From positions 32,001 through 96,000 of IMG/VR virus record IMGVR_UViG_3300046328_000506: 64,000 nucleotides of DNA. One strand, given 5' to 3'. The stretch is from a virus. Made by a program: the position numbers and the translations under genes. Below, piece by piece: positions 1 through 64,000 of this stretch. How positions within the stretch are numbered: position 1 is the first letter of the stretch; every line of letters begins with the position of its first letter. The notes beneath the pieces are model-generated. The model did not search any database. It was not told the origin of the DNA and saw only the letters and a program-made list of their open reading frames with translations.

Positions 1-552
1 AGTAGGGGCATACTCAACTGGTTTTTGTGTAGTAGATTCTGTTTGTTTTTTACCTACATAATCTTTTGTAGTATTAAAATACTTTAGTATAGCATTTGCT
101 TCATTAAGCCTTTTGCTTTCATTTTTTGTAGGTACTTCATCATCACTTTTACCTTTAAATATTTTTTGTAATAATTCACCAGCACCAGTTCTTGACCGTT
201 TTACTTCACCTGTTTCAGAATCTATTGGTTGAATTTCTTTTGTTTTTGTGTCAAACCTATACTGTGTAGGATTTTTTTCTAAATGCCGCACAGCAGCTTT
301 TAATGATTTTATTTCACTTTTTCCTAATTTCCTACCACCAATTTTACCAGAGTTGATAGCTGCGTTCATCATACTCATATTTGAACGAATACCTTCATCA
401 GCAGATTCTTTTAATCTTTCTTCTGATAATTGTGTAGTGGTATTATACAGTTTCTTATACCCAAGCATTTCCCCTTTGTCTTGCTTTTCTTTCTTTTCCG
501 ATTTTCCACCTTCTTGAAATTTACGTACAGTAGATATTAATTCTAATTTCAT
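1..552 (-). CDS. Partial ORF running off the window edge; putative virion internal protein with N-terminal RKFQEGG motif
   Basis: Own translation from ATG at 552: MKLELISTVRKFQEGGKSEKKEK..., open to position 1. Not in the supplied track because it has no stop in the window. Confidence 0.75.
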   Translation of the reverse strand, partial: MKLELISTVRKFQEGGKSEKKEKQDKGEMLGYKKLYNTTTQLSEERLKESADEGIRSNMSMMNAAINSGKIGGRKLGKSEIKSLKAAVRHLEKNPTQYRFDTKTKEIQPIDSETGEVKRSRTGAGELLQKIFKGKSDDEVPTKNESKRLNEANAILKYFNTTKDYVGKKQTESTTQKPVEYAPT

Positions 553-580
553 TTCTTTCTAATTTATATTGTTTACAAAT

Positions 581-859
581 TTAAACATTTGTATTGGAAG
601 ATTGTATAAGTATATCTTCTTCTAATTTAGTATAGCTAATTCCCAATGCCCTTAAATGCTCTGGAAATTCACTCAGGAACAACATCTCTATCTGAGATGT
701 ATTATCTCTGTCATCATCCGTAAGTATGTCTAATAGCCTCTTAATGATAAATAGCACTATGTCTATAATAGGCTTTGCTGCACTTGTGTTTGACAAGGAT
801 TTAGCTAACAAATCTATAAGAGTATTAAGTCCAAGTTTAATAAAATATTTGAATAACAT
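581..859 (-). CDS. Hypothetical protein, lysis-module neighbour
   Basis: 92-aa ORF directly downstream of the amidase; amphipathic N-terminus. Confidence 0.55.
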   Translation of the reverse strand: MLFKYFIKLGLNTLIDLLAKSLSNTSAAKPIIDIVLFIIKRLLDILTDDDRDNTSQIEMLFLSEFPEHLRALGISYTKLEEDILIQSSNTNV

Positions 860-860
860 A

Positions 861-1352
861 TTAATATTTGTTATGTTTTAAAATTGTAAAATTATCTTTA
901 TCATAAATATTTTTTTTAGGGACACCAAGTTCTTGTAAGTATTTTGGAACTGAAAAACAAGGGCATGCTTTTGCTGCAATTTGGTTATGACCTAAGATAA
1001 TAATCTCTGGATATTCTTTCAAATACCATTCAATTATTTCTTTCATTTTTTCTTTTTGTATGTCTGTACGATTATCAATAGGTTGTCCTTTTGCAGTTAT
1101 TCCGCCAATATACGATATGTTTATTGAATTACTATTTGATATATCAATGGTTTCATTTTTATATGCTTGAACTCCATTTGAAGGTTTGGTATTATCTATG
1201 TAACGTTTTACAACTCCATCTGGTTGTATAGTAACATGATAACCCTCTCTTTTCCACTTTAAAGAATTAAGGAAGAAGTGTTGTAGTTTCTGCCAATTCC
1301 AAGTTTGAGGACTGGCTGTTGTGTGTATTACTAAATATTTTATTGTTCTCAT
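861..1352 (-). CDS. N-acetylmuramoyl-L-alanine amidase (T7-lysozyme/Amidase_2 type endolysin)
   Basis: Zn-amidase motifs VIHTTA, GYHVTI, ISYIGG, ILGHNQ, KACPCF. Confidence 0.92.
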   Translation of the reverse strand: MRTIKYLVIHTTASPQTWNWQKLQHFFLNSLKWKREGYHVTIQPDGVVKRYIDNTKPSNGVQAYKNETIDISNSNSINISYIGGITAKGQPIDNRTDIQKEKMKEIIEWYLKEYPEIIILGHNQIAAKACPCFSVPKYLQELGVPKKNIYDKDNFTILKHNKY

Positions 1353-1367
1353 GTGTGTTGTTTTGTC

Positions 1368-1733
1368 TTAACGTGTTAGTTTTACAAATATACCACCAAA
1401 TAATCTAACTGCTCTATAGTAGATTTTAGCGTACTTAAAGTTGTTTTCTTGCATCATTTTTAAAAACAAATCATCTATTTCTTTTCTTGTAAAAGGCATA
1501 CCATTTTCTAAGAATTGGTATAAAGCATCATGTACTAAAGAAGGATAATAAGTTTCTTTAAAATCTGGTGATAACGTAGTCCCATCCCAAGCATATCCAG
1601 CTTTTACAACCACATCTCCCCTTTTATCAATAATTACCCAAATCTTACCAAGTAAATCTCTACCTGTAAAAGATTTATTCTTTATCTCAGTAGAGTATGT
1701 AAAGTCTTTCTCTAATGTAAATTTATATTTCAT
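1368..1733 (-). CDS. DUF1353-like protein
   Basis: Motifs GYAWDG, SLVHDALY, RKEIDDLF, YRAVRLFG. Confidence 0.75.
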   Translation of the reverse strand: MKYKFTLEKDFTYSTEIKNKSFTGRDLLGKIWVIIDKRGDVVVKAGYAWDGTTLSPDFKETYYPSLVHDALYQFLENGMPFTRKEIDDLFLKMMQENNFKYAKIYYRAVRLFGGIFVKLTR

Positions 1734-1960
1734 AAGTAGTTATATAAGATTTTAGTGAGCATTTCGTTTATTGGTAAGTTTTTGTAAGTATCAAAATCCT
1801 TTCCAATTAAAAATATAGGAATACCTGATACTGTAGTGGAATTACCCTTGTATGTTACAATAATATCATAGACTATATTAATGTATGTTTCTGTTAAATC
1901 ATAATTAATAATATCTACATTTCTTTCTATTCCATGATTAGATGGTATTTTTATTATCAT
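1730..1960 (-). CDS. Hypothetical protein
   Basis: 76-aa ORF coupled to the next gene by an ATGA overlap. Confidence 0.55.
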   Translation of the reverse strand: MIIKIPSNHGIERNVDIINYDLTETYINIVYDIIVTYKGNSTTVSGIPIFLIGKDFDTYKNLPINEMLTKILYNYL

Positions 1961-1967
1961 GTTAGTA

Positions 1968-2003
1968 AAAATGGTTCTAACCTTTTTAAAATTAGAACCA
2001 TTT
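1968..2003 (-). terminator. Probable intrinsic terminator hairpin
   Basis: AAATGGTTCTAA / TTAGAACCATTT inverted repeat in an intergenic gap. Confidence 0.55.
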
Positions 2004-2017
2004 AGTTTTTTAAGTTA

Positions 2018-2437
2018 TTATAAATTAGTCCAATTTGCCCAAGATTTAAACTCATCTACTTTATTATCTGAAACTAACTGAAGATAGCTTTCTAAAGCTA
2101 TATCTTGTAAATCAGTAGTAGTAGAAGTTTGTAATGTTAATACTGCGTTTTCAATAGTCCAAGTCATTGTAATTTCATAAGTAAAAGCACCAGTGTTAAC
2201 TAAAGAATATGTACCATTACTGCTTGTATCTTGAATACTAAATTCAGGTAACTGTTTGTATGCACTTTCAGCATTTTGTACTACATTCTGACAAATATTT
2301 ATAAATTCTTCAGAAGCTTCCGTATAAGGGACTGTAATTGTATTTACAAGCGTTTGACTTACGTTAATATTTGCTTCAATTCCAATTGTATAAGGAATAA
2401 TTGGCGTTCCTGTAGAAATAATTTGATAACTGTTCAT
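2018..2437 (-). CDS. Hypothetical (tail-associated?) protein
   Basis: 139-aa Thr/Ile-rich ORF downstream of fibre genes. Confidence 0.6.
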   Translation of the reverse strand: MNSYQIISTGTPIIPYTIGIEANINVSQTLVNTITVPYTEASEEFINICQNVVQNAESAYKQLPEFSIQDTSSNGTYSLVNTGAFTYEITMTWTIENAVLTLQTSTTTDLQDIALESYLQLVSDNKVDEFKSWANWTNL

Positions 2438-2456
2438 TTGTTTTTTATTTTAATTG

Positions 2457-4226
2457 TTAAAAATATGTTGTTGAAACTACTACTTCATTGGCGACTCCTG
2501 TTGCTGTATTGTCATTATTTACTATACCCGATGTAATGGCTAAACTAAAACCTGTCGGAAGTCTTATTCCAAATGCACCACAATCTATAGAAACACTCTG
2601 CCCTGCTGGAATAAAATAATTCAATGTAGCATTTGTAGTTCCCATTACAACTGAAGCACTCAAAGAGTTAAATATTTTCAACCATCTTCCTGTCGCAGAT
2701 ATATTACTACAATGTATATTATTCAATACTGTAGCACCTGATTTAATTTGAATTAAACTATTTGTAGCATTAGACACTATATTAGTATGTGTAGAAGCCC
2801 CTTGTGCTGTGCTACCTACATTTGTTACTACACTGTTTGCACCTAAATTGGCAGTTACTGTACCTGAAACAGCTTGGGTATTTACATAAGTAGGAATTGT
2901 AGATTGTAAACCGTTTACTAATAAAGTAGTTGTTCCTCCTGTAGTTGCTGTAGTAAGCCTTAAAATAAAATATCTCGCTATTACATTTGTTATTCTTAAA
3001 GCCGTAGTATTAAAAGTACCAGAAATACCTCCACCAATAGGGTCAAATAACTGCCCATTTTGTCTTACGGCTAAAGTAGGGTCATTACTCCACTGCCCTG
3101 TAATTACACCTGTCGTACCTATTGAAGTACATTGTATAGATAAACTTCTAAGTTGTGAGCAATCTATTACTAATAAATCTGTGTTGATAGGTATCACTCC
3201 TACTTGTGAAAAAGAAAATGGTGTTAATGGTACTTGTGTTGCTTGAATATTTTCGCTAGCACTCATTACACCTATCTCTAACTTATTGTGATTTTTACAA
3301 GTAATATAATCAAGAATAATGTTGGTATTAGTTGCAGGAGGAGTTGCTCCATTTAATACTGCAACACCAGCACCCATTGTATCATATTGACTTGGAATAA
3401 CCCTTGTATGTCTTGCTACTCTTATTTCGTTAATATAAAAAACTACTTCTTCAGTAAGTAATTCGACACGATATTCTAAACTTGTTGCTGTAGTTAAACC
3501 GTTTGGAATTGTTACAACTGTCTCTTGAATTTCATTACCTGTCGGAGCTATTGTTGGATTTCTTGCAGTTTGACATTTTATTGTAGTATTTGTCGTACCA
3601 TCTGCTTGAAATCTTGCAAACCATTTAGTAGGAGAACCCTCATCATTTAAACCAATATTAATTGTCTGATTTATAATTCTTTGAGATATACTTAAACCTG
3701 CTCTATATACTAATGGAGCTACATCAACAAATCTACCTAATACTGTTACAGCACTTGCTGTAGTTCCTGCGGCTATCGTAGCTGCTCCAGAAGCCACTGA
3801 TGTTGTTGCTCCTGTTCCAGTAAAACTTCTTACTATTTGTCTACTTGCTACACCTGTTGTAGTTGCCCCTGTATAAGGTGTTTCAAGAATTATTTGTGTA
3901 GGAGTAATTGTATCTATTTGAACAAGTGTGCTCTCAGCATGACCGTCAATATTTACATAATCACCTGCTTTTACATCATAAGTATTAAATGCTGTTCCCG
4001 TAACTATATCACTTCCATTTGTAAAAGTACAAGTGCCAATACTAACTCTTAAAGAAGTATTTGCAAAGTTTACTCTAAAAGTACCTTCATCTGTTAAAGC
4101 AGCACCTCTCATCATAAGATTACCATCTGCATCAAAAGAGGCTTCTACTACATCTGGCGCAATAGGAGCTACTGGAGGATAATAATCTTTTTGTATTCCG
4201 TTTAATCTAAAATTTTCTGCGTACAT
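2457..4226 (-). CDS. Tail fibre / receptor-binding-like structural protein
   Basis: 589 aa, Thr/Gly/Val-rich beta-type composition; N-terminal GTCTFTNGSDIVTG module resembles one in 35894..36673. Confidence 0.65.
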   Translation of the reverse strand: MYAENFRLNGIQKDYYPPVAPIAPDVVEASFDADGNLMMRGAALTDEGTFRVNFANTSLRVSIGTCTFTNGSDIVTGTAFNTYDVKAGDYVNIDGHAESTLVQIDTITPTQIILETPYTGATTTGVASRQIVRSFTGTGATTSVASGAATIAAGTTASAVTVLGRFVDVAPLVYRAGLSISQRIINQTINIGLNDEGSPTKWFARFQADGTTNTTIKCQTARNPTIAPTGNEIQETVVTIPNGLTTATSLEYRVELLTEEVVFYINEIRVARHTRVIPSQYDTMGAGVAVLNGATPPATNTNIILDYITCKNHNKLEIGVMSASENIQATQVPLTPFSFSQVGVIPINTDLLVIDCSQLRSLSIQCTSIGTTGVITGQWSNDPTLAVRQNGQLFDPIGGGISGTFNTTALRITNVIARYFILRLTTATTGGTTTLLVNGLQSTIPTYVNTQAVSGTVTANLGANSVVTNVGSTAQGASTHTNIVSNATNSLIQIKSGATVLNNIHCSNISATGRWLKIFNSLSASVVMGTTNATLNYFIPAGQSVSIDCGAFGIRLPTGFSLAITSGIVNNDNTATGVANEVVVSTTYF

Positions 4227-4229
4227 ATA

Positions 4230-4658
4230 TTAGCTTAATATAAAGTTAGTATCGTTTGAAATTATTGTAATAAAAGTATTTTGATGTCTAATTATTAAAT
4301 TTACATCATTATTAATCGTTTGTCCTCCTGTTGTGATAACAGTAATAATATTACCTGTAGAATCTGTTTTTACTATTGATACTTCTTTACCAGCATTACT
4401 AATAGCAGTTGGTAAAGTAAGAGTAACATCACCTGAAGTACAATTTACTTGATAAATAGTATTATAAACTAAACTTGTATTTGTACTTATAGAAGATATA
4501 GTCGGAGGTGTAGGTGCTGAAGGAGTAGACGGATTATCTATCCAAGTACCAGCACTTCTCAGTTCTAATTTACCAGTATCTAAATTAAAAATTACATCTC
4601 CATTAGACCAACTTCTTGCTGCAATTTCAGCATTTGTATATCCTATATTTGCTTGCAT
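4230..4658 (-). CDS. Fibre-associated structural protein
   Basis: VNCTSGDVTLTLPTA...GKEVSIVKTD...GGQTIN module common in phage fibre/decoration proteins. Confidence 0.6.
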   Translation of the reverse strand: MQANIGYTNAEIAARSWSNGDVIFNLDTGKLELRSAGTWIDNPSTPSAPTPPTISSISTNTSLVYNTIYQVNCTSGDVTLTLPTAISNAGKEVSIVKTDSTGNIITVITTGGQTINNDVNLIIRHQNTFITIISNDTNFILS

Positions 4659-5068
4659 TATTTTACATATTTATTGAAATATCCAAGAGAATCACCTCTT
4701 GCTATTGCATTATTAATTAAATCATCAACTATTGTAGGTTGTGTAAGTAAAAATTGAAAGAAATCAAACTCACCTATTGGTTCACCTTTTGTATCTGTGT
4801 GTAACAAAGTTGGAGGTAAAGTAGAATTATCATATTCTAAATACTCACCAGTTAAACTATAAACTTGTTCGTTATTACTTGCAATTAATTCACCTGTTGT
4901 AGTTAGGTTTTCTATTACTTCCCCAAGATTATTCTCGTGGTATATTTTGACAAAGAATAATACTGAGTTAGCATCTTCTGAATCAAATAAAAATTTCTTC
5001 TTTTCAGCATAGTAAAATCTTTTTACTCCTGCTATTTTTGGATAATCTGATATGTATATTTTTGTCAT
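4658..5068 (-). CDS. Hypothetical protein
   Basis: 136-aa ORF in the fibre operon, TAATG coupling. Confidence 0.6.
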   Translation of the reverse strand: MTKIYISDYPKIAGVKRFYYAEKKKFLFDSEDANSVLFFVKIYHENNLGEVIENLTTTGELIASNNEQVYSLTGEYLEYDNSTLPPTLLHTDTKGEPIGEFDFFQFLLTQPTIVDDLINNAIARGDSLGYFNKYVK

Positions 5069-5078
5069 ATTTTGTATT

Positions 5079-5849
5079 TTAGTATGTTATTGTTGAACCA
5101 AGAGAATTAACCCAAGCACCACCACCTAAGTTAGACGTAGCACCAAAGCTATTAAGTGTTGTGTGCAGTTGGTTTGGGCTATTATCTGTGGCTTGCGTGC
5201 CTGACTTTTGATTAAAATTATAATTTACTACAATGTTACTTTCTAACCCACTTATGTTATTCCCAAAAGATGTATATAGTTGATTTATTTGTCCTACAGT
5301 TATGTTATTATTAAATATTTTAAAATCATACAAAATCATATTTTGAAAATTTGTATTTGCTGGCTGTAAGACTGGTGGGTTAATATCTGCATTAACACCT
5401 CCTATTGTCAAATAAGTATTTGATACATTTATGTTAGTAATCAATGCATTTGTACCTGTATTTACTAAAACACCATCAACATATAATAGCAAAGAAGTAC
5501 CATTTCTTACCATTGTTACTTGGTATGTTCTATTTAATGAAATAGTTGGACTGGTAATTACTACTGAGTTACCTGCTGAATTTCTAATAGTTGCATAAAA
5601 AACACCTGTGCTTAATACATATATACTATAATTAGGAACTCCATTATAAACACTAAAAACTATTCCGTCAACAGGATTTAATGAAATTACATTTACAATA
5701 GTAGAAATAGAGAAATTACCTGTTCCAAAGTTAAAAATACTTGCAGGAGAAGGTGTAAAGGTACTTTGATTTGTACCATTAAACTTTAAACCATTTCCAA
5801 TCTGATTGACTGTGATTAAGTCTGTATTTCCTTTTGTTAAAGTTTTCAA
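5079..5849 (-). CDS. LamG/concanavalin A-like lectin domain protein
   Basis: GNGLKFNG, NFSIS, VTMVRNG..LLYVDGVLV, LYDFKIFN, YNFNQKSG; paralogue of 5846..6601. Confidence 0.8.
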   Translation of the reverse strand: MKTLTKGNTDLITVNQIGNGLKFNGTNQSTFTPSPASIFNFGTGNFSISTIVNVISLNPVDGIVFSVYNGVPNYSIYVLSTGVFYATIRNSAGNSVVITSPTISLNRTYQVTMVRNGTSLLLYVDGVLVNTGTNALITNINVSNTYLTIGGVNADINPPVLQPANTNFQNMILYDFKIFNNNITVGQINQLYTSFGNNISGLESNIVVNYNFNQKSGTQATDNSPNQLHTTLNSFGATSNLGGGAWVNSLGSTITY

Positions 5850-6601
5850 TATGTTATGCTACCTCCTAAGCTATTTACCCATGAATTATTTACTCCTAAA
5901 CTTGTATTTGCAAAATTAGTAAGAGTTCCATTTAAGTTATTTGTAGATTTATCTATTAATGTATTCCCTTGTTTTTGATTAAAGTCGTAATTAGCAACTA
6001 TGTTAGAAGTAAGTCCTGTTAAATTTGTTCCAAAACTTTCGTATAATTGAGTAGCCTCCCCTGTAGAAAGAGCTTTATTAACTATCTTTAAATCGTATAT
6101 TATGTGATTAGCATAATAAGCGTAGTTTGGTAAATATACAACACTACCTAATTGCCAGTTTGTATATGCTTGTGTATTATCTGCCAATGTAAATCCCCCT
6201 GAATATAAAGGTATTGCCTCTGTTACTTGTCCATTGACATTAAAATATCCTGTTCCATCACCTCTTGCTATAAAAGAAACATTGTAAAGTACATTTATAG
6301 AAAGATTAACATTAATATATAAGTCTAATAATCGAGAATTTCCAGAAAACAACTGAACATCAATAAAAGAAGCAGCATATACTATTCTATAACTTCTTAA
6401 AGTAATTGAACTCGTATCTTGTGCTGAAAGAATATAATTGTTATTTACGCTAAACGCTTTTGGTGTAAATGAAAAATAGAAAGAAATTGGTGAAATTGGA
6501 GTAGTTGGTACACTATTTAACCCACTTCCTAAATTAACAAAATCATTTACTCCATCATATAACAAACCATTTCCTATCAAATTTGCTGTTCCTACATTCA
6601 T
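5846..6601 (-). CDS. LamG/concanavalin A-like lectin domain protein
   Basis: GNGLLYDGVNDFV, IYDLKIVNKALS, YDFNQKQG..LIDKS.N.LNGTL. Confidence 0.8.
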   Translation of the reverse strand: MNVGTANLIGNGLLYDGVNDFVNLGSGLNSVPTTPISPISFYFSFTPKAFSVNNNYILSAQDTSSITLRSYRIVYAASFIDVQLFSGNSRLLDLYINVNLSINVLYNVSFIARGDGTGYFNVNGQVTEAIPLYSGGFTLADNTQAYTNWQLGSVVYLPNYAYYANHIIYDLKIVNKALSTGEATQLYESFGTNLTGLTSNIVANYDFNQKQGNTLIDKSTNNLNGTLTNFANTSLGVNNSWVNSLGGSITY

Positions 6602-7935
6602 TACGCTAATTTAGTTAAGTTAAAGTTTGTAGAAGTTATCGTGTTATTCGCGTTTGCAGTTCCCCAAATTACTGTTACACTTAGAAGTTGAGATATTGTA
6701 GTATCAACAGTATTTGTAGCTGTATTAAGCAAACATATTTTTTCTTCTGTGGTATTATCTCTGAAATACTTAAATAAACCTTGTGAGAATATTGTACCAC
6801 TTACACCAGTTGTTCTATTAGTCAATTCAAAATCTAATTCAAATCTTCTTGTGCCAGTAATACTTAATAAAGTTGTTGCTGTTGTATCTAAAATAGTTAC
6901 AGCATTTAATTTTACTTGTATTCTAATAGTAGGTGGGATAGCGTCATCACCGATAAAACCTTGCACTCTACCTTTCAAAGTTTTACCAACCACAAAGAAA
7001 CTTGCAGGTAAAGAAAGAGTACCTTGCCCAGTCCCTAATAAAGTTGTTTCTGCTACAGTATTAGCTACTGTTTGACTTGCAGTTTGAGTAAATATTGTGG
7101 CGTTTAACCACTCGTTTATTCCACCTATGTCATATCTATAAGATTGTTGTGCTGAATCCCAAATATCTAATCCTGTTATTTCTTGTGGAGGTGCTGCTAT
7201 ACCTGATAAATTGCCTAAAAATCTATTATTCTGAATGTTTTGAATTTCAGTAAGTAAGATTTGAGCAAAAGGAAGGCTACGCCAAGTAGTACCATCGTAC
7301 CACTCTAATCTACCTGTTGTTGTATTTGAATACAATTGACCAATTAAAGGCGAAGGGATGGCAACACTTCTATTAGCTGTAGTTCCACTAAATCTTTCAA
7401 CAAAAGTGTTAAAAGCTATATTAGTAATATTACCAGAACTTCTACCAACTAAACTATTTGTTGTAACAGCAAAATCTTGTTCATTAGCTAATGCTGCTGT
7501 AGGATTAGATTTGATTGTATTTGCAGCACCTTGAGCTAATTGTGTGTTAGTAATTGAGTTATTTATTACTATTGCAGTAATTGAAGGAGTTCCATCATTA
7601 TACGTAAAATCAATTGTAGAACTATCTACTAAAATCGTACCTACAGCGTCTTGCGCTTGCTCATCTGTATAAAGTGCACCACCAACTTCCATATCCCACA
7701 ATACCCATGTAGCTGATAAATAAAGAATACCATCACCAGGCTGAACAGTAGTTCCTCCAACTGTACCACTATTAGTTCCGATTAACCATAAATCACCTTC
7801 AGTAGGAGTAGACGGATAACTTGGATTTGTATTGGCATTAGTAATAATACCTTTAACATTTATTACATTACCACTTACTACACCAGTTTCATAATAGTCT
7901 AACTCGTTTGTAAATGGATTAAATTTCCATGCCAT
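6601..7935 (-). CDS. Tail fibre-like structural protein
   Basis: MAWKFNPFT N-terminus, EQAQDAVG repeat-type motif, GQLYSNTTTGRLEWYDGTTW motif typical of fibres. Confidence 0.65.
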   Translation of the reverse strand: MAWKFNPFTNELDYYETGVVSGNVINVKGIITNANTNPSYPSTPTEGDLWLIGTNSGTVGGTTVQPGDGILYLSATWVLWDMEVGGALYTDEQAQDAVGTILVDSSTIDFTYNDGTPSITAIVINNSITNTQLAQGAANTIKSNPTAALANEQDFAVTTNSLVGRSSGNITNIAFNTFVERFSGTTANRSVAIPSPLIGQLYSNTTTGRLEWYDGTTWRSLPFAQILLTEIQNIQNNRFLGNLSGIAAPPQEITGLDIWDSAQQSYRYDIGGINEWLNATIFTQTASQTVANTVAETTLLGTGQGTLSLPASFFVVGKTLKGRVQGFIGDDAIPPTIRIQVKLNAVTILDTTATTLLSITGTRRFELDFELTNRTTGVSGTIFSQGLFKYFRDNTTEEKICLLNTATNTVDTTISQLLSVTVIWGTANANNTITSTNFNLTKLA

Positions 7936-7953
7936 ATTTTTATATTTTTATAA

Positions 7954-8787
7954 TTATATTACTGTCCAAGAAGCAAATCCCCCCATATTTTCAAATCTGA
8001 AATTACTTCTGCATCCGTAAGGACTATTATCTTGTGTAGTTCCAAATATATACTCTTTACTTACTACATCAAAAACAACAGTGCTTGTAAAAACAGTTAC
8101 GTTATTTCTTTTAAATTCTAATCTACCATTAGGTAATACTAACATCTCATAATCAGCAGATGTCGCTGTATTTGCAGCAAAAACAAATGTTGTTGAACTT
8201 GGATTATATTCATACCACAGAGGAGTATGTCCTCCTGGAGTGTGCATTTGCATTACTACTGTAGGGTTTGTATAACTTGGAGTTATATAATTTCCAGCAT
8301 TAGCTTCAACATTACCTCGTTCTTGTAAGAAATATTGTAAAGAACCTAACCATCCTGAAGGAGTGTTATCTTCCATAGTCCATTTCATAGAAGAACCTAC
8401 TTGTACTTTTCTTGCTGATACAGTATTTAAGTAAGGGTTAGGAGTACAATTATTGATATTATTTGTGTAACATATCCAACCATCTCCACCAGAACCATAT
8501 TCAAATTGTATCATTTCAGTAGGAGAGCATATTACAGAATCTACAAATTCAACAAAACTAATACTATCACTACAAGCTGTCCCAAAAGCAGTATAGTTAG
8601 CAGTTACATTAAATGTAAAATTACCACTGACACCAATATCTCCAGCACTTGTTAAAGTTAGATTAGGAGCAGAATATGAAGCAGTTAAAGGGTAACTTAC
8701 GTTACTTTGGACTGCTGTAGCTGTAAATGATAATCCTGTAACCGAAGCTAAATTAGATACAGTTTTTACTAAATTTATCGTTGGCAT
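7954..8787 (-). CDS. Putative structural protein (Ig-like plus beta domain)
   Basis: 277 aa, Thr/Ser/Val-rich, in the fibre operon. Confidence 0.55.
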   Translation of the reverse strand: MPTINLVKTVSNLASVTGLSFTATAVQSNVSYPLTASYSAPNLTLTSAGDIGVSGNFTFNVTANYTAFGTACSDSISFVEFVDSVICSPTEMIQFEYGSGGDGWICYTNNINNCTPNPYLNTVSARKVQVGSSMKWTMEDNTPSGWLGSLQYFLQERGNVEANAGNYITPSYTNPTVVMQMHTPGGHTPLWYEYNPSSTTFVFAANTATSADYEMLVLPNGRLEFKRNNVTVFTSTVVFDVVSKEYIFGTTQDNSPYGCRSNFRFENMGGFASWTVI

Positions 8788-8788
8788 A

Positions 8789-9577
8789 TTAACTGTAGAT
8801 TAAAGCTGCTCTATTATCCCAAATATTTGTATGAGTTTGTGTTCCACCTGCCCAAGTAATTGTTAAACTACCTGTTGCTACAACTTCAACCATTCTCATT
8901 ATTTTCCATGTAGCAGCATTTGTTAAAGTTCCAGGTAAAGCCCATCCTACATAAGTTGTAGTTGAACCTGCTCCTGGAGTATTTGCTAATACATCTGTTC
9001 TTAAGACTGGTACTCCTCCTGTATTAACATGTATTCTACCGTATAAATCAGCAGAAGTTTGTATGTAGTCGCCAGTATTAGAAGTTGTAGATGAAAGTAC
9101 ATCTTGTCTTACTCCTAATATACTTACTCCACCATCACCACTTGCAGCTGGAGTATCCTCATACTTTACTAAATCATTTAATTTAGCTATAGTAGAAGTC
9201 TTAAAATCATTTACCTCAGCTATTAAATCAAGAATACTGTTTTGTATATCTGTAGTAACTACTAATAATGCTTGTAGCTCTGTAATAGCTGTTTGTAGCT
9301 CTGTTACAATAAGATTTGAGTTAGTTACCAATAAAGTAGTATCTGCTTCTATTGCTGTAACTAATGTTATAACGTTATTTAAAGAAGTTTCTATAGCTGC
9401 TGTATTAGCATCAATAGCCTGTACTGCCAATAATATCTCTGCTGTATCACTTTTTATATTTGTAAGTCTTGTTGTAATACCTACAAGATATGATTCAAGT
9501 AAATCTGGGTCTATAATCCTTGCCCAAATAGCTTGTAGTAACTCTATAATTCTCCCTGTTTCTATCGTTGTTTGCAT
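8789..9577 (-). CDS. Putative fibre/structural protein with coiled-coil N-half
   Basis: Heptad-like N-half; C-terminal TYVGWA.PG....ATWKIMR...W...WDNRAAL.YS motif seen in phage structural proteins. Confidence 0.6.
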   Translation of the reverse strand: MQTTIETGRIIELLQAIWARIIDPDLLESYLVGITTRLTNIKSDTAEILLAVQAIDANTAAIETSLNNVITLVTAIEADTTLLVTNSNLIVTELQTAITELQALLVVTTDIQNSILDLIAEVNDFKTSTIAKLNDLVKYEDTPAASGDGGVSILGVRQDVLSSTTSNTGDYIQTSADLYGRIHVNTGGVPVLRTDVLANTPGAGSTTTYVGWALPGTLTNAATWKIMRMVEVVATGSLTITWAGGTQTHTNIWDNRAALIYS

Positions 9578-10060
9578 ATAATTCTAATCTTTCTATGGTA
9601 CTTATATTGTTTTACAATGACTGTAGTTATTGTTCCAAATGTTGTAAGACATTGTTCACTAATATCGGAAGATTATCTCAATAGTTTATAGTATAGAACT
9701 TTGATACATAAATACTACAGAATATTAATATCATTATTTTTTATCATATAAAATACAACAGATTGCATCTGAGCTACAGTATATTGTATGTGCACATTCA
9801 AAAACTTATAAATATTGTCTTTCTATAGAGGAACAATTGTATACAACAACTCAGGTTTCACTACGGTGTAAGTGCTAAATACCCTATAACGCATTGATAC
9901 AGATACTCTTATACCACTATTTTACTGGTTTTAGAGTTAGCTATCATTAATATATGGCTAAATCGTAAAGTGTTAAAAATGCCCTTTATCAAATTGAGTA
10001 TTAGATAGTTACAACAAATATTCACTTTCACGCCTGTGAAAATAAAACAGTTACCATAAA

Positions 10061-10092
10061 TTTGCATGTATGTGAAAATATTCGTATATTTG
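10061..10092 (+). promoter_or_regulatory. Bacteroidota sigma-A promoter
   Basis: TTTG (10061-10064), 20-nt spacer, TATATTTG (10085-10092) upstream of 10118. Confidence 0.8.
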
Positions 10093-10117
10093 TAAACGAT
10101 TATAAACAATTTACATT

Positions 10118-10645
10118 ATGGAAAAAATAAAACTACAAAAAAAGCCCAAAAAAGCGTTTGACAAAAAGAAAACTCCTTTTGAAAAACCTAAGTTTGAAGA
10201 ATCTGATTTAGGTACAAATATATTTATAAGCTACCTACAAATCCCTGTATCACATTTTCCAGCAAAAAATGAGTACGTTAAAGATGATGAAGGAATACTT
10301 GTCAATAAAGAAGTTGATGTTGAATATACACCCTATACAAAAGTCTATCAAAAATCAAATCTAAGATTAATAATAGCGGGTTTAACTGATAAATCTAAAA
10401 GTTTGTATTTGTGGATTACGTATGAACTGGATTCTAATAAAGATTATTTGTGGATTAATGTGCCAAGATATATGGAAGAAAACAAGCTATCTTCTCTAAC
10501 TACATACTACAATGCTATAAAAGAATTACAGCGTTGGAATATAATGGTAAACACTACAGTAAAAGGTGTATATTGGATTAATCCTGAATATTTCTTTCGT
10601 GGTAATAGAATTGAAAAATATCCAAACAACTTAGTAAAAAGATAA
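10118..10645 (+). CDS. RepL-like replication/HTH protein (copy 1)
   Basis: YTKVY, YYNAIKEL, GVYWINPEYFFRGNR motifs typical of RepL-family proteins known from crAss-like phages. Confidence 0.75.
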   Translation: MEKIKLQKKPKKAFDKKKTPFEKPKFEESDLGTNIFISYLQIPVSHFPAKNEYVKDDEGILVNKEVDVEYTPYTKVYQKSNLRLIIAGLTDKSKSLYLWITYELDSNKDYLWINVPRYMEENKLSSLTTYYNAIKELQRWNIMVNTTVKGVYWINPEYFFRGNRIEKYPNNLVKR

Positions 10646-10663
10646 TAAATTAAAAAAATAATT

Positions 10664-11512
10664 ATGGAAAACAAAAATTTATTTAAAGTAAATTTAGCGA
10701 TTGCTTTTAGGTGGGCATTGAAGTATGATAAAAGATTATTTATGAATTTATTAGACATGTTTAAAGAATTTAATTTTAATGAACATGGTTTATTAGATAA
10801 TTATATAATTGATGAAAGTGTTAATATTATAGAAGTATTAACTACTGCAATTAATGAATGTGGAGATTATGAGAGTATATTATCTTTTACTTGGCTGTTT
10901 GACAGGAGAGTTGAATATTATGATTATACAAACTATAAGTACACATTAGCAGAAGAGCACCCTTATAAAGAATTAATTCCTATCATAAAAGAAAAAAGAA
11001 ATTGGCTTGAAAAGAATGGAATAAGTAATTGGAGAAAATCTTTAAACCATGAAAAACACCAACACTTTAGATTTTGGATAAATAAAATATTAACTGCAAA
11101 TACAGATAAAGATAATAACTTATATAATAAAATATTACACTTATCATTGTTGCCAAATAACGATACAAGAGTATTTAGTCATTTATATTTATGTGATAAT
11201 CACAATAATAAGACAGATAGCTTTAATCAAATTTTAAAATATATTTTAGATAACAATATTATTCCAGATATACACAAGAAACAAGTAGAATTTATTGACC
11301 CAATAAATCCAGATAGACATAATCCAAGAATGGTTAAAACCTCTGGTGCTATTTTTGGTTTTTCTTATTTGGTATCTTTAACAGGTAATGAGCTAAAAGA
11401 TATTTATAAAACAAAAATAAAAAAACATCATTTAGGCTATTTGGAAAAACAAAGCTGGGCTTATGTAAATGCTGGGGATGATAATAGTTTGTATTATATT
11501 TATATAAAATAG
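10664..11512 (+). CDS. Hypothetical protein
   Basis: 282-aa ORF in the plus-strand island. Confidence 0.7.
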   Translation: MENKNLFKVNLAIAFRWALKYDKRLFMNLLDMFKEFNFNEHGLLDNYIIDESVNIIEVLTTAINECGDYESILSFTWLFDRRVEYYDYTNYKYTLAEEHPYKELIPIIKEKRNWLEKNGISNWRKSLNHEKHQHFRFWINKILTANTDKDNNLYNKILHLSLLPNNDTRVFSHLYLCDNHNNKTDSFNQILKYILDNNIIPDIHKKQVEFIDPINPDRHNPRMVKTSGAIFGFSYLVSLTGNELKDIYKTKIKKHHLGYLEKQSWAYVNAGDDNSLYYIYIK

Positions 11513-11567
11513 TTGGAACTAATAGATAAAACGAATAGTTATAGTAGTATAAACAACATTTAAAAAT

Positions 11568-11984
11568 ATGAAGAAAATAATTTTAATAGTAGGATTAGTA
11601 TTAGTGAGTTTAGTGGGATATAGTCAGGCAGATTGGGTAGCAGCAGATAGTTTATCAGAAGTGGTTGTGAACGGAAATGAATACGAAGAAGTGAAATCTC
11701 AATTAACTACTATTTATAAAGGAAAGATTTTTAAACCTACTACAGATTTAACAAATACACCAAAAGATGTTAGAGATTGGTTTCTTAGCGGTGAGGAATT
11801 AAAAAGAAAAGATACATGGATTTTTATGATACCATTTAATAAAAAACATATAGCATTAAATGATATAACAAATAGGTATAAATATTCTACAATAAAAGAT
11901 GTTGGTGATAAAAAATACTTTACTTTTTTTATTGAAAAGACAGAAGATGGAAGATATAAATACACAACTTTGTTTTTTAATTAA
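11568..11984 (+). CDS. Secreted/periplasmic hypothetical protein
   Basis: Signal peptide MKKIILIVGLVLVSLVGYS|Q (Bacteroidota Gln +1 rule). Confidence 0.7.
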   Translation: MKKIILIVGLVLVSLVGYSQADWVAADSLSEVVVNGNEYEEVKSQLTTIYKGKIFKPTTDLTNTPKDVRDWFLSGEELKRKDTWIFMIPFNKKHIALNDITNRYKYSTIKDVGDKKYFTFFIEKTEDGRYKYTTLFFN

Positions 11985-11989
11985 AATGT

Positions 11990-12024
11990 AAAAAGGAGAG
12001 ATTAAGTCAATCTCTCCTTTTTTT
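11990..12024. terminator. Bidirectional intrinsic terminator
   Basis: AAAAAGGAGAGATT / AATCTCTCCTTTTTTT between convergent genes. Confidence 0.85.
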
Positions 12025-12031
12025 ATGCTCT

Positions 12032-13084
12032 TTACAAATCTTTTATTTTTTCAAACATTTCTTTTGACAACGGATATGTTCCTGTATGACTTTGCATATT
12101 AGCTAATGCACGTTTAAATCTACCAGAAGGGTCTGCCGCAGCAATTTCATTTATTTGACTTGCATGAGATGTGGTATCCCAATTTTTTATTACTTCTGAT
12201 TTACTATTATCACGCAAATTTATACGAGATACAGTAACTCTACCTAAATTTTGTCCAGCGTTATTTGTTACAGATAAAGTCATTTCGTATTTATAATCAT
12301 TTGGATTTCCACCACCACCATCACCTCCAGTTTTTATCGGAGTAGGAGTATTAAAATCCATTTTAGATGCTGCTAAATACTCTAAATTTTCATCTAACCC
12401 AAGCTGCTTATTTATACCTCTTTTATAAGTAGTTGCATTAGATTTCAATGCTTGATTTCTATTGTAAGCATCTGATAACAGTTGAGCTTGCTCTTTTGTA
12501 ATTTGATTTGATTGAAACATTTGAGCAATTCTTTCATCATCAGGATTACCAAATTTAGCAGCTAAATCTCCTTGTGATGCTCTCATCTTATCTTGGTACG
12601 CTACATTACCTGAATTTTTACCATAAGCAGTATTGCTTGTATCAGTATATTTCTCAGTATATAAAGTACGTTTAGCACCGTCTTCTGGCTTAATATCTCT
12701 TGGTTTTGTTGTAGCACTATACCCAGAAGCCATAGTTTTATTTACAGTATTTACTATAGGCTTTTTACCCATTCTACCTGCATTTTGAAACTTAGGAATA
12801 CCACCACCCATTTTAAATTTAGGGATTATAATTCCCCCAAACTTTTGAGAAGGTATCATTTCAACAGACTCTTGCTCACCTTGTGGAGATGTAACACCTA
12901 ACATTTCTGCAACCATACCTATAATCTCATTACCCAATTCTTCATTAGGTTCTTGCATATAGGCTTGTATCATTGCAACTAATTGTGTTTCAGGATTTTC
13001 TTGTTCTTCCTGTGGCATTTGTTCTTGGGGAGCTTCCATCATTTCTCCCCCTTCTTGATAAATTCTTAGATAATTTTTTTTCAT
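12032..13084 (-). CDS. Putative virion internal (cargo) protein, KFxxGG family
   Basis: RIYQEGG, QKFGG, KFKMGG, KFQNAG; acidic Q/E/M module homologous to 13097..13510. Confidence 0.65.
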   Translation of the reverse strand: MKKNYLRIYQEGGEMMEAPQEQMPQEEQENPETQLVAMIQAYMQEPNEELGNEIIGMVAEMLGVTSPQGEQESVEMIPSQKFGGIIIPKFKMGGGIPKFQNAGRMGKKPIVNTVNKTMASGYSATTKPRDIKPEDGAKRTLYTEKYTDTSNTAYGKNSGNVAYQDKMRASQGDLAAKFGNPDDERIAQMFQSNQITKEQAQLLSDAYNRNQALKSNATTYKRGINKQLGLDENLEYLAASKMDFNTPTPIKTGGDGGGGNPNDYKYEMTLSVTNNAGQNLGRVTVSRINLRDNSKSEVIKNWDTTSHASQINEIAAADPSGRFKRALANMQSHTGTYPLSKEMFEKIKDL

Positions 13085-13096
13085 ATAAGTTTTATA

Positions 13097-13489
13097 TTAT
13101 TTTGATTTTTTCTCTTTGTTTAAATACCCATTCTTCATAACCTCTTGATATGCTTTATTTGCAAGAGTTGCTTTCCCACCCTTTTCCATTTTTTTACTTT
13201 TCATAAACTTTGGTTTAGGTTTAGACATACTACCACCACGTTTAAATTGTGGTAAACCACTTTCATTTTGCATAGGTTCTTCTTGCGGTAACATCATTTC
13301 AGCAAGCATCCCAATTAGTTGTTGTTGTGCTTCAAAAGAAGGTTGTATTAGATATTCCTCAACCATAGCTTTTATATCTGCACCTTCTGCTTGTGTTTCC
13401 TCTTGTGGCATTTCCTCCATTTGAGGTGAAGGCATACTATCTACACCCTCTTGAAATTTTCTTAGTTTTAATTTATTATTATTACTCAT
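13097..13489 (-). CDS. Putative virion internal protein, KFxxGG family
   Basis: RKFQEG, QFKRGG, KMEKGG. ATG at 13489 preferred because a TAACTTTG promoter box (13508-13515) overlaps the track's TTG start. Confidence 0.65.
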   Translation of the reverse strand: MSNNNKLKLRKFQEGVDSMPSPQMEEMPQEETQAEGADIKAMVEEYLIQPSFEAQQQLIGMLAEMMLPQEEPMQNESGLPQFKRGGSMSKPKPKFMKSKKMEKGGKATLANKAYQEVMKNGYLNKEKKSK

Positions 13490-13633
13490 GTTAAATGTTT
13501 TTGTTTGCAAAGTTAGTTATTAAAATAGACAAATGTTATTGACTGTGTATTGTTCATGTAATTTAGCGTAAATTTATTTATGTATTTAGCTAATGTAGTT
13601 TTGTAGGTATCTAATGCTATAAAATCAGAAAGA

Positions 13634-15013
13634 TTATTCTTCAACATATTGTGGGTTTTGTTTATTGTGAATATCTATTATTTTGATTAATTCTTTTCCA
13701 ATTTTTTCTAAGTCTTTTGGTGTTTTAGCTAATAGTGTTTTATCAATTAATTTCTTAGTATGTTTTCTTGAAAATATCCTTTCTCCACCTTGCAATTCTG
13801 TTTGCACTTCTCCATTTTCATCTAATAGATACATGCCACCTTTTTTTAGTTTAGATAAGATATTGCCTCCTAATTCATGTTTATTCCATTTAGAAGCGTT
13901 TTGTGCAAATACAGCTCTTTTTTTCGTAAGGGGATTTTTAGAATGTGTAAGTTCTTCTGTACTTTTACCTGTACGTTTTTTAGTTTCAGTAAATTTACCT
14001 TTGTTTTTCGGGTCTATATTTATCCCACCTTTTTCTAATTTAATACTTTTAAGGAATGTATTTTTATTATAATCTATATTTTGTTTTTCAAAATCATTAA
14101 TTACATCTTTTGATATAGATAATCTATTACTTTTATCTTTAACTTTTCGTAGTAAATCAGCTATACCATCAATCATATCTTTTGATTTAATAGGAAGTGC
14201 TGTATATAAATTCTCCCCTAATTGAGCTAAACCTTTTGTATTACTTATTTTCCTTAAATAACCTTGAACTGATTTGTTTTTATTTTCAACTAATTTACCA
14301 CTACTCGTAGAGTACCCATCTAATGTGTGGTCTCTTACAGTATTAGTTTTAGATAATACAAATTCCATTGTTGTATCACCTTGATTTAATTTGTTATTTA
14401 TAACCCCACCATCTTCAAATTTACAGCCATCTTCACATTTCCATTTTTTTCTTGCTAATCTTAATCTTGAATTAGGGTTCTTTGCTGCTTTTGGAAACAT
14501 TTTCATTTGTCCTGCACTTCTGGCACAATAAGATTTCTTTCTACTTCCCCCTTCTGGTTGTGGTGGTTTTAAATTACTTCCAGGATTTTCTCTGTTATAA
14601 GAATCTCTGCCTTTCTGATTCAGCCCACCCGTCTTCGATTGTCCTTCAGTCCTTGTCCAAGCCCCTCCTTGTTTGTATTTTATAATATCGCCAGTTTTAA
14701 TCTTAGCATAGATTGGTAATTCTAATACAGCATCAGTATTGTATGTTGTTAGCTTCTCACTATTTGGGTCATTGCGTTTAACTACATTAGTAACTACACC
14801 TTTTTTTATAAAAGCTAATTTTAATGGAAATCCTACTCCAGCCATTGTAATTGATTTCTCTTTACCCTGCTCTGGAAATTTTAATAGCATATTTGAAGGT
14901 TCAGATTTACCTCTCTGCCCTTGTTTTAATTCTTCGTTAGTTTCTGCTAATTCTACATTTAAAGGTGCATTATTAACAGTAATTGTTTTATTTTTGAATC
15001 TTAGTTTTTCCAT
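13634..15013 (-). CDS. Modular protein: DUF192-like N-domain plus small basic modules (DUF6321-like), separated by KxxxGG motifs
   Basis: VELAET...MLLKF...M.GV.FPL.LAFI...AVLEL (DUF192-like); AWTRTEG.SKTGGLN.KGR.SY...RKKSYCAR; IDPKNKGKFT...KRAVFAQNA.KW. Confidence 0.65.
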   Translation of the reverse strand: MEKLRFKNKTITVNNAPLNVELAETNEELKQGQRGKSEPSNMLLKFPEQGKEKSITMAGVGFPLKLAFIKKGVVTNVVKRNDPNSEKLTTYNTDAVLELPIYAKIKTGDIIKYKQGGAWTRTEGQSKTGGLNQKGRDSYNRENPGSNLKPPQPEGGSRKKSYCARSAGQMKMFPKAAKNPNSRLRLARKKWKCEDGCKFEDGGVINNKLNQGDTTMEFVLSKTNTVRDHTLDGYSTSSGKLVENKNKSVQGYLRKISNTKGLAQLGENLYTALPIKSKDMIDGIADLLRKVKDKSNRLSISKDVINDFEKQNIDYNKNTFLKSIKLEKGGINIDPKNKGKFTETKKRTGKSTEELTHSKNPLTKKRAVFAQNASKWNKHELGGNILSKLKKGGMYLLDENGEVQTELQGGERIFSRKHTKKLIDKTLLAKTPKDLEKIGKELIKIIDIHNKQNPQYVEE

Positions 15014-16442
15014 TTCTAATGCTTTTAAATTCTTTTGTATTATTATGTGTGTTAGCCATAAGCTGCTGCTTAAAAAAGTTTCCTATATCTTGAAGCGAAG
15101 CTGAACCGTTTTTATGTTTTTGTACTAATCTATCTAATTGTGTAGAATTATCTTTTGTTAATATTAATTCATTTGATTCTATTTCAGCAGTTTTCTCACA
15201 ATTACCATCTGTACTACAATAGACCACAGGAATACCTTTACCTCCAAACCCTAATTCTTGTGGGATATTATTTCTATTTTTATGTAGTACACCTTTTGGG
15301 ATTATGTTGATGCCACCTGTTTGAAACTTAAAAGGACTCACTCCTACTTTATCTATTATAGGTTCTCTACTTGCTATTTTAGATTTAGCACGAGGAACAC
15401 TCATATCAATTTTTGGTTCTCTTTCTGGTTTAACTGCATATTTATCAGCTAATCTTTCTGTGAGAGGCTTGCCCTCTCTAATTCTTGGTACATTGCTATC
15501 CATTTTTTCATCAATCATATAAGGTTGATTTGGGTACTTATAATCTTGATAACCAACAGGTTCACTTACTCTATCTGTATTAGTTGAAGTTTGGTTTCTT
15601 TCTTCTTGTGTGAGTAGTGGTTTATATTGGTGTGTATTATCTATTCTTTGTAATTCTCTATTTAATTCATTAAACTTTATTGCATATTCATCAGCAGTTA
15701 ATTCTCCTGCACTATCATACAATTCTTTAAGTTTATTTTTTAAGAATGTTGTAGGATTATTTTCTCCCCCTTGCTGGAATTTTAATTTACGGAATTTTAA
15801 TTCCCCCCCTGTGTTATAATCATTAAAACTTTTACCCACAGCTGTATTTGCTGTACCTAATTGTCCAAACTTTTTAAGTCCTTGCTTTACAACATTTGAA
15901 GCAAACTTTCCTGCTCCTGGAATTGGGATTAAACTTGCCCCCAATCCAGCACCATAACTTGCAGCATCTGTATAATTTCCTTTTGCTACATTTTCTAATA
16001 AGCCATAAGCATTAGCTACGGTTGATGTTCCTGGTAATGTTTCTAAACCAGCTCGTACAACATTTTTAGCTATTTGTCTATTTTCAGTTCTATCAATATT
16101 TTCTTCCCTTTGATTTAAACTTTGTTGTGCATTTCTTTCTTCAATAGATGGGAAATTCAACTTCTCTTTTAGAGTTGGGGCTAATGGTTTAAATTGTTTC
16201 TGTTGTACCCCAGTAGAATCTCTTTGTACGCTTTCATATTTGCTTTGTAAGGCATTATCTTTTCCCAGACGTATATTTGTACCACCTGACTGTAATAATG
16301 GTTTATAAGGCAATTGTGAGCCTGATTTGTAAAAAGGAAATTTTATTTTCAAATTTATAGGGTAGGGTGTAGACTGAAAATCATCGTGTTTTTTAACACC
16401 ACGCTTTTTCATCTTATTAAATTTTATTTTATCAGTTTCCAT
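14988..16442 (-). CDS. Putative virion internal protein, KFxxGG family
   Basis: LLQSGG, KFQQGG, KFQTGG; C-terminal IIPKGVLHK...KGIPVV...AEIESNELIL module. Confidence 0.65.
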   Translation of the reverse strand: METDKIKFNKMKKRGVKKHDDFQSTPYPINLKIKFPFYKSGSQLPYKPLLQSGGTNIRLGKDNALQSKYESVQRDSTGVQQKQFKPLAPTLKEKLNFPSIEERNAQQSLNQREENIDRTENRQIAKNVVRAGLETLPGTSTVANAYGLLENVAKGNYTDAASYGAGLGASLIPIPGAGKFASNVVKQGLKKFGQLGTANTAVGKSFNDYNTGGELKFRKLKFQQGGENNPTTFLKNKLKELYDSAGELTADEYAIKFNELNRELQRIDNTHQYKPLLTQEERNQTSTNTDRVSEPVGYQDYKYPNQPYMIDEKMDSNVPRIREGKPLTERLADKYAVKPEREPKIDMSVPRAKSKIASREPIIDKVGVSPFKFQTGGINIIPKGVLHKNRNNIPQELGFGGKGIPVVYCSTDGNCEKTAEIESNELILTKDNSTQLDRLVQKHKNGSASLQDIGNFFKQQLMANTHNNTKEFKSIRNGKTKIQK

Positions 16443-17230
16443 TACGAAAATATGTTATTGTTATCTTTGTAGATTGCCATTATTTCAGATAGTTTTTCTT
16501 TTATATATTTTACTGTAGTATGTTCTTCTATTGTTTTAGTGCAATCTTTATCTATTGCTACAAGCAAACTTCCAAGTAGTGCAAAGTTCTTACCATCTCT
16601 TTCTATATTAATTACATTATTTGGTAGATTATCGTTATCTATATGCTCTATTAAAATAGGATAAGATATAAGTATTTCTAATTCATGTTGTTCTAATATT
16701 CCAGCAACTAACAATGGTAGGTTCTTTGATGTTTTATTATAAAATAAACACTCTAGCTTTTCGTATTTAGCAAGTTCCTCATAATGAGAAGATAAAGGCA
16801 TTGCTTGATAGTTGTATATTGTAGAATGTTTTATACTAATAGCTTCTTGAAATCTAAAAGAAAAATTTTTAAAACCTTTTGCTACTCCATTGTGATATAT
16901 TGCAATGCTAACGGTTTGAGCATCTAAGTTTTCTCTAAGTTCTTTTAGTATATGATTTATCTTAATTCCATCAAGTAATACATTCCTATTTAGTTTGTAT
17001 TCTAACATTTTATCTTTTAACACCTCTTCTCTCTGTGCTTGTTTTCTAAGTTCTATTACAGCTAATTCAGTTTCAACAGTTTCTATTTGCTGGTCTTGTG
17101 CTTGTTTAAATTTTAACTTAGTAGCGTAATAATCATATAACAATTTAGCACCCTCACGTAAAAGATAAATAAGTCCCCCAAAAACTGTTATTAATAAAAT
17201 GTTGTATTGTTCTATAACTGTCTGTAACAT
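16442..17230 (-). CDS. Membrane-anchored protein (N-terminal TM, coiled coil, GAF-like C-domain)
   Basis: TM ILLITVFGGLIYLL; ILKELRENLDAQTVSIAIYHNG motif. Confidence 0.6.
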   Translation of the reverse strand: MLQTVIEQYNILLITVFGGLIYLLREGAKLLYDYYATKLKFKQAQDQQIETVETELAVIELRKQAQREEVLKDKMLEYKLNRNVLLDGIKINHILKELRENLDAQTVSIAIYHNGVAKGFKNFSFRFQEAISIKHSTIYNYQAMPLSSHYEELAKYEKLECLFYNKTSKNLPLLVAGILEQHELEILISYPILIEHIDNDNLPNNVINIERDGKNFALLGSLLVAIDKDCTKTIEEHTTVKYIKEKLSEIMAIYKDNNNIFS

Positions 17231-17234
17231 GATT

Positions 17235-19748
17235 TTATCTTTTAAATTTTAGTGGAACTCCTCCCTGTTTCATTGTTGGAATACTACCCTGTTTATTTTG
17301 TTGTAAATATTGATTATATGCTTGCTGTAACTGTTGTTGCATAGTAGTATCAGTAGCTTGTATTTGTGTAATTTTACCTTCTTGTATCATTTGATTAACA
17401 AACTCTTGATAACTTAATTGCTTATTTGGAACTTGTTGCACGTTAGCTTGCTGACCTCCAATTAAATTAGGTAACATTCCTGTAATTGCACCTGTTATAT
17501 TACCTGCTCCTGTGGGACTTGTACCACTTCCAAACATACTTCCGACACCCTGCATTACAGCAGCATTACTTAATAATGAAGTCAATCCTCCTAATTGATG
17601 TTTGTTTTTATTCTTTAAGTATACATTGCTCCAAAGACCTCTTTTAGTTTCTTTCCCATTTTTTGTAATATATGTGTTCTTATCTTTTAAATAACCACCT
17701 TTTTTATAACCTGTAACACTTATCATTGGTTTAAATTTTGTATCAGGTTTCCTTGTGTTTGTAGTACCACGTATTACTTTTTTAGTTCTACCTGTATCAT
17801 CACTTAGTTCATCAACAATGTTATAACCTGTATTTGCTTTTTTATTTATATTAAAGTTTTCATACAAAGTTCTTTTTTGTGTGGGCTCAAAAGGTTTATA
17901 ATCACTAAATGTATAGTGCGAAATACCAGATATAGATGTTGGGTGTCCTATTGTTTCAGCACCAAGTCTGTCAAAACTAATGCCGTTATCATTAGCCATA
18001 TTTGCTTGTTGTTCTCCTAATTTATTAGCTTCTTTAATTTTCCCAGCTTTAAATAGTTTTGATGCTTGATAACCAAGTTCTTTTATTTTTTCTAATATAT
18101 CTGGATTTGTACCACCAGTTTGCAATCTCTTAGCTCTTATAGTAAATGGTTTCAACATTGTAGGTTTCTCAGCAATTCTTTCTTTTGTTTTTGGGTCATA
18201 GTAAATCCTATCGTATAATTGCATTGGAGTACCTAATCCCACATCTGATTTTTTATTTTTTTCAAAAACATTTGGTGCTAAATCCCACTTATCATAAAAG
18301 CTAACGTAATCACCCTTTTCATCTTTGCCAACATTTGCTGTGTAATTTCCCATAACAGAAGCATCTATATCTTGTAAATTCTTTTTCCCAAAAGGGAGAA
18401 GTGGTAAATTATTTTTTAATGCTTTAATGCGTTCTCTTTCTTCTGGCAGTTGTGCTTCATCACTTAATGATACTGCCATTTCATCATCAATACTTAATCC
18501 TTTTGTATCTGTATGAGCTTTTCTATAAGTTTCAAAAAGTTTAGTTTTTATGTCATCATCTTTAAAAGTATAGTATGTATCATTCTTATTATCTCCTTTT
18601 GACGGACTTGTTTTAGATTTAACTATAGTGCCGTTGTCTTGATAACTTTCGTCTCCACCTAAATACATTTTAAAAGCATCCATTCTTCTTTTATCTCCAG
18701 CATCAGGTTCACCCATATTGCGATTGTTTTCCGTAACTTTTTTAAAAATAGAATTTGCTTTATCTAAAAAATTTGAATTATTTTCTACTTTTACATCTTC
18801 ACCATAACCAAATGGATGAATGTTTTCACTTACCCATTTACTTACGCCAGACAGTTCTTTTTTTTGTATAGGTACATTAGCTGATGGATTTTGTTTTTTC
18901 CATTTTTCCGCCATTACTTTTTCAGTATTATTTTTAGGATTTTTTACAAATGCAGGAACATTACCCCCCTGCTGAAACTTCTCTATAACTATTATTTGTT
19001 TTTCAGCATTAGGTATTTGTGTAATAAAATCTCTTAATGACTTACCTGAGCTTTTAGCTGATTGTTTTATCTTTTCTTTTGTTGAGTTATCATACTTCTT
19101 ACCTTTACCAACACCACTCATTTCATGTATTCCATCTATAATCTGTTGCGGTAAGTCAAATAGTATATCTGTATCTATTCCATCAGTGTCTTTATTACAA
19201 CTACAATCAGTTACTCCTCCTTTTTGGAATTTAAGTTTCCCACCTTTACGAAATGACCTCATACCAAACGCAGGACTATTAAAACTATTTTGTTGTTGCA
19301 TAAGTCCTTGATTAATACCGCTTTGATTAGCCTTATTTATTTGAGCTTCTTTTTGCTTTTGTAATTGCTTTTTAATTTCTTCTAATTTTTCATCATTAGA
19401 ATTGTCTTTAACTCCAAATATTTTTCCAAGTGGTGTAGCTGCAATAGCTCCTGTTACATTTCCTTTTGATAAGTTAGATAACATATTTACACTCGAACCA
19501 ATTGGGTCTAATGTGCTTTTTAGTACACCACCAGCAATAGAACTATTATCTTGGCAAACTTCTTTCCCTGTAACTGGGTCTATTTCACAATCTTCTTTCC
19601 CAAACTTCTTAGATAAAGCTGCTGCTGTGTTCATTACTTGCCCTGCACCAGGAACAAAAGCATCTGCCACACCAGATACAGTTTGTCTTGCCATATCTGC
19701 TGTAGCATTTGGCACTTTTGCACCACTATAAAATTTTAACTTTTTCAT
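17235..19748 (-). CDS. Large modular putative cargo protein, KFxxGG family
   Basis: At least seven KxxxGG motifs; lies directly after the muzzle gene, where crAss-like phages encode cargo protein. Confidence 0.65.
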   Translation of the reverse strand: MKKLKFYSGAKVPNATADMARQTVSGVADAFVPGAGQVMNTAAALSKKFGKEDCEIDPVTGKEVCQDNSSIAGGVLKSTLDPIGSSVNMLSNLSKGNVTGAIAATPLGKIFGVKDNSNDEKLEEIKKQLQKQKEAQINKANQSGINQGLMQQQNSFNSPAFGMRSFRKGGKLKFQKGGVTDCSCNKDTDGIDTDILFDLPQQIIDGIHEMSGVGKGKKYDNSTKEKIKQSAKSSGKSLRDFITQIPNAEKQIIVIEKFQQGGNVPAFVKNPKNNTEKVMAEKWKKQNPSANVPIQKKELSGVSKWVSENIHPFGYGEDVKVENNSNFLDKANSIFKKVTENNRNMGEPDAGDKRRMDAFKMYLGGDESYQDNGTIVKSKTSPSKGDNKNDTYYTFKDDDIKTKLFETYRKAHTDTKGLSIDDEMAVSLSDEAQLPEERERIKALKNNLPLLPFGKKNLQDIDASVMGNYTANVGKDEKGDYVSFYDKWDLAPNVFEKNKKSDVGLGTPMQLYDRIYYDPKTKERIAEKPTMLKPFTIRAKRLQTGGTNPDILEKIKELGYQASKLFKAGKIKEANKLGEQQANMANDNGISFDRLGAETIGHPTSISGISHYTFSDYKPFEPTQKRTLYENFNINKKANTGYNIVDELSDDTGRTKKVIRGTTNTRKPDTKFKPMISVTGYKKGGYLKDKNTYITKNGKETKRGLWSNVYLKNKNKHQLGGLTSLLSNAAVMQGVGSMFGSGTSPTGAGNITGAITGMLPNLIGGQQANVQQVPNKQLSYQEFVNQMIQEGKITQIQATDTTMQQQLQQAYNQYLQQNKQGSIPTMKQGGVPLKFKR

Positions 19749-19767
19749 TCTATATTTGTATAATTTC

Positions 19768-22700
19768 CTATGAAAAACTTTGTAATATCGTTGTAATTAT
19801 TCTTTGTACTTGTGTATATTTATCACCAGGATATGTAATTCTAAATTTACAATACTTATCCCTTACCCTTTTATTCTTAAAAAAGGATTGTTTGTGAATA
19901 TCGTCATTTTCTTTTTGTATTGTAATATAGTAGTGATTTTCCTTGTAATATGTGTTTGATTTATAGATACTAAAATAATCTGTATTATCCCTTAAATTAA
20001 TTAACATTTCATAGGTATCATTATCTGTAGTCATCTCTATTTTTGTAGGGGGAGACTCGTTAGATACAATCATTAAGTTATTAAATACTTGGTGTATGGT
20101 TGTATCTTTTGTTACTACAAATTCAAATACAAAGTTATCTTGCTCATTATAATAATTGCAATAAGGTACATTAGGACTTTCATGTTTCCAAATTGTATTT
20201 CTTATTGTATCTTGTTTATAAGGGAAACTAAATAGCTTATCATATAAAGTAAACATCATGTGTGGTGAGTATGGTAAGAATGTTTGCCATTTATCACTCA
20301 TCTCAAAATACACTAATGTTTTAAAGCTATCATCATCAAAACATTCTACTGGTGTTTTTATAATCTTTGTAGAGCCTTCTCTTCCTCCTGTAATTGTAAT
20401 TACGTTATTATTGTATTCTACTACAGGACATTCAAAGGGTATTATCTCAGTTAAATCTATTGTGCCACAAGTATTATTTGGTTTTTCAGATAAGAAAGAA
20501 AATATTACATCATTCTTCTTTACATCATAATATGTTCTAATATCATGTTTAAACCATGTAGACACTTGTCCTTGAAATCTATCGTTAATGCTGCGTAAAA
20601 ATGATTGAACATTAAAGTCTGATATTAACTTTAAACTATCTCCTGTAAATTGCCATATTTTTCCTTTATCTATATCTACACCGTACACAGTATTATCTGT
20701 ATTTAATATAGACCATTGCCACTTACTACCGTATAATTCTGAGATAGTTCTTGTTTCCCCTACTGGCGGTAATACTCCTGCCGATTCTATAAATACACTA
20801 CCTACAGCATCACTAAATGATTGTCTTCTTTGATTTACAGGTATTGAATGTAATCCGTTTTCAAATACACATATTAATTGACCATTTAAGTTTTTAATAG
20901 CTACAATAGCCCCTAAATGTTTCTGATAATCTTGTCTTGCTATTGGGGCAAACTTCCTATAACCATCTACAAATGAGTTAGATGTATATAGCTCTGAATA
21001 TATAATCCTTGTATCAAATCTATCCTCAATAAACGGGTTATCGCTTTTTAATGCTATATAGTTTTTACCAGAACTTGAATCTGAATATCCTTTATTACTT
21101 ACTGTAGTTTCTGGTAATTTAGACTTTTTCCAAACATTACCTGCATTTTCTCCACCATAATTCCCTTTTGTATAATAAGGTAAGAAGCTACGTTTTTCAG
21201 ATTCATCTACACTATATAAATTATCAGTTCTTAATCCTGGATTAAAGTTAGATTCTGTTAATAGTTGTAACGACAAACCTAAATTAGATTCTTGTGAAGA
21301 TTTCTCTAATACTTCTGTTAAATCTATGTTATTCCAATAAAGTTTTCTAAACGAAGTCCCAATATAATTATCGCCATTAAATCCTTCTAATCTGCCGTCT
21401 GGTCTTAATAATCTTTCATTTTCTAATGATGTAAACTGACTTGCATTTGAATTTACTTCTAACGCTTTTGCATTATCCCAGTACATCTCTTTCGTAATTG
21501 GGAAGAATGTTTCATATTCTGGTTTATATAAATCAAATAATTGTGGTGTAGGATAATATCCATTAGGATTATTTGTACCATCTTGATATAGATTTACTAA
21601 ATAAGCTAATGGTTTAGAAACTGTTTTCCCTACTATTGGGTAAACATAATCCTCTTCATATATAGGATTTCTAACTTTACCATTATATACTACAAATGAA
21701 GATGTTTTGGCTATTGGTTCTTGGTATGTTGTATGTTGGAATAAATTTGTTTGATTTTCCACGCTAATACCGATATAACTATCAAAAGATAATCTAAAAT
21801 TAGCGTTACCATTTGTAGGTTCATTTACTCTATACTCATTATCATCTAATCGTAAAAATGTATCTCTTAAATTTGGTGCAGATACTAAATACATTTTACT
21901 ACTAAATCTTCCTGCGTTATATGTATATTGATTATTTATTTGAAAATAATTCTTAGCAGTAAGTAGTTGATTATAAGGTGTATGTAGGATAGGTTTGTAT
22001 AATGAGAAACCTCCTGATGTAGTTATTAAATCTGTACTCCCATTACCATTAGTGGCATCAAAGAATTTAGATTGCGAAGCTATTGCGTATTGCATTGATA
22101 TTGCTGATAATAACTTCATTTTAACATCACTATTTGCTTCTAATGAGGATACTAACTTTTCACTATTTAATAGTAAATCTGGTGATATTAAAGCAAAGTT
22201 TTTATTTACAACATCTGTTCTTAAATAAGCTGAGTTTGGAGCACTCATTGGGTAAACAAACTTATATAAAAACTCTTGAAAGTAATCTTTGCCATCTGGA
22301 GGTAAATCATCATCATCATGTGTAGCTAAATGACTTTCTAATAACCAATCTACTGATGGGATTAATTTGTAATTTGTATCATTAAACTCATAGTCCATAA
22401 TAAAGTTTACATTGTCGTTTGGGGCATCTAAGAATGGTATTGGAAGAGTATCAATAATATATCCTTGTGTTATAATGTTAGATTTCTTTTTGCATCTAAC
22501 TATCATAAAACCTAATGTATCATCTAATATAGCTTGTGGAGGAGTTGGTATCTCAAATGTTGGATATAGCATATTAGCATAATACAACTCGTCAGACAAA
22601 GGTACTGTATCTCTTGTTGGAAATCTGAATATACCATTGATGTTTTCCCCTGTTGTTTCATCAAAAGGGTCATCTGTATTTAATGTAGTATTACTATATG

Positions 22701-24174
22701 TGTTTGTTACAGTTGAATCAATACCACGTAAAGGGAACACTGTACTGTAACTCCCATCTTTCATTTTAAACACTATACCAAATACATAACTTTCAGCACC
22801 CCAATAACCTAATTGGTAATAAATATTTTTTGGAGAGTAATAACCTGCACCATACGAACCGTTAGGATTTTTATAATCAATAGGAAGTGTTACTTGAAAT
22901 GTGCCACCAGAATAATCATTGTCGTATCCTGGAACTACTAACTTTTTAGTATCATAATATGTTTTTATTGTAGAAGCATACTCAAAAAACTCTTTGTAAT
23001 CGTAGAATTTATTTTTAATATTAGCAGCAAACAGTCTTCCTGCTACTTGTGTCATTGTTCTGAATGTATCTATTGAAGCATTGTTTACAGATAGAGTTGT
23101 AATATCTAATACTTGTGTTCTCTCTGTACCTGTATGCTCAAATCTTAAAGTATTCCCATCTGATATAAAGTATTTATTCTCTAATACAAAAGCGTTGTTA
23201 ATAGATTCTAAATCCCCAGCTTTATAAACATAAGATACTTTTACATAAGAATAGCTTTCATCTAAGTTACCTAAGATTAATACATTAGATTTATTTGTAG
23301 ATTCATTTGGTTGCCCTCCACGTATATTAGTCATAGCATTACCAAAATACACGCTACAATCAAAACTCTCACCAATTATATCTGTGCAATTCCCATCTTG
23401 GGTACACAATTGAAAGTAGTATTTATAATTACCAGCAGGTAAAGAACCTGTGCCTTGACTATCTAAATCAATATTTAATATCTTTTTGGTAGTTAGGATT
23501 AGATTTAATGTATTATCCCAATTTAATCTATTGTATAAATTAGAATCGTCATTGCCAATTCTATCCCTTATGACATATTTATTAGCTGGTAATACTGAAA
23601 ATCTACTATTTAAAGTTCTTGGTTTATTAAAGTTATCTGTAAAGATAATGTTTACTGAGTTATCATATACAGGTTGTATCTCTACTTCTAACGGTTTATC
23701 TATCTGAAAATTAAAGTAGATAGAATTAAAATCATTTATGTAATCTGTTTTAGGTACTCCATTAGGGTCAATATTATCCCCTAAATAATTCTTTAGTGGT
23801 TTATAGTTATATTCTAAATAGCCGTATTTATCACCATCTACCCAAGTTTCACCATCAATATTTGTAAAGCTATCATAATTAGGGGAAGGAAAACTCCCAA
23901 CTTCACCTCTCCCTGTAAATCTAAAATTAACGTATTCAGCACTTAGTATATAACAAATACCATTATAAGTCTTATTTCCAACAGGTACATAGTTTGGTTT
24001 TAATAATGTAGTATATTCATTACCCAATGGTGTTTGAATTATTAATTCATTACCATTGTGAGTTACAAAGTATAAATTTTCAGCGTAAGTTACAACATTA
24101 TCAGGTGTTTGATAGACTGGAAAATCCATCTTCATTCCTTCATTAAACGTGTTTTGTATTGGAATTTTTGGCAT
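19768..24174 (-). CDS. Tail stabilization / muzzle protein (crAss Tstab, P22 gp10-like)
   Basis: 1468 aa; NTFNEGMKMD N-terminus, GEVGSFPSP, YGSKWQWSI, YGVDIDKGKIW, RVRDKYCKFRITY C-terminus; synteny. Confidence 0.85.
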   Translation of the reverse strand: MPKIPIQNTFNEGMKMDFPVYQTPDNVVTYAENLYFVTHNGNELIIQTPLGNEYTTLLKPNYVPVGNKTYNGICYILSAEYVNFRFTGRGEVGSFPSPNYDSFTNIDGETWVDGDKYGYLEYNYKPLKNYLGDNIDPNGVPKTDYINDFNSIYFNFQIDKPLEVEIQPVYDNSVNIIFTDNFNKPRTLNSRFSVLPANKYVIRDRIGNDDSNLYNRLNWDNTLNLILTTKKILNIDLDSQGTGSLPAGNYKYYFQLCTQDGNCTDIIGESFDCSVYFGNAMTNIRGGQPNESTNKSNVLILGNLDESYSYVKVSYVYKAGDLESINNAFVLENKYFISDGNTLRFEHTGTERTQVLDITTLSVNNASIDTFRTMTQVAGRLFAANIKNKFYDYKEFFEYASTIKTYYDTKKLVVPGYDNDYSGGTFQVTLPIDYKNPNGSYGAGYYSPKNIYYQLGYWGAESYVFGIVFKMKDGSYSTVFPLRGIDSTVTNTYSNTTLNTDDPFDETTGENINGIFRFPTRDTVPLSDELYYANMLYPTFEIPTPPQAILDDTLGFMIVRCKKKSNIITQGYIIDTLPIPFLDAPNDNVNFIMDYEFNDTNYKLIPSVDWLLESHLATHDDDDLPPDGKDYFQEFLYKFVYPMSAPNSAYLRTDVVNKNFALISPDLLLNSEKLVSSLEANSDVKMKLLSAISMQYAIASQSKFFDATNGNGSTDLITTSGGFSLYKPILHTPYNQLLTAKNYFQINNQYTYNAGRFSSKMYLVSAPNLRDTFLRLDDNEYRVNEPTNGNANFRLSFDSYIGISVENQTNLFQHTTYQEPIAKTSSFVVYNGKVRNPIYEEDYVYPIVGKTVSKPLAYLVNLYQDGTNNPNGYYPTPQLFDLYKPEYETFFPITKEMYWDNAKALEVNSNASQFTSLENERLLRPDGRLEGFNGDNYIGTSFRKLYWNNIDLTEVLEKSSQESNLGLSLQLLTESNFNPGLRTDNLYSVDESEKRSFLPYYTKGNYGGENAGNVWKKSKLPETTVSNKGYSDSSSGKNYIALKSDNPFIEDRFDTRIIYSELYTSNSFVDGYRKFAPIARQDYQKHLGAIVAIKNLNGQLICVFENGLHSIPVNQRRQSFSDAVGSVFIESAGVLPPVGETRTISELYGSKWQWSILNTDNTVYGVDIDKGKIWQFTGDSLKLISDFNVQSFLRSINDRFQGQVSTWFKHDIRTYYDVKKNDVIFSFLSEKPNNTCGTIDLTEIIPFECPVVEYNNNVITITGGREGSTKIIKTPVECFDDDSFKTLVYFEMSDKWQTFLPYSPHMMFTLYDKLFSFPYKQDTIRNTIWKHESPNVPYCNYYNEQDNFVFEFVVTKDTTIHQVFNNLMIVSNESPPTKIEMTTDNDTYEMLINLRDNTDYFSIYKSNTYYKENHYYITIQKENDDIHKQSFFKNKRVRDKYCKFRITYPGDKYTQVQRIITTILQSFS

Positions 24175-25276
24175 ATTGTTTTTTTCTATCTAATGTTCTT
24201 TTTTTAATATTATTATATGCAGTTTTACCTAACCATCTGTATATTCTAAATGAAAAATCACTTGTTTTAAAGAATAATGGTCTCATTTTTACTACACTAC
24301 TACACAATTTAGATAAAGCTACCATAAAAAATCTAACTAATTTCTCATAGTTTAACAAATGATACTTTTTAAGTGCATGTACTTTTTGAGCATAGTATTC
24401 TATATGCTTCTCAAAAGGTGCTATCTCATTTGTAAATAGTTTATCGTTATTTTCTATAATACTTATTTGTGTTTGTTGTTCAATTATTCTTTTATTAGCA
24501 GATGTTTTCTTAGAATACTCTAAATTAAACTTTCTCCTAACTCTAACTTTTTTAGGTCTTTTTAATTCTTTACTGTATAATGTCCAATCATTTACTATTT
24601 CTTTGTAAGGTAAAAAATTAAATTGACCAGTATTCATTTTATCAACTAATTTTTTATACATATTCCTTGATACATCCACTCTATACCTATGTGTAATTGG
24701 GAATAAATATTTATCAACTCTCTTAGCTATGTGCATTTGAAATGTATAATACTTAAATTTAGTCTTAAATAAATCTACATCTTTATACACACGTTTAGCT
24801 TGTCTTTTTCTTTGTAGCTCTATGTCAGGTATTGCTCTTACACACAATTCTGCTTTAAATTTTGTAGGCAAGATAAATTTTCCCCCATTTTCAATTAAAT
24901 CTTCAAACACTACTTCAAAAAAATCACATAATAAAGATTTACCAACAGCTTTTGGAGAGTTTGCCCTAAATATAGTTCTAAATCTTTTAGTCTTTCTACC
25001 ATTAATAATTTCAGGTCTTTCAATTATTAATAGTTTTTTATAGTTAGTTGGGAATATAGATTCATTCCTTGTTAAATCAGAATAATCATATATCATATTA
25101 TTCCTTAATAACTCTGCTTTTACATTTGGAGTAAGCCTTTCAACTGATTTATGTAAAACACTTTTCCGAATAAGTGCTTCAATAGCTGCATTTGAAAACT
25201 TATTTAAACTTTTATAAAATTCCCTTCTTGCATTTAAGTCATTTATCTGTTTATCTGTTAATCCTTTTCTGTCCAC
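24143..25276 (-). CDS. Basic protein, possibly IHF-like crAss conserved gene
   Basis: Very Lys/Arg-rich; position between ring and muzzle genes. Confidence 0.5.
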   Translation of the reverse strand: MDRKGLTDKQINDLNARREFYKSLNKFSNAAIEALIRKSVLHKSVERLTPNVKAELLRNNMIYDYSDLTRNESIFPTNYKKLLIIERPEIINGRKTKRFRTIFRANSPKAVGKSLLCDFFEVVFEDLIENGGKFILPTKFKAELCVRAIPDIELQRKRQAKRVYKDVDLFKTKFKYYTFQMHIAKRVDKYLFPITHRYRVDVSRNMYKKLVDKMNTGQFNFLPYKEIVNDWTLYSKELKRPKKVRVRRKFNLEYSKKTSANKRIIEQQTQISIIENNDKLFTNEIAPFEKHIEYYAQKVHALKKYHLLNYEKLVRFFMVALSKLCSSVVKMRPLFFKTSDFSFRIYRWLGKTAYNNIKKRTLDRKKQYAKNSNTKHV

Positions 25277-25411
25277 TATAACATTCCTTTTATTGTTGAT
25301 TTATCTTTTGCATCTTTATATAAAGTACAAAGTAATATTTTGTATTCTACACCACTTAAAGGTTTTGACTTCTTTATACTTTCAATAATCTTTAACAATT
25401 CTTTATTCATT
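25277..25411 (-). CDS. Small hypothetical protein (44 aa)
   Basis: Own translation MNKELLKIIESIKKSKPLSGVEYKILLCTLYKDAKDKSTIKGML fills the gap between coupled genes. Confidence 0.45.
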
Positions 25412-26180
25412 ACTGATTAAATTTATAATCTTGATTGTAAAACTTTCTATTGAAAGAACTTAGTCTATTCAATATACTATCTATTGCATTTTGTGAGAAA
25501 TGTTCTGGTATTCTTGCTTGAACACATTCTTGTAACCAATTTTGTTTTGCTAATTGTACAGTCTGTCCTAACGGTAAACCCATAAATGCTTGCTTTTGCT
25601 TATCTAAATAATTACAGTAGTAAGCTATCGCTACAGCTTCTTTTTCTGTAACTTTCATAAAACCTTCTTCATCTGCTAAATATCCTCTATAAATAACATT
25701 TAACATTCTGTGTTCTGTATAATTCTTAACAGTTCCGGGTGTTAATTGATTAGCATATTGGTAATCTAATACTATTTTGTTATCTACAAATGTATAGTTA
25801 GTAAACTTACCAAAAGGAAATAAGTTAGATTTGTCTAATCTTCCCAATATATAATAGCCACGAATAGCATAGAAATAAGGAAAGTATGCTTGTAATTGTG
25901 GATTTAAGAATATCTCTGAGGTTAAATAACTATTGTATGTAATATCGTCAAATGTTACAGCTTCAATAGCACCTACATTACAAGGCAACTCTACCACACC
26001 GTCTACAATAGCCCCCCTATGTAAGAATATATCATAGTGAACATTCCCTATTTTTTTTAATGCTATTGCTGCATTTTCTATAATATCATCTTCTTGCATA
26101 TCAATACCAAACAACCTTGTTAAGATTGGTTTAACTGATAATACTGAAACATAATTGTATGTACTATTATTCTCTATCAT
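25410..26180 (-). CDS. Tail tubular / ring protein
   Basis: ALKKIGN, VELPCNV..IEAVT, YRG...DEEG, AIAYYC motifs; synteny. Confidence 0.7.
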   Translation of the reverse strand: MIENNSTYNYVSVLSVKPILTRLFGIDMQEDDIIENAAIALKKIGNVHYDIFLHRGAIVDGVVELPCNVGAIEAVTFDDITYNSYLTSEIFLNPQLQAYFPYFYAIRGYYILGRLDKSNLFPFGKFTNYTFVDNKIVLDYQYANQLTPGTVKNYTEHRMLNVIYRGYLADEEGFMKVTEKEAVAIAYYCNYLDKQKQAFMGLPLGQTVQLAKQNWLQECVQARIPEHFSQNAIDSILNRLSSFNRKFYNQDYKFNQ

Positions 26181-26269
26181 TTGCGGTTTAAGCCCTTGTT
26201 TTTTTAGACTTATGTTTATATGTTTTTAAAAAAATAGTTGCTTAGAATCAATTTGTGAAAGAATTAAGG

Positions 26270-27034
26270 CTACCCTGTTACTAAGTTACCTTGTATATTA
26301 CCTTGTAGAACTTGCGGTACATTTGCTTTCCTATAATACCCTAAAAATTCTTGTGTAATACTTGTAATAATTTTATCTACAATAAACTCTGGTGCTGGGT
26401 ATGTATCATCATCACATATCTTAGAGCAATTAAAGAAATTCACATCTAACGGATTTTCAAAGATTGCTTCTATTGTTAAATACTTTATATTTTCTGTTGG
26501 TGGATTAAATAAAAACACATCGTAGAATATACCCGAACTTTCAAACTCTGTATTAATATATTCTGTTGGTTCAAATAATGTTGTAGCTAATATAGAAGTA
26601 TCTACCCAAGCATAAGGTCTGTGTGATGTTTTAAGGCTATATTGATGATATGCAAAAGTTGTATCATAGAATACTTTAAATGGTTTCATTCTATTTGGCG
26701 TACCCAAGTATAATACTGGGTCGGCAATAGCATTAGATAATCTTGGTATTCTAAAATGTTTAGCTGTTTCAAATCCCTTTACATGACAACATCTTTCTAT
26801 ATTTTGACAATCAAGCTCTATACAAGTTATTGATTGTTTTAATTTATTTAAAAAATCTAATTCAGATTTAGAAATAGAAATCTCTTTAAGTATAGTAGCT
26901 CTCCTTGTATTTATCATATACTTGATTTGCTCCATACTATATCCAAAATTGACATTACCAATAGCTCCTGTAATATTTTTTTGAATTGCGGATGCTATTT
27001 TCTTTAATGACCAAACTGTATTTAATGACTCCAT
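26270..27034 (-). CDS. Ring/adaptor structural protein
   Basis: QSITCIEL, IEAIFENP, DDTYPAP motifs; synteny. Confidence 0.65.
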   Translation of the reverse strand: MESLNTVWSLKKIASAIQKNITGAIGNVNFGYSMEQIKYMINTRRATILKEISISKSELDFLNKLKQSITCIELDCQNIERCCHVKGFETAKHFRIPRLSNAIADPVLYLGTPNRMKPFKVFYDTTFAYHQYSLKTSHRPYAWVDTSILATTLFEPTEYINTEFESSGIFYDVFLFNPPTENIKYLTIEAIFENPLDVNFFNCSKICDDDTYPAPEFIVDKIITSITQEFLGYYRKANVPQVLQGNIQGNLVTG

Positions 27035-27132
27035 TTATCCTAATTTAATTTGTTCGTAAATATAAACAAAAAAAGAGGAAGCCAAAGACTTCCCCCTTTT
27101 GTAAACTTAATTTCAATCTTAAATAAAAAATG

Positions 27133-28209
27133 TTATGCGTTTGTTTTGAACTGTGCAAGGGTACAACCATTTGTGTAAGTACCACCAACAACTGCGTTCC
27201 AAACTTCAGTTCCTGTACCTCTGTCAAAATAATCAGCTAATGAATCAATTTGAGTTTCTAATGCTGGTATGCTTTGATTAACCCAAATTACAAGTGTTTC
27301 TTCATCTGATGTTGAATTTGGGAAATAATTATGGAAATCTTTTCTATCCATAGTCATTGTAACCGCAAATTCTGTATAAAGATTACCTGCAATTGGAATT
27401 TGTGCTTGCTCACCTTTGTTTTGTGAAGCCCAACCACTTGCCCAATCTAAACCGAGCAAAGTACGTTTTGCAAATAGTTCGTCAAAAGTACCAAGACCAG
27501 GAGATTGTGCTTGTGTTGTTGTTGGATTAAACACTGTTACATAAGCAGATGATTGATTATCAACACCAGTAACACTAAATTTTTCAAAGTATTGGTATGG
27601 CGTAAGTGTTTCAAAGTTTACATCTGAAATAGAAGTATAAGAACGAACAGGCTGAGTTAAAGCTGATGCCAAAATTGCAGAGAATGTAGTGCCATCATTA
27701 TACGTACCAGATACAGTAGCACCAGATACAGGGGCAACCGTAAAGTTAGGGTTTTTTACACCACGAGCTCTGTAAGTATAAGTGATTGTGTTTACCATCT
27801 TAGCCAAGAATGTAGCCGCAGTTTCGCCAGTTGTGATATTAATCTCAAAAGGTCTCTGTCTGAAATTAGTCATTCTCTTAGTTTGGTACTGTGCTTCCCA
27901 ATGTGTATCAACAACATTAAAAGTTAAATAAACTTTTGTGTTTGCTGGAATTGTACCTGTTACAGTAATTTCAGCAGCAGTTGCAGCAGTTACATTTACT
28001 ACGTGTGTTGTGCCAACTTTACCACGAGAACCACTTACTCTTGTTACTTTGTTAAAAGGAATACCTGTTGAAGTGTATCCTAATAACCCACCTATAAACA
28101 AATTATCACCAAGCAATGCTGTCGAAGCTGCTTGTGATGCTCCTAATGTATAATCAATAGGAAAATTTGTTAGGTCATTAATTAGAAGTGTTTTTGTTAC
28201 GTTAAACAT
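27133..28209 (-). CDS. Structural protein (auxiliary capsid-like)
   Basis: 358 aa, high-expression codon style, located between MCP and ring genes. Confidence 0.6.
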   Translation of the reverse strand: MFNVTKTLLINDLTNFPIDYTLGASQAASTALLGDNLFIGGLLGYTSTGIPFNKVTRVSGSRGKVGTTHVVNVTAATAAEITVTGTIPANTKVYLTFNVVDTHWEAQYQTKRMTNFRQRPFEINITTGETAATFLAKMVNTITYTYRARGVKNPNFTVAPVSGATVSGTYNDGTTFSAILASALTQPVRSYTSISDVNFETLTPYQYFEKFSVTGVDNQSSAYVTVFNPTTTQAQSPGLGTFDELFAKRTLLGLDWASGWASQNKGEQAQIPIAGNLYTEFAVTMTMDRKDFHNYFPNSTSDEETLVIWVNQSIPALETQIDSLADYFDRGTGTEVWNAVVGGTYTNGCTLAQFKTNA

Positions 28210-28286
28210 ATTGTTTTTTTGTTGTTTTGTGTGTGAGACAAGTCTTTTGGTTATTTACTTATCTAAATTGTTTATAAAGATAGGAG

Positions 28287-29054
28287 TTATTGTTGAACTT
28301 GTATTGATTGGTTAATCGGTATATTACTTTGTAACCTTTCATTAACTTGTTGCTCAAATGATAATGCTACATATTTCTTAACTATCTCATTACATACATA
28401 ATTTGGAAATTCAAATACTGTACTTTCATCAATAGCTGTGGTTCTAAATAAATCTAATTGCTGATAAGTTAAAGTATATTTATTTGGCTCTTTTAAATAC
28501 CTCATACCAAGCTCATCTATTGTAGTATTTGTACCTAAATTCCCAACAATAATTTCTACCCAACCTTTTGTTGAGGAAGTTTCTACACTCTCATCATCTG
28601 AATAAATATGGTAATAAAGGCGTTCTTCTTTCCAACTAGGCTTATCAAATTCATTCATCTCAACAAATGGATACATATCATCATTTGCTTTCTTTACAGA
28701 TATAGGGTTAGATACAGTAAATTGTCCTGGTACTATTTTACCACAATCTAATTTAGGAAAACGGACTTTAACATATACATTTGTTAAATGCCAATAATTT
28801 AATGGTAATAATACTCTATATGAATTAGTGTAACTACCCACAGTTAAGTCTGCACTTCTTTTAACAACTTGCCGCTTAATTGCTTGCAAGTAATCAGTTG
28901 TTTGCTGTGTAGTCTCAAATGTATTGTACGCAATGTTAGCACATTCCTGTATAGATTTGTTTAAATAATAGTTGAACTCAAATAAAGATTGAGTTGGAGC
29001 TTCCTCTTTATTGAGTTCAACAAGTACATTTCCATAAAATTCAAGTATAGTCAT
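28287..29054 (-). CDS. Ring/adaptor structural protein
   Basis: ELNKEEAP, FNYYLNK, LPLNYWH, YLKEP, EFPNYVCNEIV motifs; synteny. Confidence 0.7.
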   Translation of the reverse strand: MTILEFYGNVLVELNKEEAPTQSLFEFNYYLNKSIQECANIAYNTFETTQQTTDYLQAIKRQVVKRSADLTVGSYTNSYRVLLPLNYWHLTNVYVKVRFPKLDCGKIVPGQFTVSNPISVKKANDDMYPFVEMNEFDKPSWKEERLYYHIYSDDESVETSSTKGWVEIIVGNLGTNTTIDELGMRYLKEPNKYTLTYQQLDLFRTTAIDESTVFEFPNYVCNEIVKKYVALSFEQQVNERLQSNIPINQSIQVQQ

Positions 29055-29992
29055 TATTTACGTTTTGCAGGTGCTTTTGGAGAAGCTGTGTTAAAATCAC
29101 TTTCTCCTGATAAATATGTTGCTTGAAAACTATTAATATCGTCTTGTTTGTAATACTCTGAATTTACACTCATTGTAATAAGTCTTGTTATATCAACATT
29201 CTTATCACGCTTCATAAATTCTAAAATACCATCATCAGTTGCCCCTAATAATGTTTCACCATATTTCCATATACCATCTTCCATACGAATTGTGCCTTTT
29301 TGTTTTGCTTTTTGCAATAACACTTTCATTTGTAAATCTGGGTCAGCAAATACTGATAAAATTATATCTGGATTTTTTGCAGCAGTTTCGTACATAAGTT
29401 GTTTGATTTGGTCAGGTAAAAACCCACCCATATCTTCTGATGTAACGAGTTGTGCTTTGTATCTTAACTCTGTATCTGATTCATTTTTAATCATGTACTG
29501 AGCATTGATTACTTTTTCTTGTCTTGCAACAAGTCTCTTTTCTTCACGACCTTCTATGTGAATAACAAATTGACCACTATCTCTACCCATACCCTTAGCT
29601 TCTTGTAAAGACATAGCTACTTTTGGGTGATGCTTAATCCAAGCCCAACGATTTCTCTCCATTGGTTTAGCTAAGTTTAATACAGCACCATCTCTCAATT
29701 CAAATTCTGACTCTGGTGTTTGTACACCACTTGCTCCCACTTGCTTAATTCTTTCTTCCCAATCATTACCAATACCTAAATATTCGTTTTGGTATCTTGA
29801 ATAAACTGGTTTAATAATACACTTTCTCTCTTTGTATTTCAAAGACCTAAACTCTACCATTTGAGATGGGTTATTCTCAATATCATAGATAACTTTTTCT
29901 CTTGCTGTCATAGCAGCATACTCTAATTCTGAATTACTCATTTGTCTTTTATTGTTTGTTTGTGTTAAATAAATTATATAAGATTGTACCAA
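29054..29992 (-). CDS. Conserved crAss capsid-module protein downstream of MCP
   Basis: Position after MCP; LLQKAKQKG.I..DG.WKYGETLLG motif. True start probably the internal Met (MSNSEL). Confidence 0.65.
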   Translation of the reverse strand: MVQSYIIYLTQTNNKRQMSNSELEYAAMTAREKVIYDIENNPSQMVEFRSLKYKERKCIIKPVYSRYQNEYLGIGNDWEERIKQVGASGVQTPESEFELRDGAVLNLAKPMERNRWAWIKHHPKVAMSLQEAKGMGRDSGQFVIHIEGREEKRLVARQEKVINAQYMIKNESDTELRYKAQLVTSEDMGGFLPDQIKQLMYETAAKNPDIILSVFADPDLQMKVLLQKAKQKGTIRMEDGIWKYGETLLGATDDGILEFMKRDKNVDITRLITMSVNSEYYKQDDINSFQATYLSGESDFNTASPKAPAKRK

Positions 29993-30035
29993 GTGAACTA
30001 TTCTACTCAGTACAATCTTATATTTATGTGTTAGT

Positions 30036-31484
30036 TTAGCCTATTACAGCCTCTTGCAAAATTGCTGCTTTGTATGGGTTACGTACAATAGCACCTGTAT
30101 ATGTCATCATTTCCAACTGGCTACCTGCAATTGGCGTAGAGATTTGACCTGATGTTTTACCATCTAATCCACCCATACCAATTAATTCACCTGTAAGAAT
30201 ATCAATACCATGATACTTCAATGCCATAATGTTTGGTTCGCCATCTTTCTCGTCAATACCAGTATCAATACAGAAACCGAAACCAGTATCAGGATAATGC
30301 TCTGACAAAACTCTATCTGGCGCAAATGTAATCAAGTTACCACTAAATTCATACGTGTTGAATGTAGTTCCTACTTGCATGCCATCGGGAGATTCAGTTT
30401 CAACGGATTTAACGTTTACTTTCTTTCCAGCAGCCTTAGAGTAATACCAAGCACCAGCGATTGCAGATGTCTTCAATTCACCAATCATAGTTTCGTTGAA
30501 GTGTTCCCATAATGTTTTGTTACAAACAAATGTGAAGTGATTACCTGTAATCTTAGGTGTTTTGTTCGTGATTGATTTGAACATATTATTCAATTGTCTA
30601 ACCGACAAAGAACCTTGTGCATAATCAAATGTATCTGCAAACTTATTGATTTGTGTATAAACACCATCACCTGCGATGATAGGGTTGTTGTTACCGTAAT
30701 CAAATAGTGTTGATTGCAATTGGTCATTTACTGTGCTCTCACCAAAAATCATTACGTTGTTTACAGCATACAACAATTGTTGCATCATGTCTTCACGAAT
30801 TGGCTCCATTTTTACAAGCACTTGCTCATTGTTAAGTGTTGTTGCGTAATACTTTTCTTTCAAAGCATACTCACTTGAGAATGATGCAGATGTTCTTAGT
30901 GTTGTAACATAGTTTACGTGCTCTTCTACGTTAAAGTAAAATCTTGAAGAACCACTTTCAGACAATTCTGGGAAGATAGAATACATATAACGAGTTCTTC
31001 TACCAGTAGTCATAAACAAAGTGTCAATAAACCTTGCAGAATCACCACCTACTAAAGATACTGTGTACTCATACTCATTGTCGTTGATACGTACAGGTGC
31101 TTTGTTTACATACAACAACTGACCATTCTCCAACTTGAAAACGTCATTTTTATTGTAGTATTTCTTTTTAAGATAAACTGTTACCAATTTACCATTATCA
31201 CCTGTTGCTGTACAAGTCCTTGTAAAAGGGATTTCTACAATCTGGTTGTTTTTGATTCTCCAGCGTACTTGCTTAGATGATACAGACAATGTGCTTGAAG
31301 AGTCTTTCGATACTCCAAAGATGTTGCCTAATGCTTGTGTGATGTAAGGAAGGGTGTATTGTGGATATAGCTGCGTAACTTTTTCAAGCCTGTGAATATC
31401 TTGCCCCCACCATTTGTTCCACTCCAGGACTGTTCGCCTGTCAGAACCTAAGTTGTTTACCTCCGATGTACTAAGTAATCTCAT
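30036..31484 (-). CDS. Major capsid protein
   Basis: 482 aa; FPELSE.G, EEHVNYVT..R, IIAGDGVY.QI, G.GGLDG..SG.ISTP.AGS, IVRNPYKA, all typical of crAss MCP; codon bias. Confidence 0.9.
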   Translation of the reverse strand: MRLLSTSEVNNLGSDRRTVLEWNKWWGQDIHRLEKVTQLYPQYTLPYITQALGNIFGVSKDSSSTLSVSSKQVRWRIKNNQIVEIPFTRTCTATGDNGKLVTVYLKKKYYNKNDVFKLENGQLLYVNKAPVRINDNEYEYTVSLVGGDSARFIDTLFMTTGRRTRYMYSIFPELSESGSSRFYFNVEEHVNYVTTLRTSASFSSEYALKEKYYATTLNNEQVLVKMEPIREDMMQQLLYAVNNVMIFGESTVNDQLQSTLFDYGNNNPIIAGDGVYTQINKFADTFDYAQGSLSVRQLNNMFKSITNKTPKITGNHFTFVCNKTLWEHFNETMIGELKTSAIAGAWYYSKAAGKKVNVKSVETESPDGMQVGTTFNTYEFSGNLITFAPDRVLSEHYPDTGFGFCIDTGIDEKDGEPNIMALKYHGIDILTGELIGMGGLDGKTSGQISTPIAGSQLEMMTYTGAIVRNPYKAAILQEAVIG

Positions 31485-31513
31485 TATTTGTTAGAATTGT
31501 GTTTAAATTAACG

Positions 31514-32560
31514 TTATCCCCATATACTTGATATATGGTCTGTTTTTTGTTTATTGGTACTATTATTATTTTTAACTACTGTTTCGTGTTTTTTTGTTGT
31601 TGGGAAACCTTGAAGTATTTCTTGTTTGGCTTGTGATTTTTGTTTCCCCATTTCATTTTTTAGTTCTTTGATTTGGTTTTCATAATAATTCACAACTTCA
31701 GGTAACATTCTCCTTGACCACTCTGCTTCATAAGCTACTTGCGGATTTCTCCAATACTCCTCTATTAAAATTGGCAAACCCTCACTTGATTCTGGATGTG
31801 GCTCAACCATTAATCCTAATATCTCATTCTTTGCGTCATCATCTACTTCAAATCCTGCAATACTTTGTATATCAGATACAGCATTTACAATTTGTATTCT
31901 TGCTTGCTCAATTTCTTGATTTATCTGTTGTTGCTGTATTGCGTTTTGCTCTGATAGATATTGAGTTTGTTCTTTTTGTAATTTACCTCTTAGATTATTT
32001 AGAATTTTATCTTTATTGCCTGAGCTATTAATTCTATCTAATTCTAATTCGTACTCTTTGTCAATCTCTTCCTCTGATACATCTTCACCAAGTTTGTTAA
32101 TTACATCTTGGTAAATAATTTGTTCATTAGATAATTGATTAATATCAATATTTTTGACATCATCATACTGTTTTAAGTTATAATTACCTACAACTTCACT
32201 AACTCGTTCATCTACAATTTGTGCAACTAAATCTGATAGTGATAGATTATTCTCTCGTGCAAAGTTTATTAGTTCTAATTCTGTACTATCTAATAAATTT
32301 TCAACAGAATTATCTCTTCCTGCTTGAATTAAAACGTCTAATTGTTCTTCTGGTGATAATGTATCAATGTGAACTTCTGTATCACCATAAGCAATTAAAC
32401 CACTATCAAAGCCCAACCCTCTAAAGTATTCTTCTATTGGGGAAATTTCACTTAACTGTACTTCTTGCTGATTCTCTTGTACTACATTACCTTCAACTGC
32501 ATTATTAGCAGTTATTGTTTCAAACAAACTCCCTATATCATTTATTCTTTCTTCTTCCAT
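31514..32560 (-). CDS. Acidic scaffold-like protein (crAss gene upstream of MCP)
   Basis: Highly acidic, coiled-coil, immediately upstream of MCP. Confidence 0.65.
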   Translation of the reverse strand: MEEERINDIGSLFETITANNAVEGNVVQENQQEVQLSEISPIEEYFRGLGFDSGLIAYGDTEVHIDTLSPEEQLDVLIQAGRDNSVENLLDSTELELINFARENNLSLSDLVAQIVDERVSEVVGNYNLKQYDDVKNIDINQLSNEQIIYQDVINKLGEDVSEEEIDKEYELELDRINSSGNKDKILNNLRGKLQKEQTQYLSEQNAIQQQQINQEIEQARIQIVNAVSDIQSIAGFEVDDDAKNEILGLMVEPHPESSEGLPILIEEYWRNPQVAYEAEWSRRMLPEVVNYYENQIKELKNEMGKQKSQAKQEILQGFPTTKKHETVVKNNNSTNKQKTDHISSIWG

Positions 32561-32624
32561 TATCTCTATTGTTTTAACTTTTTCATTATTGTTTACTAAT
32601 ATAAACTATTATTTTTAGATGCAA

Positions 32625-34319
32625 TTATGAGCAACAATTATCGTATCCATATTTATAGTATTTTGTTGCTGTAACTGTGTTTGGTCTTAGCAATAGTGTT
32701 ACTAAATAATTTCCAGGTACGATTGTTAATTGATTCCCTATTGCGTATTGTAACTTCAATTCGTTAATTGTATTAGATACATAAATATAATCACCAACTA
32801 CATTTTTCAAATCTCCAATTGTAGGAATATAAGATGGAATTGAAGTACATATTTGCATTTTATAACCACTTATAGGTTGCCCTGTTTCAGTTTGTATTTG
32901 TGCTAAATCTATATTCCAATCTCCACTGCTTCTAATAAATGTCCAAACAAAATCAGTCCCTACTTGTAATTGTAGTTGGTCTACTTGCATTACCAAAGCA
33001 CTGCTTTCTTGTGCACAATTTTCATTTGCTATTATTTTTACACATTGTATTTGATTTTTAAATAAATACAAATTAGTGTTTACCCACGTATCTCGCTTAC
33101 TATCAGCTTCTTCTTGTGATAATGATGAAGTAAATGCTGGGATTATAATGTTATTGTATGAGCCACCACCACCTTCGGGAATTGTTACTGTTAATTGTTG
33201 TGGGTTAGGCGTATAACCCATATCACAAGTTTTTTCTACAACGACAGGTTTTGTCTTAGAATAATATGTTGTTGGTGTTATACAACAAGGTGAAGCTAAA
33301 TCATATCTCCTATCTAATTCTATTTGTGCTTGTGTTTGAGCATCTTCTTGGGATATAGTAGATGTAAATGTACCTGCTGTAATACTAACTGTTACATCAC
33401 AAGCATACCCAATATTACATTCTTTTTTCCCAACTTTATTAATTAAGGTGTTTTCATATATAGTAGTATCTTGACACAACGGTTGTGCTGCTGCTATTTT
33501 TTGTTTTAATAATTCGTTAGCTAAATAGTTTGCATGAGCCCCAGATATATCTGATAAAACTTCCCCTTTACTTACAGTAATTGTTTGTGGCAATGCAATT
33601 TGTGGTACTGTAAGTGTATTGTTAATTGGTAGTTCTTGTGTTTGTACTTTACTTACAACTTCATAACATTTCCCATCAATTAATGTTGTACCTTGAACAC
33701 AAGTTGGTGTAGTATTTTGATTTGGGGCAATCCAAGTAGTTCCTCCAAATATTACAGAACTTAATTGACTAACTGTCATTCCAATTCCCAAACCACTTGT
33801 TGTATTTGATTTTTTAGTCTCTCCTGCTACAAATGTATTATTTGGGTAAGCTACTGAAAATATATCTTCTTGAAAATAAATAATAGAACCTTGTACCGAA
33901 TCTACCACTTGACTGTATGATACTCCTCCTAAAAAAAATTGAATTGGTTGCCCAGCACTTCCGTAAGCATTTAATAATGTAGGAAATACTGATGTAGCCT
34001 CTATTTGTTGATTATCGCAACTTTCAAAATTAATAAAAGAAAAAAATATGTTTAATGGTGCACTAATATTATTATTTCTCCTCCCGTAAGTACATCCAGC
34101 TACACCAACACAAGGAACTGTAACTGGTGGTATTTCTTTAATGCAATCACTTCCATTATCACTATACCCGTCAGGACAAATTGTGTATACACACATCCCT
34201 CCCACTAAATCTCCTACTTCACAAGATTGTGTCGTAACAAATTTATCTGGGCAAGATAATGTTATTTCTTTTGAAATTTCATCGTTCTCAAATGTTATAT
34301 CACAATTTGAATTTATCAT
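32625..34319 (-). CDS. Cys-rich structural protein with DUF5977-like repeats
   Basis: AGTFTSTISQEDAQTQA / AFTSSLSQEEADS / LSDISGAHAN repeats; CPDGYS..GSDC motifs. Confidence 0.65.
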   Translation of the reverse strand: MINSNCDITFENDEISKEITLSCPDKFVTTQSCEVGDLVGGMCVYTICPDGYSDNGSDCIKEIPPVTVPCVGVAGCTYGRRNNNISAPLNIFFSFINFESCDNQQIEATSVFPTLLNAYGSAGQPIQFFLGGVSYSQVVDSVQGSIIYFQEDIFSVAYPNNTFVAGETKKSNTTSGLGIGMTVSQLSSVIFGGTTWIAPNQNTTPTCVQGTTLIDGKCYEVVSKVQTQELPINNTLTVPQIALPQTITVSKGEVLSDISGAHANYLANELLKQKIAAAQPLCQDTTIYENTLINKVGKKECNIGYACDVTVSITAGTFTSTISQEDAQTQAQIELDRRYDLASPCCITPTTYYSKTKPVVVEKTCDMGYTPNPQQLTVTIPEGGGGSYNNIIIPAFTSSLSQEEADSKRDTWVNTNLYLFKNQIQCVKIIANENCAQESSALVMQVDQLQLQVGTDFVWTFIRSSGDWNIDLAQIQTETGQPISGYKMQICTSIPSYIPTIGDLKNVVGDYIYVSNTINELKLQYAIGNQLTIVPGNYLVTLLLRPNTVTATKYYKYGYDNCCS

Positions 34320-35512
34320 TGTATAGTAATTGTGTTTGTTAATGCGTTATATGTTGTTGTTACTAATGAACAAACGTCTGCTGCTGCATAAATTATTTCA
34401 ACATACTTGTCTTCTGTAATTGCTGTTAATTGATATGTACCTGTTTGTGGGAATATGCTTGCAACATAACCAGATATACTTAGTTGATTAAATGGAATAG
34501 CCACATTATTTACTCTGAATGACTGTATCGCATTAACTCCCGTTGATGTAAAGTCTACTGTAAAGTTACTACCATAAGATACTGTATTTGTACCTGAATC
34601 AGGTGATGTTCCGTTTGTTACACTCACTATTACTGTGAATGGTGCTGTTTGAACTGGTAATGTACTATTTATACTTCCAGCACAATTTGTAGCAGTTACT
34701 CTTACGGAATAATCTGAACTTGGGAGTAGTCCTGTAAATGTTCTTGTTAGTAATGTTTGTGTGTAGCTTTGTACTACTACAGCATTTGAGATTAACTCTA
34801 CTAAATATTGAACATCTGTTCCAACACTTACCCAAGTTACTGTTAAACCTGTTTGTGTTACAGCAGAAGGAGTTAGTGTTAACGGTGTTGGGGCAGGTAC
34901 AGCACAGCCTATCAACCTAAATTTAGCTACAACTTTGTGATTACATTCTACATCAGTAAATGCAACTGTGTTTGTTGTAGGAATTATATACTCATCATCT
35001 TTTTGTAATGACATATAATCATACAATAGTACATCTGGATTAACGATGTTTAATGTATAATTACTATCTTTTTCTATTAAGATATTAGATATTGTAGAAG
35101 TTATTAAATCCTCATCCCAAATCTGTATCTCATATTGTAGTAAATACTTATTATCTAAATCTTTTACGAACTCTGTATTAATGTCAAAGTTTTTAAGTAG
35201 TTCTTTATGCGGTAAATTATGGCAAGCAAAACATTTTATTGCACAATCTAAACCATACTTAGTATAAATGTCTTTTATTTGCTCGTAAGTATAACAACAA
35301 TCATTATTAATTATAAAATCTACTTTCTTTTTTATTTGTGTAAGTAGTTCTATTAAATAATAATAATCCATTAAATGATTGTACTTGCAAGATTGGTTTA
35401 CCCCAAAGTATTCTTTATACAACAAGGAACTAACCTGTTTGTAAACAATTGAGTGGATGTAATCGTAAGATTTATTCCTTGATAATTGTATAGTAGAATA
35501 TTGGGTTGTCAT
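34316..35512 (-). CDS. Fibronectin type III / Ig-like domain protein
   Basis: LTVTW...YLVEL...FTGLLPSSDYSVRVTATNCAG FN3 signature. Confidence 0.75.
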   Translation of the reverse strand: MTTQYSTIQLSRNKSYDYIHSIVYKQVSSLLYKEYFGVNQSCKYNHLMDYYYLIELLTQIKKKVDFIINNDCCYTYEQIKDIYTKYGLDCAIKCFACHNLPHKELLKNFDINTEFVKDLDNKYLLQYEIQIWDEDLITSTISNILIEKDSNYTLNIVNPDVLLYDYMSLQKDDEYIIPTTNTVAFTDVECNHKVVAKFRLIGCAVPAPTPLTLTPSAVTQTGLTVTWVSVGTDVQYLVELISNAVVVQSYTQTLLTRTFTGLLPSSDYSVRVTATNCAGSINSTLPVQTAPFTVIVSVTNGTSPDSGTNTVSYGSNFTVDFTSTGVNAIQSFRVNNVAIPFNQLSISGYVASIFPQTGTYQLTAITEDKYVEIIYAAADVCSLVTTTYNALTNTITIQ

Positions 35513-35861
35513 TACTACTTATTGTAGAAGTTGTTTGTTCTGTTGTAAAATCTATTATTTGATACGACATAGTTACAAAATCTATAAAAGAATCTTGTAA
35601 TGGCTGTGTGGTAAAATCTACACAAATAAAATTACTTGTTGTAAAATCAATGTATGTATCTGTAATTGGTCTTGTTGTAAAGTCTACATAGGAATAATTA
35701 CTTGATGTAAAATCTACAAAACTATATCCTACTGTTGTAAAATCTATATAGTTGTCTACAACAGACCTTGATGTAAAATCTGTAATAGCTACTGTGGTTG
35801 TTGTGAAATCTAAAAAACCAGTAGCAAAGTTTGTTGTAAAATCTATATATGAATTTGGCAT
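35472..35861 (-). CDS. Tandem DFTT-repeat protein
   Basis: Ten [YFIC][IVLT]DF[TV][TS] repeats at 10-12-aa spacing. Confidence 0.7.
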   Translation of the reverse strand: MPNSYIDFTTNFATGFLDFTTTTVAITDFTSRSVVDNYIDFTTVGYSFVDFTSSNYSYVDFTTRPITDTYIDFTTSNFICVDFTTQPLQDSFIDFVTMSYQIIDFTTEQTTSTISSNDNPIFYYTIIKE

Positions 35862-35893
35862 TTATTTATTGTGTTTATTTTATAAACAGGTTA

Positions 35894-36673
35894 TTAATAA
35901 TCACCATTGTTTACTGTAGCGTAAGGCATATTTGTTGTAATGTTTATATCAGGTAATGTTTCTGTAACAATCAATCTAAATCTTGAAAATACAGAAAGAT
36001 TAGAACCAGTTGCGCCATAAGGATTTAATTTATACCAAATATAGCTTGGAAGGTCTCCACTTGTAGGAAAATAATTACCAGACGGAAGTGTTGCTTGTGT
36101 AAACACATTTAATCTTTCAATTGTAGTATTAATTACAGTAGTGCCTGGAGATGTGCCAGGAAGATTACTTGTAGATACTTGTCCTAATTGCACGTATGCC
36201 GTATCTGTGTTAGATGATACTAATGCTCCATTTGGGTTTCTTAGGTAAGAAACTCTTGGAATAGTACGAGTTACACTATCTACAACTATTACAGGAACTC
36301 TTACTAATATGTCTTGCTCAATCAACACACCATCAGCTAATGTTTTTCTTAAATAAGAAATGCCAGCAGTAGTTGCATAAGCTCCACCAGCTTCTAATAC
36401 AAGATTTAAGTTATCTGTAATACTAAGAACTTTACCCAAATAAACTGGCGGTGAAGCATTGCTATATAAATAACTACCTACAGCTAATTCTACTGTAAAT
36501 AAAGTACCTACACCCACTACGGCTGTATTACCAGAGTTTGTTGTAATTGTTCCTGTTGTAACAGATACTGCTCCAAGAGCTTCTGTGGGAGTGCCTACAC
36601 CAGAATTACTTGTAGCTATTGCTAAATTATTAGCATTTGATTTATAATAAGTTGTATTTGAAAATACTGCCAT
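35894..36673 (-). CDS. Structural (fibre-like) protein
   Basis: GTITTNSGNTAVVGVGTLFTVEL module; Thr/Gly-rich. Confidence 0.6.
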   Translation of the reverse strand: MAVFSNTTYYKSNANNLAIATSNSGVGTPTEALGAVSVTTGTITTNSGNTAVVGVGTLFTVELAVGSYLYSNASPPVYLGKVLSITDNLNLVLEAGGAYATTAGISYLRKTLADGVLIEQDILVRVPVIVVDSVTRTIPRVSYLRNPNGALVSSNTDTAYVQLGQVSTSNLPGTSPGTTVINTTIERLNVFTQATLPSGNYFPTSGDLPSYIWYKLNPYGATGSNLSVFSRFRLIVTETLPDINITTNMPYATVNNGDY

Positions 36674-36700
36674 TTTATTTTTTGTTTGTTAGTTTAATCG

Positions 36701-37909
36701 TTATTTGCACCCACAACCACAATCAGAATTTGTTTTTCCTGCTGATACGCAATTATCACAAATCTCTAATATTTTATTGTAGATGTCATCTATTTGGTAT
36801 AGTTCTTTCAGTCTATTTGAATAGTCAAGAAGTTTGTTATCTGGAAATAAATCATAAGACTTACCTTCCATTTCTTCATCAATCCATTTGTAATAAAGCT
36901 GAGATAGTAACATTATCTTGTTTAGCTTCTCTCTATTCTTCTCCCCTTCTTTTCCTGGACATTCTTTACAACTTTCACTACATAATATGCTTTGAATTAA
37001 AGAGTTCATACAATCATCTATCTTACAGAATAAATACCACAATCTTGTTTTTTCAAAGTTATCAATATCTGTATATCTTATCTCAAATACACCATCTTTA
37101 CTATGCGTAACTGTTTGTGATGAATTTGCAGGTAAGATACCTTCTATTGTTGTAAATGTATTTACTTGTGGGTATAGTTGAGTTATTGTGTAAGGTATTG
37201 TTTCTGTTGTAGAGTAATTATACAATGTATACTTACCACATTCACAGCAATCTGCTTTTATTTCTAATGGTGCACATACATTAATTGTGATGTATTTAGA
37301 TACTGTAGTGCAACAGTTTTGTACTGTTACTAATAATAAATACGAACCATTTTTATCAAATGTAGCTGTCCAAGTTTCTGTCGTTAGTGGTGTAGGTATT
37401 GTTGTACCTAATAATAAACTTCCAGAAGGTTTTTCGATAATGTCAATTACCAATTCAGAAGTTAAAGCTCCACAAACATTTGAATTTAAAGCTGTTATAA
37501 AACTTAGTTCATACTCGTTGCCTTGAATTAAACAGTCTTCAAATCCTTGAACATTTAATTCTGGAGTCCACTCTAATATTGTTATTGTTTCAGTTCTATC
37601 TGATTGATATATAATAGGACTTACTCCACCACAATTAGGTATTTCTCTAATGGTTAGTAATTGCCTTACTGTGTAAGTTGCTGCACTACAAAAATCATAA
37701 TAAAAAGAAGAACCTTTTGCTGTTTCCCCAATCTTTTTTTCTGTAGTATCAGGATAGACAATAAAATATTCAACTCTACCCCTATCATATTCTGGAGGAG
37801 TAATTGTTGTTGTATCTACAATTAAAGTATTATAACTACACGTTTGCTGTGTAATTGTAAAATCTTGGTTAATTGTTTCCCCAGTTATATTGTCTATTAT
37901 TATTGCCAT
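36701..37909 (-). CDS. Cys-rich structural protein with PKD/Ig-like segments (tail hub-like)
   Basis: FDKNGSY.LLVTVQN; C-terminal CDNC...CGCGCK. Confidence 0.55.
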   Translation of the reverse strand: MAIIIDNITGETINQDFTITQQTCSYNTLIVDTTTITPPEYDRGRVEYFIVYPDTTEKKIGETAKGSSFYYDFCSAATYTVRQLLTIREIPNCGGVSPIIYQSDRTETITILEWTPELNVQGFEDCLIQGNEYELSFITALNSNVCGALTSELVIDIIEKPSGSLLLGTTIPTPLTTETWTATFDKNGSYLLLVTVQNCCTTVSKYITINVCAPLEIKADCCECGKYTLYNYSTTETIPYTITQLYPQVNTFTTIEGILPANSSQTVTHSKDGVFEIRYTDIDNFEKTRLWYLFCKIDDCMNSLIQSILCSESCKECPGKEGEKNREKLNKIMLLSQLYYKWIDEEMEGKSYDLFPDNKLLDYSNRLKELYQIDDIYNKILEICDNCVSAGKTNSDCGCGCK

Positions 37910-38358
37910 TAGTTTGTTGTTGTACGTAATAATCCTTTATCAATCATTACAACATAATCATATATTGTAAAATCAAGAAAGAATTTATTATCTTTTTGTG
38001 CTTTATAAAAGTTTATATATGTTGAGATTTTAAATTCATCATTACCAAATAAAATTGAATACTTTGGTAAGGTAAACATATTTTCTTCAATATATACAAT
38101 ATTTTTTCTATCGTATTTTATTGGAATAAGTAAAGATAGTTGTTTTTCTCCTGCTTGTTGAAAACTTAATCGTGATTTATCATCACATTCTAACTTTATT
38201 ATCTTCTTTACTTTTTGTATGTAAACATTTCTTTCTTTTTCTGCTCGTCTTCTATCTTGAAAACGACCTGGTATAATAAAAGTCTTCTCATACTCAGTAC
38301 CTTTAAACACCACTTCTTCTTTCCTGAAGTTCTTCTTTCTCTTATATTCGTTATTCAT
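37909..38358 (-). CDS. Hypothetical protein
   Basis: 149-aa ORF downstream of portal. Confidence 0.6.
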   Translation of the reverse strand: MNNEYKRKKNFRKEEVVFKGTEYEKTFIIPGRFQDRRRAEKERNVYIQKVKKIIKLECDDKSRLSFQQAGEKQLSLLIPIKYDRKNIVYIEENMFTLPKYSILFGNDEFKISTYINFYKAQKDNKFFLDFTIYDYVVMIDKGLLRTTTN

Positions 38359-38382
38359 CTTTATTGTTTACTAAGATACCAT

Positions 38383-40725
38383 TTAAGTTAGTTTATTTGC
38401 TACTTTATCATCTTTTGTATTAACCGTATCTAACACTTGTAATTGCTCAAGTTTAGTTCTTTGTTCAATTAATTCATTTTTCTTATCTTCAAATTTTTTC
38501 TTTTGTTCTAATTCTTGTAATTTCAGTTGATAGTCTTTCTCTTTGTACTCTTTATCTTGCTTTAATTTATCTTGGTCAAAGGTAGAAGCTATCTTTTGTA
38601 CTTTTTGTAATTCAGTTTCCATTTGCTTCAACTGTTCTTGCAACTGTTGATTTTGTTGTGATAACTGACTTACCTGTTCGTTCTCTTTACTATTTAATTT
38701 TTCTTCTAACTTTTTCTTAGCTTCAGATAAAGATGTTGTTAAAGATATATCTAATGCTGTATAAATATCTATTAGTTGTGCCTGTAATGCTTGTGAAGTC
38801 ATTTGTTTAATTATTTCTAATTGCTTATGTTCTTCTGTTGCATCACTTATAAATATATTGTAATCAGCTATTGAGAATTTATCACCATCAATACTAAATA
38901 TCTTTTGACCATACTCCCCTAATATATATGAAGCATGTTTACCTTTACTATACGCTATCCTTGAAGTATTTACTAATTGTGTAAATAAATGCTTACACAT
39001 TAATCCAATTTGAAAGTACAAAGGTTTATTTACAATTGCCCCTTGTTTAATAGCTTGCAATGTATTGCCAACTAAATCTTGTTGCTCTACTTCCCCCTCA
39101 GCTTGTCTTGGTACACCTGTAATTTTCCTACTTCTTTCTTCTAATTCATTTATAGCATAATCTAATGCTTGTAATAAATCTCCTTTTAAGTTACTTTCAT
39201 ATCCCCCAAATGTCTGACCCCCAGATAGTTCTGCTCCTTCTTGTGCTGTATTAATCCAAGCAATGCCACCATCTTTCTTCATACCAATCCACTTCTCTAT
39301 TCTTTTATAGAAATCTCCATCTATCTCATTTGGTATTTGTGCTATGTTCAAATACATACCACCTGGCTCTATTTTAGGGTATATACTATTTTTTACATAA
39401 TTAAGCAAATCATAATCATCTTGCATATCTTTTGTAGATAAGATTAATGATAATGGTTTACCATCTAATTCTTCATTGCAAAAACCATCGTAAGATAAAG
39501 TACATTTATAAGGTTCTTGATTTGTTCTTGATACATACTTAGATTTTCCCATAATAGGAAATATATTATTACCAATTCGTACACACTCATATCTATCATT
39601 TCTATATCTTTTTATTTCTTCATATTCTTCTCTATCTGTACCCGTTTCAACTCTTTGTAAATCTTGTATCATCTCACCATCTGAAATTACTACAGGATTA
39701 GAGCTAATCCATTCTACGTGATATACGTTTATCTCTTGCCTAAGTACGTTATTCGGAACCATATTCCCGTTTTGGGTATTTAATGGATACCCTCTTAGGT
39801 TTTGATTGTATGTAGGATTGTAGTAATTACCTAATTGTGAGTAGTTTGTCCAGCTATATAGTTCTTCTATATCTCCATCTTGTAATAAATGACCGTATTC
39901 TTGTAAAACTTGTTGTTTAGTCATACGTTCTACATAAACACATCTATCAGCATTTCTTACCCATTTTTGTCCAGATGCTTTGTTATAATAGAAAAATCTT
40001 GGGTCTATTCTTTTTACAATAGGGTCTACACCAACTTCTGTAATGTAAGTTCTCCAATAGCTACAACCACCTACAAAATAATCTTCAACAAGCCACCTAA
40101 TAATATCTTTTAAATCTTTTGCTTGTTTATAATATTCAATAACATCATAAGCACACATCTCTAAATCTGTTTTATAGTGTGTTTTATAATAAGATTGGAG
40201 TTGCTTAATTTGTTTTTCTAATAGTTCTTGTGATTCTTTCCCACCAGATAACAATGAAGCATTATAATTATTAATAGATTCAAGTACCTTTTTAATAACT
40301 TCATTTTTCTTTGTTTGCTCTATATAATCTAATGCTTCTTTGTTATTACAGGTAGGTTGGTAAGGTATATCATTTTCTAAAAACTTACCAATGAGGTATT
40401 GTATTTGAGTTTTAATAAGCGGGTAAAATGGCACATCTTTTGGATTACCTACACCATAATTTTCAGTAAGCCAAGCAAACTCTCTTTTATCTCTTTTTAA
40501 ATTATACATATTGTAAGCCAATGTGAGTTCTTTTTTCTCATTAGTTACAAGTTGTGTGATAATTGTGTTTGCAGTAGATTTTAGATAGTCCTCTGAAAGT
40601 TTGTCTTCTTCTGACAAATCATATTCATTGAAAAATCTATTAGCATGACTACCCTGTGCTGTTACATTAGGGTAAGCATCATAGCTTAATTGTTTACCTG
40701 TCTTACTTACTTTTTTTAATTGCAT
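38383..40725 (-). CDS. Portal protein
   Basis: 780 aa; FYPLIK..I.YL.G, VYHVEW, RYECVRIG, ITGVPRQ..G..EQ.D.VGN, coiled-coil C-terminus; follows terminase. Confidence 0.88.
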   Translation of the reverse strand: MQLKKVSKTGKQLSYDAYPNVTAQGSHANRFFNEYDLSEEDKLSEDYLKSTANTIITQLVTNEKKELTLAYNMYNLKRDKREFAWLTENYGVGNPKDVPFYPLIKTQIQYLIGKFLENDIPYQPTCNNKEALDYIEQTKKNEVIKKVLESINNYNASLLSGGKESQELLEKQIKQLQSYYKTHYKTDLEMCAYDVIEYYKQAKDLKDIIRWLVEDYFVGGCSYWRTYITEVGVDPIVKRIDPRFFYYNKASGQKWVRNADRCVYVERMTKQQVLQEYGHLLQDGDIEELYSWTNYSQLGNYYNPTYNQNLRGYPLNTQNGNMVPNNVLRQEINVYHVEWISSNPVVISDGEMIQDLQRVETGTDREEYEEIKRYRNDRYECVRIGNNIFPIMGKSKYVSRTNQEPYKCTLSYDGFCNEELDGKPLSLILSTKDMQDDYDLLNYVKNSIYPKIEPGGMYLNIAQIPNEIDGDFYKRIEKWIGMKKDGGIAWINTAQEGAELSGGQTFGGYESNLKGDLLQALDYAINELEERSRKITGVPRQAEGEVEQQDLVGNTLQAIKQGAIVNKPLYFQIGLMCKHLFTQLVNTSRIAYSKGKHASYILGEYGQKIFSIDGDKFSIADYNIFISDATEEHKQLEIIKQMTSQALQAQLIDIYTALDISLTTSLSEAKKKLEEKLNSKENEQVSQLSQQNQQLQEQLKQMETELQKVQKIASTFDQDKLKQDKEYKEKDYQLKLQELEQKKKFEDKKNELIEQRTKLEQLQVLDTVNTKDDKVANKLT

Positions 40726-40726
40726 C

Positions 40727-41206
40727 TTAACTTAATTCCCTCAATTTATATAGCGTTTGATATATAAAGCCTATAATTTCTTCAATACGATTTTTTAAAT
40801 GTCCTGGAAGTGTTTCTGCATGAGTTTCAGAAATAGTTGCTAAGTGTGTAAAATAATCCAGTACAGTTTGTTTATTGTACGCTAAAAAATCAAATGCTTC
40901 TGTAAGTCTAATTAAACCAAACCTACCCTGATATTCTTCAGCAAATAAATCTAATAGTTCTGGCATCCCTATATAATAATCACTAAACGCACCATGTTGA
41001 GCATAAGAGTTTGTTGCATGATGCCACACATGAGCTTGTGTAATACTCATTCTCAATAAAGATATAATCTCTTCGCAACTCATTTCTCCACCACTTTCTT
41101 CATACATCTCTTCTTGGGCATTCTCTATTTGTGGTTCTTGTGTAGGTAGCATAGCTCCTTCTTGTGCTTTGACTATTTTTGTGTTATTTTTAAATTCTTT
41201 TTTCAT
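40727..41206 (-). CDS. Ferritin/Dps-like four-helix protein (DUF5856-like) with acidic leader
   Basis: QAHVWHH.T.SYAQH.A...YY....LLD.FAEEYQG and LKN.IEEI...YQTLYKL; ATG (MKKEFK) chosen as start. Confidence 0.7.
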   Translation of the reverse strand: MKKEFKNNTKIVKAQEGAMLPTQEPQIENAQEEMYEESGGEMSCEEIISLLRMSITQAHVWHHATNSYAQHGAFSDYYIGMPELLDLFAEEYQGRFGLIRLTEAFDFLAYNKQTVLDYFTHLATISETHAETLPGHLKNRIEEIIGFIYQTLYKLRELS

Positions 41207-41210
41207 TGCA

Positions 41211-41546
41211 TTAGTTTTGATTATTTGATAAATTCTCTGAAAAATATGCTGTATTACCAATTCTATATTGTATTCTTTTCTTTTCTAAATTTGGTAATAA
41301 ATATTTTGTAAATGTATTGTATGAATTTTCTTTTGTAGTATCACCAAAATCAAAACTAAATGTAAAATATGGAGCTAATTGAAAATCAACATAAAGTATG
41401 TACGTATACCAATCTACTTTATCTGTTGGGATTTCATAAAAAAAATATTCAAATTGTGAATAGTAAGTTTCCCCAAAATAATCTTTTAGAAAACAAAGAA
41501 CTGTATCTGGTATTGGTGTAATTAAATTCCTTGTTGTTCTTATCAT
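41211..41546 (-). CDS. Hypothetical protein
   Basis: 111-aa ORF coupled to terminase. Confidence 0.55.
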   Translation of the reverse strand: MIRTTRNLITPIPDTVLCFLKDYFGETYYSQFEYFFYEIPTDKVDWYTYILYVDFQLAPYFTFSFDFGDTTKENSYNTFTKYLLPNLEKKRIQYRIGNTAYFSENLSNNQN

Positions 41547-43747
41547 TTGTATACTATCTTTTGATTGGTGATGTCATAGTAGTCCACCGACTTGTAATTG
41601 TTTTGCAAATTTAATAATTCTTTTTCTCTTTCTAAGTTAGTCCTTACTTTACGCTTAAATCCCGTCATTGGGTCAATCTCCCACTTATATTCTATTGTAA
41701 CTTTTTCTTTTTTGTTTGAATCTCTTGCTAATATATCTCTCCACTCATCATCTAATATTTCTACCATTAACATAGCTGCATGAATATCAAACTTAGATTT
41801 GTTTTCCCTTGTAAATTCTACTAATTGAGATACGTGTTGTTCTATGTGCATATTCTCAACATAGTCATTTATATACTCCTCAATCTTTTTAATACCATAA
41901 TCTAATACTTTTGTAGACATTTGTGTACCTTTCCTACCCCTTAACTGTTTAGCATTTAGATTATCATTTACATTTGTAGGTCTATCCCCTAAATATTTCT
42001 CAAACCCATATCGTTCAAAGTGTTGTATTATACCAATCTTTGTATATTCAAGATTCATCATAGCATGGTAATACAAAGTAAGTTTTAAAGCATTATCCCA
42101 ATTCTCCCTTACATCATTTCTACTCCTTTGATTATACAATGCTACGTATATGTTATTGTGGTCTGTAACACCTTTATTTGGATTAATTCTCTTTTTAACC
42201 AACATAGCTAACTTAGAACCTCCAAGTGTGTTAGAATCACCGTCTGATTGGTCTATACTATCACAACCTGATACATATAACTTATCTATTTTAGGTTGCT
42301 TAAAATATGTAATTCTATTACCTTCTTCTGTCCAATCTGGGTGTAATACTATTTCTACATCACCTTGTGGATGTGCTTCAAATTTTACTCCAACCAAACT
42401 TCTTCTATCAGTTTCATCCTTAACCCAATGTAAATAACCTTTTTCAACTTTCATTCCAATCTTTTTAACTTTTACATCAATTAGTTGTTTTGAAAGTGCT
42501 GGAGATTGGTATTCTCTACCATGCGTTTTTACTAATGCTTCATCTATTGTAAAAGGATTATCTGCAAAAAAAGCTGTAGCATCTCCTACATCTTGTCCTT
42601 TAAGCATTATACTTCTTTCTTTTTCTGTATGTTGTATGCACTCCCTTACTTTAGGATTGCCATCTTTATCAATAAATTTAGCTTGCCCCATATAGCAAGG
42701 TATAAACCAACCTGTTCCTGGTTCATCACTATCTCTTGGCAAAATTAATTTGGTAGGGTCTAATTCGTAGTTTTCTAATTTAAGTATATCTTCTTCTGTC
42801 TGTGGAAATATCCAATTATTTCTAAACTTAACCATATTGTAGGCAGAAGGATGTAATATCATTTTTTTTAACCCTTCTATGTAATTAACTTTTTCGTTAG
42901 CTGTACCACCTATAATTAAGTTACCTATACAAATACCACTTCGTTCTATATTACCTCTTAATATGTTTACTGCTTTTTGAGAGTCTTTAAATGCACCACC
43001 CTCGTCTAATATAGCCCAATTTAATGTACCGCCACGAACATCATCTGGTGAAGTTACAATGTTAGCTGCTATATGACCACCTGTTTGTATATTGTCGTTA
43101 GCTTTTGTTTTCTTACCAGCAATCCTTTCATCTTCTGTATTCTTTACTTGATGAAGATGTTTCATTGCTCCTTGTGTATTAGCATTAACAAAATCTATTT
43201 TCTTTTTAACTAAATCGAATACACCTTTACCAAATAGATAATCTCTATCCCCAGCATAATAAAATATAGTCTTAAAGATTTTATTATTGTTACTATCTCT
43301 TTCTACAAGTGCATAATCCCTTGTACCAAGTGCTGATATAATCTCTGAGAAACCACAACCCCTTACTTTTATTACACCTAAATGCTGACCATTTTTTTGA
43401 CAATAATCTATAATTTGAAATAACTGCCAATGTGGTAGCCAAAACTTAGGAAAAGCTGTAATGTTCTTAGCTCCATTCTCATTAGAATCAGCTATCTTCA
43501 TTGGGGTATAGTTTAACATAAAGTAATAGTAGCCTGTTATAGTTACTTCCCCAATAGTTACTCCTTCAAAACATTTACGTCTTTCTTCTACCCAAAAATC
43601 TACCCAGTCTTTTGATTTAATAGGAAAATCACAATACTTACCATCTTTGAGAAACTTGTTTGCAGCCTCTGAAAAATGATAAGTATTGCGAAATTTATTA
43701 CCATCAATATATGGTAAACCTTTTTTTATAATTTGTTCCCTATTCAA
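41543..43747 (-). CDS. terL: Terminase large subunit
   Basis: ITGYYYFMLNY, Walker A-like KVRGCGFS, Walker B ILDEGG, GGTA coupling motif, nuclease SGCDSID, KFD..AAM. Confidence 0.92.
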   Translation of the reverse strand: MNREQIIKKGLPYIDGNKFRNTYHFSEAANKFLKDGKYCDFPIKSKDWVDFWVEERRKCFEGVTIGEVTITGYYYFMLNYTPMKIADSNENGAKNITAFPKFWLPHWQLFQIIDYCQKNGQHLGVIKVRGCGFSEIISALGTRDYALVERDSNNNKIFKTIFYYAGDRDYLFGKGVFDLVKKKIDFVNANTQGAMKHLHQVKNTEDERIAGKKTKANDNIQTGGHIAANIVTSPDDVRGGTLNWAILDEGGAFKDSQKAVNILRGNIERSGICIGNLIIGGTANEKVNYIEGLKKMILHPSAYNMVKFRNNWIFPQTEEDILKLENYELDPTKLILPRDSDEPGTGWFIPCYMGQAKFIDKDGNPKVRECIQHTEKERSIMLKGQDVGDATAFFADNPFTIDEALVKTHGREYQSPALSKQLIDVKVKKIGMKVEKGYLHWVKDETDRRSLVGVKFEAHPQGDVEIVLHPDWTEEGNRITYFKQPKIDKLYVSGCDSIDQSDGDSNTLGGSKLAMLVKKRINPNKGVTDHNNIYVALYNQRSRNDVRENWDNALKLTLYYHAMMNLEYTKIGIIQHFERYGFEKYLGDRPTNVNDNLNAKQLRGRKGTQMSTKVLDYGIKKIEEYINDYVENMHIEQHVSQLVEFTRENKSKFDIHAAMLMVEILDDEWRDILARDSNKKEKVTIEYKWEIDPMTGFKRKVRTNLEREKELLNLQNNYKSVDYYDITNQKIVYK

Positions 43748-43959
43748 TTTAATTTAAACTTACTCTCTATAACACTAATTATTCTGTAAAATAAAAAAGC
43801 ATTTGTAAATGTTAGTATTGCCCAAACTGTTCCTAATATTGTATTACTATTAACCACAGGATTATACCTAAACCAAAATAATAAATAAGAACATTCAACT
43901 ATTGCAAATAAAAAACCAACCACTAACACAAAAAATACTTTAAACCAATCTATTCTCAT
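43744..43959 (-). CDS. Small two-TM membrane protein
   Basis: Two hydrophobic segments in 71 aa. Confidence 0.6.
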   Translation of the reverse strand: MRIDWFKVFFVLVVGFLFAIVECSYLLFWFRYNPVVNSNTILGTVWAILTFTNAFLFYRIISVIESKFKLN

Positions 43960-43973
43960 TTAAGTATGGGTTT

Positions 43974-44534
43974 TTAATTATTAAAATATCCGTCTTCTTG
44001 GTCTCCCCGAATGTCTCCTTCTGATTTCATTTCTTCTTTAAATATCTTTCTCAAATTTTGTGCTTTAATAATAAGTTCTTCCATTTGTTTTACTGTATCC
44101 CTACCTTCCTTTACAGAATTAACTAATCTTCCAGCATTTGCTCCTCTTTCTATAATTGTTGTAAAGTTTACAGTTTCACAATATTCAGATAAAGAATCTA
44201 ACAATTTCCAAGTAGATTTTATATAGCGAATAATCCTATTTGAATTTACTATTTTTTCATATTCTGCTTTTGCTAATTTTAACAAATTATTTTCTAAATC
44301 TTTATTTGTTAATTCAGCACTCTTTAAAGCAGATTCTTCTTTATCTTTATCTGAGAAGTCAGCATAAGGACTTTGTAAATCTAACAATAAATAAAGATAT
44401 AAATAATACTTAAACGCTTTCTCTTTATTCTTTGTCTTATCATCTTCCCAAATATCTCTAAATTCTTTGACTGAAAGAAATTTTACTGGGTCATCAAAAG
44501 TTATTTTGAAATTTTCGTATGCTAATAGTTTCAT
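43974..44534 (-). CDS. Conserved helical protein upstream of terminase (small-terminase candidate)
   Basis: DKTKNKEKA...YLY...D..SPY motif, C-terminal IRG; position. Confidence 0.55.
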   Translation of the reverse strand: MKLLAYENFKITFDDPVKFLSVKEFRDIWEDDKTKNKEKAFKYYLYLYLLLDLQSPYADFSDKDKEESALKSAELTNKDLENNLLKLAKAEYEKIVNSNRIIRYIKSTWKLLDSLSEYCETVNFTTIIERGANAGRLVNSVKEGRDTVKQMEELIIKAQNLRKIFKEEMKSEGDIRGDQEDGYFNN

Positions 44535-44541
44535 TCTATAC

Positions 44542-44886
44542 TTATAAGTTTTTTATTTTTTCTTTAAAACTTTCTAAGGTTTCATTTATTACAGCCCTTG
44601 TTCCCCCAACTTCTACAATCAATTTATCTATCTCATCTCCTTGACAAACACTCAATGGAGGAACATCAAAAAACAACAAACCATCTTTAAACTCTTGTGC
44701 TTTCTCTAAACAACCTTCTGCTATCTCTATGTCTTCTTGTAGTTGCTTATTCTTTTTGTATGTGTACCCCATGTTTTTAGCTGATTCCATATCAAGTTCT
44801 TCTTCTTGGTACAGCTTATCTAAATTTTTAGCATATTCAGCATACGCTTTTGTATAGCAAAGGATTTTAGTTTCTATATATTTCAT
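44542..44886 (-). CDS. Hypothetical protein
   Basis: 114-aa ORF in operon. Confidence 0.6.
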   Translation of the reverse strand: MKYIETKILCYTKAYAEYAKNLDKLYQEEELDMESAKNMGYTYKKNKQLQEDIEIAEGCLEKAQEFKDGLLFFDVPPLSVCQGDEIDKLIVEVGGTRAVINETLESFKEKIKNL

Positions 44887-44888
44887 TG

Positions 44889-45851
44889 TTATTTTGTTAT
44901 TAAAATTGGAAGTTTATCTATCACAACACCTACTGAATGTATAACTGGTTTAGGATTATCTTTGGCATAAGCAAATGCTTTTGATTTTGTATCTATTAAA
45001 CAGCCTACACTCATTGTAAATAATCTTTGTGTAAACCATTGTATTCTACTTAGTGTGTGTAAGTGTCCATGAACTACTGACCTGCCAGAATACATTACTT
45101 TCTTTTCTACTGTCTGTGCTGATAATCCTGTACCATGTGTGTATAATGTTCCATTGTACTCATATTCATCTGTATAGTTCCATTTGTGAGTTCCAAATAT
45201 TTCGTTATAGCTTTTAGCTACAAATGAAGGAAGTCCAACAGAACGAAGTTTACGCATAATTAAAGAGCTATGATTACCGTAAGTTACTGTTACATCTGGA
45301 AACTCTTTATACCACTCTTGCAATTTCTTTTTGGCTAATTTTAATTCATCGCCAGCACTTGCTAAATCTGGGTCTGATTCGTGGTAAGATATTGCCTGCC
45401 CATCTATTTCATCACCAATTAAAATCACTTTACCACAATTAAATTCAGATTTAATATACTTACAAAACGATAAAGCATCAGCAGTTTCGTAGGGTAAATG
45501 TAAATCTGGTATTACAAGTACGTTTTTAGGATTATTTTTATTTACAATGTTTGGAGCATAAACTGTATCTGTATAAGCAACCGTTGGTTTTATTACTGTA
45601 TCTTCAACAAATTGTTCTGCTAACTTAGTTGTTGTAGTTGTTTCTAATTCATCAAATTCATATTTATAAGCATTTAATTCAAGCCTTACTAAATATTTAC
45701 TTACAAATTTTCTCCAACTATCTGATTGTACTTCTGGGTAATTTTCGTCTAATTTAAACTTTACTATTAACTCTCTTGCAATCTCTGTTTTTGTTAATCC
45801 CTTTTCATTTAATTCTCTAATGTCTCCAAATAAAAACTTGTACTTACTCAT
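44889..45851 (-). CDS. Calcineurin-like metallophosphoesterase with N-terminal HTH-like region
   Basis: Motifs DLH, GDEID, GNH, THG, GHLH. Confidence 0.88.
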   Translation of the reverse strand: MSKYKFLFGDIRELNEKGLTKTEIARELIVKFKLDENYPEVQSDSWRKFVSKYLVRLELNAYKYEFDELETTTTTKLAEQFVEDTVIKPTVAYTDTVYAPNIVNKNNPKNVLVIPDLHLPYETADALSFCKYIKSEFNCGKVILIGDEIDGQAISYHESDPDLASAGDELKLAKKKLQEWYKEFPDVTVTYGNHSSLIMRKLRSVGLPSFVAKSYNEIFGTHKWNYTDEYEYNGTLYTHGTGLSAQTVEKKVMYSGRSVVHGHLHTLSRIQWFTQRLFTMSVGCLIDTKSKAFAYAKDNPKPVIHSVGVVIDKLPILITK

Positions 45852-45877
45852 AATCTTTTTACTTTTAAATTAAACTT

Positions 45878-46405
45878 TTAATCTTTCATTATTAAAGCTA
45901 AGTTATACTTCTTAGCAAATCTTACTATTCCAATCTCTTTTACTTCTCTATCTATTTCCTCTTGCGCAATCTCTAAATTAGTTGTATCAATTTTTAACTT
46001 AACTGAATCAATTTCTTTCCATTTTCTAAGAGGACATTCCATATAAGCACCTCTACGTTTTGCAGCTAATCTACAACCACAACCACTTCGGTATTGTTTT
46101 TCTGTAACTTTATGTGTGGAAATAAAGTTCCCATCTTCTTCATTTGATACAACATTATATTCATTTGAATTTATAGGTTGCTCTAATGTATCTTCTGAAA
46201 TCACTTCACCATTATTATCTGTATGTTGAAATACTTGTGTGGTACATATCTCACCCATTCCAGACTGTGTGTGTAATTTGCATTTTAAGCACACTGTACG
46301 CCTTGTTTCTTCAAGACTACTATTTATATTCAACAACTCCAAAGTGTGTCCTAATGCAATGTCTGGAAGTTTATTGACTATCTTTTTAATATTATCTAAT
46401 TTCAT
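45878..46405 (-). CDS. Zn-finger-like conserved protein
   Basis: RRTVCLKC...C...GCGCRLAAK...CPLRKW. Confidence 0.65.
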   Translation of the reverse strand: MKLDNIKKIVNKLPDIALGHTLELLNINSSLEETRRTVCLKCKLHTQSGMGEICTTQVFQHTDNNGEVISEDTLEQPINSNEYNVVSNEEDGNFISTHKVTEKQYRSGCGCRLAAKRRGAYMECPLRKWKEIDSVKLKIDTTNLEIAQEEIDREVKEIGIVRFAKKYNLALIMKD

Positions 46406-46928
46406 TTGCTTTTATTGCTGATTGTACACTTTTATCAAAATCGTCTTTTAAATATTTTAAATTCGCTAAATCTACAGTCTTTCCAATACTTAATGGCGTT
46501 TTTCGTATTACATTTGCTATTTTTTCAGATAATGAAGATTTTGGAGTCATTCTAAAACACAGTTCTTTATCTGTTATTTTTATTAATTCTATAATTGAAA
46601 CATACTCTGTATCTACAAAAATAGTCAATCCAACTTTAACTTCACCGATTTTATTACTTACTTTACCATAAGCATTTGCTAATAAGTGTGAATTTCTGTA
46701 AGGGTCTCCTTGTGCTATTGGATTTACTGGTATTTTTGTTTTGCCTCCATTTTTATATTTATCTTTATCCATTAGTTGATATACAGAACTAAGCATTTCT
46801 CCAAAAGAATCTGTGGGAATACTTGCTGTATTATCTAACTCTTCAATCTCTTTTTCTAATGCCTGTATTTGTAAATTTAATTCCTCATCAGACAATTCTT
46901 TTTTCTTTTTCTTAAATAATCCAAACAT
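46392..46928 (-). CDS. Hypothetical protein
   Basis: 178-aa ORF. Confidence 0.6.
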   Translation of the reverse strand: MFGLFKKKKKELSDEELNLQIQALEKEIEELDNTASIPTDSFGEMLSSVYQLMDKDKYKNGGKTKIPVNPIAQGDPYRNSHLLANAYGKVSNKIGEVKVGLTIFVDTEYVSIIELIKITDKELCFRMTPKSSLSEKIANVIRKTPLSIGKTVDLANLKYLKDDFDKSVQSAIKANEIR

Positions 46929-47077
46929 AAGATTTACTTGATTTCATTTTTTATTATCTCTTTTACAAATCCAATTATTAATATTGTAATAACAAATACT
47001 GCAATAGTAGTCATTGTAATTTTAAGTGTAAGCATAGTATAAAAATAAAAATGCCCCTAATCTTTTATAATTAGAGG

Positions 47078-47109
47078 CAAAGGTAAAACTAATTTTTTGT
47101 ATTTCCAAA
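47078..47109 (-). promoter_or_regulatory. Bacteroidota sigma-A promoter
   Basis: TTTG-N20-TACCTTTG on the minus strand. Confidence 0.7.
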
Positions 47110-47128
47110 CTATTGTTTTTAAGTTTAC

Positions 47129-47377
47129 TTAAAACCCTATAAGTTCAGATGTTTCTCTGTAAATTAATTCTAAATCTTTGAACGACAGCACAGCTTGTTT
47201 GATTGTATTTTCTTTATTAAAATATAAACACACAGCTTTAATCTTTGGGAATTTAGGGTTATCACTTTCTTTTTTAAATCCTATGATTCTTAAATGTGGT
47301 GTTTCATCTAATCCTTTTATCCTTACTATGTCTCCTGCTGAGAATAAAAACTTACCTTCTTCTTTTTCCTTTTCCAT
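47129..47377 (-). CDS. Small SH3-like protein (YodC/DUF2158-like)
   Basis: FSAGDIVRIKG...P.LRI...C.YF...F...LEL. Confidence 0.55.
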   Translation of the reverse strand: MEKEKEEGKFLFSAGDIVRIKGLDETPHLRIIGFKKESDNPKFPKIKAVCLYFNKENTIKQAVLSFKDLELIYRETSELIGF

Positions 47378-47430
47378 TTGTCTTTTTAATTTTTGTAAAT
47401 TGTAAAATTGATTTATTGTTTACAATAATA

Positions 47431-48219
47431 CTACTTATTTAGCAATGGTGTTAAATCTAATATATCACATGGAATTATCTTATACCCTTCTGGATAAAGT
47501 ATATCTGAAATTTGTACTAATAGTATACCCTCAATTTTAATGTTTGTATTTCTTTCTATCAGTAATTTATACCCAGATTGCTGCATACAATACTCATAGT
47601 ATTTGTTTTTTTGTAAATGTTCAAATGGTGCAAAAAATTTAAAGTTAGAAACTCTTTCTTTACCTGTATGCTTACAAGTATAAGTTTCAACTTTTTTAAG
47701 TGCTTTGTGTCTATTTGTTTTCCAATCTACAAGCCAATAACCACCAGTATTAACATTATAACAAAGCCTATCACCAGCACCACATAACCCAAGTTCTTCA
47801 TCATACATTATAAGTTCTGAAACTATAACTCGTAAACCAAGTTTTATTAATTCCCTCTCAACTTTTATAATTGTAGAAACTGGTACTAATTCTCCATCTA
47901 CTTTTCTGTATTTATCTTTTGATTCATCTTCAAAGACTTTGTGAATTGCTGAACCACGTATTACACTCTTATCTCTTTTCTCATCCCATTGCTTTTCTAA
48001 ATCTTCCTCTGTAACTCCTAATTCTTTTGATTTTTTTTCTAACCAATAAGGTTTATTAAAAGGTTCTTTACAAAGTTCAGCTATTTTACTACAAGATAAT
48101 TTAAAACGATAATCGGGTTTAGATTTTAATGTATATCTATGTAGTTCTTCGTTAAACTCTAAATCTTTAAATACATCAAGTAAGTAATCTCTTACTTTAT
48201 TTCTTTCTTTTTTAGTCAT
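47431..48219 (-). CDS. PD-(D/E)XK (RecB/Cas4-like) exonuclease
   Basis: RGSAIH, SELIM, GAGDRL, LVDWKT, YCMQQSGY. Confidence 0.8.
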   Translation of the reverse strand: MTKKERNKVRDYLLDVFKDLEFNEELHRYTLKSKPDYRFKLSCSKIAELCKEPFNKPYWLEKKSKELGVTEEDLEKQWDEKRDKSVIRGSAIHKVFEDESKDKYRKVDGELVPVSTIIKVERELIKLGLRVIVSELIMYDEELGLCGAGDRLCYNVNTGGYWLVDWKTNRHKALKKVETYTCKHTGKERVSNFKFFAPFEHLQKNKYYEYCMQQSGYKLLIERNTNIKIEGILLVQISDILYPEGYKIIPCDILDLTPLLNK

Positions 48220-48856
48220 TTGGAAAAAATGCTTTTAACGTATGCTTAAAGGGATTACCTTCTATGTTTTTAATTTGCTGTAACATTTCTTTTGCTACTT
48301 CTTGAGTTTCAGCTTGAGCATCTGGTTTTAAACGAAGATTAAATAAATGTAAAAATGAAAGTAACGAGCCTGTCCAAATAAATGTTGTATTAAGATTTAA
48401 AGGGAGTATTGTTCGACTTTGTTCTTTACTAACGCCTAAATCAATTAAACTATTATAAGCTAGTTTGCAAACTTCTAATACCTGCGATTCTACAATAGAA
48501 CATAATTCTTGATTTTCAACTAATCCTTCGCTCCCTTGTTTAGATGATTTAGATTGTTTTCTCCACTCTTTAATTGTAGTATAAGTATCACTAAAATCTA
48601 CATATCTACCACTAATGCTGTTAGCTGACATTCCTACTTGATGTTTAAATAATTGCCTTTCTACATAAATAGGGCAAGTAATTCTAAATTGTAATTGTGG
48701 ATGTCTAAAAACAGATGTATGCTTGTGTTCTACTAAATACTTAATCAATTTTGCATTTTGTTCTTCGGTATAATTTGATGATTCTTTATTATACGAGACA
48801 CGAGCCGCATTAACCACCATAATATCATCCCCAAAGACTTCTAATAATTCTACCAT
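48212..48856 (-). CDS. thyX: Flavin-dependent thymidylate synthase
   Basis: VNAARVSY, H.SVF.H, RQLFKH...S.NS.SGRY, EQSR.ILP, LRL...AQ.E. Confidence 0.9.
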   Translation of the reverse strand: MVELLEVFGDDIMVVNAARVSYNKESSNYTEEQNAKLIKYLVEHKHTSVFRHPQLQFRITCPIYVERQLFKHQVGMSANSISGRYVDFSDTYTTIKEWRKQSKSSKQGSEGLVENQELCSIVESQVLEVCKLAYNSLIDLGVSKEQSRTILPLNLNTTFIWTGSLLSFLHLFNLRLKPDAQAETQEVAKEMLQQIKNIEGNPFKHTLKAFFPND

Positions 48857-48882
48857 AATTCTTTACTGTTTAATTTAAAATA

Positions 48883-48914
48883 CAAATATAGTCTCTACAC
48901 ACAACAAATGCAAA
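48883..48914 (-). promoter_or_regulatory. Bacteroidota sigma-A promoter
   Basis: TTTG-N20-TATATTTG upstream of thyX. Confidence 0.75.
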
Positions 48915-48957
48915 GACTAGATAGTTTATTTTTGTTTTGTAATGTGTAACATTAATT

Positions 48958-51693
48958 TTATTCACAACTAATACAATGCGCAAATTTACGACTAAACTCA
49001 GAAGCAGATGAAATGTTATGCTGATAATACAAAGTCTTAACTCCCATATCGTGTGCAAGTAACATTAATCTATTTACTTCTTTTGCTGTAGTATCTGCTG
49101 TAATAAATAAGTTTAATGATTGTGATTGGTCAATATACTTTTGCCTATGTGCTGCTTGTATAATTATTTCTTCTTGACTAATCTCTCGTGATGTTTTAAA
49201 TACTAACTTCTCATCATCTGTAAGGAAATCTAAATGTAACACACTTCCCTTTTCTTTCATTATACTATTCCATACTTCATCGGTATTTTTACCTTTTTTA
49301 ATTAATAAGTTTTGTAAGTAGGGATTTTTAATTACAAACTTTCCTTTTGCTAAATCTTTAATATAATAGTTACTATCGTAAGGTTCTATACTTTGACTTA
49401 CTTGTCCTAAAATAAACGCACTACTTGTTGTGGGGGCAATTGCTTGTAGTGTAGTATTTCTTCTACCTGTTCCTTTTGTCCATTCACATTCACCAAACAT
49501 TACAGCTAACTTTTTAGACGCTTTTAAGGCTTGTGATTGAATTGTTTTTTGTATTGATACATTATGTAGTCTTGCTTCCAACGATTCAAATGGTATCATC
49601 TTAGATTGTAAATAAGAGTGATAACCTAACCTGCCAATACCTAATGCTCTATGATTCTTAGCAAAGTTTACTGTCTTTTCCATGAACTTTATCTTAGATG
49701 CCTTATTTATAAACTCTGTCATTACAGCATCCAATAAAAACGTAACTACTTCTACACAATCTGTATCTTTCCACTCTTCATAATACAAATCATTTAAGGA
49801 AGCTAAATCACACACAAAAGATTCTTCAGTATTTACTGGCAAACAAACTTCAGAACAATTAGATGTGATAACACTATTACAAATCCAAAGATGCTCATTT
49901 GAATTCACTGTCGTACAATACACATCTTCATTACCAACATATTCTATAGATTTTATTTTATACGATTTTTTACAGTTACTCCTATATTCTCTATCTTCAA
50001 TAATAATATTTTTTCGTGATAAAAATCCTGTGTATTTTTCTAATTCTAATGCTGCATTTTTATCTCCAAAATATAATCTCCAACAATCCTTTGTTTCATA
50101 ATATTTATGACCACCATTTCCGTCTGGTAACAATGTTTCGCCAGCTTTTCTCATTATTGCTATCTTTGCATTTAAACCGAGATTGTTAAATAGTATTTGT
50201 AATTCTTCTAAAAACTCTCGATTAATGTTTGATAGTGATACTTGAAGTGCTTGATTACTTTCTTGTAATCCGACTGTGCCATCAGCATATAATAATCCCC
50301 TTATATATTGCCATTGAGTTAATTCGTCAGATTCCCAAATCCATTGTGGCACATATCCTTTTTCAAAATTTAATGCTTTTTTTAAACTTTTACTTGTTAA
50401 TCTTTTCTTTTTAACAGTAGAATGATAAACTGCACAATCTGCAAATTTTGCAATTTCATAAACTCTATTGTTTACTCCAATATTTGATTTATATTTGTTA
50501 GTAATATTAGTAAAACATGTTTCAATTTCTGGTATTAAATCAAAATCGTTTTCCCACACATCTAACATAACAGAGTCTTTATGCTGAGTTCCATCTGCTT
50601 GATATAGTCCTAATAAAAACGCCTCTTCTTGCATTGAATTTTTGCCAAAAATACCTTTGTTTGTTTGAGTGCAAACTTTATCATCAACTTTTAAATCTTT
50701 ACATTCAACCATGCCATACTTATTGTCTCCATAATAAACTTTTACTTTGTGATAAGAAGTAACTGTGTGAGTAATTCCATTCTCCAAAGTTAATTTATAC
50801 ACAGGAGCATCTTTCTCAATTAATCTCATTGGGGAAGCAGTTACAATTTTTGTATTATCAAAAAGTGTTAATTCTTCACCTCTGTCATATAATTCTTTAA
50901 CAGTTAATAAGCCGTCTGAGGTTGGAACTCGTTCACTCCCTATTACACAAAGATTTGACGCTTTAATCAAGGATTTGTTCTTATAAACTTCTGGTGTAGA
51001 TTCTCCGTTATTTACATTATCTTTAAAAAATATGTAAGGTAAACCTGTTTCAAATCTTTTCTGAATTACTTTAGCCCAAAGATTTCTTTTTTCAGCATCA
51101 CCCTCTTTCATTTTTTTAATCCAATCAGAAGAAATACATACTCCCCAAGTTAATTGTTGTATTGGATTACCTTCTTTTCTTATGCCCAACCACTCCTCTA
51201 TATCTGGATGTGTAATGTCTTGGTAAACAGCAAGATAACCCCTTCTTGATGAGCCTTGAGAAATCGTATTACTTACACTTTGGAATAGTTCTAAGAAACT
51301 AAATGTACCATTACTCTTACCATTGTTTGTAATAGCACTGCCTCTTGGTCTTACATCTCCAAAATAAGCTGATGTACCACCGCCAAGTTTACTCATCATA
51401 CCTATTTCTGCTGATGTTGATAAAATATCTTCTACTGTATCGTTTACATAACTTGAAAAGCAAGAGATTGGTAAACCTCTGTCTGTGCCAAAGTTAGTCC
51501 AAATAGGTGTAGATAAACTTATCCAACCATTAGCTATGTATTGTTGTAGTTTTATAGAGAAACCTTCTATCCCTAATATCTTTTCAGCATTATCCCCAAC
51601 TATTTTTATTCTTTCTTCTACTGTTTGATTTGGTAGTAAATAATCTTTTGATAGAAACTCCTTAGAGTAGTCTGTAAGCCATCTTATAGTCAT
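48958..51693 (-). CDS. nrdA: Class I ribonucleotide reductase alpha subunit, intein-containing, no ATP cone
   Basis: GLPISCF, SQGSSRRG, SNL|CSE, AIAPTTSS, IDQSQSLN, KTLYY, C-terminal CISCE. Confidence 0.95.
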   Translation of the reverse strand: MTIRWLTDYSKEFLSKDYLLPNQTVEERIKIVGDNAEKILGIEGFSIKLQQYIANGWISLSTPIWTNFGTDRGLPISCFSSYVNDTVEDILSTSAEIGMMSKLGGGTSAYFGDVRPRGSAITNNGKSNGTFSFLELFQSVSNTISQGSSRRGYLAVYQDITHPDIEEWLGIRKEGNPIQQLTWGVCISSDWIKKMKEGDAEKRNLWAKVIQKRFETGLPYIFFKDNVNNGESTPEVYKNKSLIKASNLCVIGSERVPTSDGLLTVKELYDRGEELTLFDNTKIVTASPMRLIEKDAPVYKLTLENGITHTVTSYHKVKVYYGDNKYGMVECKDLKVDDKVCTQTNKGIFGKNSMQEEAFLLGLYQADGTQHKDSVMLDVWENDFDLIPEIETCFTNITNKYKSNIGVNNRVYEIAKFADCAVYHSTVKKKRLTSKSLKKALNFEKGYVPQWIWESDELTQWQYIRGLLYADGTVGLQESNQALQVSLSNINREFLEELQILFNNLGLNAKIAIMRKAGETLLPDGNGGHKYYETKDCWRLYFGDKNAALELEKYTGFLSRKNIIIEDREYRSNCKKSYKIKSIEYVGNEDVYCTTVNSNEHLWICNSVITSNCSEVCLPVNTEESFVCDLASLNDLYYEEWKDTDCVEVVTFLLDAVMTEFINKASKIKFMEKTVNFAKNHRALGIGRLGYHSYLQSKMIPFESLEARLHNVSIQKTIQSQALKASKKLAVMFGECEWTKGTGRRNTTLQAIAPTTSSAFILGQVSQSIEPYDSNYYIKDLAKGKFVIKNPYLQNLLIKKGKNTDEVWNSIMKEKGSVLHLDFLTDDEKLVFKTSREISQEEIIIQAAHRQKYIDQSQSLNLFITADTTAKEVNRLMLLAHDMGVKTLYYQHNISSASEFSRKFAHCISCE
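49858..50949 (-). mobile_element. Intein (364 aa) with LAGLIDADG homing endonuclease in nrdA
   Basis: Begins CVIGSERV, ends VYCTTV...ITSN before the catalytic Cys; LLGLYQADG and IRGLLYADG motifs. Confidence 0.92.
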
Positions 51694-51715
51694 TGGTTTT
51701 ATCTATTATAGGTTG

Positions 51716-53665
51716 TTAAAATAAATCGTCTGAAGTAATGCTTTGTGCTTTCTTAGTGTAATTTGTAGGTACTTTATTGAAAAAGTCTGTATGTGTATTA
51801 GATAAGGTTTCTACATCAAACCATGCTACTTGTTTTAATAGTTCTGTATTAACATAGTATATCTTATTAGCGCCTATCATTTCTAATGACTTGTTAAATC
51901 TATCTTTTAAAAATTCTATAACTACATTTTTAGGTAAGAAATCTATTTCTCCATTTTGGAATATCCAATCTACTATTTTTTCTTCTGCTGAAAATGCTTT
52001 TTTACAAGCTCTTGTAATTGTGTCGTAAAACTCTTGTGTAAATATTTCTGGGCATTGCTTTTTAACTAAACTAATGATATAAGCCCCAGCTTTGGCATGG
52101 AGGTCTTCCTCTGACCTTGTAGCTTGTATTACATTATCAATACCTTTAAATAAATTCTTTTCTTTGTTGAATGATTTAATAATGAGGAACTGAGAAAACA
52201 AAGATACATTCTCTATAAATAAACTAAATAGAGTAAGGGTTAGTATGTATTGTTCTTTGTTATTTGAGCTTGCGTTTTTTAAATATTTTTCTAAATAATC
52301 TATTCTCCCTTGTATAACAGGTTCTTCTATTAGTTTTTCAAACGCTTCATTTAAACCTAATAATTCTAAAAGATTAGCATAAGCTCTTAGATGACGAATT
52401 TCCGAGTTACCCCCAATAAACGTACAATTATTATATCTTGTTACAATTGCACCAGATGGTACAGTTACACAATATATATTTCCTGTGTAATTTTCTATTG
52501 TTTCTTTAAGTGCGCTAAATGCTACTTTTTCTCTGTTAGCAATAAATGAAACAATATAAACATCGTTAAATGTTTCTTTTCTGGAATCTTTATGTATTCC
52601 CATATTAGCTTTATATCCAGCCAATGTTCCTATCATTTGTACAATATCAGCGTTTGTTTTGTCTGTGGTAGAATATTTTATCTTACAATCTTTTTTGTGT
52701 GGTAATCTTGTGCCATCCCAGTAAGACAATTCTTCAACAAAATCTTTACACCATAAATGAGATTGTTTATCAATTACAACCCAATTAAATTGCTTGTAAT
52801 TAAATTCTGTATCCATATCAATTTCAACTTTAATGTAACCTGTTTTTGTCACATTAAACGTTCTATATGTTACATCGCAATCTTTTAATATTTCAAAAAG
52901 CCTTTCTTTTTTACGTTCTTTCTTAACACTTATTTCATAAGTATGACAATTAGAACTTGTGCCCCTATGCCTTTTTTCTCCACTTTTTAATCTTCTCCAA
53001 CGAATTGAACCATCTGCTTGTATCGCAATTTTTAATCTTTCTAATGATGTTAGTTTATGAATTTCACCATTAATAATACCTGCTTCTGGTAAAAAATTAT
53101 TACTATTTTTTACACCAAGTTCTTTAATACTTTTTGATGTGTAGTTTCCTTTTGAATCAAAATACACGATTCTATGATTTGGTGTGATTTGTACATCAAT
53201 ACCTTTTTTGTGAAGTTTGTGAATTTCTCCAGAGTAATGTTCTTTAATAGTCCTAAGTGCTGGTGTAAAATTAATCTTACAATCTTCAGTATACTGTGCT
53301 ACTAAATCACCAACATTTATTTTTTCAAAATTTACCCATCCATTTGGTGTTAGTATTTCAGTGCCTTCAATATGACACTCACCGAAGCTAACACCCAGCA
53401 TATCAAATTCTGGTTTGGGGAATTGATTATACAAGTTACTCCAAAACCTTTTTACATTTACTTCTATTTGTGATATTGCAAGCATTGCATTTGTTACAGC
53501 ACTTCGTTCTACGACACTCAAATTTGCTTTGAAGTCTTGTATATCACTGTTATAATTGAACTCGCTATGAAGCCAATAGCTATGGTTTATAGCATCTACA
53601 AAATCTATTAACTCTGGGTACTCGTAAGGTTTTAACGTAGTTCTTTTTTCAAATATATTTGGCAT
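51716..53665 (-). CDS. nrdB: Class I ribonucleotide reductase beta subunit, intein-containing
   Basis: KPYEYP, SQIE, SEIRH..AY, IENVSLFSQF, EEDLH, DFF. Confidence 0.95.
   Translation of the reverse strand: MPNIFEKRTTLKPYEYPELIDFVDAINHSYWLHSEFNYNSDIQDFKANLSVVERSAVTNAMLAISQIEVNVKRFWSNLYNQFPKPEFDMLGVSFGECHIEGTEILTPNGWVNFEKINVGDLVAQYTEDCKINFTPALRTIKEHYSGEIHKLHKKGIDVQITPNHRIVYFDSKGNYTSKSIKELGVKNSNNFLPEAGIINGEIHKLTSLERLKIAIQADGSIRWRRLKSGEKRHRGTSSNCHTYEISVKKERKKERLFEILKDCDVTYRTFNVTKTGYIKVEIDMDTEFNYKQFNWVVIDKQSHLWCKDFVEELSYWDGTRLPHKKDCKIKYSTTDKTNADIVQMIGTLAGYKANMGIHKDSRKETFNDVYIVSFIANREKVAFSALKETIENYTGNIYCVTVPSGAIVTRYNNCTFIGGNSEIRHLRAYANLLELLGLNEAFEKLIEEPVIQGRIDYLEKYLKNASSNNKEQYILTLTLFSLFIENVSLFSQFLIIKSFNKEKNLFKGIDNVIQATRSEEDLHAKAGAYIISLVKKQCPEIFTQEFYDTITRACKKAFSAEEKIVDWIFQNGEIDFLPKNVVIEFLKDRFNKSLEMIGANKIYYVNTELLKQVAWFDVETLSNTHTDFFNKVPTNYTKKAQSITSDDLF
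52406..53377 (-). mobile_element. Intein (324 aa) with LAGLIDADG-like endonuclease in nrdB
   Basis: Begins CHIEGTEILT, block B TPNH, ends IYCVTVPSG...GGN before Ser; IAIQADG and LSYWDG motifs. Confidence 0.9.
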
Positions 53666-53697
53666 TGTATAATTGTTTATAATTTTAAAAAGGATTG

Positions 53698-53729
53698 CAA
53701 AGATAGTCTATAAAAACAAAAAACCCAAA
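53698..53729 (-). promoter_or_regulatory. Bacteroidota sigma-A promoter for nrdBA
   Basis: TTTG-N20-TATCTTTG on the minus strand. Confidence 0.75.
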
Positions 53730-53756
53730 TACTATGATACTTAGGTATTTGGGTTT
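53712..53756 (-). terminator. Intrinsic terminator
   Basis: AAACCCAAATAC / GTATTTGGGTTT stem followed by a U-tract on the minus strand. Confidence 0.7.
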
Positions 53757-53784
53757 AACTGTTTGAAATACATTATTTTATTTA

Positions 53785-54045
53785 CTAAAAAATTAATGTA
53801 AATATTAATATAATTATTTCAGCAATCCAATAATTTAATATTACTGATAAAGTAGTCATTAGCCACAAGTTATCATCTACTAAATCTTTAAAATATTTGT
53901 TTACTTTGTCTTGTTGTTCTTCTGGATTGTATTCATCTAATTCTACTGTTCTCGCTAAATACCAATTGTATAACAATAAAGATATGTAAATAGCTGATGC
54001 TGAAAACGCATATAGAATGTCTTTTGTTTTTTGATTCATAAACAT
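53785..54045 (-). CDS. Small two-TM membrane protein
   Basis: Hydrophobic N- and C-terminal segments. Confidence 0.55.
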   Translation of the reverse strand: MFMNQKTKDILYAFSASAIYISLLLYNWYLARTVELDEYNPEEQQDKVNKYFKDLVDDNLWLMTTLSVILNYWIAEIIILIFTLIF

Positions 54046-54093
54046 TAGTTTTATAATGCAAATTTAAGTACAAATAATTTAATATCACAATAA

Positions 54094-54125
54094 TTTGATA
54101 AAGATTTTTATTATTTATATCTTTG
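54094..54125 (+). promoter_or_regulatory. Bacteroidota sigma-A promoter
   Basis: TTTG-N20-TATCTTTG upstream of 54155. Confidence 0.75.
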
Positions 54126-54154
54126 TGCAAAATTAAAACTGATAAAAATAATAA

Positions 54155-54901
54155 ATGGAAACTTTAAAGACATTCAATATAAGTGAATATCCTTGTTTTG
54201 TAAAACGAGATGTGTTGAGAAAAGAAATAGAAGCATTAGGTATTAATGTAAATTGTGTATATGATATGTATGTATCAGAAGTACAAACTTATAAACATGG
54301 AAAGTATGTTTTTGTTTGGAGAACTTCTGGAGTACAAGATTTAATGGGAGATAACATAAAAGATTTAACGGAAAAACAAAAAGAGGATTTAGTGTACTTA
54401 GCTGCAAATGATAATTCTTTTATTTATAATGTGTTTGTTATCCCAATATCTATATTTGACAAAACTCCGTATATTGGCTTTCCTGCTGATACATATTCTG
54501 GTGATGTTATATCTAAATTAAAATGGATTATTGGGGAATTAAAAAAAGATGCCGAACAATACATTGATAGGTTTTTATCTTATAATGAGTACATTATTCG
54601 TCTGAGTATTGACTGGTATGATGGAAATGATGCTGAATATGAGTTTTTATTCAAACAAAATTTGCAAAATGAGTTATTTTACATTACCAATATCACAGGT
54701 AGAGGAGATACTTATAGATTTGGTATTGATAATAAGATTAGTAAATTAATAAGCGAAAATTTTAAAAGTATTATAGACAACTTTAAACTTACCTCTTATA
54801 CAAGAAATGAAAGTAGGGATAGAGAAAAAGAAGTTAATGGCGAGAAAATTCTCCATAAATGTTACGAAACTGATTATATAATTAAATTACCAATAAACTA
54901 A
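54155..54901 (+). CDS. Hypothetical protein
   Basis: 248-aa ORF with promoter. Confidence 0.7.
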   Translation: METLKTFNISEYPCFVKRDVLRKEIEALGINVNCVYDMYVSEVQTYKHGKYVFVWRTSGVQDLMGDNIKDLTEKQKEDLVYLAANDNSFIYNVFVIPISIFDKTPYIGFPADTYSGDVISKLKWIIGELKKDAEQYIDRFLSYNEYIIRLSIDWYDGNDAEYEFLFKQNLQNELFYITNITGRGDTYRFGIDNKISKLISENFKSIIDNFKLTSYTRNESRDREKEVNGEKILHKCYETDYIIKLPIN

Positions 54902-55001
54902 ATTTAACCTCCCTATAAAAACATGAGTACAATTATTATTATTTTTGCTCTTTTAGTTGTAATTAATTATGGTGTAAATATTTACATGAATAAAAAATCA
55001 A

Positions 55002-55268
55002 ATGAGACTAATTAATCTTTCATCAATACCTAAGTTTGGAGAATTATCTACTGAGGAAGCTATTGATTATTGCTTAGATAATGATATAGATACAATACGT
55101 GATAACTTCTCAGATTATAAAATAGAATATACTTTATCTGATTTAATTGTAATACCTGAATATAAAACTAAAACTATTTGGGAGAACATTAGGGATAGGG
55201 GAATTGAATATTTAGAAAGACAAGAGTTAAAAATTAAGATAAACTATTACCCAAAAGAATTTGAATAA
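55002..55268 (+). CDS. Hypothetical protein
   Basis: 88-aa ORF in plus-strand operon. Confidence 0.55.
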   Translation: MRLINLSSIPKFGELSTEEAIDYCLDNDIDTIRDNFSDYKIEYTLSDLIVIPEYKTKTIWENIRDRGIEYLERQELKIKINYYPKEFE

Positions 55269-55512
55269 AAATATGAAAACATATAAGTTGAGAAAATACA
55301 ATCCAAGTGGTCTTTTTGAAATCACAGAAAAAGATTACACTAAATTGAAAGGGGTTATTTTTTCAGAAGAAACAGATTCTATTGATATATTAAAATGCAC
55401 AGATACAAAAAGTGGTAACGAAGTGTATTTAAAAAATCTTTCTGTAAAAAATAATATTGCACAATTAGGGGCAAAAGGATATTTACCAAAAGTTATAGAT
55501 TTTAATAAATAA
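55261..55512 (+). CDS. Hypothetical protein
   Basis: 83-aa ORF; start possibly the internal ATG. Confidence 0.55.
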   Translation: MNKNMKTYKLRKYNPSGLFEITEKDYTKLKGVIFSEETDSIDILKCTDTKSGNEVYLKNLSVKNNIAQLGAKGYLPKVIDFNK

Positions 55513-55650
55513 TGAAACTTAAAATAGAAATACCACCTAATCAAGCTAACGCCTCATGCCCTAATAAAAATGAATGTAAAATAATTAGGATACCAAATGG
55601 TGATAGTGAAAGTTTAATGTGTAAGAACTGTAATAAAAAAGTAAATTAAA

Positions 55651-55956
55651 ATGAAGAAACTTGTATATGGAACACCTATGATAGATATATCTGACTTAGA
55701 ACAAGTAAAAGAAGAATCTACTAATAAAGTATTTAATGAAATAAAAATTAATCACTCAGAATTTATACAACAAACTTATAGTGAATCAATGACAGATTCT
55801 TCAAAAGTTAAAGTAATGACCTCTGTTTGTCTACTAACATCAAGAGAATTTGTTACACTAAATAAAATAATAGAAAAGTTAGAATCTGAGGATTATAGTA
55901 AAGGTGAAATAATTGAACAATTAAGAAAATTAACAACAGAAACTATTTATTTATGA
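55651..55956 (+). CDS. Hypothetical protein
   Basis: 101-aa ORF. Confidence 0.6.
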   Translation: MKKLVYGTPMIDISDLEQVKEESTNKVFNEIKINHSEFIQQTYSESMTDSSKVKVMTSVCLLTSREFVTLNKIIEKLESEDYSKGEIIEQLRKLTTETIYL

Positions 55957-56267
55957 AACTAACAATTGATACAAAACTAAAACAAATAATGATAGAAGAT
56001 TCTGTTAGTATTAACGAACTAAATTCTTTTATAGTAAAGAATGGTTATAATGATTATACAATAGTTTCAAAAGAAAAAATAGAAGCAGATAAATTAAGGG
56101 AATGGTTTAATCAACCAAGAGATTATATTACAACAAACAATCTCCCAACTTTTAATCCTACATATTATGGCGGTAATGATGCACTTGATAATAGTAAATC
56201 AATGATAGGTAAGGTTACAACAAATGGTAGTATGTCTTTTGGTAACTTCTCTAAAAACGCTTTGTAA
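55953..56267 (+). CDS. Hypothetical protein
   Basis: 104-aa ORF, ATGA-coupled. Confidence 0.6.
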   Translation: MKLTIDTKLKQIMIEDSVSINELNSFIVKNGYNDYTIVSKEKIEADKLREWFNQPRDYITTNNLPTFNPTYYGGNDALDNSKSMIGKVTTNGSMSFGNFSKNAL

Positions 56268-56610
56268 TATGATAATAAATAAAATGTTAATGTATAATGC
56301 AGTAATTTGTAATAAATTACCGTTTGATTTTTTTAAGGATGTTGAGTGTGATTTTTCTACTGTTGATGGTAATAGAAAAATATTTTATGTAAAGAGGGCA
56401 TTGGGGGAAATTTTAAAAATAGATGTTACAGACTATAGTGTTAGCATTTATTATTCAAAAGTTTTAGAACGTGATGGAAATAGTAGTATTGCAAAAACAA
56501 TAGAGGAGAGTTTTACTTATGGCTCTAAAAATACCAATGAGCATTTTGATATATGGTGTAATCGTATTATTAATTCTGTAAGCACAATTCAAGAGAAAAT
56601 GTTTGTATAA
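56224..56610 (+). CDS. Hypothetical protein
   Basis: ORF; true start probably downstream (MIINK). Confidence 0.55.
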   Translation: MVVCLLVTSLKTLCNMIINKMLMYNAVICNKLPFDFFKDVECDFSTVDGNRKIFYVKRALGEILKIDVTDYSVSIYYSKVLERDGNSSIAKTIEESFTYGSKNTNEHFDIWCNRIINSVSTIQEKMFV

Positions 56611-56675
56611 AAACTTTTATATTTCAATTATAAGCTAAGATAATTTTAAACCTATATTGTATCAACTTAAAAAAG

Positions 56676-56719
56676 AAAGTGCCTTAAAACTCAATTGTGA
56701 AAGTTTTAAGGCACTTTTT
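56676..56719. terminator. Bidirectional intrinsic terminator
   Basis: AAAGTGCCTTAAAACT / AGTTTTAAGGCACTTT between convergent gene blocks. Confidence 0.8.
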
Positions 56720-56910
56720 ATTTGCTTGGTATTTACTTTTTAATTTTATTAATATCATTTGTATCAACTTCTCTGTAACTAACATTCTCAAACTTTTTTG
56801 GAGAAGCTAATATGTTATCAAGTTCTTGTTTTGTAAGGATTTCCATTACAGTATTAGAACTGTACACATCTAAATAATTAACTAAGTATTTTTTCATGTT
56901 CTCTAATTGT

Positions 56911-57141
56911 TTAAATTAAACTTGGTTTATAATCTACTCTTTTTCTATTATCTATTGGTATCACTTTGTAAAAGCCTTCAATTAATATATTGTGGGTTTC
57001 AAAATTCTTAATCATGTTTTCTAATCTTTCTCCAACATTTTCTCCAAAACAAGTGTAGTTCATATCTTCTGATATTAACTCTGCTCAATTAGAAGGTAAG
57101 TGAAAATAGATTATACAATCTTTATGTATTTTTGGTTTCAT
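56911..57141 (-). pseudogene. 76-codon ORF with one in-frame TGA (pseudogene or read-through gene)
   Basis: MKPKIHKDCIIYFHLPSN-TGA-AELISEDMNY...KPSLI; ATG lies 1 nt after the stop of the upstream gene. Confidence 0.55.
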
Positions 57142-57142
57142 T

Positions 57143-57343
57143 TTATTCTTCAATTAAATCTTCATAATTAACTATTAACTCTTTCAACTGCTCTTCTGTT
57201 AAACCTCTTTCTCTAAAACCTTCTAACATAGCTTTATTACAAAGTATTTTTGGGGAAGGAAGTTCTGGCGAAGTCTCTATCTTTTTATATAGACTTGCAA
57301 ATGCTTCCTTTAATGCTTTTTCTGATAATTCAAAGTTACTCAT
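57143..57343 (-). CDS. Hypothetical protein
   Basis: 66-aa ORF. Confidence 0.6.
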   Translation of the reverse strand: MSNFELSEKALKEAFASLYKKIETSPELPSPKILCNKAMLEGFRERGLTEEQLKELIVNYEDLIEE

Positions 57344-57453
57344 TTTATTTTTGTTATACTAACTTTTTGTACTGTGCAAATAATTATGCTATTTTCTTGT
57401 GTGGCTACGTTAAGGTATTTTTGGTACAGTGTGCGGTGGAGGAAACCATCTTG

Positions 57454-57966
57454 TTAATTTTCATACCCCTGCCTATACACTACATTGTTTGGAAATTTAG
57501 TTACCCTATTCCCTTGAAAAAAGAAATCTGGGTTTGTCCAGTATATCCCTTTAACTACTGATTGTTGTATTATACAATACCTTGTTAATTCTTTTATCGC
57601 ATTATGATATGTAGAGAGAGATTTAATTAAATTCTCATCCATATATCTTTTTGTATTTATCCACACAAAATCTTTATTTGAGTCTGCTTCATATATTAAC
57701 CACAAATATAACCTTTGTGATTTGTCAGATAGCCCATTTATAATTTGTCTGTGAATAGCTTTTGTATAAACTTTTGTAAATGGAGTATATTCCATCTCCA
57801 ATTGCTTGTTTATCAAATCCCCATCCTTGTCTTTATGATAAGTATCTTTCTGGGTAAACGTAGATACTGGTATTTGTAACCCACATACAAAAGGATTAAT
57901 ACCTAAATCCTTTTCTTCAAATAATGGTTTGTATACTCTTGATGATTCTTTCTTTCTCGCAGCCAT
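57454..57966 (-). CDS. RepL-like replication/HTH protein (copy 2)
   Basis: Colinear paralogue of 10118..10645 (FTKVY, YHNAIKEL, GIYWTNPDFFFQGNR). Confidence 0.75.
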   Translation of the reverse strand: MAARKKESSRVYKPLFEEKDLGINPFVCGLQIPVSTFTQKDTYHKDKDGDLINKQLEMEYTPFTKVYTKAIHRQIINGLSDKSQRLYLWLIYEADSNKDFVWINTKRYMDENLIKSLSTYHNAIKELTRYCIIQQSVVKGIYWTNPDFFFQGNRVTKFPNNVVYRQGYEN

Positions 57967-57985
57967 TGATTGTTCTAATTATTTA

Positions 57986-58017
57986 CAAAGATACGAAGAA
58001 TTTATTATAAATACAAA
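57986..58017 (-). promoter_or_regulatory. Bacteroidota sigma-A promoter
   Basis: TTTG-N20-TATCTTTG upstream of repL-like copy 2. Confidence 0.78.
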
Positions 58018-58713
58018 TAATTGTACTAATTATGTTTATTTGTATAATGTTTTTATTCTTGTAATATACAGTACAAAAAATTACTATGATAAAAATGATA
58101 TAACTTATTGATTGTTAGAGCTTTACAAGGATATTATGACAAACTCGTTTTAGCAGTAATATTAATTACTTTGTACCAAATCCAAGTATAGTTAAATAGT
58201 GGTATAACTACTGTGATACTCAATGAGTTACAGTGATTTTCTCTATGTAAAAAATTGTACTACTATTTTTATACCCCTCCCCCTTTTGAATTTAATATCT
58301 TTAACCGTTATAAATTTTTACACAGTACCTATATTAGTAATGATACCCCCTCACTTTTTAATGGGATTATAGTTTCTGATAATAAAATTGTATGTGTGTG
58401 TTCTAAGGGTGATACCATCTCATAATTGACCCTCCATCAAGAGCGTATTAGAAAATAGAATTGATATACTGTTTCCTATTGGGAACAGTCTATTGATTTT
58501 ATAAAAAAGAATAGCTTTACAGTAATGTAAAGTAACAGAATCAATTAAGCGGTGTTAGTTGCTTAATCTATTCTTATTCTAATGTGCATAGTAAGGCGTT
58601 ATCTTGCAAGGCTTAACACACTTGTAAGATATTAGGATAAGAATAAAAGGGTATCCCTTTTTTCTCTTTGCAGTGTTAAATAGTTTCCTTACAACTATTG
58701 CAAAGTTTTTTAA

Positions 58714-58786
58714 CTTGTATATGACAGATGCCTTTACGTGGCATACAAGATAAGTAATTACGAAAGTAATGAAACTAAATCTGTCA
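58714..58786 (+). ncRNA. HDV-like self-cleaving ribozyme candidate
   Basis: P1 CTTGTAT/ATACAAG, P2 TGACAGAT/ATCTGTCA, P3 GCC/GGC with 7-nt L3 TTTACGT, P4 ATTAC-GAAA-GTAAT, J4/2 ...ACTAA; the helices occur in the nested double-pseudoknot order. Confidence 0.7.
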
Positions 58787-58953
58787 AAATTGGATTATTC
58801 CAATAGAGTTTAAGTCTTAACACGTTGTTTTGTCTTAACTTTGTTGTACTATTCTAATAACAGTTGTGTATGTTTTCTTTAATAGCATACAAAGGTTAAA
58901 TTGTGATATACCTATTAATCTACTCACACAAAAATACCATACCATTTATTTAT

Positions 58954-59433
58954 ATGAAATCATTAACAGAATTATTAGCAGAATTAGCAGCAGCACCAGC
59001 AAACAAAAAAGCAGCAATTCAGTTACAAATTGATGCCAAAAAAGCAAGTAGAACTAATAGCTTAACTGCCTATGCAGAAAAATATGTAACAAGTTCCTTG
59101 TTTTATGGTTCAAAAGAAGAGCAGGCAATTAATATGCAGGTTGTTTTCAATGATGATGATACTGTAAAAACAAAAGAAGTGCAGGCATCAGGCAACAAAA
59201 AAACACAACGTATCATTGCAATTAACATTGATACGGAAAAGGAAATCACTTTGCCGTCGTTATCTGAATTGAAAAAATTTAGCGGTGAATCTGAAAACTT
59301 TTGGAATCATTGCAATTATGGGCAACCGTTTGCTTTAAAGTTTACTACTATCAAAAGTGGTGAAGAGAATCCGTTGACTTCAGAAACCTATACAAGACCC
59401 ACTTTTGCTGTTAGTGAAATTACGTCTATGTAG
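58954..59433 (+). CDS. Hypothetical protein, probably highly expressed
   Basis: ATG at 58954 (MKSLTELLAELAAAPANKK); followed by a terminator. Confidence 0.7.
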   Translation: MKSLTELLAELAAAPANKKAAIQLQIDAKKASRTNSLTAYAEKYVTSSLFYGSKEEQAINMQVVFNDDDTVKTKEVQASGNKKTQRIIAINIDTEKEITLPSLSELKKFSGESENFWNHCNYGQPFALKFTTIKSGEENPLTSETYTRPTFAVSEITSM

Positions 59434-59441
59434 TAAGTCTT

Positions 59442-59486
59442 ATACATACCTTGTATATTTCTATATATAAGGTATGTATTTTTTTT
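59442..59486 (+). terminator. Intrinsic terminator
   Basis: ATACATACCTT / AAGGTATGTAT stem plus T-run. Confidence 0.7.
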
Positions 59487-59519
59487 AATTGATTTTTTCA
59501 CACTTTAATTTTTACTTTT

Positions 59520-59705
59520 ATGAAGTGTACTATTTTATTTTTTGCAGGTATTGACAAAGAAACAAGGGAATATACCAAAGAATCTTATGTTTGTGATTTT
59601 CCTTTAAAATTTGGATTTGGTTCTTTTAACGAGGATAGCATTATTAAAAATATACCTAAAAAGATATTTGTCAAAGATATTATATCTATTGACTTAATAG
59701 ATTAA
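59520..59705 (+). CDS. Small hypothetical protein
   Basis: 61-aa ORF. Confidence 0.5.
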   Translation: MKCTILFFAGIDKETREYTKESYVCDFPLKFGFGSFNEDSIIKNIPKKIFVKDIISIDLID

Positions 59706-59964
59706 TAAAGAATATTGAGAATGTTAGAGTTCTCTATTCTTTTAAAATATAAAATACCTTGACTCAGTCATTTCAAACATTTTTACTATTCAACAGTAAA
59801 ACGTGTAAGAAAATATAACGGTGTCGTCATAGGTGTTTGTGTCTATTTTTAGTCTACTCTAACAAATAATTTAGGCTTGTCTAAACTTTTGTTTTGGTTT
59901 ATCTAATCTTTTTCTTATTAAATACCTTGACACAGGGAAATCTCACATTTAATCATTTAAAAAC

Positions 59965-60171
59965 ATGTTAGTTATATATAGAGGAATACTTTCTTTTGCT
60001 GATTTAAGAGAATTAAGCAAAGAGTCTGACATCTCCAACAGACAATACTTGATAAAAGTAATTGGGGAAACTATGGAAACATTTTTTGTTACCAAAGAAG
60101 ATTACGAATCATTTCGTAGTGGACTCTCTACATCTGATAGAGGTACATATTGGTTTGAGATGGGATATTAG
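59965..60171 (+). CDS. Small hypothetical protein
   Basis: 68-aa ORF with AT-rich leader. Confidence 0.55.
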   Translation: MLVIYRGILSFADLRELSKESDISNRQYLIKVIGETMETFFVTKEDYESFRSGLSTSDRGTYWFEMGY

Positions 60172-60193
60172 TTTAGGTGTTCTTAAAACACCT

Positions 60194-60295
60194 CTGTCGT
60201 TTATATGCACTATGGAGTATCTTACTAACGTAAGATACGTGTATAAACCTGATGAAATAAGTATCTAACGACACTTAGGGGATAACCCGAAACAG
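60194..60295 (+). ncRNA. Type III hammerhead-like ribozyme with insertion
   Basis: Stem III CTGT/ACAG, GTC cleavage triplet, 10-bp stem I, CTGATGA core, GGG-ATAA-CCC stem II, GAAAC; 23-nt insert between A9 and G10.1. Confidence 0.6.
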
Positions 60296-60349
60296 TAACC
60301 ATAAATTTTCTTAATTTTACATTTTCAAATACTAAATAATATAAATATC

Positions 60350-60562
60350 ATGGAAGAAACATTAGTAATAAATGGTATAACTTATGGAGAAGTTGTATCG
60401 GAGTTTACAGCGTTAAGCAAATATACTGGCGAATCAATTTCTGTTGAAGGTGTTGAATTTAATCAGTACGAAAATGGGAAAATTGAAACTCCTATTGGCT
60501 ACGACACTATTGATGGTGAAGATTGCACTATTTGGGGTAGTCGTTATCCTGTATCATTGTAA
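60350..60562 (+). CDS. Small acidic hypothetical protein
   Basis: 70-aa ORF. Confidence 0.6.
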   Translation: MEETLVINGITYGEVVSEFTALSKYTGESISVEGVEFNQYENGKIETPIGYDTIDGEDCTIWGSRYPVSL

Positions 60563-60586
60563 AGGCAAATTTTAACTTAGAAAAAT

Positions 60587-60799
60587 ATGACACAAGAAGT
60601 ATTTATTGACGAACAAGGGAATGTGATTCTTAATAGAGAAACATTTGAACCAAAGCCAAACGAGAAATTTGGCAATCCATATCGTGAAAATGGGGAATTG
60701 CACGTATCTTTTACTTTTGAAGGAGGGCATGATTATCCTATGTTTTATTCTTCAATAGAAGAGCTTAGTGCCATCAAACAATGGTATTGGGAAAGCTAA
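60587..60799 (+). CDS. Small acidic hypothetical protein
   Basis: 70-aa ORF. Confidence 0.6.
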   Translation: MTQEVFIDEQGNVILNRETFEPKPNEKFGNPYRENGELHVSFTFEGGHDYPMFYSSIEELSAIKQWYWES

Positions 60800-60862
60800 A
60801 TAAAACTTAAACTTGCAAATTTATATTAGATTATTCTTCTTTTAGAACTATCTATTGTATAT

Positions 60863-61162
60863 TTGCAAGTTGATTTTAACTTAAAAGACGAACTCGTTAC
60901 GTCATTAAAGAAGCGAGATAAAATGCCATTATTTTCAAGCCAAGTAATTGGCTATTTTAACAATGAGTACGGGAGTGCTTATTGTGATATTTACTGCTCA
61001 GATAATTTGTCAGAGCAACAAATGGAAGAGATTCATCAGAATCATCTTCAAAACGGTGATGTGTATCGCCAATGTACTTTTATGAGTCTTGTAGAGGCTC
61101 GTAAAATGTGGAAAGAAAATCCACAGTACATAGAACTATTTGAATCCTTTTGGGAAAAATAG
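60863..61162 (+). CDS. Hypothetical protein
   Basis: ORF; start uncertain (internal MPLFS possible). Confidence 0.55.
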   Translation: MQVDFNLKDELVTSLKKRDKMPLFSSQVIGYFNNEYGSAYCDIYCSDNLSEQQMEEIHQNHLQNGDVYRQCTFMSLVEARKMWKENPQYIELFESFWEK

Positions 61163-61590
61163 TGTACACTGATAGGGGAAATAAACTCCTTAATCAATAG
61201 TAGAGTTGGGTAATCGCATGATTATTTAAACTATTGAGGATTGAACAACAATTCTATTTTTTGTATGTTTTTAAAAACATAATCCTGTTTGAGCAGGGAT
61301 ACCATAGAGTATCAAAGGTGATTAGGCTCAAATTTCGTCACAGTGCCAGTTGAGAAGGTTCTTAATCAACCTTCTCAAGAAATCGTGTGTCATCACACGG
61401 AAGATTGGGGAAACCCATTAGGAGGAGTGGAACCTTGTGATGAGCAAGGAAACTCTATAACAACTCCATTGATAGATGAAAATCTTCTGTGGATAGTTGT
61501 AGAAGACTAATAATCTTCTAACGTAAGACGACCACGAAACGGTTGAAAGAGTAGTAACTCTCCTGAATAAAAGCAGGGTATAGTAAAAAA

Positions 61591-61790
61591 GATTTCATAG
61601 CTCAATTGGTCAGAGCATTTTAAAATAAACAACAGCTTTTTTTATAAGTGAAGATAGTAACTTATAATTTAAACGTAGTTGTTGAAGTGATTAAAAGATA
61701 ATAAAAGCCCAGCAGAATGGGAAGAAACGAAAACTTTTAATCAGTTGTTTATTTTTAAAAAGGTTTCAGGTTCAAGTCCTGATGATTTCA
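61591..61790 (+). ncRNA. tRNA-like RNA with the anticodon loop replaced by a 133-nt insert
   Basis: D-arm GCTC-AATTGGTCA-GAGC, T-arm TCAGG-TTCAAGT-CCTGA, variable loop AGGTT, acceptor GATTTCA/TGATTTC (two U-U mismatches), anticodon stem TTTTA/TAAAA. Confidence 0.7.
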
Positions 61791-62526
61791 CGAACTCGAA
61801 TATATTGTTAATGGCATCTGGACTCCGAAGTAGGCTATGTTGTGAGACATAGAAAAAAAGGGCTAACAGAAATAATGTTCTAACAATACAACGAAGCATC
61901 TGTGTAGAAGTACAATACATAGGTAATCATAGCTTCCATATAACCGTTTTAAAGTGTGTTGGGTTATAGAATACTAATAGACTATACAATGTCTATTGAA
62001 TATCGGCTCGAAAGAGACCATATAAAGTTTGAAGTAAAAGTTTCGTTGGCTCAAATGAATACTGCTAAGAGTTGAAAACGCAGAGACGAAACAATATTTT
62101 ATTTCAAATGGTGGCAGCAGTCAGAAATGATTGCCTCAATTATATTATTACAACAACCTTATGTTAAGTTAAAAGGTAAAAGACGGTTCAGGTTTAAACC
62201 GATACCTTGTTGTAATAAGATAAAAGAGTAGTAACTGTTAGTAATAACAGACTTCATCAGACGTGATGACTTGGAGAGCAAACTAAGGTTCGTGTATCTC
62301 TTTACGTTGTGCAGACCCGAAAGGGTAATAAACAAATGGTCAATAATAAGGGAAATTTCTCTTTAAAGTAAAATTATGTAAAGTAATATATGTGTTGTTA
62401 TAGCAACAGTGAGTAATCACAAACATATATGAAATCATAAGCTGCTATAACAGAACTTTAAATAGAAAAGGAGTATCGAATACTTCATTGACCGCATTTT
62501 TTTAAATTAATTAAAACTCATATACG

Positions 62527-63114
62527 ATGAAAACTACTCTTTTCGTGGCATTTAGCCACACTCTTACTCAAAGCCAAATTGACGGCTTTCAAAGTCAATT
62601 TTCTACTCAAACTGTTATCAGAGAATTTTCTGATAATGGTGGTATTCCCACTGGTGACGGTGGAGAAGCGTTTACTGAATTTGTTGATTTCAGTATTGTA
62701 AGTCTTGGTGAAGTTGCACCAGAATTACAAGCTCAAATGAGCCAAATTCCTGCAAGAGCTACTTTACAAGAAGTTCAAGAGCTTGCGAAAAGCATTGTAG
62801 CTGAAGCAATCAAAGCTGGTGCAACACATTTTTTCTGTGTTGGTGAACCTACTCTTACAATGTGGGCTAACTTATTGATAGAAAGAAAGATGGTGTCAGC
62901 AAGACTCACTTACTATGTGTCAGAAGATGGTACAGAAGTAGGGTGGGGTAAAACTTCATCTGTTTTTGTAGAGGATAGATACAAAGTCGAACATCCTCAA
63001 ATTACTTGTATTCAATCAACCACTGAACGTCAATCAGTTGAGGAAACTCAACCTGACGGAAGTGTTTTAAAAAAGGCTATCTTCAACCACGTAATGTGGC
63101 GAGAAATGTTTTAG
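62527..63114 (+). CDS. Csx20-like CARF-related protein (candidate cA4 ring nuclease / anti-CRISPR)
   Basis: LFVAFSHTLTQSQ...LQAQMSQIP...VGEPTL...STTERQSVEE.QPDGSV.K..IF.HV.WRE matches my recollection of the Csx20 pattern FSHxLT..Q / WSNIP / QGDF / TTxR.S.E..DG..K.F.HV.FR. Confidence 0.7.
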   Translation: MKTTLFVAFSHTLTQSQIDGFQSQFSTQTVIREFSDNGGIPTGDGGEAFTEFVDFSIVSLGEVAPELQAQMSQIPARATLQEVQELAKSIVAEAIKAGATHFFCVGEPTLTMWANLLIERKMVSARLTYYVSEDGTEVGWGKTSSVFVEDRYKVEHPQITCIQSTTERQSVEETQPDGSVLKKAIFNHVMWREMF

Positions 63115-63195
63115 TTCTTTAAGTTTGTAGGTGTATATCTTTAAAACCTTCACATAATGTTCCAAAGACTATTAGGAAAGACTAATAACAATACC

Positions 63196-63289
63196 TGCTA
63201 TAAAGCCATGTAGGCTCTCAATCTTCAAAAGAGAAGGGAAAGTGGTGAGTAACATCATTAGTAGGGTACGAGTCCCTTATATAGCACAA
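63196..63289 (+). ncRNA. Degenerate tRNA-like element with a CUUCAAA (UCA) loop and long variable arm
   Basis: Acceptor TGCTATA/TATAGCA, D-stem AGCC/GGCT, variable arm AGTGGTG/CATCATT, T-arm AGGG-TACGAGT-CCCT; anticodon stem imperfect. Confidence 0.45.
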
Positions 63290-63465
63290 TTAAACTTATT
63301 TTTAAATATTTACCACAATAGTTTTAATACTGTTGTTTGGTATTTTTTACAACTTATTCCAAATGCAAGGGGTAAGTATGTTTAGTAATTGGGGCTTGTG
63401 GTTACTAATAGCTATGGTAGCTGTTAGGTATATTCGTGCAATTTTACTCATTAAACTATAATACT

Positions 63466-63627
63466 ATGGAAAACTCTTTTGAAGTAGAAATGGATTTCTC
63501 CGATTTAGAATTAGATTGGGAAATAGATGAAGACTTTGATGATTCAGATTTTATGGATTATGAAGAGTCTGATGACGAGTACCAAGAACGCTTAGAAAGG
63601 TCTTGGGCTAAATACGAAAACGATTAA
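63466..63627 (+). CDS. Extremely acidic small protein (DNA-mimic candidate)
   Basis: 53 aa from ATG 63466; 24 Asp/Glu residues. Confidence 0.6.
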   Translation: MENSFEVEMDFSDLELDWEIDEDFDDSDFMDYEESDDEYQERLERSWAKYEND

Positions 63628-63694
63628 AAATAAACTTCCCGTTATCACCAGAAATCAAGTAGGGTGAATAACGGGTTTCCAAAATATTTATGTT

Positions 63695-63856
63695 ATGAAA
63701 TTATCACACATTGAAAATACAATCTTTGGATTAGGTGTGGCTACTTGTTTATTAAGTTGCTACACTATCCCTTTGTTACTACCACAAATATTCTTTTGCT
63801 TGGCTTCATTAACTTTGAGTATTGGAATATTTGAAAACACAACACAAAAAAATTAA
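63695..63856 (+). CDS. Small membrane protein
   Basis: Own translation MKLSHIENTIFGLGVATCLLSCYTIPLLLPQIFFCLASLTLSIGIFENTTQKN. Confidence 0.5.
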   Translation: MKLSHIENTIFGLGVATCLLSCYTIPLLLPQIFFCLASLTLSIGIFENTTQKN

Positions 63857-63891
63857 ATCATTTTACATAACCATTTAACTTTACAAAAATT

Positions 63892-64000
63892 ATGAGAAAA
63901 TTAATTTTGCCTATTCTATTAGGTTTCGTTCTTATTGCAATCTTAGGGATTGTGGGTTCAGTATCGGCTCAGTCAGCATTTGAAGTGGCTGTCTACACTA
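63892..64000 (+). CDS. Partial secreted protein
   Basis: MRKLILPILLGFVLIAILGIVGSVSA|Q signal peptide; runs off the window. Confidence 0.55.
   Translation, partial: MRKLILPILLGFVLIAILGIVGSVSAQSAFEVAVYT

Follow-up and report, generated by a model that had tools for sequence, protein, structure and literature searches.

Why would a phage without a CRISPR system of its own carry a gene of a family known from type III CRISPR loci? The question is raised by an ATG-initiated ORF encoding 195 amino acids (aa) on the plus strand, at 62527..63114 of the 64,000-nt stretch of viral DNA analyzed here (hereafter the window). The window comprises bases 32001-96000 of a linear virus record (IMGVR_UViG_3300046328_000506) of 130,171 bases, estimated to be 76% complete, which has a G+C content of 29.7% and two tRNA genes, both outside the window. 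A first-pass annotation, made from the letters alone, had proposed that the ORF encodes a Csx20-like ring nuclease, captured from a host and repurposed as an early anti-CRISPR in a crAss-like phage.

By scanning 24 large ORFs of the record we identified a portal protein (4.2e-59), a large terminase (TerL, 1.2e-59), a major head protein and a virion structural protein, together with a ribonucleotide reductase, a thymidylate synthase, an exonuclease and a metallophosphoesterase. The portal, TerL and major capsid protein (MCP) genes show that the Csx20-like gene is encoded by a virus, as is expected of an anti-CRISPR. The terminase has matches in 118 deposited phage records, each below 60% identity, with Bacteroides, Flavobacterium, Cellulophaga and Azobacteroides as the named hosts, and the best matches among those listed are crAss-like phages at 24.8-27.3% identity. 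The crAss-like label is thus right as to the nearest terminase relatives, but at 25-27% identity these are distant, and the assignment, which rests on TerL similarity, appears to hold only at a distance. Among 50,697 deposited phage records, neither a tblastn search with the window protein nor a search with 24 kb of window DNA gave any match. The stretch is carried by freshwater metagenome runs, which gives freshwater as its habitat, and identical pieces from inside the gene were found in two further freshwater runs; the runs listed as carrying the stretch include no RNA runs, and the early timing suggested at first pass is conjectural.

Structural and nucleotide-metabolism genes make up a minus-strand block that extends to about 85.7 kb of the record and is followed by a plus-strand block of small ORFs, about 8.4 kb into which the Csx20-like gene is situated. 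Open-frame statistics also revealed a 5728-codon open frame in the minus-strand block, outside the window. The absence of cas genes and of an array, first remarked on for the window, was borne out across the whole record: Cas10 (Csm1 or Cmr2) had no match in the 130 kb, no 18-mer was repeated three or more times at the 45-100-nt spacing of a CRISPR-like array, and the gene lies neither in nor beside a type III CRISPR-cas locus. AcrIII-1 (DUF1874, PF08960) and Tad2 likewise had no match in the whole record. All five motifs quoted in the first-pass annotation were located in the 195-aa translation, and the features of the gene are as follows.

62527..63114, plus strand: Csx20-family (MJ1673/PF27247) gene, 195 aa plus stop codon, identified from the ORF, NCBIfam CAS_Csx20, PADLOC Csx20 and hhalign.
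62551..62577, plus strand, aa 9-17: motif FSHTLTQSQ, with S10, H11, L13, T14 and Q17, in the loop directly after strand 1.
62605..62697, plus strand, about aa 27-57: insertion 1, between helix 1 and strand 2, delimited by gaps in the alignment of short homologues, by spacing and by the structure model.
62725-62751, plus strand, aa 67-75: motif LQAQMSQIP, present in the translation.
62839..62850, plus strand, aa 105-108: motif VGEP, with G106, E107 and P108 directly after a modelled strand (aa 101-105).
62881..63000, plus strand, about aa 119-158: insertion 2, between the last helix and the C-terminal hairpin, delimited by alignment and spacing and poorly modelled.
63016..63045, plus strand, aa 164-173: motif STTERQSVEE, with T165, T166 and R168, in the first strand of the C-terminal hairpin.
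63052..63105, plus strand, aa 176-193: C-terminal hairpin motif PDGSV.K..F.HV.WR (PDGSVLKKAIFNHVMWRE), with D177, G178, K182, F186, H188, W191 and R192.

The relationship to Csx20 was examined with several independent libraries. The NCBIfam model CAS_Csx20 (NF040559) matched the window protein in two stretches, the best of which spans aa 158-193, with 42.1 bits (E 1e-10); its equivalog cut-off of 70 bits was not reached. Three PADLOC Csx20 models, one of which bears the name 'Csx15/20/peptidase', matched at E 1.3e-9 to 5.6e-6. A word-indexed search yielded 221 candidates, 51 of which reached E <= 0.001; these range from 115 to 278 aa in length, and the nearest non-self relatives are 51-54% identical. 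PF27247, the MJ1673 family in the Atlas, was precomputed for 48 of these 51 close homologues and for the window protein itself. The local Pfam copy was without PF27247, and its scan of the window protein gave a Zeta_toxin match of 14.7 bits, below the threshold of 22.3 bits and taken as noise. PHROGs gave no match to the window protein, and a sequence search of solved structures with it gave nothing meaningful.

A profile built from 20 members of the protein's clade was searched against 1.84 billion representative proteins, giving 1139 matches at E <= 0.001, 219 at E <= 1e-10 and 62 at E <= 1e-30. An NCBIfam scan of 56 of the 1139 placed 24 above the 70-bit Csx20 cut-off and 31 below, with one unmatched. 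One match, of 614 aa, consists of a Csx1-type (TM1812/DxTHG) N-terminal part and a Csx20-like C-terminus. When the clade alignment was compared by hhalign with the 21 above-cut-off Csx20 proteins, a check that had been named in advance as a test of the proposed family, the probability was 100% (E 1.9e-42) over 131 columns, covering template positions 1-133 of 137. Since the NCBIfam, PADLOC, PF27247, clade-profile and hhalign results all agree, and the residues invariant in canonical Csx20 are kept, the Csx20 relationship named at first pass holds; at the level of sequence, the window protein is a true Csx20 homologue and the homology is secure. Nineteen close relatives were also scanned with NCBIfam, of which 17 scored 28.7-64.2 bits, all below the cut-off, and two were unmatched. 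The 123-aa forms among them span Csx20 profile positions 1-123, so that the low scores extend to relatives without insertions, and functional equivalence to canonical Csx20 is therefore not guaranteed.

For a residue-level comparison we used an alignment of 22 clade members and 21 canonical Csx20 proteins. The window protein keeps every position that is invariant (21/21) in the canonical set, i.e. H11, Q17, G106, T166, F186, H188 and R192, and two of these, H11 and Q17, are also found in all 22 clade members. Near-invariant positions are kept as well, namely R168, G178 and K182 (20/21), T165 (19/21), and D177 and L13 (18/21). The position of E107 holds E in 15 and D in five of the canonical proteins, while position 191, W in the window protein, holds F in 15, Y in four and W in two. 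Specific to the clade are S164 (13 of the 21 canonical proteins have A here), W191, a fixed GEPTL motif and T100-H101. According to the accessible part of a review, the prediction that Csx20 is a ring nuclease was founded on His, Arg and Asp/Glu residues, and judged from conservation the active site is probably kept in the window protein.

Family membership, the kept residues and the location in a phage without cas genes agree with the anti-CRISPR role proposed at first pass, and we consider it the best reading, with a probability of about 0.6, that the gene encodes a cyclic tetra-adenylate (cA4) ring nuclease with which the phage counters type III CRISPR signalling. In that case a phage of lytic type would carry a stand-alone ring nuclease of the Csx20 type. 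Judging by canonical Csx20, the protein would assemble into a CARF-like dimer that binds the cA4 produced by the host Cas10 upon infection and cuts it to linear products. As a consequence, the effectors that cA4 activates (Csx1, Can or Cam type) would never switch on, or would switch off, the net effect being enzymatic anti-type-III-CRISPR activity. The published biochemistry fits such a role, as Csx20 has been reported to degrade cA4 fully, and also cA3 at tenfold more enzyme (PMC12409355).

The same residue data bear on two rivals to this reading, which concern what the protein does with its ligand and which ligand it prefers. The protein might bind cyclic oligoadenylate (cOA) with slow or no turnover, serving as a sponge and not as a nuclease. 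The family is CARF-like, the insertions could support oligomerisation, and there is a precedent in Csx15, which its paper describes as a good cA4 sponge and a very slow ring nuclease; we nevertheless consider such a sponge improbable, as the window protein keeps all of the residues that are invariant in the catalytically active Csx20 family. The accessible text of the Csx15 paper moreover deems sponging a poor answer to the large cOA amounts made by type III systems, and in the available portions of PMC12830947 and PMC13148439, which place Crn4b on phages and plasmids, Csx15 is given as absent from phages. It is also rather unlikely that the protein is a nuclease whose main target is a different signal, for example cA3 produced by CBASS or type III systems, cA6 or another cyclic oligonucleotide, through a shift of specificity in a divergent clade. 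Such a shift would be in line with the cA3 activity of canonical Csx20 at higher enzyme concentration, with the clade-specific differences beside conserved positions (S164 not A, W191 not F, and T100-H101) and with one relative found beside a Tad2-like gene (see below), which counters a different signalling system. The invariant residues close to the ligand are unchanged, however, and extrinsic ring nucleases are reported to co-occur only with cA4-dependent effectors (PMC12409355, as far as its accessible text goes). A cA4-directed ring nuclease remains our preferred reading.

The protein also differs from canonical Csx20 in its length, a third of it being lineage-specific insertion. The spacing from Q17 to P66 is 48 residues, compared to a median of 18 (range 12-21) in 35 proteins on the canonical side of the tree, and that from P108 to T165 is 56 residues, compared to a median of 20 (range 16-27). 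This amounts to about 30 and 36 additional residues and confirms that the two insertions noticed from the sequence, there put at 25-35 aa, are real. Spacings of at least 35 residues were found at neither site in any of the 35 canonical-side rows. In the window protein's own subclade they occurred in 17 of 29 rows at site 1 and in 21 of 29 at site 2, and among the remaining 94 rows in nine and 26, respectively. Both sites differ in length and sequence even between close relatives, and such length-hypervariable insertions were seen only in the sub-cut-off clade. The idea that longer homologues have RHH- or aca-like N-terminal extensions was dropped, as a scan of 21 proteins found no Pfam domain.

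An AlphaFold2 model of the window protein had a mean pLDDT of 83.5 and a pTM of 0.74, with the core above 90. In the model, a strand (aa 3-9) is followed by S10-H11, a helix spans aa 15-25, and the strand at aa 101-105 is followed by G106-E107-P108, while the STTER and H..WR motifs are placed in a C-terminal hairpin with strands at aa 160-174 and 180-193. An insertion-free relative has the same predicted order of strands and helices as Csx20. Insertion 1 is modelled as a hairpin with strands at aa 28-31 and 49-52 at moderate confidence (pLDDT 67-69), and insertion 2 falls below a pLDDT of 50 at aa 126-129 and 141-154. Ligand loops come after the strands in folds of the Rossmann type. Since both insertions are at helix-to-strand links, Rossmann-fold topology would put them on the edge opposite the ligand loops, where, going by the model, they need not disturb catalysis. 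A Foldseek search against the PDB gave no match at E <= 1e-3, and the fold-search matches include unrelated Rossmann-like proteins. In BFVD, one clear viral structural relative was found, a nameless protein of 128 aa (E 1e-6, TM 0.81 by target), together with a second, weaker one from an uncultured Caudovirales phage.

In order to place the protein within its family, a FastTree phylogeny of 158 rows and 135 columns was used, in which many forks are unresolved; it left out rows of fewer than 110 or more than 210 aa and six partial matches. Eighteen of the 21 above-cut-off proteins fall on one side of this tree, comprising 35 rows. The window protein is found in a clade of 121 rows (support 95), the scanned members of which are 41 sub-cut-off and two above-cut-off proteins, and its nearest row is P0011 (support 96). 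The gene has a G+C content of 38.8%, compared to 29.9 +/- 3.1% for 104 ORFs of the phage, while its GC3 of 23.6% is close to the phage's own (18.6 +/- 4.3% in the phage ORFs). By this compositional measure, adaptation of the gene to its phage is largely complete.

By pattern scans, relatives were detected in four further virus records and at 20 metagenome loci, the majority of them short. Of these four virus records, one has a terminase 35% identical to that of the window phage, one has a distant match and two show none. The same scans of 185,579 species genomes gave no match with the first pattern set and a single weak one (27% identity) with the second, which was based on a closer alignment (A3) as alignment A2 was too diverse for patterns; because the scans rely on exact peptide patterns, this near-absence is weak evidence. 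Six loci had long flanks (L002/L018, L003, L004/L024, L009, L022 and L031), and all of them are phage-like or resemble other mobile genetic elements (MGEs), with small ORFs. No cas genes were found among the 82 flanking ORFs scanned, and the neighbors that could be named are a DEAD-box helicase, RecT, YqaJ, DNA methylases, Rep3, DnaB, MazG, LRR and AAA proteins. At one of the six (L003), a Tad2-like (anti-Thoeris sponge) gene at 6457-6768 (E 1.5e-19) lies 1.2 kb upstream of the Csx20-like gene on the same strand, and the two are possibly an anti-defence cluster. Another locus (L031) holds two Csx20-like ORFs 1 kb apart, at 8659-9039 and 9992-10369, both sharing about 25% identity with the window protein. 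The family was also recognized in a cultivated phage, the 180-kb Fusobacterium phage JD-Fnp4, whose 121-aa 'hypothetical protein' JDFnp4_75 (L035, 3968-4333) belongs to the Csx20 family by hhalign (probability 99.3%, E 8.3e-21). It departs from the family at conserved positions, with GFP for GEP, AYSER for ATTER and a final motif without the Arg.

The idea of a captured host ring nuclease, put forward at first pass, finds little in its favor here. The relatives are at most 54% identical, the sub-cut-off clade is large, the long-flank contexts are all phage- or MGE-like, the species genomes gave next to nothing and the GC3 is near that of the phage; taken together, the clade, context, genome-scan and GC3 results speak against the gene having been captured recently from a host. 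What emerges looks like an old lineage moving among mobile elements, with either direction of transfer possible. The nearest Atlas clusters (scores 0.82-0.87, to be taken as leads only) are of the MJ1673 family, with 55-109 members, and are 50-100% viral among the few members that have a taxon. A more far-reaching scenario, which we put forward tentatively and regard as unlikely, is that the 121 of 158 rows in the clade are mainly from viruses and mobile elements, that Csx20-type ring nucleases are far commoner in uncultivated phages than among deposited genomes (4 in 28,114), and that the family radiated in viruses as has been proposed for AcrIII-1/Crn2. The insertions would then possibly form a surface shaped by an arms race and provide a second activity, which may be docking onto an effector, oligomerisation upon ligand binding, or escape from a host factor able to detect or block ring nucleases.

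The surroundings of the gene were analyzed for further functional hints. Pfam domains could be named in few of the 46 neighboring ORFs, i.e. RepL, GH108, HAD_SAK_2, GIY-YIG, DUF932 and a weak DUF7365, and no cas family or known anti-defence gene was among them. PHROGs named none of 21 ORFs from the record itself and none of 30 overall. An aca-type regulator (RHH/HTH) beside the gene, or a known anti-defence gene adjacent to it, would be typical of anti-CRISPR loci; neither was recognized at the window locus, the regulator having been looked for in the 46 (Pfam) and 21 (PHROGs) ORFs. In a tblastn comparison of the record's ORFs with the loci of the relatives, the Csx20-like gene alone was common in the region around it. 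This bears on whether the protein could have a phage-internal or non-defence role, as a nucleotide-sensing regulator or as an enzyme that reuses the CARF-like fold on another phosphodiester substrate. While such a role would suit a score below the equivalog cut-off, neighbors that are all of unknown function and fold matches to unrelated Rossmann-like proteins, it is quite improbable given the strong full-length homology and the Csx20-specific residue pattern, and given that the gene travels among unrelated phages independently of its neighbors, as accessory counter-defence genes do.

Several other sequence features were noted in this part of the window. Between 54000 and 64000, open frames of at least 70 codons cover 58% of the sequence, compared to 90-97% elsewhere in the record. 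Recoding of stop codons was considered for the sparse ORFs and rejected, as read-through of TAG or TGA leaves the longest frames no longer, and Rfam gave no match at E <= 0.1 in 53000-64000. A RepL-like ORF (PF05732, E 2.7e-8) is located on the minus strand at 57454-57966, inside the plus-strand block of small ORFs; a parallel is seen at L022, where a minus-strand Rep3 initiator is found amid plus-strand small ORFs. Upstream of the gene, nested inverted repeats at 62356-62468 (14 nt at 93% and 10 nt at 100% complementarity) form an imperfect hairpin of ~110 nt, 60-170 nt before the gene start, with an RNA fold z-score of -2.68, and its 10-mer occurs exactly at just these two places in the window. 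The gene is also flanked by tRNA-like pieces at 61591-61791 and 63197-63287 (D-arm-like and T-arm-like), which ARAGORN calls solely at relaxed thresholds or with an intron, while with default settings it detects none in the window; the pieces are possibly remnants of tRNAs. A 63-aa ORF on the plus strand at 63436-63627, 320 nt downstream of the gene, is strongly acidic (24 D+E and 3 K+R, pI 4.05) and had no Pfam or PHROGs match. Its product could be a small protein of the DNA-mimic type.

The low coding density also raises the possibility that the gene is a decaying passenger without function, for which the difference between its G+C content (38.8%) and the ORF mean (29.9%) might speak as well. 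To this we give almost no weight, as the frame is intact, the invariant residues are all kept, the GC3 is near that of the phage and identical pieces occur in two other runs.

Compared to other known systems, the protein is closest to canonical Csx20 (NF040559; PF27247 'MJ1673'), a type III-associated stand-alone cA4 ring nuclease to which it is homologous over the whole ~124-residue domain and with which it shares the invariant residues. It differs in scoring below the cut-off, in its separate 121-row clade (support 95), in its insertions of ~30 and ~36 residues, which are absent in 35 of 35 canonical-side proteins, and in its location in a phage without cas genes. MJ_1673 itself was described as a ~130-aa protein tied to type III-A systems of Methanococcales (PMC3973734). 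Csx20 has been reported as the commonest extrinsic ring nuclease, with 78 loci, and was found in four of 28,114 (Millard) phage genomes, in which AcrIII-1 occurred in 36 and Csx16 in two (PMC12409355). Both these phage copies and the csx20-aca14 operons described in Pasteurella multocida (PMC13551039) have been proposed to serve in counter-defence (PMC12409355, PMC13551039). The window gene resembles the published phage and prophage cases in being a Csx20-family gene on a mobile element, there read as co-opted, but in contrast to the csx20-aca14 operons no RHH/HTH aca-type neighbor was recognized beside it. Crn1 (Sso2081), a CARF-family cA4 ring nuclease, has a different set of conserved residues, and no sequence match to solved chains was obtained. 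AcrIII-1/Crn2 (DUF1874, PF08960) is a viral cA4 ring nuclease with the same proposed job and of an unrelated family. Csx16, Csx15, Crn4b and AcrIII-2 (viral SAVED) are likewise small proteins that bind or degrade cOA, some of them carried on phages and plasmids according to the accessible literature, but they belong to different families, and the best library matches of the window protein are Csx20 models. Within the literature on Csx20, ring nucleases and anti-CRISPRs, the coverage of which is incomplete, we found no published assay of a viral Csx20 and no Csx20 in a crAss-like phage.

As phage Csx20 is already in print as a candidate anti-CRISPR, the core idea is not new and the value of the present case is incremental. 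The novelty lies in the variant itself, which is divergent, scores below the cut-off, bears insertions and comes from a freshwater phage with a distant relationship to crAss-like phages. Because the gene scores 42 bits against a threshold of 70, our analysis suggests that curated cut-offs under-count phage Csx20-like enzymes. Few viral antagonists of type III CRISPR signalling are known, and the window gene, which is compact and intact, can serve as a test case from a lineage of uncultivated freshwater phages. Its insertion-bearing architecture is, furthermore, a natural experiment on which parts of a small CARF-like fold tolerate change.
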